NCBI GenBank assembly: GCA_002269645.1
Contig: NIVC01000391.1
Location: forward strand, 62,001 to 126,000
Reading direction: 5' to 3'
Length of the DNA stretch: 64,000 bases
Source of the DNA: Macrostomum lignano
Taxonomy: Eukaryota
The notes under the pieces: model-generated
Seen by the model: the letters and a program-made list of their open reading frames with translations, nothing else
What the model was told of the DNA's origin: nothing
Database searches by the model: none
Position numbers and translations under genes: made by a program
In this document: piece after piece, positions 1-64,000 of the stretch
Numbering within the stretch: position 1 is the stretch's first letter
Layout: every line of letters starts with the position of its first letter

Positions 1-604
1 TAAAAAGTTTCATTTCAAATTAAAATGAAATATGGGTACGTGAAAGTTTTTTGGGTACGTCGTGGCTGCAATAAAATGTAACAGATACCGCTCTGTTATT
101 CTTAACACAGTCCTTCAAACCCTTGCACGTGGGCTTCCCGACTCAAAATGCAACTCTGCGATATTCAAATAAATAACACGATGTTTATCGAGCGCGCTAT
201 AACACAAGCAAACTTTCAAAAAATGTATCTGCGGAAATAAATAATCAAACGTAAATAACTGTATGTAGGCTCTTTTTCCCTTATATAGTGTAAATAAACT
301 GCAAGTAAAATATGTGATTGGTGACGCTGGCGCGAAAAGAAATAAACTACATTTGAAGAATTTTTTTAATAAATTATTCCTGACTAATGGAGTCATTTTT
401 AAGACCTATCTAATATGTTTTTGTAAACTGCATGACTTTACCAATAAAATTAAATTTTATTTATTCTAATATCTAGGTGTACTACCCGTCTACCTGTAAA
501 TATTATAACATTTATTTTAGTAATCTGGACATACAGTATAGTCTGAAATTAAATTTAGTTCAGCTTAGTAGTCTGAGTCTTACTGACAGTCGACAGATAC
601 TGAT

Positions 605-3600
605 ATGAATAAACTGCCAGACGAGTTACTACTTAGAATATTTCAACTTCTTGAGTGCCAAGAGATTTCCCAAATATCAAGGTATGTTTTTCATTTTGTC
701 TCTCAGCTCAGGCTTATTGCTTTTAAAAAAAAACAAATGTGATACTGATAGTGATATGCATTAATGCATATTCCTGATAATCACTGATGTGGGTTAAGTA
801 ATATAGACAGTATTTTACAAGAAGCAAAAATAAGTAAGAAAAAATTACTTTTGTAGTAATGAAATAGAAAATTAAGTATATATACTATTACAAAATTTAA
901 AGAGTATTTTGTCCTAGGCCTAGGGCTTTTTCTTGTCTTTTATAAACATTCTGCTGCTGCTGCCACCAAATTTGTAATAGGGGTTTGGTTCTACCTTCTA
1001 AGATAATTTCACAGCTGTCACCAAGTTGTAATAGCTCTGATATTTCTATCCCACCTACCCTACCATTAACTACCAAGTTGTAACTTGTAATAGGGGTTCT
1101 TTAATAATAGTTTTGCACTTTTTCTAGGAATTATTGGTTTAATTATAATAAAACACTTTTTGGTATCATTTCTAGTGTATTTTGGCCTGAAAGGTTCTGT
1201 ACTCTCTAAATCTTACTATTATATTATAGGCCCTATGTTTTATTATTCTTAACAAAAAAAGCTAATATAATCCTAAATTCCTAACAATGGGATTTCTCCA
1301 CAATATATTTAATGCTTAAATTAATGTTCATTTAAAGGTAAATATTCTTGTCTTTTTGTGATAGTCACAATCAAAAATTGTTAGTACCTAAATAAGTAGC
1401 ATTTGTAATACCAAACAAGCTTACTTGACTTAGCTGCAGGGTGGCAGGGAGGTGAGGGTTGTCTATTTTGCTAGCCCTTGAAGGCCCACAGACAGGCAGA
1501 GGCATGGGGTTGGTCAGGTGGTCTGCCAGTCCATCTTGCAGCGTGATCTTCTGTGGAAAAGAAAGTGCCTCATCTTGTTGCCTAAAAGAACTAGATGAGC
1601 CTTGGGATGCTGTTGGGCTGGCAGACCTCATCAAGGTAGCATAGCCAGTCTCTGGACTCTAGTAAAGAAAAAGCAGTGACAAACAAAGTGCTAAGCATCT
1701 TCATTGTTGTACTTGCAAAAAGGGCAAAGTTAACTCTTGAGGTTGCCTTAGAAGAAGCAGTGTCTGGCAAGGTAGCCATGGCCAGTAAAGGTCATGACAA
1801 AGGCTCAAATATCCTTCCAATTTTGGTTCAGAAGAATGTTTCCCAGAGCCAGAGCCATCCCTCTTGGTGAGGATGTCTGCCAACTCATTCCCCAGAAACC
1901 CTGCCTGTCTTGGGATCCACTTCAGCCTGACAGTACTGCTACTGCCCAGGAGGTTGAGCTTCCAGGCACAGTAGGTTCAATTGGTCAATTTAATTTTAAC
2001 AAACAATTAAAATTAGCAACTTGAATGTCTTTATTTTAATGAATATATTGCTAGACACTTTAGCCTTTATAAAGACTAATCCTTTTTAGTATAGTGGAGG
2101 ATGCTTATTAGTTAAATATTAATAAGATTTTTATAATGTTATATAATTTCTTTAATTTTTAAATCACTAAATCCTCTCATTTTATCTGATTCTAAAATTT
2201 TAAACAGAGTCTGCAAGCGATGGTGCAACCTCTGTTCAGATCCTACTCTATGGGCCTATGTCAAGATGTACAATCGGATATCTCATAATGCACAATTGAA
2301 AAAGCTGATTCGCAGCAAGCTAGGAACATTTACCCATGGCATTACTGTTCTACACCTTGGTTCTTATAGGCAAAGTGAGTCTGCACTGTGTAAAATTCGT
2401 TGACTATATTCTACTCCACTTTACTCTACTCGGCTTTACTCTCCACTACATGTAGTCAACTCTACACTACATACAATTTACTCTACATGCAATCTACTCT
2501 ACTCTAACTCTTCTCTACATGCAGTCTACTCTACTCTACATGCAATCTACTCCACTATACATGTAGTCTACTCTACTCTGCATTCTACATGTCGTCTACT
2601 CTACTCTACATGCAGTCTACTCTACTCTACATATCGTCTACTCTACTCTACATGCAGTATACTCTACTCTACATGCAGTCTACTCTACTTTACATGCAGT
2701 CTACTCTACTCTACATGCAGTATACTCTACTCTACATGTAGTATATTCTGCTTTACCCTTCAATTGCGTCATGCTCCATCGACCAATCAGCATCAGAAAA
2801 CGGCGCTCCAAAGCCGCTACCCCGTCTCCGCCTGAGCATCACCCCCGACGTGATGCGTCTCTTAGCGACCTCCTGCCCTCACCTGACTGAGCTGGGCCTG
2901 GCCTACTGCGATCTCGGCCGCTCCTTCCCGCAGCACCTGCCGGAGATGCTGACTGAGGCAAGACGCTCATGGGTTTTTAGTTTAATCTGGGTTTGAGTCG
3001 GAGTGGCTAGAGATTGAGTAGTGCACCTTCTAGATCCCCAAACCGCACCCTCTAGATCCCCAAACCGCACCCTCTAGATTCCCAAACCGCACCCTCTAGA
3101 TCCCCAAATCGCACCCTCTAGATCTAAACCGCACCCTCTAGATCCCAAGCCGCACCCTCTAGATCCCAAACCGCACCCTCTAGATCTAAACCGCACCCTC
3201 TAGATCCCAAGCCGCACCCTCTAGATCCCAAACCGCACCCTCTAGATCTAAACCGCACCCTCTAGATACCCAAACCGCACCCTCTAGATCCCAAACCGCA
3301 CCCTCTAGATCCCAAACCGCACCCTCTAGATCCCAAACCGCACCCTCTATACATGTAGATACCCAAACCGCACCCTCTACATACCCAAACCGCACCCTCT
3401 AGATACCCAAACCGCACCCTCTCGATCCCAAATCTCACCCTCTAGATCGCCAGCTATGTTTATTAATTTTAATTTCAATCCCAGCAGCTGCCACCAGCTT
3501 TGAGTTTGACGCCATGCCCATACCAACCCGTCACCCTTCCCGCCAGATCACTCTGGTCAGCTGCCTGGTGCCGGTTGTCCTGCCGACGCCGCTGCACCAG

Positions 3601-4227
3601 GAGCAACAGTCGGTCCGCCTTGGCCAGCTGCGCCGCCTGTCAATCTACTGGGCCGTGTCGGCCACTCAGTCCCTGCTTGAGCTGCTCAGTTCGGCCAGCG
3701 GCCTTCGCTGCCTGGAGCTGATCAACTGTCCAAGACTGAGGGCCGCCAGCATCGGTCGCATCTGCAACCTGTTCCCCCGGCTCGAGTCGCTGGCCTTGCC
3801 GGGCATCGACTTGCTCATGGACGAGGCCGGCAACCTGGCTCTGTCCGACATGGTCAGGCGGCTGCCGGATCTTCGCGTGCTGAACCTCAGCTGGCTGGGC
3901 GGTCAGGCAACGTACAACGCGCAGGCGGTGGACCGCCTGTTCCGCTGTCTGATGCAGTCGGCCACAAGGCTGCGATGCCTCGCCTGTCCGGCCGGCCTGT
4001 CCGAGGATGTCCTGGACAAAATGGCCCGGGTGCCGAGCCTCCGCCTGGTCTGCTGCGCGGCGCCTCCCGCTGGCCGGCCGCAGTTCGCCAGCTTGGAGAC
4101 TCTCTACCGGCGCTACTGCCGGCACTTCTACCGCTGCGGGCTGGCCATGTTTCTGGGTGAGCAGCCGCTGGACTGCGCTGGGCCCGAATCCCGGCCCGCT
4201 CGGCTCAGAGGGACTGCGGCCAGGTGA
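605..4227 (+). CDS. F-box/leucine-rich-repeat protein (FBXL-like), 4 exons, about 394 aa
   Basis: Exons 605-681, 2208-2374, 2791-2957 and 3454-4227 join in frame. The F-box motif LPDELLLRIFQLL...RVCKRWCNLCSDPTLW is split by intron 1. LRR-like segments follow (CPHLTELGLAYC, LRCLELINCPRL, LESLALPGI, LRVLNLSW). Intron 3 has a GC donor; its acceptor (3453 vs 3504) is the least certain junction. Confidence 0.85.
2412..2748. repeat. Intronic minisatellite, about 21-bp unit CTACATGCAGTCTACTCTACT
   Basis: Degenerate tandem copies fill intron 2 of the F-box gene. Confidence 0.85.
3028..3447. repeat. Intronic minisatellite, about 21-bp unit AAACCGCACCCTCTAGATCCC
   Basis: About 20 tandem copies (19-22 bp variants) in intron 3 of the F-box gene. 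Confidence 0.95.
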
Positions 4228-6952
4228 AGGACTCGTGTGTTTTATCGGCACTGCATCATGCAAATCTGACACTTTTAATCCCAAAGCAGCTACAAACACG
4301 GGGAGACCGGTGCCCAGTTGTCTGGCGCGGCGCTCTGATGTGCCAGCGGCCCAGGCTCGATTCCAAGTGCAGTCGCATTAATTGGGGGTTGAATTGGAAT
4401 CTCGGCTTGGGTCTGTTCGTGCAATTAACGCCTTTAAGAGCCAACCCCTCGCCGCGGTTGTGCGACAATGTCGCTTAAAGTGCTCCAGGGTGCACACAGC
4501 CTCCATATTGACTCTATAAAGAGCTACAAACACAAATTTACTGTTACTTCATAGCGGCACATTTATTCTTTCTAATAAATCTAATCTTGTATAGTTTGAT
4601 CATTCCATTCAAAATTTGTGCTTGAAATTAAAAGCATCGCAATGCCACTACTGATAGTCTGACAGTGGAAGTATCAACAAATGTAAAAATCAAACGATAT
4701 TTGTATTGCTATAGGCTAAATGGCTACTACATTTAATGTTTCAATTTTTGCTTGCAATCGTGACCATTTTGATGTAAAAAAAATTTTTAAAGATAAAATA
4801 CAATAGTATCGAAGGATCTTGACTTTATACCAAAAGATATGCCCTACTACAGTGTATATGTTTAAATGATTTTTTCATGAGGGTATTTCCTGCGTGATTA
4901 ATTTAAAAAGCAAGAAATAATCATAGAATATTGCAAAATCATTCGATTAATATATAGGATACATCATGTACTAAAAAAATAGACACAAATGAAACAGAAC
5001 GTAGGCATAGCCCGCAAGAACACGTTAACCAGCAAAAAAACGTCGGGTGGGTCCCTGACTGCTGGGGAAATGCACATGTTACATATGCAAAATGTAGCTA
5101 CAGATGATTAGAGTTTCGTTTTCGATATTCCTCATGTTGAGCGACGCTCGCCGCAAATTCAGTCTACAGCCAAATATCGCTGACAGTAAAATATCACTAG
5201 CAGTCAAATGAAATTGACAGTCAAATGGCACCGATAGTCAATGTCACTGACAGTCAATACACTGGGACAGACAAAATCTGCAGCCTGTCCAGCTGTCATC
5301 GGCGCGGCGTAGCAATCGGATTGGAGTCTATCCAGGCGTCGCTGCAGAAAAAATAAACGCGTCGCCCTAGTACATTAAATGTAGGGAAGCCGGGGTCTGG
5401 TCTTCTAGCAAAGCTGGCAAGAGTGCCAGCAAGTTGAACAGAAATTTCCAAATTACGAGCTCATTAGGATTAGTACAGTAAGGGTCAATAAATTTTGATT
5501 TGAGCTTGAAGATCATTTCAAGTGGCCTTAACCCAGACCGCCCATCCCAAATCCTTCTTAATCCTATCAAGATTTGTTTTAACCGTCGAAGGCTTTGTGA
5601 CGTTGTCAGTTTAAGGTGGTCCCGAAAAGGGCCGTTGGACTGCTGTTTCCCTATAGTTTCAACCCTTCAGTTTCATCGTTTCAACTAAACTTTTCCATTT
5701 GTTTATTGCGACGTTTACTTGTAGTAATGCCCAACGATTTTGTGGCAATTTCTAATTCACTGTATATTTTGCTATCCTCTCTCGCGACCGTATAAAATTG
5801 GCACGATCGATAATTTCAAGTTCTCTCGCCAGCCAATGAAAACTCTCCGTGTTTTACGCTACCCCCCCTTTTGCGCTCTTTATTAATAACCTTCGCCTGG
5901 CGGGCTGGGGGCTTCACCTTGTGTTCTGTGTTCTCTCTCCCTAGGCTTGTCCTCCGTCCCGTCTGGCTTGCCTAGCCTTGTCTAGCCTTGTTTTCCTTCT
6001 CTCTGTCTGGCTGCCTCGAGCCTCCTTACTTCACGCCACGGCTGACGCCAACCTCGCCACTGCTCATCTGCCTGCCTACTGCGTCTCACAGCCTTCACTG
6101 TGCTCATTGCCATTGCTCATCACGTCGCATCGCCATTGCACCGTTCGTCTGTCACTTGACTATCCAATTTATCTTCAAAGAAACCATTGTTGCAGCCGCC
6201 AGTGCCCAGAAAGCTATAGTTTGTTTATTGACATAACTTCTAACCAAGCCCAGTATTGATACTACCAATAAAACCAACTACGGCAGTTCCTGCCTTCATC
6301 GCCAAGTGCTCCGCTACAAAATCCGCTTTACAAGAATTGACTTCACTTATTTTGGGACTAAAACGGCCCTTTTAAGGGTCATCGCATAGCTGGCCGCTAC
6401 GCCAATAACGTGACAGCTTCGTCGAGTTCGTAGAAATTCTAATGCTATTCAAATTTCTTTAAAGTTCTGTTCGTACTAGTCTGTGTGTCTTTTTTGGTGT
6501 GTGCTCATTCTCATTGCAAGTCATTAATGTGTTTGTGTAATCGTGTTTATAATTTTCATGGCTGATTGAGCCGTCACTTCTGTCAGTAATAGCGGCAGCA
6601 GGCCAGACCAGCTCTACAGCATATAAGTCAAAAAGGTTTAAAATAATTTAACGCAGCAAACTAGATTCTAGAATTATGCCGCGCCTATCTTAAGTCATTG
6701 ACTTGTCATTCGCTGACTTTAACAGTAAGAAGGTTTGGCAGAAGTGTGTCTAGGCCTACCTGAGGGCTTACATTAGATTAGGATTCTGGCATGCATCATG
6801 AAATTTAATTCATTTACCATGAACTGTTTAATTCATTGCTGTTTAATGTCGTTTGTTGCTTTTAGAATTTAATCTTAGGTCTTAGTAATTTTGTACATTA
6901 GGCCTATAATATATTTATGAGTTTTTTTTTAAAGAAAATAGGCCTATAAAAC

Positions 6953-7948
6953 GGGTGCTGGTAGACTTGTCAACTTTTTATTTGTCAACTGCCATCAACT
7001 GTAGTAAATTCGTCAACTGGTAAAATTTGTCAACTGCATGTTGTTGTTGGTTTTCGATTTTCAATTAGCTAAAATAAATTTATTTTGGTTTAAAAAAGTT
7101 AGAAACATCTATATTCTATAAGAGCACAAATTATTAGGCCTAATGTATTGCCTTATGATTTATATGAGTAAAATGACTGCTGAAGCTCTTATAATGTATT
7201 TCTTTTGTTACTATTGACAAAGTATATTTTGTAGAGTTTGTCTGCAATAATACTGTTTTTCTAAAGACATGCTACAAATATTTATGCACATGATTCGCTA
7301 AACAAGTATTCAATTAAGTAAGCTCAAATTTGTGCCAATGATCTGAGTACCCACAAAGTCTACTATTAAAAAGTGCCAATTTAAGTTTTTATACTCAAAT
7401 ATTATACTCAAATACATACTTGAATATATTCAATTTCAATTTTTGATTATTGAAATTTTGATTTTTGATTAATTAGGTTTTGTACATCGTATGTTTCAAC
7501 TTTAACAAAGGTGAATCAAAAAAGTATAAAAAACCTAGCAAAAAATCACAGTATTTCCATAAGAAAAATTTAGGTTAATAAATCTGTAACAAATTATAAA
7601 TAATATAAATGAAAATATTTGGCAACAAATCAAAGCTAAACAAATGCTATAAAATCATTCTCAAAAGTCATTGAAAGCGTGAACGCGGCAAAGGCCATCT
7701 ACTGATTATGCTGCTTAGGTTTGCCAAACTTAGGCACATGACCAAGGCGCAAGAACTCTAGCAAAAATATAGATAATTAATTTATAGTAGCTATAACTCA
7801 ATTTCAATGGCATACTAGTTTTATGAATTACATTGCTATATTTTTTATACTAAACTAAAGTTGACGAATTTAACTGGGCTTACCTAGAAATATAGTAAAC
7901 TCGTCAAGACAGTTGACAAATAAAAAGTTGACGAGTATACCCGGATCC
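6953..7948. mobile_element. Degenerate MITE-like element with imperfect terminal inverted repeats
   Basis: Left GGGTGCTGGTAGACTTGTCAACTTTTTATTTGTCAACTG matches the reverse complement of right CAGTTGACAAATAAAAAGTTGACGAGTATACCCGGATCC. AT-rich interior; no TSD found. Confidence 0.55.
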
Positions 7949-8362
7949 ATATACTAGGCCTAATCTTGTCATATATAAAAATTTCTAAAATGTTTTAGTA
8001 TTTTTATGTGATACTATACAATTTATTTATTTTCTAAACAAGCATTTTAACTTAAATATATAATAAATGTCAAATGACAGCTTTTGTTATATAGCTTCAA
8101 AATTTTTGCTTTAGTCAAATAATTGTATATAGAAAAGCTTAGCCCTATGTTGCTTATTCATTCAAAATGGCGCATGACTAAGACCACCACACACAAAGAC
8201 TATCACAGCTATTATTGGCTAGTGGCTACTGATATTAAAGAGGAGCTATCAATATTCTAGCATTGCTATTCCTCTCAAAGGTTCCTCTCTCGCAGCCTTG
8301 TCCTATTGGCTCTCCTACCTATTTACCTATTCTTTAGCCATAGTCCAGATCATGGTAGGCAT

Positions 8363-9060
8363 CAAGGACGACTTAAGTAGAAGGACGGGAAACCTCGTTT
8401 CTTAGAAAATTTTTGAAGGCACTTTTTCCCAAAAAAATACACTGCGGAGATAGGAAATTTTCATTTTTTCAGCACAAAAATTGCTATAACTTTTGATAGG
8501 AGGCAGATCCAGTGTTGATCTTTTGATATGTTATGCCTTTTTTATTGCTCTATCGATATTTATAAAGCTTTCCATTCAGAAAATTAGGATTCTATGTTAA
8601 TTTTTTATTCTACGTATATTTTCATGTGTCTTGTGCTTGAAATACATTAGAATGCCACGGCTTGGCTCTTTGATTTTATGAGTCTATTTTATCCTTCTTA
8701 CCTGACTGTATAGCAAATAGTCGTAACATAGATGATAAAATAGATTCATAAAACCAAATATTAGAGCTGTGTAATGCATTTTTGTGATTTTTAGAAACAG
8801 GAAATATACGCAGAATAAAAAATTAACATAGAATCCTAATTTTCTGAACGAAAAGCTTTATAAATATCGATAGAGCAATAAAAAAGGCACAACATATCAA
8901 AAGATCAACACTGGATCTGCCTCCTATCAAAAGTTATAGCAATTTTTGTGCTGAAAAAATGAAAATTTCCTATCTCCGCAGTGTATTTTTTTGGGAAAAA
9001 GTGCCTTCAAAAATTTTCTAAGAAACGAGGTTTCCCGTCCTTCTACTTAAGTCGTCCTTG
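8363..9060. mobile_element. Foldback MITE, 698 bp, about 260-bp near-perfect TIRs, 9-bp TSD (Mutator-like by TSD length)
   Basis: Starts CAAGGACGACTTAAGTAGAAGG and ends with its reverse complement. TSD GGTAGGCAT at 8354-8362 and 9061-9069. Confidence 0.95.
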
Positions 9061-11175
9061 GGTAGGCATATGCCAGAATGAAAATTCATGTTTTTTTCAG
9101 TCTTAGGCCAACATAAAATAAAAATTTTTATATTAAGACTAAAATTATTTTTAATTTTTTTTAAAGAATGTATATTTTTAAGAATTCAACACTTTCATTA
9201 CACTTTAAAATGGCTATTTTTCTGCTAAGAACTAATATTCTTTATTTTAATTTTGACTTTCTTATGATTGTATTATTATTTTCTATTTTAGCTTTTGATT
9301 ATTTTTAAAGAGCTTTCAATGTTGATTGATATTTAACTACACAAATACATTAGACTTGAACTTGGCTATTTTTTTAATTTTTTTATACATCAACTGTGTA
9401 CACTTCATGTTGAACCTAAAAATTCTATATGCCAAGTGTATGCCAAGATTGTCAGTAAGAGCAAAAATATGCCAGAAAATTCTGGTATAAAGGCCACCTT
9501 CTAGACTATGGTTCTTTAGCACTATCCAATAACACAGCCAAATTCCTTTCCCAGCTCCTCAAGTATGGCAGTCTTAGTATAGGGTGGTCTTAGTATCTGA
9601 TGGTCTGGAAATACTTAAAATAAACCTTAATTTTTTGTAGAAACCATAATATAATAGAGTCAAATAGGCCCTAGTCTATGTCTAATAAAAATGTTTCAAT
9701 CAAGCACAATTAAAAGGCCTTAAAAACATTAGTAGTTTACTTAAATGGCTTTTTTAAAGAACCTTAAATGCCTAAATTTTTACTCAATTAAAATTTTAGG
9801 AAGAATTCTAATATAAAATTTTAGTTTTTAGTATATGGTATATATAATCAACTATTATCAAATTTCCTATTCTAGCATGCACTTGCCTAAGTATGGCTAT
9901 ATTTATACTGACATTAAAGATTTTGTTTATGTTTTATTATAAGAAAAAGACTCTATCCTAGATACTAGAAATATGGGCTTTTTTCTATTTTCTAAACCTT
10001 TATATAAAAACTTGTTTAATAAAACTAAGCATTTGCTTAAACTTTAAAAAACAGTATAATTAAAAACTAGTATACTTTTTATTTTTATAATACAGTTATA
10101 TAATTGTTAATCAAATAATTATTAATACTCATTAATCCCCACTCATAAAAAGCATCAAAGTAAATAAATCATAATCACTAACATTCCAAAATGTAATATA
10201 CCTACAACCAGCTACCAAAGTCACTTGATACCATAAAGTATTTAGCACCAATGTCTGGCACAAATGTGTGTAGTATTCTTTTTATATATTTAAAAAAATA
10301 ATTCTTAATTCAATCTTAGAAAGTATAAATAGTCTATAAATCGATGAAAACTATAAATCATAACAAATTAATTATTACTAATAGGCTTAGGGCCTACTAA
10401 TAAAGCAAATATTATATCTGTAGTCTGTTTGAAATTTCTAATTGCAAGTTTTTTTTCTAGTTTAAACTTTCTTATTTCCTAAAGTCTATCTATCTTCAAG
10501 AATTTTTTGTTTTTGAATAATTATTTTATCTTTAAAATTCTAAATAGTAACTTAGGACAAAATATTAGCAATTTTTATATATTCTATTATTGCAATGATA
10601 ATTTGTTTCGATGTGACTTTTTATTATATATTTATACAAAGTGAATCTTACTTTTTTGTCTATAGTTGTATATAGCCAATTAAAAAATAAAGTGAGAAAT
10701 TAGACTTGGGGTTAGCAATCTCTGGCCCCAGGGTCAAACCTGGCCCCCAAAGTCTTCCAATCTGGACCCCAAGGCCCTCAATGATCTATCATTATATCTG
10801 GCCCCTTGGACTTTCATTCCACTCTCTCTCTTTCTCTCTCACATTCACCTTTCATCCCTATCCTATGTTGAGCTTCTGTAGAAGGAAGATTGGCTACAGG
10901 TCTAAATGCTTTGAGAAGGGGTAATTATTTAATTATTGGAAAAAGAATAAAAACATGACAGGTTTTGGGGAGAGAGAATCTCAATGGTTGTGATGAGATT
11001 CAGGTTTTGATCATTATTAATTGAAAAATAAATGGTCTCCAGACTGACATGCTATAACTGTGGTTTTTCACTGCTTTATGATTTTGGCCTCTGAGCTTTA
11101 GAAAATCTTGGCTATTTGGCCCTGGCTTTTTAACCCTTGGATTAGACTATATAACTAGTAACATTCGACTGTGAG

Positions 11176-11818
11176 TAAAATTTGACTAGCAGTGACATTT
11201 TATTGTCAGTGATATTTGCTGTCAGGGACTTTTGACTGTCAGTGACATTTGACTGAGTGACACTTGACTGTCAGTGACATTTGACTGTCAGTGACATTTG
11301 ACTGCCTGTGACATTTGACTGCCAGTGTCATTTGACTGCCAGTGACATTTGACTGTCAGTGACACTTGACTGCCAGTGTCATTTGACTGCCAGTGACATT
11401 TTACTGCCATTGTCATTTGACTGCCAGTGTCATTTGACTGCCAGTGACATTTGACTGCCAGTGTCATTTGACTGTCAGCTGACATTTGACTATCAGTGAC
11501 ATTTGACTGTTTTTGACATTTGACTGTCAGTGACATTTGACTGCCAGTGTCATTTGACTGCCAGTGTCATTTGACTGCCAGTGACATTTGACTGCCAGTG
11601 TCATTTGACTGTCAGCTGACATTTGACTATCAGTGACATTTGACTGTTTTTGACATTTGACTGTCAGTGACATTTGACTGCCAGTGTCATTTGACTGCCA
11701 GTGTCATTTGACTGCCAGTGACATTTGACTGCCAGTGTCATTTGACTGTCAGCTGACATTTGACTATCAGTGACATTTGACTGTTTTTGACATTTGACTG
11801 CCAGTGACATTTGACTGC
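11176..11818. repeat. Minisatellite, 17-bp unit GTGACATTTGACTGCCA
   Basis: About 37 tandem copies with GTGTC/GTGAC and GCC/GTC variants. Confidence 0.95.
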
Positions 11819-13044
11819 TACCTGCTAGTGTCATTCAAATTAATTAACTGCCGATGGCATTCGAGTGTCAGAAGTATTTAATGAGTTGATATCTAATATG
11901 GTCTTCTAGAAAGGCACGGTTGTTTCAACAAAGTTTTACAGTTTTTTATGTTATTGCGTTACATATGTGCATAATTAGGTGGTCTATAATAAAATAACTG
12001 TCCTAAAAGAGTTCTATTTCTTTTTTGGTAATGTTAGGACTGCTTGCAGAAGTATTTATTATAATCGTGGGAATGCGGCGATGAAAGAGCCTTGGAATCG
12101 AGAGAAAATGCCTGTTGTCTGAATGCCTCTCCCAAGTACAGCTCTGCGCTCTATTAGTTCCAGTGCAACACGGGTGCCAAACTAGGCTGATAAAATGAGA
12201 CAGGCCTTATACTTGGATGGTGGTGGCATGTGGGAACTTGACAAAAAATCGGTTTTCATTGGGGCCAGCATTTTACTGCGCGTGTAGCGTTGCCAATTGC
12301 TTTTTCTGTGACTGTTTCGTCTCGTCTCCAATGCAAACATTGCTGAATAGCTGGGAAGGCGGCGCGTTTTCTATCGACACAGATAATTGGCATCTTAATG
12401 ATGTCTCGCTGGGCACTAATAATAATTAAATTAAAGCCTGGCAAATAGCCCCGCGAGAGAATGAGAGACTAATTCTACACAGCAGGTCAGACCCTTGCTG
12501 GGGTCAGGCTATTGTAGCTGTTGCCAATGTTGCTCTCTTCTATTTTCATTGCTAATAAAAAACAGGCCTGTCACATGATCCCGAATTAGAATGGGATGAA
12601 GGACAAAAGGCCCCTGGATCCAGCAGTGCTCCACTTGAAACTCTATAGCTTGGACCGGCGTCATCTTTCTTTGGAAAAATATTTTATTTGGCATTTTGGC
12701 ACGCATTCGGCATTGAATCTAATGGAAGAGTTTTGGGCTATCCATTAATTTCTATTATTCTGGTTGACAGCGGGTTGCCAAATAGAAGCTTTGTTTCAGC
12801 ACGGGCCATTTAAGTACTAGCAGAGCGCGGCGTCGAACTTACGCTGGTAAGGAACTCAAGTTGGACGCATAGAGTTGCTGAGCACTGGGGGAGGGGGGTT
12901 GTGGGTGCTTAGCGCAGCAACAGTTTCTACTTTGAGTGGCGTGTGACCCGCCCCGCCCCGCTTACTGCGCTGCTGTACCATTCTTAGTGCGCTAACGAAG
13001 GTCGTCGCTCGCTTATTTTTCTTTAAGTTCTCGGGTGGGGGGCT

Positions 13045-13051
13045 TATAAAA
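13045..13051 (+). promoter_or_regulatory. Candidate TATA box upstream of the orphan ORF
   Basis: TATAAAA about 140 nt upstream of ATG 13189, with a GC-box-like CCCGCCCCGCCCC near 12950. Motif match only. Confidence 0.3.
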
Positions 13052-13188
13052 TTTGTCTTTGAGCTGCTCTGCTCTCTCTCCATAGCTCTCACCCGAGATC
13101 TTTATTTGAGCTGGCAACCCAGCTAGCCAGAGAGCGAGCGGCAAGCATTCGTCCTCGAAATAGTAATTTGTTCGCGCAGTCGAAGCGC

Positions 13189-14118
13189 ATGGAGATTCAA
13201 TCGCTTCCGGAGTCAAATCCAGCCTCAGTTGATGAAGCTGAAGAAGTCGAGAAGGCGGACACGGTGGCTGAGAAGTCGCTGGCAGATAGTCTCGAGCAAT
13301 GCGTTTCGCTTAACGAACAGTCGGAGCCGGACTCGACTCAAGCGCAGGAGACTAATATTGATGAAGTGCTAGATTCTAATCCGCCGCAGCTTCCACAGAA
13401 GCCAGACTTTGTGCCGTCGCTGCTGCTTGGCTCAGACGAGCCGCCAGTTGGTGCAGACGCTCTGGAGCCTCTGGTCAGCACTGGCCGCAGTTGGGCCAGC
13501 ACAGCAGGCGGGCTCCGACCGGTCCTGCCCGCCTGGCTGGCCAGGAAGCTGCGCACAGCGATGGCGCTGGCCATGGATGAAACCGGAAAACGAATTTCCG
13601 AGGGCCACTGCTGGTCGCTACCGTGCAGTCCTCGATGGCAGTGTCGTCGCTGGATGCGATCGCGTCCGCTGATATCGGCTAGGGCTCCGATTCCGCAGTC
13701 GTCCAGATCTGTTCACTCAGCCCGCTCCGACCCGGTGTCGGGCAGTACGGACTTGTCTTGGACCAGAATTCGCGCCCTCCGCGACAGAGTCAACGCGGCC
13801 CAGCGAGTTCTGGAAGCGGCCGAACGATTCGGCAGTCGAGGCATCGAAGCGCGTCGCTTGCTGGCGGACAGCGTGGAGCTTCGACGCAGTGTTGAAGAGC
13901 TTCAGGAGCAGCAGCAGCAGCAGCAACGGGAGCAGCAGAAGAGGCTGCAGCAGGAGCTTCAGCGTAGGGAGTGGTACTGGCAGCGTCCGATCTGGCGACC
14001 TCGCCGACCTGAACGCCAGTCGCTGCCACCGAGCTGCCTGCTGGATCGGCTGGTGCGAATCCGACGCGATGTTGTGCGGTCAACCTTTAGGATGGGTCTG
14101 GGCATCGCCTGCCAGTGA
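13189..14118 (+). CDS. Hypothetical protein, about 309 aa (acidic N-terminus, Gln-rich coiled-coil-like C-terminal part)
   Basis: Uninterrupted, non-repetitive, GC-rich ORF with a first ATG at 13189. No family recognised. Confidence 0.5.
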   Translation: MEIQSLPESNPASVDEAEEVEKADTVAEKSLADSLEQCVSLNEQSEPDSTQAQETNIDEVLDSNPPQLPQKPDFVPSLLLGSDEPPVGADALEPLVSTGRSWASTAGGLRPVLPAWLARKLRTAMALAMDETGKRISEGHCWSLPCSPRWQCRRWMRSRPLISARAPIPQSSRSVHSARSDPVSGSTDLSWTRIRALRDRVNAAQRVLEAAERFGSRGIEARRLLADSVELRRSVEELQEQQQQQQREQQKRLQQELQRREWYWQRPIWRPRRPERQSLPPSCLLDRLVRIRRDVVRSTFRMGLGIACQ

Positions 14119-14777
14119 CTCCTTAGCGACATGTCCTTGACTTGAAGAAGACTGGCTCGATATGCAAACTTGAAGAAGACAAAACGCAGGATTAATAGCG
14201 TCTCTCTTGAGCATGTTGGAGTGAGCAGGCTTTGAGCAGTTTTTTTGTTGTTCAATTCTAAAAGTTGACTATCACATCAATCTATCATCTGTCATGGAAG
14301 TCGCCTCTCATTGCGTGTTAGATTTACTCAACATTACAGCATGTGCCTAACGTTATTGCCCTTTCAAATCTCTGATGAACGCCATTCGGACCTCTTGATA
14401 AGCAAATATAATATATTGCTTATTTATCGTTGCAGAGTTTGATAAATTATTTTGTAGATGCGTATCTAACTTAGTTTTAGATGTGTTTGTGTACTAATCG
14501 TCTCCCCTGTCTGTCGCTGAATAATTTCATTCCTGGTTTCTTGTGCCGCCTAACCACGACAGTATTTGATTTATTTTCTTGATGTAAACTTTTCACGAAA
14601 TTGCGTCTAAAAGGGACTTGATGTGCCATTTGACAGTGCTGCAAGTTTTAAATATACACTGTAAAACATGTATATAAGAGACAAAACTTGTCTTGCTATG
14701 ATTTCATTCCAAGCTGAACTCGTCTGCTCGTGTATTCTATGCATTCGTTTCCCAGGCTGCTTCAGACTGGTATTCAC

Positions 14778-15089
14778 AACACAATCCCAAGCCTTGACGT
14801 CTCAGCAATTCCCCCAAGCCTTGACATCTCAGCAATTCCCCTAAGCCTTGACATCTCAGCAATTCCCCCAAGCTTTGCCATCTCAGCAATTCCCCCAAGC
14901 CTTGCCATCTCAGCAATTCCCCTAAGCCCTGCCATCTCAGCAATTCTCCCCCAAGCCTTGACATCTCAGTAATTCCCCCCAAGCCTTGCCATCTCAGCAA
15001 TTCCCCTAAGCCCTGCCATCTCAGCAATTCTCCCCCAAGCCTTGACATCTCAGTAATTCCCCCCCAAGCCTTGACATCTCAGTAATTCC
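14778..15089. repeat. Minisatellite, about 27-bp unit CCAAGCCTTGACATCTCAGCAATTCCC
   Basis: About 11 tandem copies. Confidence 0.95.
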
Positions 15090-15587
15090 CTTAGTAAGCA
15101 GTAAACTTATTCGTTTTTTTACTTCTTAAATCAAGTATATTTGTAAGAAAAGTGTTTCATTAAGGTACTCTTAAGCCATTATTGTAGGTACGAGTATAAT
15201 TCCATTTCAATGCATAGTAGTTCCTACATACACAGTTAGTGCATATAAATTCGGGCTTATGAAATAATATGAAAATGAAACTTTCACTATACACAGCTAT
15301 ACAAAATACAAGACTAACATGCTGTGCATGCTAAATTAAAATAATAGTAAACTTTACCATTACCAAAGTGGTCCTAGTGTTATACTAAAGTGGTCCTTGG
15401 CTTGCTCATGTGCAGCATGTTGTGCATGCGAGACGGCAAGCCCCCTCCACAAAAAAAAACTGATCGTAAAAAGTGCACGAGTGCAAAAGTGCAAAAGTGC
15501 AAAAAAAGTGCAAAAAGTGTACTTTTGGTTCATCCTTGTAATAAATCAGTAGGAGTCTGCAGCCACTTCATCCCCGCATATTTCCAG

Positions 15588-16166
15588 GAATCGGAGGCTT
15601 CCCAAATCGCAGCCCTTGAGCGCCAGGAGCTCGCCAGCCCGCCGCTAGACAATCAGCAAGCAGGCCGCCTGCTGCTGCTCTACCTGCTTAGCGGCGACCT
15701 GTGCAATGCGCGCCTGTTATGGCGCCGGACTCCTCAGGCGCTGCGCTCCGGCGCCAGCCAGCCTCTGGCTAATATCTGGCGCTGCGGCGCCGCGCTGTTC
15801 TCGCGCGACTATTCAACATTCTACACAGCTGCGGCGGACGCGGCTGCCTCGACAGCGGCGCCGATGCCACCGGATCTGGCCGACCTGCTGGCAAGGCTGG
15901 TGACGAAGACCCGGCGGGATCGCGCCGCCGCCCTGGCCGCCGCCTACTCCTGCATCGGCCGCGCCCGCCTCGCCAAGGAGGTTGGCGTGTCGCCCAGCGG
16001 CGTCGCCGAAGCCCTGCCCGACTGGCGAGTCGGCCCCGACCAGGGCGACAGCGGCTTCCTGGCCCCGCCTGAGCCCGCCGCCACCGCCGCCGATGCCCCG
16101 CTGATGGACACCTTTGAAGCTATTCAGAAACTCAGCGCCACCATCGGCTTTGTGGAGAACCACTGA
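15588..16166 (+). CDS. COPS8: COP9 signalosome subunit 8 (PCI/CSN8 domain); start codon not located in cis
   Basis: LERQELA...LLLLYLLSGDLCNARLLWRRTP...IWRCGAALFSRDY...TRRDRAAALAAAYSCI...QKLSATIGFVENH follows the CSN8 pattern (LENQELE / LLALYLL.NDMNNARYLWKRIP / LTDYVAFLEN). The exon starts after acceptor TTTCCAG at 15587. Confidence 0.9.
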   Translation, partial: ESEASQIAALERQELASPPLDNQQAGRLLLLYLLSGDLCNARLLWRRTPQALRSGASQPLANIWRCGAALFSRDYSTFYTAAADAAASTAAPMPPDLADLLARLVTKTRRDRAAALAAAYSCIGRARLAKEVGVSPSGVAEALPDWRVGPDQGDSGFLAPPEPAATAADAPLMDTFEAIQKLSATIGFVENH

Positions 16167-16214
16167 GTCTTTGTTGCGCTCTTTCCCTCGTCTGATTCTG
16201 TCCTCTCCCTGACC

Positions 16215-16575
16215 TCTCCTACCCTCCTACCCTTCCCTCCTACCCTCCTACCCCTCCTACCGTCCTCTCCTACCCTCCTCCTACCCCTCCTACCCTCCTC
16301 CTACCCCTCCTACCCTCCTCCTACCCCTCCTACCCCTCCTACCCTCCTCCTACCCCTCCTACCCTCCTCCTACCCCTCCTACCCCTCCTACCCCTCCTAC
16401 CCCTCCTACCCTCCTCCTACCCCTCCTACCCTCCTCCTACCCCTCCTACCCTCTTCTCCTACCCCTCCTACCCTCCTCCTACCCCTCCTACCCTCCTCCT
16501 ACCCCTCCTACCCCTCCTACCCTCCTCCTACCCCTCCTACCCTCCTCCTACCCCTCCTACCCTCCTCCTACCCTT
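16215..16575. repeat. C-rich low-complexity repeat (CCTCCTACCC variants)
   Basis: Tandem CCT/CCTA/CCCC motifs just after the COPS8 stop. Confidence 0.9.
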
Positions 16576-16974
16576 TTGCCCTTCCCCTCCTGCAGTCATA
16601 TGTCACCCTCTGCTTCCTATTTACCTCACCTTTCTCCTCTGTTCATTACCATCCCATACAGGCCCGCATAGTGGAGCGACCTGAGCTAGCTAGCTGTCAA
16701 CGGATTGTCACTCATTGTCAGTATCCCGGATTTCTAGACCTACTTCTCAGTCCCGATGCTAATCTATCACCAGTTTCAACTACTTGAAGTACTCGTAGCT
16801 ATATTAAATATTGTATCAGTCCTATTGTCTGATTCTAAAGTAATACAATTATACATATTTTTCCCGCTTGTAAATGAGGGATATCAATTTTTTAATCGGC
16901 TTTCGTGTTGCCTTTGAACTTAATTTGTATTATGTTTTTCTACAGTCAACTCATTTTGTCTCATTTCATACTGT

Positions 16975-17575
16975 CTTATCTCATGTAATCTCTGTAATCT
17001 CGTCTCATCTCATGTAATCTCATGTAATCTCGTCTCATCTCATGTAATCTCATTTCATCTCGTCTTATCTCATCTAATCTCATGTAATCTCGTCTCATCT
17101 CATGTAATCTCATGTAATCTCATTTCATTTTGTCTTATCTCATCTAATCTCATGTAATCTCGTCTCATCTCATGTAATCTCATGTAATCTCGTCTCATCT
17201 CATGTAATCTCATTTCATCTCGTCTTATCTCATCTAATCTCATGTAATCTCGTCTCATCTCATGTAATCTCATGTAATCTCGTCTCATCTCATGTAATCT
17301 CATGTAATCTCGTCTTATCTCATGTAATCTCATTTCATCTCGTCTTATCTCATCTAATCTCATGTAATCTCGTCTCATCTCATGTAATCTCATGTAATCT
17401 CGTCTCATCTCATGTAATCTCATGTAATCTCGTCTCATCTCATGTAATCTCATTTCATCTCGTCTTATCTCATCTAATCTCATGTAATCTCGTCTCATCT
17501 CATGTAATCTCATGTAATCTCATTTCATCTTGTCTCGTCACATCTCATCTCATTTTTATTGTCTTATCTCATTTT
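16975..17575. repeat. Minisatellite of 10-bp subunits (CATGTAATCT / CGTCTCATCT) with higher-order repetition
   Basis: Tandem array; source of the spurious MRLHEMRRDY ORF. Confidence 0.95.
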
Positions 17576-17694
17576 GAATCTCTATTAATCTTGTCTCATC
17601 TCCTATATCCTAAAATCCTCCCCAATCCGACAGTCATCAGCTCGTGTTCATCCGTCCCTCTGCTGTCTGTTTGTCCTTCAGCCATCCCGTCCAG

Positions 17695-19165
17695 ATGGCA
17701 AGCGAAAAAGAGCCGCGAGACGGGCAGCAGTCGCCGCCGCAGCCGCAGGGCACGAATGAACCGATCCAGCCGGCCTTGTTGCCATGCCAACCAGCCGCGG
17801 CTGGGACGCCGCTAGCCGCCGGTCAGCTGGTGCTAGTGCGGCACGGGGAGTCAGTTGCTAACGCCAACAGGGAGCTGAGCGGCTGGCAGGACTCAGCGTT
17901 GACCAGCCAGGGCGAGGCGCAGGCACTCTGCGTTGCTAGGCAACTGCGCGAGGCCAACTGGTCGCCTGAGCTGGCCTTCTGCAGCGTCCTGCAGCGGGCC
18001 AGGAGGACCTGTCAGATCATCTGCTGCCAGCTGAGCCCTGCCGCCACTGCCGGCTTTGAGGGCCGGGAGGTGAGATTGGACTGACTGGGATGGGTGAGAT
18101 TGGACGGACTGGCTGGGATGGGTGAGATTGGACTGGCTGGGATGGGTGAGATTGGACTGGCTGGGATGGGTGAGATTGGACTGGCTGGGATGGGTGAGAT
18201 TAGACTGGCTGGGATGGGTGAGATTGGACTGGCTGGGATGGGTGAGATTGGACTGGCTGGGATGGGTGAGATTGGACTGGCTGGGATGGGTGAGATTGGA
18301 CTGGCTGGGATGGGTGAGATTGGACTGGCTGGGATGGGTGAGATTGGACTGGCAGGGTGAGTGATGAGATTGGCAGGGTGAGTGATGAGAATGGCAGGGT
18401 GAGTGATGAGATTGGCAGGGTGAGTGATGAGAATGGCAGGGTGAGTGATGAGATTGGCAGGGTGAGTGATGAGATTGGCAGGGTGAGTGATGAGATTGGC
18501 AGGGTGAGTGATGAGATTGGCAGGGTGAGTGATGAGATTGGCAGGGTGAGTGATGAGATTGGCAGGGTGAGTGATGAGATTGGCAGAGTGAGTGATGAGA
18601 TTGGCAGGGTGAGTGATGAGATTGGCAGGGTGAGTGATGAGATTGGCAGGGTGAGTGATGAGATTGGCAGGGTGAGTGATGAGAGTGCTGTCATATCATG
18701 CGAATTAATTCGTTAAACCGCGAACCGCCCCGCTGCGCACCGCAGAGCCCAGTGTGCCCAATTCAGACCTCCTGGCAGCTCAACGAGCAGATGTACGGCA
18801 CCCTGGTCGGCCAGGCCAACCGCCGCGGCGTCCTGTCGGCCTGGAACGACCGGCCGCCGCCGCTGGCCCGCAGCGACCCCCTGTGGCCGGGCCACGAGGC
18901 CAAATATGACGGCGTGCCGCGGGACCTGCTGCCCGAGTCCGAGACCTGCCTGGAGGCCTTCGACCGGGTGCGCGGCTACTTTGCCAAGGCCATCGCGCCG
19001 CAGGTGCTGGCCGGCCGCCGGGTGCTTTGGGTCGGCCACGGCGGCGTCTTTCACTCGTTTGTGCTGCGAACTGTCGGCCAGAATGTGCACTTTGTCAACT
19101 GCCAGCCCTACCTGCTGCTGCTCAACCGCCACGGCTGGCCTGTCGGTATTGAGTCCTGCTTCTGA
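17695..19165 (+). CDS. Histidine phosphatase superfamily, cofactor-dependent phosphoglycerate mutase-like protein, 2 exons
   Basis: Exons 17695-18069 and 18746-19165 (phase 0). Motifs LVLVRHGES, SGWQDSALT, CSVLQRARRT, SWQLNEQMYG, VLWVGHGG. Confidence 0.9.
18070..18684. repeat. Two adjacent intronic minisatellites: 24-bp GTGAGATTGGACTGGCTGGGATGG and 21-bp GGTGAGTGATGAGATTGGCAG
   Basis: About 12 and about 15 copies. The first unit begins at the intron donor. Confidence 0.95.
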
Positions 19166-19227
19166 GTTCAGTCTCGTAGCATTCAAGATGCTCATGCGAG
19201 ACTTGACGGCGACTTTGACGCAATTCA

Positions 19228-19371
19228 TTTCTTAGAAACTATTTGAAGGCCGGCTGGTTGGCTTTAACGCAAAGTTGGCACTGCGGAGATGTTAACAATG
19301 AAATTAGTGCCTTTGGTCTAAAGTGCAAAGTTCCTTGCTTAGAACTCGGCCTTCAAATAGTTTCTAAGAAA
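19228..19371. mobile_element. Small inverted-repeat element (25-bp perfect IR) in the PGAM-like 3' region
   Basis: TTTCTTAGAAACTATTTGAAGGCCG ... CGGCCTTCAAATAGTTTCTAAGAAA. Confidence 0.55.
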
Positions 19372-20182
19372 CCGTAGTTTTGAAGAGTTGCCGTTGTCTA
19401 AAACAATGCAATGTATTTTGTGGGCGCAGCTTGTTTACCTTCATTGCAGTTCTACGGTAAACATTTCTTGTCCCCGTGTTTCTAGTCTGGGCTCGGCCTC
19501 AGTCACTCTCAAAGTGATGCATCCCTTTAAATGCGGCATTGAAAATGCTTTTTAATAAAATTTATCTGTACAAAGGTGCTAATGAGCAATGAAGCCTATT
19601 GAACTAAAACTTGCGTTAGACACTACTTACTTAGTAGTGCTAATATCTCAGTAGAATGAGTAGGCTATGTATTAGCAATTTGTACAGTCTGCAAGTGCCC
19701 ATTTGTTTCGCTATGCCTATTGTGAAATGATTTTCACTCCAGTTTAAACGCTGCAGTGACTAAGGAATATTAATTTACTCTTTAAAGGCACCGCGCTCTG
19801 CTGCTAACCATGTATTAGTTTTTAATTTGTTTACATTATCTGCGCACGCACGACTTGCATTATTTCTGTGAATAATTGTATGTGAGCTTCACTTTCTCAT
19901 TGCTCACATGCCGACAACTGAATCGAATCTATGAACTTGTTACGAGGCTTTTTTTAGAGTGGATTGTTTCTTAGTGTATAGTGGAATATCCACAGTTTCA
20001 CCTGCAGCCTTCTATGCCACTCTGCTCTCCTGCTTCAATGGTTTATTAATTATATTAATATTCGAATGGCATTGAGCGGACATTCACTGGTCATCCCGGT
20101 CCTCATTCTGTCGTATATTGTTCTCATTGTTTACTTTTGCTGTATTTATTAAAACTTCTGTGCACAGCATGTTGTTATTTGC

Positions 20183-23100
20183 TAACTTGATGCATCCCAG
20201 CTCATTGATAACTTGATGCATCCCAGTTCATTGATAACTTGATGCATCCCAGCTCATTGATAACTTGATGCATCCCAGTTCATTGATAACTTAATAAATC
20301 TCAGTTCCTTGATAACTTAATAAATCTCAGTTCCTTGATAACTTAATAAATCTCAGTTCCTTGATAACTTAATAAATCTCAGTTCCTTGATAACTTGATG
20401 CATCCCAGTTCATTGAAAACTTGATGCATCCCAGCTCATTGATAACTTGATGCATCCCAGCTCATTGATAACTTAATAAATCTCAGTTCCTTGATAACTT
20501 AATAAATCTCAGTTCCTTGAGAACTTGATAAATCCCAGTTCATTGATAACTTGATGCATCCCAGCTCATTGATAACTTGATGCATCCCAGTTCATTGATA
20601 ACTTGATGCATCCCAGTTCATTGATAACTTGATGCATCCCAGCTCATTGATAACTTGATGCATCCCAGTTCATTGATAACTTGATGCATCTCACTTCATT
20701 GATAACTTGATGCATCCCACTTCATTGATAACTTGATGCATCCCAGCTCATTGATAACTTGATGCATCCCAGTTCATTGATAACTTGATGCATCCCAGTT
20801 CATTGATAACTTGATGCATCTCACTTCATTGATAACTTGATGCATCTCACTTCATTGATAACTTGATGCATCTCACTTCATTGATAACTTGATGCATCCC
20901 ACTTCATTGATAACTTGATGCATCTCACTTCATTGATAACTTCATGCATCCCACTTCATTGATAACTTGATGCATCCCAGTTCCTTGATAACTTGATCTA
21001 TCCCAGTTCATTGATAACTTGATGCATCCCAGTTCATTGATAACTTGATGCATCCCAGTTCATTGATAACTTGATGCATCCCAGTTCATTGATAACTTGA
21101 TGCATCCCAGTTCATTGATAACTTGATAAATCTCAGTTCCTTGATAACTTGATGCATCCCAGTTCATTGATAACTTGATGCATCCCAGTTCATTGATAAC
21201 TTGATGCATCCCAGCTCATTGATAACTTGATGCATCCCACTTCATTGATAACTTGATGCATCCCACTTCATTGATAACTTGATGCATCCCAGTTCATTGA
21301 TAACTTGATGCATCCCAGTTCATTGATAACTTAATAAATCTCAGTTCCTTGATAACTTGATGCATCCCAGTTCATTGATAACTTGATGCATCCCACTTCA
21401 TTGATAACTTGATGCATCCCAGTTCATTGATAACTTGATGCATCCCACTTCATTGATAACTTGATGCATCCCAGCTCATTGATAACTTGATGCATCCCAG
21501 TTCATTGATAACTTGATGCATCCCAGTTCATTGATAACTTGATGCATCCCAGTTCATTGATAACTTGATGCATCCCAGCTCATTGATAACTTGATGCATC
21601 CCACTTCATTGATAACTTGATGCATCCCAGTTCATTGATAACTTGATGCATCCCACTTCATTGATAACTTGATGCATCCCAGCTCATTGATAACTTGATG
21701 CATCCCAGTTCATTGATAACTTGATGCATCCCAGTTCATTGATAACTTGATGCATCCCAGTTCATTGATAACTTAATAAATCCCAGTTCATTGATAACTT
21801 GATGCATCCCAGCTCATTGATAACTTGATGCATCCCAGCTCATTGATAACTTGATGCATCCCAGTTCATTGATAACTTGATGCATCCCAGTTCATTGATA
21901 ACTTGATGCATCCCAGTTCATTGATAACTTGATGCATCCCAGCTCATTGATAACTTGATGCATCCCAGCTCATTGATAACTTGATGCATCCCAGTTCATT
22001 GATAACTTAATAAATCTCAGTTCCTTGATAACTTGATGCATCCCAGTTCATTGATAACTTGATGCATCCCACTTCATTGATAACTTGATGCATCCCAGTT
22101 CATTGATAACTTGATGCATCCCACTTCATTGATAACTTGATGCATCCCAGCTCATTGATAACTTGATGCATCCCAGTTCATTGATAACTTGATGCATCCC
22201 AGTTCATTGATAACTTGATGCATCCCAGTTCATTGATAACTTGATGCATCCCAGCTCATTGATAACTTGATGCATCCCAGCTCATTGATAACTTGATGCA
22301 TCCCAGCTCATTGATAACTTGATGCATCCCAGTTCATTGATAACTTGATGCATCCCAGTTCATTGATAACTTGATGCATCCCAGTTCATTGATAACTTGA
22401 TGCATCCCAGCTCATTGATAACTTGATGCATCCCAGCTCATTGATAACTTGATGCATCCCAGCTCATTGATAACTTAATAAATCTCAGTTCCTTGATAAC
22501 TTAATAAATCCCAGTTCATTGATAACTTGATGCATCCCAGCTCATTGATAACTTGATGCATCCCAGCTCATTGATAACTTGATGCATCTCACTTCATTGA
22601 TAACTTGATGCATCCCAGTTCATTGATAACTTGATGCATCCCAGCTCATTGATAACTTAATAAATCTCAGTTCCTTGATAACTTAATAAATCTCAGCTCA
22701 TTGATAACTTAATAAATCTCAGTTCATTGATAACTTGATGCATCCCACTTCATTGATAACTTGATGCATCCCAGCTCATTGATAACTTGATGCATCCCAG
22801 TTCATTGATAACTTGATGCATCCCAGCTCATTGATAACTTAATAAATCTCAGTTCCTTGATAACTTAATAAATCTCAGCTCATTGATAACTTAATAAATC
22901 TCAGTTCATTGATAACTTGATGCATCCCACTTCATTGATAACTTGATGCATCCCAGCTCATTGATAACTTGATGCATCCCAGTTCCTTGATAACTTGATG
23001 CATCCCAGTTCCTTGATAACTTGATGCATCCCAGTTCATTGATATCTTGATGCATCCCAGCTCATTGATAACTTAATAAATCTCAGTTCCTTGATAACTT

Positions 23101-25688
23101 AATAAATCTCAGTTCCTTGATAACTTAATAAATCTCAGTTCCTTGATAACTTGATGCATCCCAGTTCATTGAAAACTTGATGCATCCCAGCTCATTGATA
23201 ACTTGATGCATCCCAGCTCATTGATAACTTAATAAATCTCAGTTCCTTGATAACTTAATAAATCTCAGTTCCTTGATAACTTGATAAATCTCAGTTCCTT
23301 GATAACTTGATAAATCTCAGCTCATTGATAACTTAATAAATCTCAGTTCATTGATAACTTGATGCATCCCAGCTCATTGATAACTTGATGCATCCCAGCT
23401 CATTGATAACTTGATGCATCCCAGTTCATTGATAACTTGATGCATCCCTGTTCATTGATAACTTGATGCATCCCTGTTCATTGATAACTTGATGCATCCC
23501 AGCTCATTGATAACTTAATAAATCTCAGTTCCTTGATGCATCCCAGTTCATTGATAACTTGATGCATCCCAGTTCATTGATAACTTGATGCATCCCAGTT
23601 CATTGATAACTTGATGCATCCCACTTCATTGATAACTTGATGCATCCCAGCTCATTGATAACTTGATGCATCTCAGTTCATTGATAACTTGATGCATCCC
23701 AGTTCATTGATAACTTAATAAATCTCAGTTCCTTGATAACTTAATAAATCTCAGTTCCTTGATAACTTGATAAATCCCAGTTCATTGATAACTTGATGCA
23801 TCCCAGTTCATTGATAACTTGATGCATCCCAGTTCATTGATAACTTGATGCATCCCAGCTCATTGATAACTTGATGCATCCCAGCTCATTGATAACTCGA
23901 TGCATCCCAGCTCATTGATAACTTAATAAATCTCAGTTCCTTGATAACTTAATAAATCCCAGTTCATTGATAACTTGATGCATCCCAGCTCATTGATAAC
24001 TTGATGCATCCCAGCTCATTGATAACTTGATGCATCTCACTTCATTGATAACTTGATGCATCCCAGCTCATTGATAACTTGATGCATCCCAGCTCATTGA
24101 TAACTTAATAAATCTCAGTTCCTTGATAACTTAATAAATCTCAGCTCATTGATAACTTAATAAATCTCAGTTCATTGATAACTTGATGCATCCCACTTCA
24201 TTGATAACTTGATGCATCCCAGTTCGTTGATAACTTGATGCATCCCAGTTCCTTGATAACTTGATGCATCCCAGTTCATTGATAACTTGATGCATCCCAG
24301 CTCATTGATAACTTAATAAATCTCAGTTCCTTGATAACTTAATAAATCTCAGCTCATTGATAACTTATAAATCTCAGTTCATTGATAACTTGATGCATCC
24401 CACTTCATTGATAACTTGATGCATCCCAGCTCATTGATAACTTGATGCATCCCAGTTCCTTGATAACTTGATGCATCCCAGTTCCTTGATAACTTGATGC
24501 ATCCCAGTTCATTGATAACTTGATGCATCCCAGCTCATTGATAACTTAATAAATCTCAGTTCCTTGATAACTTAATAAATCTCAGTTCCTTGATAACTTT
24601 ATAAATCTCAGTTCCTTGATAACTTAATAAATCTCAGTTCCTTGATAACTTGATGCATCCCAGTTCATTGAAAACTTGATGCATCCCAGCTCATTGATAA
24701 CTTGATGCATCCCAGCTCATTGATAACTTAATAAATCTCAGTTCCTTGATAACTTAATAAATCTCAGTTCCTTGATAACTTGATAAATCTCAGTTCCCTG
24801 ATAACTTAATAAATCTCAGTTCCTTGATAACTTGATAAATCTCAGCTCATTGATAACTTAATAAATCTCAGTTCATTGATAACTTGATGCATCCCAGCTC
24901 ATTGATAACTTGATGCATCCCAGCTCATTGATAACTTGATGCATCCCAGTTCATTGATAACTTGATGCATCCCAGCTCATTGATAACTTGATGCATCCCA
25001 GTTCATTGATAACTTGATGCATCCCTGTTCATTGATAACTTGATGCATCCCTGTTCATTGATAACTTGATGCATCCCAGCTCATTGATAACTTAATAAAT
25101 CTCAGTTCCTTGATAACTTGATGCATCCCAGTTCATTGATAACTTGATGCATCCCAGTTCATTGATAACTTGATGCATCCCAGTTCATTGATAACTTGAT
25201 GCATCCCACTTCATTGATAACTTGATGCATCCCAGCTCATTGATAACTTGATGCATCTCAGTTCATTGATAACTTGATGCATCCCAGTTCATTGATAACT
25301 TAATAAATCTCAGTTCCTTGATAACTTGATGCATCCCAGTTCATTGATAACTTGATGCATCCCAGTTCATTGATAACTTGATGCATCCCAGTTCATTGAT
25401 AACTTGATGCATCCCACTTCATTGATAACTTGATGCATCCCAGCTCATTGATAACTTGATGCATCTCAGTTCATTGATAACTTGATGCATCCCAGCTCAT
25501 TGATAACTTGATGCATCTCAGTTCATTGATAACTTGATGCATCCCACTTCATTGATAACTTGATGCATCCCAGCTCATTGATAACTTGATGCATCCTAGT
25601 TCATTGATAACTTGATGCATCCCAGCTCATTGATAACTTGATGCATCCCAGCTCATTGATAACTTGATGCATCCCACTTCATTGATGC
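20183..25688. repeat. Large minisatellite, 26-bp unit CATTGATAACTTGATGCATCCCAGTT, about 210 copies
   Basis: 5.5-kb array with an interspersed variant unit (..TAATAAATCTCAGTTCC..). Confidence 0.98.
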
Positions 25689-26288
25689 ATGCAGAAAGCA
25701 GACGAATTTACACGAGATAATGTTAGATTTACATGCCATGCGTCTTGCTTGTCCATGTTTGAGATTTTATTTATTTATCGTTTCTGCACCTGTCTGTCTG
25801 TCCCTGCCAAAGGTGCAATAGCGGAGTTTTGTGCTTTTGACCACCAAGTTCATCTCCCACGCTTTTGTTGCATCATGCCGAATCAAAATGATCAGTGACT
25901 GCTTCCACCGTGTTAATTCTCTCATCAGCTGATGTGTGCACTGTTGGTTATGCGCTCTTTTACATATTGGAAAATTACAGTCCTGATTTTAGATTAACTT
26001 TTTTCTTTGTAGCTCCTATTTTGGTTTCGTGTAGAGTTTACTGTCATATAATAAAATACACGTGTAACTTTTAGAGGATTTCAGAGCACTTGCTTTATTA
26101 TATATTTTGTAAGTTTTATTTGCACTTATAAACATAATTTTCCAACTGTGTCCTTTGAGGACCGTTTTTAATGATAGTCAGTTTCTTTCCTTCAGTGCGC
26201 TTGTTTTGCGCAGGTCAGTAGCAAGCAAAGTTTGATAGTTAATTAATTCACCTGTCCGCAGCCTGTTGACTGAGCCGACCCGACGGCC

Positions 26289-27081
26289 ATGGCCCCCTGG
26301 TCGGGTTTTATTGATAGAGTCTCTCGCCGGCTCCTGGCTACGCAGGTGGTGCGCCTGATGCTGCGTTATCAATTTGGCACAGCCCTGCTTGGCGGCCTGT
26401 TCTGCGGTGCCGGACTTGAGTTTTTTATGAATGTCTGGAGCCCGAGGAATATCACTTTCTGTGAGTTCAACTGGCTTAGTTCACTCTGCTTACACGAAAT
26501 TGTACACGTACTTGGCCTAGTGTACACACTTGCGAATCCCATCACCCCACACTAAACTCTACCCCCAATGTACACAACTCGTGAACTCCCTCACTCCACA
26601 GTAAACTCTGCCCCAATGTACACACTTGCGAACCCCTCACCCAACTAAACTCTGCGCCCAATGTACACAACTCGTGAACCCCCTCACCCCCACAGTAAAC
26701 TCTGCCCCCAATGTACACACTTGTGAACCCCTCACCCCACAGTAAACTGCCCCCAATGTACACAACTCGTGAACCCCCTCACCCCCACTGTAAACTCTGC
26801 CCCAATGTACACACTTGCGAACCCCTCACCCCCACAGTAAACTCTGCCCCCAATGTACACTACCGCGAACCCCCATAAGTAACCTAAAGCAAAGCTTTGC
26901 CCTAAAAGACCAGCCAAACGTGGCCTTCGCAGACAAAATATTCAAGCGCAAGCAAATCGAACGGCAGCTTCAGCTGGAGGAGGCGGCCGAGAGTCCCGAA
27001 CGGCAGCGGCTGTACGAGCAGTTGCGGGCGGAGATCCGCCAGGAGCTGATCGCCTCAGCTGTCAGCAGAGATAAAACCTGA
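26289..27081 (+). CDS. SMIM4: Small integral membrane protein 4 / UQCC5 (UPF0640 family), 2 exons, 106 aa
   Basis: Exons 26289-26460 and 26933-27081 join as GLFCGAGLEFFMNVWSPRNITFY-KIFKRKQIERQ. This matches the family pattern F..G..LE..M......TFY..Y/FxRK..ERQ. Confidence 0.8.
26545..26872. repeat. Intronic minisatellite, about 45-48-bp unit (CCCCAATGTACACAACTCGTGAACCCCCTCACCCCCACAGTAAACTCTG)
   Basis: About 7 copies in the SMIM4 intron. Confidence 0.9.
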
Positions 27082-27503
27082 TGAACTTTCCCCCTCTGGC
27101 GCCTTCCAGACTACAAAATTATTCGCGTAATTCGTTAAAGAGCATGTACTTCAGAGTGCATTTTGTGCGAGCTAACTTATTTCGCCTTCTAGTAAACTAA
27201 TTGATTGCTTCTGACTATTGATAGTAGTTTGTGTTTAATTAGCTTCTGAAGCATGTGCTTTCTGAGGCATTCAAATCGTTTCTCTTCGACTTGGTTTACT
27301 AACACTTTTTTGCTTTCTGAGTTTAGATTTTCAAAGAAAGAACAAAACTGATAAGTCAGGGCAGTTGTGCCTGTTCTGTTAATAATTTGAAGCCGTTTTA
27401 ATTTTCTATCACCAAACCGCGCCATCCACCAGTCTCACTAAACTGTCCAAAACAGTTTGGTTGGTTTTATTCGAGTTGGGAGTCTGCTGGTCATCTGTCG
27501 TCA

Positions 27504-28577
27504 TCACCAGTCTTGGCCGATGCCGTTGCCGAAGTGCAAGCTGTATTCCATCTCGAGAAGCAGCTTCAGATCGTCCAGGTTGAGGCCTTGCCTCTGCAGC
27601 CACCTGTCCAGCTTGGCCAGCAACTTCTGGATGATGTCGTCCACCGGCGGCTCCACTGGCGGTTCTACCGGCCGCTGCTGCCAATGACGGCGCCGGCAGC
27701 GGCGTCGGCGGCGTCGGCATCTGCGGCCACGGCGACCACGCGGGCAGTCCCAGTTGCATTTTGGCGGCTCCGGCGCCTCAGTGGTTGTAGCGCCTGTTGT
27801 CACTTCGGTGGTTGTTGTGGTTGCTTCGGTGGTTGTTGTCGGCGCTTCAGTGGTTGTTGTCGGCGCTTCGGAGGTTGTTGTCGGCGCTTCGGAGGTTGTT
27901 GTCGGCGCTTCGGAGGTTGTTGTCGGCGCTTCGGTGGTTGTTGTCGGCGCTTCGGAGGTTGTTGTCGGCGCTTCGGAGGCTGTTGTCGGCGCTTCGGTGG
28001 TTGTTGTCGGCGCTTCGGTGGTTGTTGTCGGCGCTTCAGTGGTTGTTGTCGGCGCTTCGGAGGTTGTTGTCGGCGCTTCGGAGGTTGTTGTCGGCGCTTC
28101 GGTGGTTGTTGTCGGCGCTTCGGAGGTTGTTGTCGGCGCTTCGGAGGTTGTTGTCGGCGCTTCGGTGGTTGTTGTCGGCGCTTCGGTGGTTGTTTTCGGC
28201 GCTTCAGTGGTTGTCGGCGCTTCAGTGGTTGTTGTTAGCGCTTCGGTGGTTGTTGGCGGCGCCTTAGTGGTTGTTGTCTGTGCCTCAGTAGTTGTTGCTG
28301 CTGCTACGCCGCAGGAGCCCTTTGCCTCGCAGTTGGACTTGAGACTTTTCTCCAGGTTGGCTCGGTAGGCCGCTCTGCCAGTTTCGCTCGTGCAAGTGGC
28401 GCTGGTGGACATCTGGTTGCAGAAGGCGTTCACCCGCTCCAAGCTGTAGAGTCGCAGGCAGCTCATGCACGCGTTGCAAGTGCTGCTGGCGATGCAGGTT
28501 CGAACGTCCGTTGCGGCGGTCGCCAGTGGAGCAGCCGTCGCTGCTAGAAGCAGCAAGGTGGACAGACAAAAAATCAT
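27504..28577 (-). CDS. Secreted protein: signal peptide, 8-Cys domain, Thr-rich mucin stalk (TTEAPTT)n, Arg/Cys-rich motif, helical tail; 357 aa
   Basis: Single ORF MIFCLSTLLLLAATAAPLATAA with a hydrophobic N-terminus, a coding 21-bp repeat and unique flanking domains. Confidence 0.8.
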   Translation of the reverse strand: MIFCLSTLLLLAATAAPLATAATDVRTCIASSTCNACMSCLRLYSLERVNAFCNQMSTSATCTSETGRAAYRANLEKSLKSNCEAKGSCGVAAATTTEAQTTTTKAPPTTTEALTTTTEAPTTTEAPKTTTEAPTTTTEAPTTTSEAPTTTSEAPTTTTEAPTTTSEAPTTTSEAPTTTTEAPTTTTEAPTTTTEAPTTASEAPTTTSEAPTTTTEAPTTTSEAPTTTSEAPTTTSEAPTTTTEAPTTTTEATTTTTEVTTGATTTEAPEPPKCNWDCPRGRRGRRCRRRRRRCRRRHWQQRPVEPPVEPPVDDIIQKLLAKLDRWLQRQGLNLDDLKLLLEMEYSLHFGNGIGQDW

Positions 28578-29549
28578 ATTTTACCTTCAAGTGTAGTCTT
28601 ATTTTACTGAAGAAACCAGTCAGAACTCGAGCAGCTTTTTCTCATAAATCGGAGCTTTTATAACCGCCTGGAGATGTCCACTTCCTGCACCTGGTCCGCA
28701 ACGGTTTCAGCCGATTTTGAAGCAATTCCGGGATTTCAATTTCCTGTTTCACCCTTGAGGATCTTTCCGGAGGTTGAATGCAGTTTCAATAAGGAAGGCA
28801 GAACAAGTTCTCGGCTTACGGGCTAAGTCCATGAGATTGCATATGTTAAAACTTTGAGAATTTCAGAGCCGAGTTTATTGCAGCAAAAAAGTTCTGTGGA
28901 CTATTTTTGCTAAAGCTGAAGTTAAATTCTCCAACTGGGATTAATGTCAAGGTTGACATTGTATCAGTGGAATGCGTGGCATTGTTTGGAACACCTGCAT
29001 CTGCCATGCGTACAGGTGCAAATTGTTTGCTCATGCATTATGAGAGTTTTGCAAGATGCGGAAATACGACTTCAATTCGTTGGGAAATTTACACAGCGAA
29101 AAATTCTGATCATTGGTAAATTTGCACACACACACAACTTCATTTTGTAAGTGCCCGACTTCATCAATAGCTAACCTGCCCACTGATGCCAGCTGTTTGT
29201 GCGCATAAATTTTGTAAATCGGTTAACATGTTTTGCTGAGATGTCCCTACAAATATAGGTCACTAACAGTAAAGTAGTGAAACAACATGATGGTGTCAAC
29301 GTTTCTTGGAGTACTCTGTGACCGCGGCAGTAAACGATAGGCAATTAGACAGCTAAGTTTTTATTCGCTGACTTCCTCAAAATATGCAGGCCGACCCGTG
29401 CTCTGCAGCGGTATGCTCTCGCAGGCCTGAAATTTGTTTCAGATTTTTCTACTAGCTTATTCATGTCGACTCGCTGAGACTTACAGTGGGGGAATGAGTA
29501 CATTAGGTAGGTCTAAGAATTAATTGAAAACGACACGCTAGGGACTTCT

Positions 29550-30860
29550 GGGAAGGCAGAGACACACTAGGGACTTCTGGGAAGGAAGAGATACACTAGG
29601 GACTTCTGGGAAGGAAGAGATACACTAGGGACTTCTGGGAAAGAAGAGATACACTAAGGACTTCTGGGAAGGAAGAGATACACTAGGGACTTCTGTGAAA
29701 GAAGAGATACACTAGTTGGTTCTGGGAAGGAAGAGACACGCTAGGGACTTCTGGGAAGGAAGAGACACACTAGGGACTTCTGGGAAGGAAGAGACACACT
29801 AGAGACTTCTGGGAAGGAAGAGACACACTAGGGGGTTCTGGGAAGGAAGAGACACACTATAGGGACTTCTGGGAAGGAAGAGACACACTAGGGGGTTCTG
29901 GGAAAGAAGAGACACACTAGGGACTTCTGGGAAGGAAGAGACACACTAGTGGGTTCTGGGAAAGAAGAGACACACTAAGGACTTCTGGGAAGGAAGAGAT
30001 ACACTAGGGACTTCTGGGAAAGAAGAGATACACTAGTTGGTTCTGGGAAGGAAGAGACACGCTAGGGACTTCTGGGAAGGAAGAGACACACTAGGGACTT
30101 CTGGGAGGGAAGAGACACACTAGGGACTTCTAAGAAGGAAGAGACACACTAGGGACTTCTGGGAAGGAAGAGACACACTAGGGACTTCTGGGAAGGAAGA
30201 GACACACTAGGGGAGTTCTGGGAAAGAAGAGACACACTAGGGGGTTCTGGGAAGGAAGAGACACACTAGAGACTTCTGGGAAGGAAGAGACACACTAGGG
30301 GGTTCTGGGAAGGAAGAGACACACTATAGGGACTTCTGGGAAGGAAGAGACACACTAGGGACTTCTGGGAGGGAAGAGACACACTAGGGACTTCTAAGAA
30401 GGAAGAGACACACTAGGGGGTTCTGGGAAAGAAGAGACACACTAGGGACTTCTGGGAAGGAAGAGACACACTAGGGACTTCTGGGAAGGAAGAGACACAC
30501 TAGAGACTTCTGGGAAGGAAGAGACACACTAGGGGGTTCTGGGAAGGAAGAGACACACTAGGGACTTCTGGGAAGGAAGAGACACACTAGGGACTTCTGG
30601 GAAGGAAGAGACACACTAGGGACTTCTGGGAAGGAAGAGACACACTAGAGACTTCTGGGAAGGAAGAGACACACTAGTGGGTTCTGGGAAAGAAGAGACA
30701 CACTAGTGGGTTCTGGGAAAGAAGAGACACACTAGGGAGTTCTGGGAAAGAAGAGACACACTAGTGGGTTCTGGGAAAGAAGAGACACACTAGGGAGTTC
30801 TGGAATTGAGACACGGACGGGGGTTCTGGGAAGGAAGGGACACACAAAGAACTTTGGGAA
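29550..30860. repeat. Minisatellite, 29-bp unit GGGACTTCTGGGAAGGAAGAGACACACTA
   Basis: About 45 copies at the 3' end or in the last intron of the GPCR gene. Confidence 0.95.
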
Positions 30861-30955
30861 GCGAGAGGCACGACTAACTTCTGGGTTTTCTGTGGGTTTC
30901 TTCTGTAAGAAGCTGGGTGGGGGGGTGTTCTGTGAAAGCAAAAATAGCATCTCAC

Positions 30956-33900
30956 TTCCATTGTCTCCCGATCGTCCCGCAGGCGTTGGCTCCCTCCGCG
31001 GGTTCTCCCTGCCGTCAGTCGCTCATTGAGATCCCTCCTGCTCCTACGTGCCAACCTTTGCTGAGACCTGTAGTCTGCTAGCTGAGGTGGACTGGCGCTG
31101 TTGTTGTTGTTGATGCCATTGCTAGCCGTGTTGTCCCTGCTGCCTCTGAAGGCCATTCGCGGCCGGTTTCCAGCATCCAGCCAGACTGCCAATTGCAGCT
31201 TCCTGGCCTGGCGTCGCAACTCGTTCCGGACCTCGGAGTTGATAAAACAGAACAGCAGGGCGGCGAAAAAGCCCTGTGGATTGCCGGATATGAAGATAGC
31301 GTTCCTCCAAGAAAAAGCGTAATTGAGGCTAAACAAGCTCTAGCTATGCATTGCAGGAGCTCCATTTCAGCCTCCTTTTGGACAAGAAACCTAGCTCGTA
31401 CATTTCTACATCTACCAAGACAAGAGACAGAGGCCTACACCAAGAAACGTACAAATTGCTGCGTACGAGTGCTTCATAGGTCTTTAGATCAAATTGTTCC
31501 CAATCAATGTCACCTTTCACTTACCTGGAATGAGTTGAAGAAGTGCTCATAATAGAGGTGCACAATAGTTAGCGTTTTGCCCAGCTTGTCCTTGGGCACC
31601 ATGGTGACGGGTAGAAAGATGAGATAGTAAATGCCGAACACCAGGATGAGGAGGCAGGTAGACTTCCACAGCTTCCTGGGAATGTCGGACAGATTTTGGC
31701 GCCTCGTTGAAGTATCGAAATTCGAAACTTTATACCTTGAGAGATACGCCTCATATTCTCTTCTTGCTACTCTTTAGTGAACAAACTCATATGTAGTTAA
31801 CAACACGTAGGAAGCCAAATGCATTCGGGGCTTCTGGGCGAAAATTGGCTGAGGTCTTGTCGTGCAATTCATGTCCACGAGGGTCAACCCCCAAGGCACA
31901 GAGTGTACATGCCTGATAATTAGGAAGTCAGGGCTGCCGTACACCCTGTGTGAGCGTGCATGAGTGCCTGCCTGCGTACAGTATTGGCGCGCTTGCAGGT
32001 GCTCAGGAGTCAAGGGGGTTGGGAGAATTGCCTCAGCATCTCAGGATCTCAGGACGATGTTGTCGCGAAAAGCGTTGTGCCAGGGTGCCGGCAATTAGTT
32101 ATAGTAACATTATTATTGACGCTTTTTGAACATCATCGGGACTCACAAATAGGGCTGAACTGTCGGTGCATCGGCTGGCGCCTGCCGTCTCAGCTTGATG
32201 AAGAGCTCGCGCACAATCTTCGCGAACAGAATGGCATTCATCTGCGGAGAAGATTTTTTGTTTGGTGTGCACGGATGCAGAGTTAGTGGTCGAATGGTTG
32301 AAGTTTTTGCTGCTTGTGATGATTAATATTTCTGTACTGCGAGTAGCTAGATGGTTCAACTACTTATTATGTCCCTGTGAACGTCTCCCATACATGTTAC
32401 ATAGACAAAAGTATGATTTTCAAAGTAGTCGTACAAGGATAAGTCTGAACTCATTAATGAATCATTCTGAAAAAAGTGACACCCACGCAGTGACAGTGGC
32501 GAAATGCAATTTTACTGAAGTCCCCAAAAGGACTCGAGAGTGTGCCGGCCATTGGGCCAGCAGTGCTCACCAGCACTAGCAGCGCCAAGTAGACGTTGAG
32601 CAGCCAGATGTCGGGGCCAAGCGGCTTGAACTCGCGCCAGCAGTTCGTGTTGTCAAACAGCAGCCTGAGCATCACCCAGACCATCGTGACTAGACTGCTC
32701 AGGCCTAAAATGTAAATAAATAGATAAAATTGTCACTTATTTGAGTCCTATCTGATTACTCATTTGAGATCTATCCTGTGACTTATTTGAGTCCTATCTG
32801 ATGACTCATTTGAGGTCTATCCTGTGACTTATTTGAGTCCTATCTGATGACTCATTTGAGATCTATGTTGTAACTCATTTGAGGCCTATCTTGTGACTCA
32901 TGTGAGATCTATCTTGTGATTCATTTGAGATCTATCTTGTGACTCATTTGAGGCCTACCGTGTGACTCATTTGAGATCTATCTTCTGACTTATTTGAGAT
33001 CTATCCTGAGACTCATTTGAGGCATTTCCTGAGACTCATTTGAGATCTATCTTGTGACTCATTTGAGATCTATCTTGTGACTCATTTGAGATCTATCTTG
33101 TGACTCATTTGAGATCTATCTTGTAACTCATTTGAGATCTATCTTGTGATTCATTTGAGATCTATCCTAAGACTCATTTGAGGCATTTCCTGAGACTCAT
33201 TTGAGATCTAGCTTGTGACTCATTTGAGATCTATCTTGTGACTTATTTGAGATCTATCCTGAGACTCATTTGAGGCATTTCCTGAGACTCATTTGAGGCC
33301 TACCGTGTGACTCATTTGAGATCTATCTTGTGACTTATTTGAGATCTATCCTGAGACTCATTTGAGGCATTTCCTGAGACTCATTTGAGATCTAGCTTGT
33401 GACTCATTTGAGATCTATCTTGTGACTTATTTGAGATCTATCTTGTGATTCATTTGAGATCTATCTTGTGACTCATTTGAGATCTATCTTGTAACTCATT
33501 TCAGGCCTATCTTATGATTCATTTGAGATCTATCTTGTGACTCATTTGAGATCTATCTTGTGACTCATTTAAGATCTATCCTGAGACTCATTTGAGATCT
33601 ATCTTGTGATTCATTTGAGATCTATCTTGTGACTCATTTGAGATCTATCTTGTGACTCATTTGAGGCCTACCGTGTGACTCATTTGAGATCTATCTTGTG
33701 ACTCATTTAAGATCTATCTTGTGACTCATTTGTGATCTAGCTTGTGACTCATTTGAGATCTATCTTGTGACTCATTTGTGATCTATTTTGTGAATCATTT
33801 GTAATCTATTTTGTTAATTGTGTGATTAAAATTATGGCTCATTTTGTATCCATATTATGGCGCCTAAGTCCTATGTACTGCGTGCACTTTCAACAATCGC

Positions 33901-34867
33901 AAACTGCGCGAGTCAGGCACCAACCCCAGCCAATTGCAAGGTAGCCGGGCGTTGACACTCGTTCGTTGCCCATGCCGCTGACAAAGATCAGTATGTACAG
34001 GTGCAGGGCCTCGACAAAGACCCAGGTGAAACTGCCAATCACTGTGAAGGTCATTAACGTTTGGTTAAGCCGACACAGAGTTGTCTGAAATTTTTATGGC
34101 GAAAAATGATACCTATATAGCTCTTTACTTGCTACTGACAAACACTAAGCGCTAGTAGTATCAACTTCATTTTTCCAGAAAATCTTTAGAAATCGCTTTA
34201 CGCCTTAAAGACGCTCGGCTTACCTGATCGTTCTCAGACAAGGCCCTGTTAACGAAATGGCTGACTGCCCGCAGCGTGAATGCCGAGTACAAATTGATGT
34301 GGATGAAGTTGCGACGGCAGTAAAGGCGCCTGTAGAAAGGAAAGGAGGTGATGGCACGATAAGCATGTGCAGTTGGGAGCCAGAAAAAGGAATGGAAAGA
34401 GTACATTTTCCACAGTGGAGCATGTACGGGCAGAGATATTTCTACAGTGAAAATTTGGCTAGCTGGTAGGATGCCAGGTAGGACCATAGACAACAGCCCT
34501 TTTTACTTATTCAAGAAGACGCAATTTGTACATTTAAACCTTCAGAATGCCTGACGGTTAGAACAAAATACTCATTTAGCTTATAAATATGCTTTCACCT
34601 CTTAGAGCTACTTGACTAAATCCCCTGGCTTCGAACACGACAGGAAATGAGTTTTCCACCCTTTGAGACGCAAAAATATTTTACCGAAAGCTCGTCAAAA
34701 TAACGATGCCAATCAGCAGAGTGGATAGAGAGAGGCTGTGCCCGACCAGCCCAATCATGCTCATGATGGCCAGGTGTCTCTGCAATTTGTTAGGTTGGAA
34801 AGAAATTAGCATACTCTTATGACGCACATCAACATCGAGTAGCATCAGGACAGACAGACAGACACTA

Positions 34868-34919
<52 letters not shown>

Positions 34920-34947
34920 CGACGGACAGACCGACAGAAAGACAGAA

Positions 34948-35008
<61 letters not shown>

Positions 35009-35131
35009 CTAAGACAGACAGACAGACAGACATTAAGACAGACAGACAGACACCAAGACAGACAGACAGACAGACACTAAGACAGACAGACAGACAGACA
35101 GACAGACTGACAGACACCAAGACAGACACTA

Positions 35132-35195
<64 letters not shown>

Positions 35196-35223
35196 CGACG
35201 GACAGACCGACAGAAAGACAGAA

Positions 35224-35288
<65 letters not shown>

Positions 35289-35291
35289 CTA

Positions 35292-35352
<61 letters not shown>

Positions 35353-35467
35353 CTAAGACAGACAGACAGACAGACATTAAGACAGACAGACAGACACCAA
35401 GACAGACAGACAGACAGACACTAAGACAGACAGACAGACAGACTGACAGACACCAAGACAGACACTA

Positions 35468-35512
<45 letters not shown>

Positions 35513-35633
35513 CCAAGACAGACACTAAGACAGACAGACAGACAGACTGACAGACACCAAGACAGACACTAAGACAGACAGACAGACAGACAGAAGACAC
35601 TAAGACAGACAGACAGACAGACAGAAGACACTA

Positions 35634-35666
<33 letters not shown>

Positions 35667-38600
35667 CCAAGACAGACACTAAGACAGACAGACAGACAGA
35701 CTGCCAGACCTTCGCAACAGCTCTTTCATCGGCAGCGGCAGCATCAAAACTTGATGAAGAGGATTCCATGGCCAGGCAGTCGGAGAAGTTGGTCCAGCCG
35801 CCCAGGTGCCAGGTGCCGTTAGCGTGGCACATCCTGGTGGCGTACCTGTCCCGCTGCACTTCATTCAAGTAGTCCGGGCAGAGCTGGCGCCCGAAAGTGC
35901 CAGCCGGCACCGTCGGCCAGCACAGAACACCGTCAAAGGCTGGACGGCAGCCGGCGGCATCCGACTGACTCTGCGACGCACCGTGCGTTTTTTTTATATG
36001 GGCGCAGAGGTGCCTCTCCAGCCTGAGTCGAAGCTGCTGGGTCTCGTTGCTCACCTGTGTCAGGCGCACCTGTTATTGATGGCGAGGAACCGAAATGAGT
36101 AGAATCATTACATTTATATTTTGTGCAGTCTGAGGCCCGCCTGACCGCAGAGAGCGGCGCTGTTGCAGGCGGTGTTCGAGACGGGAGCACGAGAAATGCC
36201 CGCAGACGAATTGCCCGCCGAGATTTGCCCGCAGGAGATTTGCCCGTGGAGATTTGCCCGCCGAGCTTTTCCCGCGGAGATTTGCCCGCAGTGCATTTTG
36301 CCCGTGAGCGAATTGCCCGTGGAGATTTGCCCGCCGAGAATTGCCCGCCGAGATTTGCCCGCAGTGCAATTTTCCCGCGAGTGAATTGCCCGCGAGCAAA
36401 TTGCCCGCCGAGTTTTTTCCCGCCGAGGTTTGCCCGCAATCCTTTTTTTGCAGCGCATTTGGCCACGCGGCAGATTTTGTCTGCATTGCCTTCCCAATGC
36501 TTAGTACGTGTTAATCTTAATAAAGAGATTTACACGATCAAAACGTTTTGATAGTAACTGCATATCAAATGCATATTTTGGGGGGAGCAATGTATGGACA
36601 GAATCTAGCTGCCAAATGCGCTGCAAAAAAAGGATTGCGGGCAAACCTCGGCGGGAAAAAACTCGGCGGGCAATTCGCTCGCGGCAATTCACTCGCGGGA
36701 AAATTGCACTGCGGGCAAATCTCGGCGGGCAATTCTCGGCGGGCAAATCTCCACGGGCAATTCGCTCACGGGCAAAATGCACTGCGGGCAAATCTCCGCG
36801 GGAAAAGCTCGGCGGGCAAATCTCCACGGGCAAATCTCCTGCGGGCAAATCTCGGCGGGCAATTCGTCTGCGGGCAATTCTCATGGACCCGTTCGAGACA
36901 ATGCCGAGATTGGCTCGAACAGCCAATTGGAATGCCATCGCACACGCATGTGCGATGGCATTCCATATGGCTTTTTCGACGCACCATATGACACATCTAT
37001 GACACACGTATGATACAACTGTGACACATCTATAACACACCTATGATACTCTATGACACACCTATGATACATCTATGACACCTATGACACAACTGTGACA
37101 CATCTACGAGTATAACACACCTATGATACTCTATGACACACCTATGATACATCTATGACACCTATGACACAACTGTGACACAACTGTGACACAACTGTGA
37201 CACACCTGTGACACGCCTATGATACACCTATGATACACCTGTGACACACCTGTGACACACCTGTGACACACCTGTGACACACCTGTGACACACCTGTGAC
37301 ACACCTGTGACACACCTGTGACACACCTGTGACACACCTGTGACACACCTGTGACACACCTGTGACACACCTGTGACACACCTGTGACACACCTGTGACA
37401 CACCTGTGACACACCTGTGACACACCTGTGACACACCTGTGACACACCTGTGACACACCTGTGACACACCTGTGACACACCTGTGACACACCTGTGACAC
37501 ACCTGTGACACGCCTATGATACACTTATGATACACCTATGACACGCCTGAGACACCTGTGAAACACCTAGGGAGGACACCTATGACAAAAAATCCAGAAA
37601 AAATGCCAATAATCTGTAGTAAATTCTCAAGAACTTTTAGCCGCTTACCAACTCGTACAGGCTTCTTGCCAGACTGGCATTGCGCTCTGAGCAGTCGGAG
37701 TAGTCAGTGAGCGGGTGAAACTCGCCACCATCGCTGCCGCTGCTCCGCCATCGACTGTCGGCCTGGCAGCGTCGTTTGGCGAAGCGCACTCGGCCTTCGT
37801 TGCCGAACACCTGGCCGGGACAGGGCAGGGACGCGTCGGAGCTCGCGGGCGCCGATGGCCAGCATAGGAAGCCGTCGAATTGCCCGGAGCAGTTGCTGGC
37901 AGCAGCGGCGGCGCCGGGGGTGGCGAGGCTCGTCAGGCGGCCCAATGCCAGTTGAGACTGGCAGCTCTGCTCGGCCCTGCGGAGCTGCTCAACCAGTTCC
38001 TCCTGGCTCAGGCTGGGCGGGCCGCCCTGCTGCGCCTGCAAGGTTATGTGGGGTCAGCATCTGACAGCTGAAGTCCCGACAGTTGGAGTCCCGAATCTGA
38101 CAGCTGGAGTCCCGAATCTGACAGCTGGAGTCCCGAATCTGACAGCTGAAGTCCCGACAGTTGGAGTCCCGAATCTGACAGCTGGAGTCCCGAATCTGAC
38201 AGCTGGAGTCCCGAATCTGACAGCTGAAGTCCCGAAAGCTGGAGTCCCGAATCTGACAGCTGAAGTCCCGACAGTTGGAGTCCCGAATCTGACAGCTGGA
38301 GTCCCGAATCTGACAGCTGGAGTCCCGAATCTGACAGCTGGAGTCCCGAATCTGACAGCTGGAGTCCCGAATCTGACAGCTGGAGTCCCGAATCTGACAG
38401 CTGGAGTCCCGAATCTGACAGCTGGAGTCCCGAATCTGACAGCTGGAGTCCCGAATCTGACAGCTGAAGTCCCGAAAGCTGGAGTCCCGAATCTGACAGC
38501 TGAAGTCCCGACAGCTGGAGTCCCGAATCTGACAGCTGAAGTCCCGACAGTTGGAGTCCCGAATCTGACAGCTGGAGTCCCGAATCTGACAGCTGGAGTC

Positions 38601-41600
38601 CCGAATCTGATAACTGGAGTCCCGAATCTGACAGCTGGAGTCCCGAATCTGATAACTGGAGTCCCGAATCTGACAGTTGGAGTCCCGACAGTTGGAGTCC
38701 CGAATCTGACAGCTGGAGTCCCGAATCTGACAGCTGGAGTCCCGAATCTGACAGCTGGAGTCCCGAATCTGACAGCTGGAGTCCCGAATCTGACAGCTGG
38801 AGTCCCGAATCTGACAGCTGGAGTCCCGAATCTGACAGCTGGAGTCCCGAATCTGACAGCTGGAGTCCCGAATCTGACAGCTGGAGTCCCGAATCTGACA
38901 GCTGGAGTCCCGAATCTGACAGCTGGAGTCCCGAATCTGACAGCTGGAGTCCCGAATCTGACAGCTGGAGTCCCGACAGCTGGAGTCCCGAATCTGACAG
39001 TTGGAGTCCCGACAGTTGGAGTCCCGAATCTGACAGCTGGAGTCCCGACAGCTGGAGTCCCGAATCTGACAGTTGGAGTCCCGACAGTTGGAGTCCCGAA
39101 TCTGACAGTTGGAGTCCCGACAGTTGGAGTCCCGAATCTGACAGCTGGAGTCCCGAATCTGACAGCTGAAGTCCCGACAGCTGGAGTCCCGAATCTGACA
39201 GCTGGAGTCCCGAATCTGATAACTGGAGTCCCGAATCTGACAGTTGGAGTCCCGACAGTTGGAGTCCCGAATCTGACAGCTGGAGTCCCGAATCTGACAG
39301 CTGGAGTCCCGAATCTGACAGCTGGAGTCCCGAATCTGACAGCTGGAGTCCCGAATCTGACAGCTGGAGTCCCGAATCTGACAGCTGGAGTCCCGAATCT
39401 GACAGCTGGAGTCCCGAATCTGACAGCTGGAGTCCCGAATCTGACAGCTGGAGTCCCGAATCTGACAGCTGGAGTCCCGAATCTGCTCAGACGTCAGCCA
39501 AGTAAGTTCACTCAGTGCGGACATGAATAATTCATTGGGTTCGGTTAAGGGAGCTCGGAGTGCCCGATGGCCTCAAAACGGCCCAGTGCAAATTCTGATT
39601 GAAAGCGGGATCAATAAAACGAAAAACGAACAGAGGAGGATAGTCTTGTACTCTGATGATTTTTCTCGAAGAGCACAGGGAATTGAGCTCTGCTCAGCAT
39701 GAAATCTCAAATTCTATTTTAGCGAAGCAGAGCCCCTCAGCAGTGGCGTGGAACAGGTGATTGTTTGCCGGGATTCGCTGGCTCAGTTCCTTTTATTCCT
39801 TCATGAGCCCTGGTTGAGTGCGAGAGAAGAGCAAAAAAAGCAGACGGCAAAATGGCTCTGCCGAAAAGTCGACTGTTTGCACAGAGGGAATTCTTGATTC
39901 ACCATGAAATTCCCATCGGTTCTGCGCGGGGATATTGCAATATTCTACAATATATTCAACTCAAAAAGGCTGAAGATCAAAAGAGAGACCAGCATCATCT
40001 GCAGTGAAGACAGCGGAGCTTGCAAAATCAGATTGCTAATGCTACTCTCGTACTTGGTTGCAGAATCCAAAGTACACCCCGTCATCTTAAAATTATTCTC
40101 ATTGAGCTTTGCGTTCAGATTCGAACTTGTGAAGATTCGATATTGTGAAGACTAGATATTGTGAAGATTCGATATTGTGAATATTCGATATTGTGAAGAG
40201 TCGATATTGTGAATATTCGATATTGTGAATATTCGATATTGTCAAGATTCGATATTGTGAAGATTCGATATTGTGAAGACTAGATATTGTGAAGATTCGA
40301 TATTGTGAAGATTCGATATTGTGAATATTCGATATTGTGAAGACTCGATATTGTGAATATTCGATATTGTGAATATTCGATATTGTCAAGATTCGATATT
40401 GTGAAGATTCGATATTGTGAAGACTAGATATTGTGAAGATTCGATATTGTGAAGACTAGATATTGTGAAGATTCGATATTGTGAAGATTCGATATTGTGA
40501 AGACTAGATATTGTGAAGATTCGATATTGTGAAGACTAGATATTGTGCAGATTCGATATTGTGAAGGTTCGATATTATGCAGATTCGATATTGTGAAGAC
40601 TAGATAATCAGATTCGATATTGTGAAGGTTTGATATTGTGCAGACTAGATAATCAGATTCGATATTGTGAAGGTTTGATATTGTGAAGATTCGATATTGT
40701 GAAGACTAGATATTGTGAAGATTCGATATTGTGAAGATTCGATATTGTGAAGATTCGATATTGTGAAGACTAGATATTGTGAAGATTCGATATTGGGAAG
40801 ATTCGATATTGTGAAGACTAGATATTGTGAAAATTCAATATTGTGAAGACTAGATATTGTGAAGATTCGATATTGTGAAAATACGAACTAGTGAAGATTC
40901 GATATTGTGAAGACTAGATAATCAGATTCGATATTGTGAAGACTAGATATTGTGAAGATTCGATATTGTGAAGACTAGATATTGTGAAGATTCGATATTG
41001 TGAAGACTAGATATTGTGCAGATTCGATATTGTGAAGACTAGATAATCAGATTCGATATTGTGAAGGTTTGATATTGTGAAGATTCGATATTGTGAAGGT
41101 TTGATATTGTGAAGATTCGATATTGTGAAGACTAGATATTGTGAAGATTCGATATTGTGAAGATTCGATATTGTGAAGATTCGATATTGTGAAGACTAGA
41201 TATTGTGAAGATTCGATATTGTGAATACTAGATATTGTGCAGATTCGATATTGTGAAGATTCGATATTGTGAAGACTAGATATTGTGCAGATTCGATATT
41301 GTGAAGACTAGATATTGTGCAGATTCGATATTGTGAAGATTCGATATTGTGAAGATTCGATATTGTGAAGATTCGATATTGTGAAGACTAGATATTGTGC
41401 AGATTCGATATTGTGAAGATTCGATATTGTGAAGATTCGATTTTGTGAAGACTAGATATTGTGCAGATTCGATATTGTGAAGGTTCGATATTGTGAAGGT
41501 TCGATATTATGCAGATTCGATATTGTGAAGATTCGATATTGTGAAGACTAGATATTGTGAATATTCGATATTGTGAAGACTAGATATTGTGAATATTCGA

Positions 41601-44355
41601 TATTGTAAATATTCTATATTGTTCGATATTATTATGAATTTACAGACTGGAATCGACCCATGCGGGGCTCTTAGTAATGTTCTATAATTCACTAATACGT
41701 GATTCACTGTTAAAACTGAATCCTGAAAATTCTTTGAGCTGTAGTCCGACTGAGTCTGTATGAGTAAAGATATATTCGAGTTATTTATGAAACTTTTTGC
41801 TGGCTTAGAGCAAGGATTTTTGGCACACTGATGCTGATAAATCTTATTTATCAAATGCTTTCGGGAATGACACTGAAAGTCGATGCACTGCATACAAATG
41901 AGGACCTTTCGTAAGTCTCGAATTACGCATGCCTAAATTTGGGAAATTTCCGAAATAATAATCTCCGAAAGCTCCCAACGATTGTGAAGCTTTAGGATCG
42001 TGAAATTTGTAGATTGTAAAGTTTGGGGATCGTGAAGTTTGAGGTCATGAAGCTTGTAGTTTGTGAAGTTTGGGGACCGTGGAGTTTTTTTGGCGATCCT
42101 GAAGTTTGGAGATTTTGAAGTTTAAGGATCGTGAAGTTTCGGATTGTGAAGTTTGGGGATCGTGAAGTTTGGGGATCGTGAAGTTTGGAGATTGTGAAGT
42201 TTGGGGTCGTGAAGTTTGGGGTCGTGAAGTTTGGAGATTGTGAAGTTTGTAGATTGTGAAGTTTGGGGACCGTGAAGTTTGGGGATCGTGAAGTTTGGGG
42301 ATCGTGAAGTTTGGGGATCGTGAAGTTTGGAGATTGTGAAGTTTGGGGATCGTGAAGTTTGGGGTCGTGAAGTTCGTGAAGTTGGGGGTCGTGAAGTTTG
42401 AGGATTGTGAATTTTGTAGATTGTGAAGTTTGGGGATCGTGAAGTTTGGGGACCGTGAAGTTTGGGGATCGTGAAGTTTGGGGATTGTGAAGTTTGGGGA
42501 TCGTGGAGTTTGGGGATCGTGGAGTTTGGGGATCGTGGAGTTTGGGGATCGTGAAGTTTGGGGATCGTGAAGTTTGGAGATTGTGAAGTTTGGGGATCGT
42601 GAAGTTTGGGGTCGTGAAGTTCGTGAAGTTGGGGGTCGTGAAGTTTGGGGATCGTGAAGTTTGGGGATCGTGAAGTTTGGGGATCGTGAAGTTTGGAGAT
42701 TGTGAAGTTTGGGGATCGTGAAGTTTGGGGATCGTGAAGTTTGGGGATCGTGAAACGTGGGGGATTGTGAATATGAAATTTCTGGGATTTCAAAGTGGGG
42801 GAGCTGAGATAAATATCCTGTCTTTATGGCAAGCCGGCCCCAGAGAAGAACGTTGCATTCGAAATTGACTCAAATTGGCGCATTTGCAGCCTCTAGTTTC
42901 CACATCACATGTATCGCCGGCAGGTTGCACGCCAAATTCTAACTGATGAAACCAAGAGAGAAACATGCAGGTGACTCTCAACAAGCCTGGATGCTGGGGG
43001 CTCAGCTGCAGCCAGGTTTTCCGATGGCCTTCTTGTTAAAACAGGCAGCTGCGAAAGCGGCTCTTTGTCGCAAAGGGTTTGGGCGGCAGTAAAAATTGCA
43101 GAGATGCGCAATTATTTTTTATCTGAAAACTAATTGCACCGACTTTGCAGCTGCCTGATCTCGAAAATCTGGAGAGCAGAGAGAAGTGTTTATTATTGGT
43201 TGCTTTAGCGGGCGCATTGCGGATCAGTCTCACAGCTTTGCTAATTTTGGCGCCGGTTTCTTGATTTTGGCGCCTGCTTCTTGATTTTGGCGCCTGCTAT
43301 TTTAGTTTTGGCAACTTACGGGACTTTTGTGACCCTGTAGTTACAGTTTCGATGACTGCTATTTTTAATTTTTAGACTTTCGATCAAATATTGCCTTGAA
43401 GTGGACACATTTGCCTTGAAGTGGACACATTTGCCTTGAAGTGGACACATTTGCCTTGAAGTGAACACCCCAGTCTCGAAGTGGACACCCCAGTCTCGGA
43501 GTGCGGACACTCCTGCAGTCTCGAAGTGGACACCCCAGTCCCGTAGTGGACACCTTTGCCTCGAAGAGGACACGTCAGTCTCGAATTGGACACCCCAGTC
43601 TGAAGGTGGACACCCCAGTCTCGAAGTGAACACCCCAGTCTCGAAGTAAACACCCCAGTCTCGAAGTGGACAGCCCAGTCTAAAAGTTGACACCCCAGTC
43701 TCGAAGTGGACACCTTTGCCTCGAAGTGGACACCCCAGTCTCGTAGTGGCCACCTTTGCCTCGAAGTAGACACCCCAGTCTCGTAGTGGACACCTTTGCC
43801 TCGAAGTGGACACCCCAGTCTCGTAGTGGACACCTGTGCCTCGAAGTGGACACCCCAATCCCGTAGTGGACACCCCAATCCCGTAGTGGACACCTTTGCC
43901 TCGAAGTGGACACCCCAGTCTCGTAGTGGACACCTTTGCCTCGAAGTGGACACCCCAGTCTCGTAGTGGACACCTGTGCCTCGAAGTGGACACCCAAATC
44001 CCGTAGTGGACACCTTTGCCTCGAAGTGGACACGCCAGTCTCGAAATTTGACACCCCAGTCTGAAGGTGGACACCCCAGTCTCGAAGCGAACACCCCAGT
44101 CTCGAAGTGAACACCCCAGTCTCGAAGTGGACACCTTTGCCTCGAAGTGGACACCCCAGTCTCGAATTGGACACCCCAGTCTAAAAGTGGACACAAAATT
44201 CACAACTCAAGAATACTCGCATGTAAAGTTCAATTAGCAACAAAAAGCTCGCAATCTACCATTGTTGTTGTGCTGGTGAAAGCGCAGATTAGCATCAGAA
44301 CTTCAGTCCGCGAGCTTGTTCGCCGAAAAGCAGATGACGTCATGCTGGCGCTCAT
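30956..44355 (-). CDS. Class B1 (secretin-like) G protein-coupled receptor with two tandem hormone-binding (HRM) domains
   Basis: Exons 44355-44260, 38035-37649 (HRM1), 36069-35710 (HRM2), 34779-34685, 34329-34224, 34084-33925, 32704-32571, 32241-32147, 31675-31525 and 31273-30956 join in frame. 7tm_2 motifs: [56 protein letters not shown]. The C-terminus is uncertain (possible final exon from 29512, or read-through to 30761). Confidence 0.9.
32733..33800. repeat. Intronic minisatellite, 23-bp unit TGACTCATTTGAGATCTATCTTG
   Basis: About 45 copies between the TM3 and TM4 exons. Confidence 0.95.
34845..35700. repeat. (GACA)n microsatellite with CACTAA/CACCAA interruptions
   Basis: Fills the intron between the HRM2 and TM1 exons. 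Confidence 0.97.
36183..36890. mobile_element. Foldback MITE, 708 bp, about 280-bp TIRs built of subrepeats, 9-bp TSD (Mutator-like)
   Basis: GGG...CCC termini; arms of TTGCCCGC-type subrepeats in inverted orientation. TSD GTTCGAGAC at 36174-36182 and 36891-36899. Confidence 0.93.
36985..37590. repeat. Intronic minisatellite, 11-bp unit TGTGACACACC
   Basis: Homogeneous core with degenerate flanks, between the HRM1 and HRM2 exons. Confidence 0.95.
38059..39487. repeat. Intronic minisatellite, 21-bp unit GCTGGAGTCCCGAATCTGACA
   Basis: About 70 copies with 15-bp deletion variants; source of the VPNLTAG and QIRDSSC ORFs. Confidence 0.97.
40125..41625. repeat. Intronic minisatellite, 16-bp unit GATATTGTGAAGATTC
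   Basis: About 90 copies. Confidence 0.97.
41985..42775. repeat. Intronic minisatellite, 16-bp unit GTGAAGTTTGGGGATC
   Basis: About 48 copies. Confidence 0.95.
43392..44195. repeat. Intronic minisatellite, 20-bp unit GAAGTGGACACCCCAGTCTC
   Basis: About 40 copies, alternating with GGACACCTTTGCCTC variants. Confidence 0.95.
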
Positions 44356-44581
44356 AAATAGCTTGGTGCAAAATCTGTCAGAGCCGAAGAAACAGCGTTT
44401 ATCAAAGCCTTGCCGTCCCGGGCAGCCTGTCCAGCTGTTTTGTCCTCAAAGATTTGCTCTTCCGCCCAGACGCAACTGGCTGGTTAGCAGAGCCAATCCT
44501 AGGACGGCGTCATGGCCACACCATGGACTGCCGGCGGCACGGAACACCTGCGTAGACATTTGACACCCCAAACCCCAAACT

Positions 44582-45460
<879 letters not shown>

Positions 45461-45959
45461 ATTCTCAGCCGGAAAATCCAGATCTTTGTTCAAGCCTCGA
45501 GCTCCCTCCCTTGCCCGAGCTGCTCTGCAGGGTCGTAAACAGGCTGACCTTTGCATCCAGGGGGAGAGGGGAGCTCAGTGCGCGTCGGCCACAAACGAAT
45601 TGTGCAGAGCGGAAAAGTTTTTAATAAATATTTTCCTGCGAACAATGAGATTGGCCGGGTTTCAATTCAGCTTAATTTTAACTGGGCTACAGGCCACACA
45701 CGCAGTGCTACTGTCTGTACTTGTATATCTGCACGCCTCTATACAGCTGTTTCTGCTTGCTTATAATAGAGCTCGATTGTGTGTGTTTACCTGACGGAGT
45801 TGACGTAGATAAGAAAGGTTAACAACTTTAACACATCAAGTCTTCAATAATTGATTGATTTGTGCTGATACCACTTATTGGCGGTTTGTTTAATTCTCGT
45901 ACAGGATTAACAAGCAGGCAGTTGCAAGCTAGATGAAAGAGTTTATGATCGATTTCACC

Positions 45960-46160
45960 TGCCCCCATGGGGCCAGATGTGCAACCGACAGCTCAGCCCC
46001 AGCTAATGCTGGCACCCATTTTACAGCTGGGTGAACTGAAGCAATGCAGAGTTAAATGTCTTGTTCATGAGGACACAAATTGCTCGATCCAGTGGGATCG
46101 GGAATCGAACCCACGACCTTCAAGTCGTGATTCCGACGCTCTGACCACTAGGCTACACCC
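45960..46160 (-). mobile_element. tRNA-derived SINE with a CORE-like central domain
   Basis: Minus strand: A box TAGCCTAGTGG (46155-46145) and B box GGTTCGATTCC (46111-46101). These are followed by GTGTCCTCATGAACAAGACATTTAACTCTGCATTGCTTCAGTTCACCCAGCTGTAAAATGGG, which resembles the MIR/CORE-type domain. The 3' end is not defined. Confidence 0.8.
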
Positions 46161-46654
46161 CCGCCCCCCCCCCCGTGTAACAGTGAGAATACCACATGAA
46201 AGAGGCCACAAGCATTCTCACGCAGCAGTCTCAATATATAGCTACTCTCGACCGATGACGAACAGCAGTATTAGCATACTGTGAACATAATTCTGGAGAA
46301 TTTGCGTTATTAACTGCAAGAAGAGGCCCGCGACGCGAAGGAGTCTATTAGCACAGCAAGCCAAAGCCATGTCAGCTCTTGCTGATGAGCACATTTAATG
46401 AGTCTCGACAAAACACAAGTTCCTGGGTGCCTGAGGCGTTCAATATAAGGCCCTGGTATTCATTCACTCGTGTGTGTATTTAAATAATTGCTGTGCTGGC
46501 CGCATGCCCGCGCATAACAGTGACAGATAATAAACATACTCGTTGCCATTGCTCTGTCTATGCCAGGATTGCTTTTGCAGACTAAAGTAGGACAATTAAG
46601 TCAGTTATTGAAATCTGGAACGGTTTATTATATTATATTACTTGACTCGACGTG

Positions 46655-46955
46655 CTATGTCTATGGCAAACTGTCCCCAACCTCAAAGTGTGCAGGATTG
46701 CTTATGTCTATGGCAAACTGTCCCCAACCTCAGAGTGTGCAGGATTGCTTATGTCTATGGCAAACTGTCCCCAACCTCAGAGTGTGCAGTATTGGTTATT
46801 TTTATGTCTATGGCAAACTGTCCCCAACCTAGGAGTGTGCAGTATTGGTTATTTTTATGTCTATGGCAAACTGTCCCCAACCTCAGAGTGTGCAGGATTG
46901 GTTATTTCTATGTCTATAGCAAACTGTCCCCAACCTCAGAGTGTGCAGGATTGGT
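46655..46955. repeat. Minisatellite, about 46-55-bp unit ATGTCTATGGCAAACTGTCCCCAACCTCAGAGTGTGCAG...
   Basis: About 6 copies. Confidence 0.9.
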
Positions 46956-46967
46956 TATATCAAGGAA

Positions 46968-47560
46968 GGGTCGCCATCATAAGCTCGAAAAATCACATCG
47001 TCGAAAACAAGGCTCCATCACAAGCTCGAAAAGTCACAAGCTCGAAAAATCACATCGTCGAAAAGTTTAGCAACCACCATTACAAGCTCGAAAAATCATA
47101 TCGTCGAAAACTGATTTAGCAGCAACCATCACAAGCTCGAAAAGTCACAAGCTCGAAAAATCACATCGTCGAAAAGTTTAGCAACCACCATTACAAGCTC
47201 GAAAAATCATATCGTCGAAAACTGATTTAGCAGCCACCATCACAAGCTCGAAAAGACACAAGCTCTAACCCTAACCCTAAGGCACCAGTACCCTAGCCTA
47301 ACCCTGAACCCTAACCCTAAGGCACTAACCCTAACCCCAACCCTAAAACCTAACTTAAAGGCACAAGTTCTAACTCCAACCCTAAACTTAACCCTAAACC
47401 CTAACCCTAAGGCACAAGTTCTAACCCTAACCCTATTCGAGCTTATGATGGTGGTTGCTAAGCTTTTCGACGATATGATTTTTCGAGCTTATGACTTTTC
47501 GAGCTTGTGATGGTGGATGCTTTTCGACGATGTGATTTTTCGAGCTTGTGATGGGCCCCC
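46968..47560. mobile_element. MITE with subrepeat-built TIRs, 8-bp TSD and internal telomere-like repeats
   Basis: Inverted AAGCTCGAAAA..CACATCGTCGAAAA arms. TSD TCAAGGAA at 46960-46967 and 47561-47568. Degenerate (TAACCC)n at about 47264-47435. Confidence 0.85.
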
Positions 47561-50228
47561 TCAAGGAACACAAAATCTCCCACCAGCATAGGTCGCTGCC
47601 GTATCCAGACTAAACTGTTTATTGTGGCCTGTGTGAAAATCCCCAGTATACAAAGTTCTCTAAGTACTGTTTGGCCCCGAGCCTAATCTTGGAGTATTCC
47701 ATTGGTGAGGCGGGGTGAGAAGGACTTCCCGGACTCTGTCAAGCTCGCGGTTGCCACATATCTAATCTTCGCTAGTTGTTTGGTTTTGGCCTGATTTGAG
47801 CAATACTGTAAATAAACTTATTAGGAAGGCTATTTGGAAGCCTCGTCAAAGCCTGAGGTTGTAGAGACTCGTCAGGGCACCACAAGACACGGCCTGTAAA
47901 AGTATTTTAATTTTCTGTCGGCCTGCGGTCAATGCAATCCAGTACCCCAGCAGTGTTTCTTTAATCAGCTGTTGACTTAGAGATTGACAGAAAAAGGACA
48001 CAGTTGCACATGGATTGATTTAAGAATTAAAAAGTCGATTTAGAGTGAGCCGCATACGATTTGGTGAGCCATGCAGTTCGAGTAGTCCTTGAGTTCGAGG
48101 GCGGCAAATTTCTTGATCTCCGAATTCGCTGATTTCATCTTTTCAACAAAGACCACTGTAGTATAATTAATTAGCTTTTCAAATTGTCCCCGCTCGTCTC
48201 TCGCAGTCAGCTACTAGCTCTTAGCCATAAATGTAAGTATAGCTCCTTGCCTCATTCTTCGCTACCTTGGGGTGAGCATCTGTCAGGAGTGAGAGGCCAG
48301 AGAAAGTCTTTAGCTGATTCAGTTATAGATTTATGTTAACGAACAGGATCTTTTCCATGCAAAATAATTAATACGAGCTGCTAGAAATTAGTTCTTTCGT
48401 CCGAATAGTTCGAAAACTAGTCATTTGCAGAGTACCATGTAACATTCGATACGTTCAAGAGTATCAGACGAAAAGGTGGCAAATGGAACGGGATGACGCA
48501 ATCACCGTCAACCTTACATACCATGAAAAACGCAAGTACCAGTTTAATTCTTTCTTAACGAAACCTGGTGAATGACGGGTTATACACTTAATTCAAAATA
48601 AGAATATCGGAACTACAGTATAATAAAGACAGCTGCGAAAATCTAAAAAATAATAGTACATTGTAGACATATCCTTGAAGTTGCCATATTAAAATGCTTA
48701 TAATTATTATTTTAATTTAAAAAAGTAAAATACTTTTATCGATTTGATTGGTCAAATATGTGTTGTCCAATAAAGAAGTAACAACCGCAAAATATTTTTC
48801 GTAGAAACTTCAGAACCGAGGCAATTGGGTGGTGACCACTATTGGTGGCTGCTGCAATTGGTGGTCGACGCAATTGGTGGCATACGCAATTGGCTGGCCT
48901 TGACAAGATTAGACTCCCTAAGTTGTGATTGCATGAGCTTGAACACGTGCATTTTGTCTCTAAGTCTAGAGTTACTCTTTCTTTTTTTCTTGTCTTTCGT
49001 TCTGTTTTACAAATAATGCTAGTGATGGATATATTTATCTATACAATAAATTAACTAAGTCGGCCTCCTCGACTTCAGTTTATTAGTATCATTGCTAAAC
49101 TTAACTGATTACTGATGTAGCATTGTAAATATTTCCTACTAGGCCTAGGCTAATGTATTGGTGTGTAGTCATTGCTGCCAGTGGGCAGTGGCCAGGAATT
49201 TATTTCAGCCCAGGGGGCATTCAGCACCCAGAGGAGTGGGTATAGGGGGGGGGGGTTCTCCAGAATTTCAGGGGGAGGGGTAATTTTTTGTCTGGGATTT
49301 ATTTTGGTAAGCAGGGTTAGGCCCTAAATTTCAGGAGGCCCAGGCCCCCCCCCAGCCCCCTGGCTATGGCTATGCCATTATCTGCTGCCTTTTTGTCTAG
49401 GGGCCTACTGGCAGTCAAATGACTTTTTGTAGATGAGCTTATTTTTTATCATTAGATAGTGCAAAACAGCAAAATACATAAAAGTGAATATTAAAATATG
49501 ATTTTTATAGGCCTATTTCATGTAATATTTAAAGTGATTAAATATCTAATCTAATCAATAAGAAGAGAATTTTTATTTCAATCTTCTTCTAACAATATAT
49601 TTTAATGGATGATTGTGTTTCTTTAATTAGATAATTTTTTACTATTTATCTATGATTTAGTTTAGTTAGTCTAATACTACACTGGATCATATAGTATATA
49701 CCCAAAATTTTGGGTGTGCATTAGCCTTGCATGCCAAAATTAGGTGTGCAGAGTTGGCTTGTATCACTCTTGAGAAAATAGTATTTGTGCATACCTAGTG
49801 TGCACTTTATAGAATCAGACATAAGAGTTATTTTGAAGTAGAAAAAAATTAAAAAATAATTTTTAAGCATAAATTTCAAGCTCTCTAGATTTTTTAAGCT
49901 TATAAAAAGCATTTGCACAAATCTTTATATGAATTGATTTTCCATGATAGATAAAATCATTGAAAAAGCATAAAAATCAACCAAATTAGTTGTTAATAAG
50001 GGTTTATTATGCAATTTAAAAATATATATATTTATTGTCACAACATAAAAAAGGTCATTTATTGTTGCAACAATATTGTTGTATTTCTGAAAATGGGTGT
50101 GCACTAAATTTTTTTGGCATGCATTTGTACTTGTTCAATTTTTGTTTAGGCATGCACCCAGCATGATCTAGCCTATGGGTCTAATGGATGTTTGGCAGAT
50201 TGGCTATTAAAAATATTAGTATTTAAGC

Positions 50229-50489
50229 CATACATGCGCAACCCCCCTGATTTATACTGGCCATGCGACTTACTTTTTGACCAAAAATGCAACTTACCTG
50301 TGAAAAAACAAGCAAAATTAACATAAACGGCAGGAGTAACTATGACTGTCTTATCAGGTCTAAATTCCTTGGCATCTAATTAGCACTATGTCCATATTCT
50401 TTGGGGTGGCATTTTTGCGACTTACCCCTGGTCCACCACAATTTACGGTGGCCAAATCGGCCAGGTTGGCCAGCAGTTGCGTATGTATG
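50229..50489. mobile_element. 261-bp MITE (14-bp TIRs, 8-bp TSD; hAT- or P-like) carrying a 28S rDNA fragment
   Basis: TIR CATACATGCGCAAC / GTTGCGTATGTATG (13/14 match). TSD ATTTAAGC at 50221-50228 and 50490-50497. Confidence 0.85.
50324..50383 (+). pseudogene. Degenerate 28S rRNA fragment (helix 69-71 region)
   Basis: TAAACGGCAGGAGTAACTATGACTGTCTTATCAGGTCTAAATTCCTTGGCATCTAATTAG versus the recalled eukaryotic LSU consensus TAAACGGCGGGAGTAACTATGACTCTCTTAAGGTAGCCAAATGCCTCGTCATCTAATTAG: about 48/60 identical, ungapped. Confidence 0.85.
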
Positions 50490-51642
50490 ATTTAAGCACT
50501 AATTCTTAGATAGATATACACTCATATTTGATACTTATAATATTTGTTGTCAGTTTTTTATCTTATTCTAAATCTAAACTCATAAATAATGCTAAAGTAA
50601 ACTTTATTTATTATTTTGTAATAAACAATAATGACTTTTATATCTTTATAGTTAAGAGAATGCAGACAAACTGGCAGCAAATGAAATAATTATTGAAAAC
50701 ATAGTTATAAGCTAGGTTATTATTAACTATATAATTAATACTAAGTTACTATGTTATATTGTTATTAGATATGACTTATACTCATAGCCATTGGATAAAA
50801 AAGTTGCTCCAAAACTAATGGATATTTATATTTATAATTATAAAAAATATTTTTTCTTTGAAAAGCTATCTCTAATTCTAGTTGATATTAAACATTTAAT
50901 ATAAATAGATATAAAAGGCATAAAAACCTAGTTTAGACAATCTATAAAATATTTCTTAAAAATTTCTTTTTTATTATCCTAATATATCATTATCCATAAA
51001 TGATGAGACAAGACTAATTATAGAATATATTTGCTTTTTATTTTTAGGAATCGGCTTATTGCTATATTAACTATGTAAAAATTTTTAAACCCAATGTTAT
51101 ATGTTATAATGTTATAATAATTTTTTTTTATTGATGGTATATGCATGTCTACATATATAAGTTATGCTATATATATAACTTAGAATTAAACTAAATTGGC
51201 AAAGGTAATTAAAAAGGTAATTAACACCTTCAAACCCACTGGCTACTCTGCAGCCATCCACTAATGCCCGCAGCCATAGCTATCTACAGCCAAAACAAAT
51301 GGCACCTTGCCACTTATGAGAAACCCACTGTGGCTGCAGAGCAGCCATCAAAGAAACCGCACCTTTTTATATGAATAAGCTCATTAGTAAATCTATGGCT
51401 GCTTATAGGGAGACAGATGTTTATAGCTACTCTGCAGTCAGCAGGTTTTCTCAGAGTGAGTGCAGAAGCTTAAAAGGCAGAAGTGGTAACATTAATAGTA
51501 AGTTACAGAGTCTGTGAGTAAATAGTCGTTGAAACAATAGTTGATAAATAATTATCCCATTTGTTACAAACATATTCGGCCTGGGTAGTGAAACCATGTA
51601 TATAATATTAATTAATGCTATCCCTGCCAGCAGCCCAGTAAA

Positions 51643-53388
51643 ATGGTCACCAACCAGCAGCAGCAACAGCAACAGCTCTCAGCCTCCATAGCCGTCAGCT
51701 CAGCTGGCACTGTGCTGGCCACATCCGCCGCGCCTCAGGTAGCCCAGATCATCCAGCTGCCCATGGGTGCCACCAGCGTGGCCTCAGCGCAGCAGCCGCA
51801 GCAACAGGCGGTTTTCTATGCAGCCCCGGCTGCGCCGGCCCCGGCTGCCCAGCAGGTGCTCGCCATCCAGACTGCCGACGGTCAGATTGTGCACCTGCCA
51901 GTGCAGTGCGCCGCCGGGCCCAACGGCCAGATGGTGCTGATGCTGCCGCAGACGGCCGCCGCTGCCACGGCCGGCCAGCAGCTGACTTTGCCGACTGTCG
52001 GCGCCGCGGCTCCCGCGCCGGTCATCACCTCGGCGACAACAGCATCAGCCGCCGTCAGCGAGGCGCCGCAGATGAAGCCGATGGTGGTGACCGGCCAAGC
52101 GGAAGCCGCCGCCGAACCCGCCGACGAAGCCGGGCTCGGCATGGTCGACGGCGACGCCTCTGCGGCCGACGCAGACAGCGGCGTCGCTGTCGGATCCGGT
52201 GGCGCCGGAGGGGAGGAGGAGCCGCTGTACGTCAACGCCAAGCAGTACCACAGGATCCTCAAGCGGCGGGCGGCCAGGTGAGCTGACTGGATGTGTCAGA
52301 ATCTGGGTGCTATTTATGATTCCAATTGGGTCTGAATTCTGCATGGCAAGTGACGAGAGTTATGATGCACACTATGCCACAAAAATAAGCTTAGCAACAA
52401 GGACTATCTGAAAAACTGCTAGAATAATATCTGTTAAGTCTGTCAGATTCCTTTCCTGTTTGTTATGAAAATTTCATTTTATAATGTGGGATTTATTTGT
52501 AACTGTCAGCGTCTTTTGCACCTGTCTTTTTGGGATGTTTCAGATTCTTTTTTCGGCGTGTTAGAGCCAGTTTAGGTGCTGGGTGCTTTAATCCTGTCAG
52601 TGTCGAAGGCTTGTCAAAGGCTGTCAAAATGTGTCAGGGGCTGTCAGAGACTGTCAAAGTGTGTCAAAGGCTGTAGGAGTGTGTCAGAGGCTTTAGGAGT
52701 GTGTCAGATGCTTTAGGAGTGTGTCAGAGGCTTTAGGAGTGTGTCAGAGCCTCTCAGAGGCTCTAGGAGTGTGTCGGAGCTGTCAGAGGCTGTAGGAGTG
52801 TGTCGGAGCCTGTCAGAGGCTCTAGGAGTGTGTCAGAGGCTGTAGGAGTGTGTCAGAGGCTGCAGGAGTGTGTCAGCCTGTAGGAGTGTGTCAGAGGCAG
52901 TAGGAGTGTGTCGGAGCCTGTCAGAGGCTGTAGGAGTGTGTCAGACTGTGTCAGGCTGTTTCAGAGGCTAACTGTGTAGTCAGTGTCACTTAGCAGCAGA
53001 GCCTTCATTCCCTCGTTCCCCATCACTGCAATTGGCCGCAACGCGCAGGGCGAAGCTGGAGGCTGAAGGCCGCATACCCAAGGAACGGCAGAAGTACCTG
53101 CACGAGTCCAGGCACAAGCACGCCATGAACCGGCAGCGCGGCGCCGGAGGCAGATTCTTCTCTCCCCAGGAGCTGCAGCAGCAACAGCAGCAGCAGCAAC
53201 AGCAGCAGCAGGCAGCCAGGCAGCAGGCCAACCGCTCAGCCGCCAGTCGAACTACGGGCGCTGCCCAGCCGAATCGGCCAGTGGCGATGGCCGCCGCGCC
53301 TCTTAAAGTTGAAGGCGTCGTGGTTCTCTCCGCTCCGCCAGCCTCGGCCTCGAATCAGCAGCAGCAGCTGCCTTCGGCCACATCGTAA
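51643..53388 (+). CDS. NFYA: Nuclear transcription factor Y subunit alpha (CCAAT-binding factor B), 2 exons identified
   Basis: Exons 51643-52277 and 53049-53388. Gln/Ala-rich activation region, then [57 protein letters not shown]. An upstream exon is possible (in-frame acceptor at 51630). Confidence 0.95.
52620..52965. repeat. Intronic minisatellite, about 20-bp unit GGAGTGTGTCAGAGGCTGTA
   Basis: Degenerate tandem copies in the NFYA intron. Confidence 0.85.
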
Positions 53389-54584
53389 ACAACTTTTGTG
53401 TTCTTTCTGAGCGGTGATGTCCAATCTTCGCTTGTCTGTCCATCAGAATACTGACTCCATGTGGCACGGTGTTGTCCCATTGTCTATTTTAACTGCTCCC
53501 TGCCGTCTGCCTTCTCCCTACCACTATCTCCATTCTCTGCATCTCTCTACTCTCCCCATCTATATTCTCTACTCTCACAATCTCTCTTCTCTCCTCTCCC
53601 CATCTCTATTCTCTACTCTCTCACTATCTATTCTCTACTCTACCATCTTCGAGCGTCTCATCTCTAGTCAGACTGTGCGTGTGTCCAAACTGTTGTTGCT
53701 TTTAACATACGAATTGAAGTGTGCATTGTTTTAAAGTTTTGTTCAAAATATAAAATATTGCTTCAATATGCGAATGCGAGTTAATAATTATCAGGTGTTG
53801 TCATCTGTATGTCTAATTACATGCTAATTAGTGGGGCTTTTTTAACTGCCATCCAATTATTCGCTATTCTTTTAAACCTCAACGAGAATTTTGCGCCCAA
53901 TAATCTTTGTATCTGAATTCCAGCTGCTAGCTGCACTACTTAAAAAGCCGCTTGTAAGTAGTGTATTCGGGAATGCCAATATTTATTGTTATGCAAGTCC
54001 CAAATCTCATTCTCTTTTAACTTGCTTTTTTATGCCGGCTATTAAACAAAACGTAAAATGAAAAGCAACGTACAGTAAGTCGTATGTAAGTAGTATGTAT
54101 GTACAGCTGTGTACGTGATACAGACGCTTAACATATATATTGGTACAGTAATCGTTGGTCAATGAACCGTGTGACCTGTACACAGATTTACCTGTAAGTG
54201 TAAACCCAGTTATGTTAATTGTTATTTATTAATATTAGCTTTTGCTGTGTTAATTCTTAATAGCTTCTCGAAATTGCGTGTTGTACATAAGCGTTACCAT
54301 GTGCGAATTAGAACTTCTCGCACCTGTCAAAACTTCTTTGTCTCGTCATGCTCCCATACTGGCCGCAAACAAATAAACAAAACAATGAAGGGCGGTGTTT
54401 GCTTGTTTGTGAATCCATATACTAAAAATGAAAATCTTGCTTGCTTGCTTGTACGAAATACTAGCTAAAAGTGTAAAACTAAGACAAGTTTATTTTTTCA
54501 TTTAAAGAAGCGACAAATTTACTGTGAAAATGGCACCAAATGGGTCTGACAGTCGGCTGCCCTCTTATTGTCCTTTCCGCACCA

Positions 54585-54968
54585 TTGTCTATTCTCTTCC
54601 CCCCATTGTCTCTCCTTCTCCCCCATTGTCCATTCTCTTCCCCCATTGTCTCTCCTTCTCCCCCCATTGTCTATTCTCTTCCCCCATTGTCTCTCCTTCT
54701 CCCCCCATTGTCTCTCCTTCTCCCCCTATTGTCTATTCTCTTCCCCCCATTGTCTCTCCTTCTCCCCCCATTGTCTACCTTCCCTTCCCCATTGTCTACC
54801 CTACTCTCCCCATTGTCTCCCTCCTCTCCCCATTGTCTCCCTCCTCACCCCATTGTCTCCCTCCTCTCCCCATTGTCTACCCTCTTTCCCCATTGTCTAC
54901 CCTCTTCTCCCCATTGTCTACCCTCCTCTCCCCATTGTCTACCCTCCTCTCCCCATTGTCTACCCCCT
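54585..54968. repeat. Pyrimidine-rich minisatellite, about 21-bp unit CCCCATTGTCTCTCCTTCTCC
   Basis: About 18 copies between the convergent NFYA and MoaC 3' ends. Confidence 0.9.
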
Positions 54969-55041
54969 TTCTGAAAGTCTTGTCTCTTCTCCCCTTTGCC
55001 TTTTGAATTTAGTCTACCCTCGAGTACCCAGCTGTCCACCT

Positions 55042-56306
55042 TCATTCCTCTCTTCGGTAGTCGCCAGACTTTCCCCCAGTCTTGGCCAGCAGGCGCAGGT
55101 CGCGCACCACAATGCTTTTGTCCGCCGCTTTGCACATATCGTAGACGGTGAGGGCGGCCACGGCGCAGCCAGTCAGGGCCTCCATCTCCACGCCGGTTCG
55201 ACCGTCGCACTCGACCCGACAGGTGACGTCCACGCGGGGCTCGGCGTTGTGCACGGTGACGCTGGTCTGTCAGGGTTGGCGGGGGAATGTCTCGCACCTG
55301 CTTACATGTGTACTGCCCGCGGCTTTGATTATGCACGTATAATATGAACGTAGAATTTCTTTTTTTAGTTTGTTTAAATTCCGCAATTTTAACAGCCTAA
55401 TGGCATGCATGTTACCAAGAGGTCAAGTATGGCGTGAAATTAGTGTAGGAGCGTGTTGGAGACCAGCAGTGTGTCAGAAACTGCAATGAGTGTCACAGGC
55501 TGAGTGTGTCAGTGCCTGTCTCACGGCCGTCTGGGTGGGTCAGAGGCTGTACATGTACATGTAGTAGTGTCAGAATTTGTAGGTTTGTGTCAGCCAGCCC
55601 ATAAGGCTGTTCGAGCCGCTTGAAAGAGTGTCAGAGGCCAGGACTGTGTCAGAGAATTTTAGCATGTGTACATCAAAGCCTGCAGAAGTGTTGTTACTCG
55701 TATACTCTTATACGAGATACTCGTATTGCCAGCTTGAGTGAGGTAGAATATGCCAGGGCCCGGATAGCGCAGCTCAGAGATGGTCCAGCCTTGTGACTAC
55801 TCTTAACATAAGCGACTGTATGATGTCAGCTTAGCTGCTGAGCCACCCGCCAACCATCTCAGATCCTCGGTGCTCAGAGAAGCACTGACATTCATTGTCT
55901 TTCTTTGCAATTTTAAGCGCTTCCTCAGCAGCTGCATGCGCACGCAGGTGGCACCAACCTGAGCGCTATTGAGCGGCAGCTGGTGGCACAGCGGGATGAG
56001 CTCAGAGGTCCTCTTGGCGGCCATCACGCCTGCCAGCTCGGCTGTGAGCAGCACTGAACCCTTGGCCAGCTGGCCGCCAGAGTCCAGCAGCAGTCGGTGC
56101 AGCCCAGCCGACACGGTCAGGTGGCAGGCAGCTTCGGCGACACGGCGACTCGATGACTTGTCGCCGACGTTCACCATGCGGGGCCTGGCGGTGGCGGCGT
56201 CAATGTGGCTGAGCGAGTCGCTGCCGCCGACGCCGCCCGACTGGCAGCTGCGAGCCGCAGATGCGGTCAGCAGCAGGCGCCGGGCTTGCGCAAAGCGTCC
56301 GAGCAT
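55042..56306 (-). CDS. moaC: Cyclic pyranopterin monophosphate synthase MoaC (MOCS1B-like), with a putative mitochondrial transit peptide, 2 exons
   Basis: Exons 56306-55959 and 55266-55042. Motifs LSHID...[58 protein letters not shown]. Confidence 0.92.
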
Positions 56307-56449
56307 TCTGCGATCGTTTAAAGCAGAGCAGCTGAGCAAAAGCAGCAGCAGTTCTGCTGCTGCAATGGCACACCGGGGCTGGTCTAGAGACGAGTGGGGA
56401 AGCCAGGGATTCCTATAGACATTCCTTGCCTAGAGGTGATTTAGGAAAG

Positions 56450-57035
56450 CCAGGGATTTCTAGACTCTCCTGGACGGGAGGCAGGTTGGAAAAGCAAGTG
56501 ACACTAAGCTCTCCTGGACTGGAGGCGATTAGAAGCCAGGGACTCCTACGAGTAGAAATCTTCTGGACTGGAGGCGAGTGGAGGAAGTCAGGGACTCCTA
56601 CGAGTAGAAATCTTCTGGACTGGAGGCGAGTGGAGGAAGTCAGGGACTCCTACGAGTAGAAATCTTCTGGACTGGGGGCTAGTCAGGAGAGCCAGGAATC
56701 TCTTAGATATCCTTTAGATGGGAGATTATAGCTCGTAATTGGGATATAACGAAGCTTCTCACCGAGTGCGATTAGGGTAAACAAAGCCCACAAATGCATA
56801 TTTATTGCATCACAACATAAGAAGATAGAGTTCATTCTTTTTGCTTGCTTTTACTTGTTGAAAATATTTCCTGACTTAGCTTGAGGATCTAAAAGACTGG
56901 CGGAGGCCCAGCAACTGAGGATCTGGGAGGCTGGCCCAGCATCTGAGGATCAGGGAGGCTGGCCCAGCAACTGAGGATCTGGGAGACTGGCCCAGCAACT
57001 GAGGATCTGGGAGGCTGCCCCAGCAACTGAGGATG
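56450..57035. repeat. Two short tandem arrays (about 58-bp unit x3; 28-bp GGCCCAGCAACTGAGGATCTGGGAGGCT x5)
   Basis: Direct inspection of the region between RBM39 and MoaC. Confidence 0.8.
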
Positions 57036-57529
57036 AGTAAAAAATAGAGAACAAAGACAAAGCCAAATAAAATTGCTTATCGAAAACGGCAGTAGCTGGA
57101 ATTCGCACGAACCAAGCGGACAAAGCAGCGCGCGCTTGACTGCATACAGGAGAGCACAATGCCTCCAAGGGCAGTGCATCAGTGTTTAGTTATTAAGATT
57201 TAGTGTCACAAATTCAACGCGTAGGAACACAAAATTATTACAACAGGCAAAAAATTTAATTTTAAATTAATGACTCGGATAAATTAGAAATTATCAAACC
57301 CCCAGCGTGACGAAAGTTAAGACAAAAATTAATTTTTCTACCAATAGTAAATTTATTAAAATGATAACGACAATATCAATACGGTAATAGCAGCCATTAC
57401 AATAAACTTAATTATTAGATGAATTTTTATTCTTTAGTAAATAACAATATTGATAAAGCCAGTTGCAATATTATAAAACGATACACAGAACAGGTGCACA
57501 GAGGCTATAACTAAAATCAGAAGCGCCAG

Positions 57530-57722
57530 TCACTTGCACGCTCTCTGATTGGCCAGTCACTTGTACGCTCTATTCTGATTGGCCAGTCACTTGTACGCTC
57601 TCTGATTGGCCAGTCACTTGTACGCTCTATTCTGATTGGCCAGTCACTTGTACGCTCTCTGATTGGCCAGTCACTTGTACGCTCTCTGATTGGCCAGTCA
57701 CTTGTACGCTCTCTGATTGGCC
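57530..57722. repeat. 27-bp tandem repeat (7 copies) overlapping the RBM39 stop codon; each unit contains a CCAAT box
   Basis: Unit TCTGATTGGCCAGTCACTTGTACGCTC. Confidence 0.93.
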
Positions 57723-60700
57723 ATGCTCTCCATCTGCTGGATGATGGTGGACACCCTGGCGGCCTCCGGGAACATCTTGTGATAGGACGGCAGCGGCATC
57801 GACGAGGCCGCGATGGTCCGCCCGCCGAATGTGCGGCCGTTCATCGCGCGGATGCAGTTCTGTGCGTCCGGGGCGGTGCGGCACTTCACGTACACCAGGC
57901 CCTCCCGGGACACCGGGTTCACCGAGCAGTGGTCCACCACGGCGCCGAGCTTCTTGCACTCGTTTACCACGTCCTCGCGGATCTCTTCCAGGCTGAGGCC
58001 CGGCTCCAGGCTGAACATGTTCGACAGCACGAAGCACGGCGTGGCGGCGGCGCCGCTGCGGGCCGATCCGCTAGCTGCCGACCCGGCCGAAGCCGCCCCG
58101 GCAACTCCGCCGCGCTGCTGGAGCTCCTTGGCCGCGCGAAGGGCCTGCTGTGCGGACTCCGGAATGGCCAGGCCGGTGCCCTCGGCCAGGCGGGCCATGA
58201 GCATGAGTCGGTCGCTGCTGCCCAGGCTGATGCCGGCTCGGTCCAGCTCGTCCGAGATCTCCGTGCTGGAGCCGCCGCTACTGGCGTTGGCCTTCAGGGT
58301 GGCCTTGTCCAGCAGGTGACTCACCTGTGGCCGGCGGTGCATTGGAGCATTCAAACTTAGTTAAAGAATTTGTCAGTTAATTATGAAGCTTTAACAAAAT
58401 GAGTAGCCACTGAACATAAGAATCCACGATTCTAGAGATCTTGTCAATCAAAAGTGAGAAAGGTGATGGAAGCCCAACAATCCAAGGTGGAAACCCAACA
58501 ATCAAAGGTGGAAACCCATCAATCAAAGGTGGAAACCCACAAATCAAAGGTGGACACCCACCAATCAAAGGTGGAAAAACACAAGTCAAAGGTGGAAACC
58601 CACCAATCAAAGGTGGAAACCCATCAATCAAAGGTGAAACCCCATCAATCAGAGGTGGAAACCCATCAATCAAAGGTGGAAACCCATCAATCAAGAGTGG
58701 AAACCCATCAATCAAAGGTGGAAACCCATCAATCAAGGGTGGAAACCCATACACTAGAACAAGTTCACAAGCAGGACTCCAACCTTCATTGGTCGGCCAG
58801 CCAAGTCGAAGCCATTCAGCTGGTCCAACGCGTTATTGGCGTCCTCGCCGTTACGGTAGGTGACAAACCCGTAGCCAGCTGACAGGCCCGTGGCCGCGTC
58901 CTTCACCAGCTTGAGCTCCTCCAATGGGCCGAAGGGCTCCAGGATGCCACGAAGCATCTCGTCAGTGATGCTGGGGTTCAACGAGCCGACGTAGAGCTTC
59001 ACCGGGCCGCTGCCGGGGTTGCCAGGGGTGCCGGAATTGCCGGCGGCTGGGGTGGTCTGCGAGCTGGCCCGATTCTTCTCGGCCTGAGCGCTTTGTACTT
59101 GGATTGGAACGCCCAGTAGTTTAGTACCTGGACGGGATGGTGGCGGTACTCTGCACGATGAAGTATTTAATTGTATACATAGAGTTTACCAACTAGGGGT
59201 GGGAATCTATCAGCATTGACATGAGAGTCTACTAATTAGAACTAGAGGTGAGAGTCCATCAATTAGAGGTGAGAGTCCATCAATTAGAGGTGAGAATCTT
59301 TCAATTAGAGGTGAGAATCTTTCAATTAGAGGTGAGAATCCATCAATTAGATGTGAGAATCCATCAATTAGAGGTGAGAGTCTATCAATTAGAGGTGAGA
59401 ATCTTTCAATTAGAGGTGAGAATCCATCAAATAGAGGTGAGAATCCATCAAATAGAGGTGAGAATCCATCAAATAGAGGTGAGAGTCCATCAATTAGAGA
59501 TGAGATTCCATCAAATAGAGGTGAGAGTCCATCAATTAGAGGTGAGAATCCATCAAATAGAGGTGAGAGTCCATCAATTAGAGGTGAGAATCCATCAAAT
59601 AGAGGTGAGAATCCATCAAATAGAGGTGAGAGTCCATCAATTAGAGATGAGATTCCATCAAATAGAGGTGAGAGTCCATCAATTAGAGGTGAGAATCCAT
59701 CAAATAGAGGTGAGAGTCCATCAATTAGAGATGAGATTCCATCAAATAGAGGTGAGAGTCCATCAATTAGAGGTGAGAATCCATCAAATAGAGGTGAGAG
59801 TCCATCAATTAGAGGTGAGAATCCATCAAATAGAGGTGAGAATTCATCAAATAGAGGTGAGAGTCCATCAATTAGAGATGAGATTCCATCAAATAGAGGT
59901 GAGAGTCCATCAATTAGAGGTGAGAATCCATCAATTAGAGGTGAGAGTCCATCAATTAGAGGTGAGAATCCATCAAATAGAGGTGAGAGTCCATCAATTA
60001 GAGATGAGATTCCATCAAATAGAAATGAGAGTCCATCAATTAGAGGTGAGAATCCATCAATTAGAGGTGAGAGTCCATCAATTAGAGGTGAGAATCCATC
60101 AAATAGAGGTGAGAGTCCATCAATTAGAGATGAGATTCCATCAAATAGAAATGAGAGTCCATCAATTAGAGGTGAGAATCCATCAATTAGAGGTGAGAAT
60201 CCATCAATTAGAGGTGAGAGTCCATCAATTAGAGATGAGATTCCATCAAATAAAGGTGAGATTCCATCAAATAGAGGTGAGAGTCCATCAATTAGAGGTG
60301 AGATTCCATCAATTAGAGGTGAGATTCCATCAAATAGAGGTGAGATTCCATCAAATAGAGGTGAGATTCCATCAAATAGAGGTGAGATTCCATCAAATAG
60401 AGGTGAGAATCTATTAAAGAGGTGAGAATCTATCAGAGGTGAGGATCCATCAATTAGAGCTGACAGTCCATCAATTAGAGCTGAGAGTCTATTAATTAGA
60501 GGTGAGGGTCTATCAGAGGTGAGAATCTATCAAATAGAGGTGAGAATCCATCAAATAGAGGTGAGAATCTATAAAATAGAGGTGAGAATCCATCAATTAG
60601 AGCTGAGAGTCCATCAATTAGAGCTGAGAGTCCATCAATAAGAGCTGAGAGTCTATTAATTAGAGGTGAGGGTCTATCAGAGGTGAGAATCTATCAGAGG

Positions 60701-63104
60701 TGAGAATCCATCAATTAGAGCTGATAGTCTATTAATTAGAGGTGAGGGTCTATCAGTGGCGAGAATCTATCAAATAGAGGTGAGAGTCCATCAATTAGAG
60801 GTGAGAATCTATCAAATAGAGGTGAGAATCCATCAAATAGAGGTGAGAATCCATCAAATAGAGGTGAGAGTCCATCAATTAGAGATGAGATTCCATCAAT
60901 TAGAGGTGAGAGTCCATCAAATAGAGGTGAGAATCCATCAATTAGAGGTGAGAGTCCATCAATTAGAGGTGAGAATCCATCAAATAGAGGTGAGAGTCCA
61001 TCAATTAGAGATGAGATTCCATCAAATAGAGGTGAGAGTCCATCAATTAGAGGTGAGAATCCATCAAATAGAGGTGAGTCCATCAATTAGAGGTGAGAAT
61101 CCATCAAATAGAGGTGAGAATCCATCAAATAGAGGTGAGAGTCCATCAATTAGAGATGAGATTCCATCAAATAGAGGTGAGAGTCCATCAATTAGAGGTG
61201 AGAATCCATCAATTAGAGGTGAGAATCCATCAATTAGAGGTGAGAGTCCATCAATTAGAGATGAGATTCCATCAAATAAAGGTGAGATTCCATCAAATAG
61301 AGGTGAGAGTCCATCAATTAGAGGTGAGATTCCATCAATTAGAGGTGAGATTCCATCAAATAGAGGTGAGATTCCATCAAATAGAGGTGAGATTCCATCA
61401 AATAGAGGTGAGATTCCATCAAATAGAGGTGAGAATCTATTAAAGAGGTGAGAATCTATCAGAGGTGAGGATCCATCAATTAGAGCTGACAGTCCATCAA
61501 TTAGAGCTGAGAGTCTATTAATTAGAGGTGAGGGTCTATCAGAGGTGAGAATCTATCAAATAGAGGTGAGAATCCATCAAATAGAGGTGAGAATCTATCG
61601 AATAGAGGTGAAAATCTATCGAATAGAGGTGAGAATCTATAAAATAGAGGTGAGAATCCATCAATTAGAGCTGAGAGTCCATCAATTAGAGCTGAGAGTC
61701 CATCAATAAGAGCTGAGAGTCTATTAATTAGAGGTGAGGGTCTATCAGAGGTGAGAATCTATCAGAGGTGAGAATCCATCAATTAGAGCTGAGAGTCTAT
61801 TAATTAGAGGTGAGGGTCTATCAGTGGCGAGAATCTATCAAATAGAGGTGAGAGTCCATCAATTAGAGGTGAGAATCTATCAAATAGAGGTGAGAATCCA
61901 TCAAATAGAGGTGAGAGTCCATCAATTAGAGCTGAGAGTCCATCAATTAGAGCTGAGAGTCTATTAATTAGAGGTGAGGGTCTATCAGTGGCGAGAATCT
62001 ATCAAATAGAGGCGAGAATCCATCAAATAGAGGTGAGAGTCCATCAATTAGAGCTGAGAGTCCATCAATTAGAGCTGAGAGTCCATCAATTAGAGCTGAG
62101 AGTCTATTAATTAGAGGTGAGGGTCTATCAGAGGTGAGAGTCCATCAATTAGAGCTGAGAGTCTGTCAATTAGAGTCTGTCAATTATAGCTGAGAGTCTA
62201 TTAATTAGAGGTGAGGGTCTATCAGAGCTGAGAGTCCATCAACGTTGAGGTGAGAATCTATCAACGTTGAGGTGAGTTTCCACAAATTATAAGTGGGAAT
62301 TAATCAAACTCATATTACAATACAAGTATAAATCAAATATGGTTGAGCTACCGTCCCCAGTCAGTGAGCACAGAAATTGTCACAGGCTCACCCGTCAGCC
62401 CGATGGCCAGCTGCACGGAGTCCACATCCTGGAACTCAACATACGCGATGCCCTTGGACCGGCGAGTCCTGTTGTCCATGATCAATCGGACGTCGCGAAT
62501 TTTTCCAACGCTAGAGAAAAAGTCGTCCAGATCGCGCGGCCGAATTCTCGGCGACATCTGCCAGACGAAGACTGTCCGAGCGTCCCGGTCCTCTGGGCTG
62601 AGCTCTGGCGTCTGGCCCTTAGCGATGCGGTTCTTGTCCGACTGCCAGAACAGCACGCCGCCTTTGCCGCGCTGCAGCTCGTCAGCCGGCGAGCGGGACC
62701 TCGAGCGGGACGAGCGGCGGCGGTGACGACGATCCCGATCCCGATCTCGGTCACGGTCCCGATCCCGGTCCCGATCGTCGTCTCTGCGTCGGTCCCGATC
62801 GCGATCTCGTCCTCTCCGGTGGTCCCGGTCCCGATCCCGGTCCCTCTCCTTGTCCCGGTCCCGATCCCGGTCCCTCTCCTTGTCCCGGTCCCGATCCCGG
62901 TCCCTCTCCTTGTCCCGGTCTCGATCCCGGTTTGATTTTCGTTCGCGACTTCGATCCCGATCTCGATCGCGGTCCCGATGACGATCCCGGTCCCGATCCC
63001 GATCTCGGTCGCGGGATTTCGATCCGCTGTCCTCCGGCTTCGGCGAGTCTTTGTTCACCGGCGGAATCGAGGCGGCCTCATTGGCGTCGTCGCTGGCCTT
63101 CCGT
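57698..63104 (-). CDS. RBM39: RNA-binding protein 39 (CAPER) orthologue: RS/RD domain, RRM1, RRM2, linker, UHM; 5' exon(s) not identified
   Basis: Exons 63104-62392, 59127-58784 and 58324-57698 join in frame. Motifs PEDRDARTVFVWQM..RIRPRDLDDFFSSVGKIRDVRLIMD..RRSKGIAYVEF, GVPIQVQSAQAEKNR, KLYVGSL..ITDEMLRGILEPFG, NGFDLAGRPMKV, LMLMARLAEGTG, CFVLSNMF..EDVVNEC. Confidence 0.95.
58465..58750. repeat. Intronic minisatellite, 21-bp unit GGTGGAAACCCATCAATCAAA
   Basis: About 13 copies in an RBM39 intron. Confidence 0.95.
59240..62280. repeat. Intronic minisatellite, 21-bp unit GAGGTGAGAGTCCATCAATTA, about 3 kb, with an internal duplication of about 1 kb
   Basis: About 145 copies. Variant strings at 60241/60408 recur at 61267/61434 (offset 1026). 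Confidence 0.97.
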
Positions 63105-64000
63105 CTAGACGGGGAAGGGAAAGAAACAAAAGTGGGGAAACAGAGACTGAGAGAGGTCGCGATTGATGATAACTGGTGAATGGCTGGACAGTCGGGCGAG
63201 TGAAAACACCCGACAATACAATGCAAAAGCCTATGTCCGGGGTCTTCGCTCATTTGTTACCGTGGCAACTGATCCCTTCTTAATCAAAGCTGCGTCCGCA
63301 GCGGCAGAGGCAGAGAGACATACAGAGCGCCTCCTGCAAGGTTGCGAATTTGTCAAGTCAATAACTTTCAGCACAAGTTTTTTTGTCTTATTAGGCAAAC
63401 AATTTTAAGACGATGATGATGAAGCAAAGCAACCGCGAGGCTGGAGAGCGCGAGACCACACAGCGTTATCCAACTCACTGCCCAATCTCGAAGCCCTAGA
63501 AAGAGGATATTTACAAACTTGGCAACAGCGTAACCAACCAATTCAATTCTCTGGTCTGAATTCAATACCTTAGAAAAGGCAATTAGTTACTTGAGAATGC
63601 TGAGTAACTACTCGACTCATCGCCCCGGTAAGATCTGAAAAGCCAATTAAGCAATTAATCTGTACAGTACAGACGAGGAATAAAAACTGGGGTGCAAGAA
63701 TTGACGAGCTGCCGGAGTAGGAGCCAGCGTAAAATCATCTCGAGCCTTCACACCTGTCAATCAACTGGCGTCAGGCCTGCGGGGTTGTTGATTTTGATTG
63801 CAGTGGTTTGTTGGCATGGTAGCAGCTGCTCAGCTCCCTGCTCGGTGTCAGTTAATGGCCTAATTCTGCCGATCAAAATCAACCGACTGCCAGTTTTGAT
63901 CGGCAATAAAGAACGGCCTATTTTTAATTCTCAACTCGCTACTTGAGAGTAGGATGTCGAGAGGATTTGTCACTAGCCTTTTCATAAGCTTGCTTGTCAA

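Follow-up and report, generated by a model that had tools for sequence, protein, structure and literature searches.

The window, that is, the whole 64,000-nucleotide stretch of DNA that was analysed, likely carries a single class B1 (secretin-family) peptide-hormone receptor gene of the PTH-receptor-like branch, in which the ectodomain exon was tandemly duplicated long ago to give the layout HRM1-HRM2-7TM. The doubling is real and old, yet it is a modest curiosity and does not establish a new receptor class: a public Macrostomum lignano entry already shows the two-HRM layout, which is also found repeatedly among other class B receptors.

Translation of the minus strand revealed two stop-free exons of 387 nt (129 codons, HRM1) and 360 nt (120 codons, HRM2), each of which encodes six cysteines. 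Both scored above the gathering cut-off of 26.2 bits for the Pfam HRM family (PF02793), HRM1 at 47.6 bits (E = 2.2e-12) and HRM2 at 60.8 bits (E = 1.7e-16), which bears out the claim of the first-pass annotation that each exon encodes a full six-Cys domain. The six cysteines, the Asp of FDG, CWP, RxC and the distal Trp are conserved in HRM1 and HRM2 alike. An in-frame TGA lies six codons 5′ of the HRM1 exon and an in-frame TAA lies one codon 5′ of the HRM2 exon; because these stops sit directly upstream, the two exon starts, and hence phase 0, are nearly forced. The donor of HRM1 is strong. That of HRM2 is weak and borders a (GTCT)n microsatellite, which offers further phase-0 GT sites a few codons on. 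The lengths of both exons are multiples of three, and their junctions are phase 0-0, as had been proposed earlier and as the splice sites and upstream stops now confirm.

Seven further exons between 34779 and 30761, bounded by canonical AG/GT sites, join in frame to encode one complete 7tm_2 domain (PF00002), which was matched on the spliced model with E = 1.7e-52 over profile positions 4-249 of 250. This result agrees with the earlier description of a single downstream 7TM region and of one gene. AG/GT sites bound all nine mapped exons, which connect without a break in the reading frame (Table 1); in the joined model Pfam recognised two HRM stretches and one 7tm_2, and HRM2 lies ∼24 residues from TM1. 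Further hallmarks of class B1 are kept in addition to the six-Cys ectodomain, namely the ECL1-ECL2 cysteines, GWG in TM4 and FQG before TM7. Absence of the GAIN/GPS autoproteolysis domain distinguishes B1 from adhesion (B2) receptors, and this domain was absent from the model, in which HRM and 7tm_2 were the only Pfam matches at E values up to 0.01. The window receptor, having a 7tm_2 domain, a six-Cys HRM (present twice) and no GAIN/GPS domain, fits class B1 in these respects. The 3′ end of the gene is uncertain because the last open reading frame runs into a 29-mer tandem array; residues 605-666 of the tail match the repeat at 29532-30876 many times. An AlphaFold2 model built on a six-sequence alignment (mean pLDDT 50.3, pTM 0.26) was too poor for fold confirmation or comparison; in this low-confidence model a helix-then-strands pattern was seen twice, once per HRM region.

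Table 1. Mapped features of the receptor locus and candidate first exons (window positions)
Feature	Position	Strand	Evidence or content
HRM1, membrane-distal hormone-binding domain	37649..38035	-	translation; Pfam; acceptor ...ccttgcag/GCG; donor TTG/gtaagc
Inter-HRM intron	36070..37648	-	foldback element and 11-mer tandem array
11-mer tandem array in intron	36989..37568		
Foldback element in intron	36181..36892		arms 36181-36463 and 36611-36892
HRM2, membrane-proximal hormone-binding domain plus stalk	35710..36069	-	translation; Pfam; acceptor ...aataacag/GTG; donor AAG/gtctgg
TM1 exon	34685..34779	-	
ICL1/TM2 exon	34224..34329	-	
Exon: ECL1 Cys, TM3, beginning of TM4	33925..34084	-	
Exon: TM4, ECL2 (NTNCW), beginning of TM5	32571..32704	-	
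Exon: TM5 end and ICL3	32147..32241	-	
Exon: TM6 and ECL3 (...YEHFFNSFQ)	31525..31675	-	
Last mapped exon: TM7 and C-terminal tail	30761..31273	-	
Weak first-coding-exon candidate	44355-44260	-	Met, basic stretch, short hydrophobic run, phase-0 GT (gtagat)
Weak first-exon candidate	50324-50274	-	MLILLVFSQVSCIFGQK/gtaagt

The intron between the HRM exons is 1579 nt long with GT-AG ends and consists almost entirely of a foldback element, the arms of which are 98-99% complementary, and an 11-mer tandem array. The window receptor and ten other class B receptors were compared with the whole window by tblastn at E values up to 10. The 7TM matches were confined to the seven mapped exons, with none in the inter-HRM intron or upstream, so the earlier remark that no TM remnants separate the two domains is upheld; a third HRM was likewise not found in the window. 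The inter-HRM intron contained no coding remnant, no alternative start, no ATG-initiated hydrophobic open reading frame and no signal-peptide exon, and neither HRM exon has a usable Met at its start. Minus-strand scans of 36070-54500 for a signal-peptide exon, performed with three sets of criteria, yielded weak candidates alone. Neither tRNA or Rfam matches nor the M. lignano spliced-leader sequence were found in the window. A neighbouring RBM39-like open reading frame had its best database matches at 37-42% identity.

The closest public protein, and the one match that points to a flatworm affinity, is A0A1I8IK20 of M. lignano, which has the same HRM-HRM-7tm_2 layout and is annotated as an uncharacterised “G_PROTEIN_RECEP_F2_4 domain-containing protein” without described function. 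It is collinear with the window receptor over HRM1, linker, HRM2 and 7TM (E = 1e-113), in an alignment that covers 92-97% of the query with an identity of 38% by BLASTP and 47% by MAFFT; at ∼40% identity, it represents a different gene or species. The predicted A0A1I8IK20 model is imperfect, with a partial N terminus, no TM1 or TM4/5, and an intron-like insertion between TM6 and TM7. The exon junction YEL/VRL of the window receptor aligns gap-free to KRL-QVT in A0A1I8IK20. When the domains were compared separately, the window HRM1 exon scored 62 bits with HRM1 of A0A1I8IK20 and 47 bits with its HRM2, and the window HRM2 exon scored 84 bits with HRM2 of A0A1I8IK20 and 44 bits with its HRM1. Judged by these sequence scores, the two HRMs of the window receptor and of A0A1I8IK20 are one-to-one orthologues, domain by domain. 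The first-pass annotation had proposed a phylogeny of both domains; in the neighbor-joining (NJ) domain tree, window HRM2 groups with M. lignano HRM2 at 77% bootstrap, and for the origin of HRM1 the tree is too short and too weakly supported (bootstrap 19-22%). Identity to A0A1I8IK20 was 42% for HRM1, 41% for HRM2 and 44% for the 7TM. This domain-wise match at near-7TM identity argues that the duplication is old and that both copies are conserved, and the amino-acid identity of just 36% between HRM1 and HRM2 within the window gene also points to an old duplication.

The 7TM of the window receptor appears, from its sequence relationships, to group with PTH-receptor-like receptors and apart from the calcitonin, PDF and CRF branches. 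Its best PDB match was PTH1R at 210 bits, compared with ∼180 bits for VIPR1 and GIPR, and neither a calcitonin receptor nor CLR was among the best 60 PDB matches. After that of A0A1I8IK20, the nearest 7TMs (33-37% identity) come from lamprey, molluscs, a nemertean and ticks, in proteins named PTHR-like or “secretin receptor-like.” The window 7TM scored 155-208 bits against A0A1I8IK20 and PTHR-like 7TMs and 71-96 bits against those of the multi-HRM calcitonin/CLR/PDF receptors. The NJ 7TM tree unites the window and M. lignano receptors at 100% bootstrap and separates the calcitonin/PDF clade from them at 99%; on the PTHR/glucagon-like side, placement of the pair inside rather than beside the PTHR-like receptors has modest support (55-65%). 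Membership of the calcitonin-type two-HRM receptors was rejected on the basis of the lower 7TM scores, the separate clade (99-100%) and the PDB matches. By sequence similarity alone, PTH1R/PTH2R and the protostome PTHR-like receptors are the closest 7TM family, although every PTHR-like receptor sampled has a single HRM and the window receptor has two. A second word-indexed search, for which the profile was built from the window receptor and A0A1I8IK20, retrieved the same five proteins as before and no further relatives, and no protein more than 50% identical to the window N terminus was present among 1.84 billion representatives.

Among the 150 best representative matches, ∼15 have at least two HRMs, and these are spread over calcitonin-type and PDF-type receptors as well as fish receptors. 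The layout HRM-HRM-7tm_2 is seen in CLR-like proteins of Ischnura, Hetaerina, Cloeon, Centruroides, Nymphon and Penaeus, and the PDF receptor of Condylostylus has two HRMs, so that the hosts of two-HRM receptors comprise damselfly, mayfly, scorpion, sea spider, shrimp and a fly; the damselfish Stegastes partitus protein XP_008287491 has four. Two uninterrupted transcript-like contigs, one encoding HRM-HRM-7tm_2 (L002) and the other a signal peptide, three HRMs and TM1 (L001), confirm that multi-HRM messages exist.

It is very improbable that HRM1 is the leftover first coding exon of a lost upstream tandem paralogue or part of a separate transcript. Tandem class B paralogues are indeed known from other loci, where gene prediction sometimes merges them, as in a Haliotis rubra model (P0010) that reads HRM-7TM-HRM-7TM; nor is HRM1 tied to the gene by any upstream start exon found. 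However, no 7TM fragments were detected by tblastn between or upstream of the HRM exons of the window, and the HRM1 exon, which lacks its own Met and signal peptide, carries a strong donor and agrees with the HRM2 acceptor in both strand and phase. Moreover, the arrangement HRM1-linker-HRM2 is kept in M. lignano with the structural residues of HRM1 all intact, which would not be so for a dead exon. Origin as a second-gene relic was rejected on the lack of 7TM remnants in the window and the conservation of HRM1. Descent of the two-HRM state from an ancestor shared with arthropod calcitonin-type receptors, rather than by independent duplication, is quite unlikely. The HRM domain tree does bring together the distal HRMs of the window receptor, the M. 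lignano protein and the arthropod receptors, but this grouping has 19-22% bootstrap and joins the longest branches. In the 7TM tree, by contrast, the calcitonin/PDF clade stands apart from the window clade at 99%, and every receptor sampled on the window side of that split has a single HRM except the M. lignano protein, so that common inheritance would need repeated losses.

The first-pass annotation also took the symmetric exons to mean that the locus can yield HRM1-only and HRM2-only receptors by alternative splicing, besides or instead of the two-domain form, with different ligand-binding heads on one 7TM core. We consider this rather unlikely. Skipping either HRM exon would preserve the frame, given the exon lengths and the phase 0 of the flanking junctions, and the two exons are adjacent homologues of the same phase and of similar size, a pattern typical of duplicated exons that are used as alternatives. 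No barrier to joint inclusion of the kind expected for mutually exclusive exons (a frame shift leading to nonsense-mediated decay (NMD), a very short intron or incompatible splice sites) was found, however: when HRM1 and HRM2 are both included the frame is maintained, and with an intron of 1.6 kb exclusive use would be imposed neither by NMD nor by steric hindrance. The sole related protein model, A0A1I8IK20, carries both HRMs, and the conservation of HRM1 equals that of HRM2 and the 7TM, in line with an exon that is constitutively included. In a flatworm-specific variant, trans-splicing onto either phase-0 acceptor could conceivably supply an in-frame start: the M. lignano spliced leader ends in ...TTGCATG, that is, in ATG, and 30% of M. 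lignano genes are trans-spliced (PMC8629364). The failure of the minus-strand scans to reveal a convincing conventional first exon would suit this variant, but a trans-spliced start would give a receptor without a signal peptide, and no spliced-leader gene was found in the window. It is unlikely that the HRM exons serve, through skipping or trans-splicing, as interchangeable or combinable ligand-binding cassettes that place HRM1, HRM2 or both on one 7TM. Were this so, the near-perfect foldback in the intron, with arms of 283 nt, could influence the choice of junction, and several ligand specificities could come from a single gene. In vertebrate class B1 receptors, N-terminal splice variants (such as PAC1 short forms and CRF2 alpha/beta/gamma) are a precedent, akin to the proposed isoforms, for a shift in ligand selectivity through splicing of the ectodomain. 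These variants differ in that the change affects the signal peptide or portions of one ectodomain and not whole HRM exons, and we know of no receptor that selects between two complete HRM exons.

Under the preferred reading of one two-headed receptor, the symmetric exon phase is better read as having enabled an in-frame duplication than as a sign of isoforms. The ancestral ectodomain would have lain on a single phase 0-0 exon, and a tandem duplication of that exon, staying in frame, would have produced the two-headed receptor directly. The main transcript probably contains both HRM exons, as suggested by their conservation and by the predicted, imperfect M. lignano protein. HRM2 is probably the canonical class B1 binder because it matches the family profile better and its distance from TM1 (∼24 residues) resembles that of an ordinary ectodomain; under the two-step model, HRM2 would bind the C-terminal portion of the peptide ligand while the ligand N terminus enters the 7TM core. 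HRM1, joined to HRM2 by a predicted helical linker, is most likely an accessory module that captures additional ligand, engages a second partner or inhibits the receptor itself, and not a relic.

Class B1 receptors are the textbook case of “one ectodomain, one peptide.” A conserved PTH-receptor-like receptor with two ectodomains would be an independent case of ectodomain multiplication beside those in calcitonin- and PDF-type receptors, and suggests that such multiplication comes easily to a domain encoded by a symmetric exon and is either tolerated or of use. In flatworms, the analysis draws attention to an orphan peptide receptor whose head is unusual. The rarity that the first-pass annotation ascribed to the architecture is not borne out in that form, since the layout is present in A0A1I8IK20 and roughly a tenth of the best matches have two or more HRMs. 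Its proviso that the architecture might already be common in databases proved partly true, multi-HRM receptors being present in arthropods, fish and M. lignano. A pufferfish calcitonin receptor with several hormone-binding domains was reportedly described by Nag et al. in 2007 (Gen Comp Endocrinol 154:48). Schistosoma and Schmidtea secretin-type receptors were listed as single-HRM by Zamanian et al. 2011 (PMC3261222), HRM number goes unmentioned in Cardoso et al. 2014 and Veenstra 2014, and no description of a two-HRM PTHR-like or flatworm receptor was found in the literature searched. The multi-HRM calcitonin/CLR/PDF receptors share with the window receptor a tandem of two to four HRMs ahead of one 7tm_2 core, but they constitute another class B1 subfamily.

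Translation of the two candidate ectodomain exons bore out the proposal of the first-pass annotation that each encodes a full six-Cys HRM domain. Both carry the cysteine pattern of the class B ectodomain (C...C..FDG..CWP...CP...RxC...W...SDC), and the Pfam HRM model (cut-off 26.2 bits) scored both well above threshold, with 47.6 bits (E 2.2e-12) for HRM1, the membrane-distal domain, and 60.8 bits (E 1.7e-16) for HRM2, the membrane-proximal domain. The two are 36% identical to each other. Each acceptor comprises a pyrimidine-rich stretch followed by AG, and in-frame stops just upstream of the exon starts (TGA six codons before HRM1, TAA one codon before HRM2) leave the starts and phase 0 practically fixed. 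Given that both exon lengths are also divisible by 3, the proposed 0-0 phase holds. The HRM1 donor (TTG/gtaagc) is strong; that of HRM2 (AAG/gtctgg) is weak and coincides with the beginning of a (GTCT)n array, in which further GT sites in phase 0 follow within a few codons.

Downstream of HRM2, seven exons with canonical boundaries continue in frame and code for TM1-TM7. Pfam analysis of the spliced model revealed two HRM stretches and a single full 7tm_2 domain (E 1.7e-52, covering profile positions 4-249 of 250). The model has features typical of class B1: RRLYCxRNxIHxNL following TM1, ECL1 and ECL2 cysteines, GWG within TM4, and NSFQGFF preceding TM7. The C-terminus is uncertain because the last open reading frame enters a 29-mer tandem array that overlaps its end. 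The whole window was searched by tblastn (E up to 10) with this model together with ten further class B receptors. Similarity to 7TM was confined to the seven exons and similarity to HRM to the two HRM exons, consistent with the earlier view of a single 7TM with no TM remnants between the HRM domains; neither a second buried receptor nor a third HRM was detected by these eleven queries.

Coordinates of the receptor exons, repeats and neighbouring genes
Feature	Position	Strand	Remarks
HRM1 exon	38035-37649	minus	387 nt, 129 codons open, six cysteines
HRM2 exon	36069-35710	minus	360 nt, 120 codons open, six cysteines
7TM exon 1 of 7	34779-34685	minus	AG/GT
7TM exon 2 of 7	34329-34224	minus	AG/GT
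7TM exon 3 of 7	34084-33925	minus	AG/GT
7TM exon 4 of 7	32704-32571	minus	AG/GT
7TM exon 5 of 7	32241-32147	minus	AG/GT
7TM exon 6 of 7	31675-31525	minus	AG/GT
7TM exon 7 of 7	31273-about 30761	minus	AG/GT
Weak candidate first exon	44355-44260	minus	scan of 36070-54500
Weak candidate first exon	50324-50274	minus	scan of 36070-54500
Foldback element	36181-36892		arms 36181-36463 and 36611-36892; ~283 nt, 98-99% complementary, 147-nt loop
11-mer tandem array	36989-37568		intron between HRM exons
Tandem arrays	29532-30876, 32730-33814, 34849-35709, 36989-37568, 38078-39485, 40117-41622, 41980-42754, 43458-44194, 44583-45451
Histidine-phosphatase (PGAM-like) gene	17614-19162	plus
Single-exon ORF, 357 aa	27504-28577	minus	clear signal peptide, cysteine-rich head
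NF-YA (CBFB_NFYA) gene	51616-53385	plus	glutamine-rich N-terminal part
MoaC-domain exons	55045-56429	minus	molybdenum cofactor synthesis
RBM39-like splicing factor	57701-63256	minus	RRMs, RBM39 linker, RS/RD-rich N-terminus

A start codon with signal peptide was found in neither HRM exon, and scans of 36070-54500 for a signal-peptide exon yielded weak candidates only. The NF-YA gene, arranged head-to-head with the receptor gene, bounds where the first exon can be. Among the neighbouring genes, the RBM39-like reading frame has only 37-42% identity to retrieved proteins, so that coverage of the source organism in protein databases is poor. The 357-residue ORF contains about 25 mucin-like repeats of the TTTEAP type, and its tail is basic and rich in Cys and Arg; an exact match to the ORF was not on record.

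Repeats, namely a foldback element and the 11-mer array, take up nearly all of the 1579-nt intron that separates the HRM exons. The foldback arms are themselves made of 29/73-nt GC-rich subrepeats; the element probably reflects a recent insertion of foldback or MITE-like type, and on transcription it would give the pre-mRNA a long hairpin between HRM1 and HRM2. Long tandem arrays fill nearly every receptor intron and flank, with periods of 4, 8, 11, 16, 20, 21, 23 and 29 nt and as many as 216 copies; two of the arrays are of the (GACA)n type.

The top public match was the M. lignano protein A0A1I8IK20 (P0001; E 1e-113), and no closer relative was found among 1.84 billion representative proteins or by profile search. 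Pfam assigns P0001 two HRMs and 7tm_2, and it is collinear with the window receptor over HRM1, linker, HRM2 and 7TM. In tblastn, its HRM1 matched the HRM1 exon at 62 bits (42% identity) and the HRM2 exon at 44 bits, and its HRM2 matched the HRM2 exon at 84 bits (41% identity) and the HRM1 exon at 47 bits. This domain-for-domain match, taken with the lower identity within the gene, indicates that the HRM duplication predates the split of the two genes. With 7TM regions 44% identical, HRM1 has been retained about as well as HRM2 and 7TM, which speaks against HRM1 being a dead exon and suggests that both domains are regularly used. The P0001 model lacks an N-terminal Met, TM1 and TM4/5, and has 33 extra residues, resembling a retained intron, inserted between TM6 and TM7; it is therefore support, not proof, for a two-HRM message, and needs re-annotation.

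The first-pass annotation had also proposed single-domain isoforms. These are possible, in that the frame survives skipping of either HRM exon, but the scan revealed no alternative start exon in the intron between them, nothing would force exclusive use of one, and P0001, the sole related model, has both domains. In M. lignano, 30% of genes are trans-spliced, and the spliced leader of this species has ATG at its end (PMC8629364); joined by trans-splicing to either phase-0 HRM acceptor, such a leader would supply an in-frame start, a speculative, flatworm-specific lead for the isoforms. Exon symmetry is better read as a precondition for duplication than as evidence of alternative splicing: an ancestral ectodomain on one phase 0-0 exon was probably duplicated in tandem, the product staying in frame because the exon was symmetric. 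Class B1 receptors bind ligand by a two-step model. By analogy, HRM2, which matches the profile better and is separated from TM1 by a stalk of normal length, would hold the C-terminal part of the ligand, and HRM1, on a predicted helical linker, is most likely an added module that may serve in capture, binding of a second partner or self-inhibition. An AlphaFold model (pLDDT 50) was too weak to help.

When HRM2 plus 7TM was compared with solved structures, PTH1R was the best match (210 bits), followed by VIPR1 and GIPR at about 180 bits; no calcitonin receptor was among the 60 best matches. After P0001, the nearest 7TMs among fetched proteins were PTH/PTHrP-receptor-like or "secretin receptor-like" (33-37% identity, 153-165 bits), from lamprey, snails, bivalves, a nemertean and ticks, and all have a single HRM in contrast to the two of the window receptor. 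A neighbor-joining tree of 7TM paired the window receptor with P0001 (100% bootstrap), split off a calcitonin/PDF-type clade (99%), and placed the pair beside PTHR-like and glucagon-like receptors with 55-65% support. The two are PTHR-like class B1 receptors with a duplicated ectodomain, the window gene being a second example beside the unstudied M. lignano entry.

When the two-HRM N-terminus was searched exhaustively, 273 proteins were retrieved (E up to 0.001), and about 15 of the best 150 representatives contained at least two HRMs by local HMM; the layout is thus commoner than the first-pass annotation suggested. From Pfam and source names, HRM-HRM-7tm_2 occurs in CLR-like receptors of Ischnura, Hetaerina, Cloeon, Centruroides, Nymphon and Penaeus and in the Condylostylus PDF receptor, and a CLR-like receptor of Stegastes partitus has four HRMs. 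A pufferfish calcitonin receptor reportedly has several hormone-binding domains (Nag et al., 2007). Multi-HRM messages are also seen in two uninterrupted, transcript-like Logan contigs: L002 is HRM-HRM-7tm_2 of the arthropod calcitonin type, and L001 (ERR14904642, 1-2171) encodes a signal peptide, three HRMs interrupted by a single apparent frameshift, and the beginning of TM1, and resembles the message of a class B receptor with three HRMs. The predicted proteins XP_046553576 (P0010, Haliotis rubra) and XP_076330114 (P0007, Tachypleus) read HRM-7TM-HRM-7TM, and each probably represents a pair of tandem class B genes that an annotation pipeline merged; the "two-HRM" entries in databases thus include artefacts, not countable as true tandem ectodomains.

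The interpretation of a real two-headed class B receptor, with two HRMs and one 7TM, therefore stands, but not as unprecedented, the same layout being already known from P0001 and other class B subfamilies. The tree of HRM domains has too little support for a direct test of independent duplication. Given that the multi-HRM receptors found elsewhere belong to other subfamilies, whereas the nearest 7TM relatives of the window receptor are single-HRM, the doubling in the lineage of the window receptor and M. lignano P0001 would most simply be an independent event.
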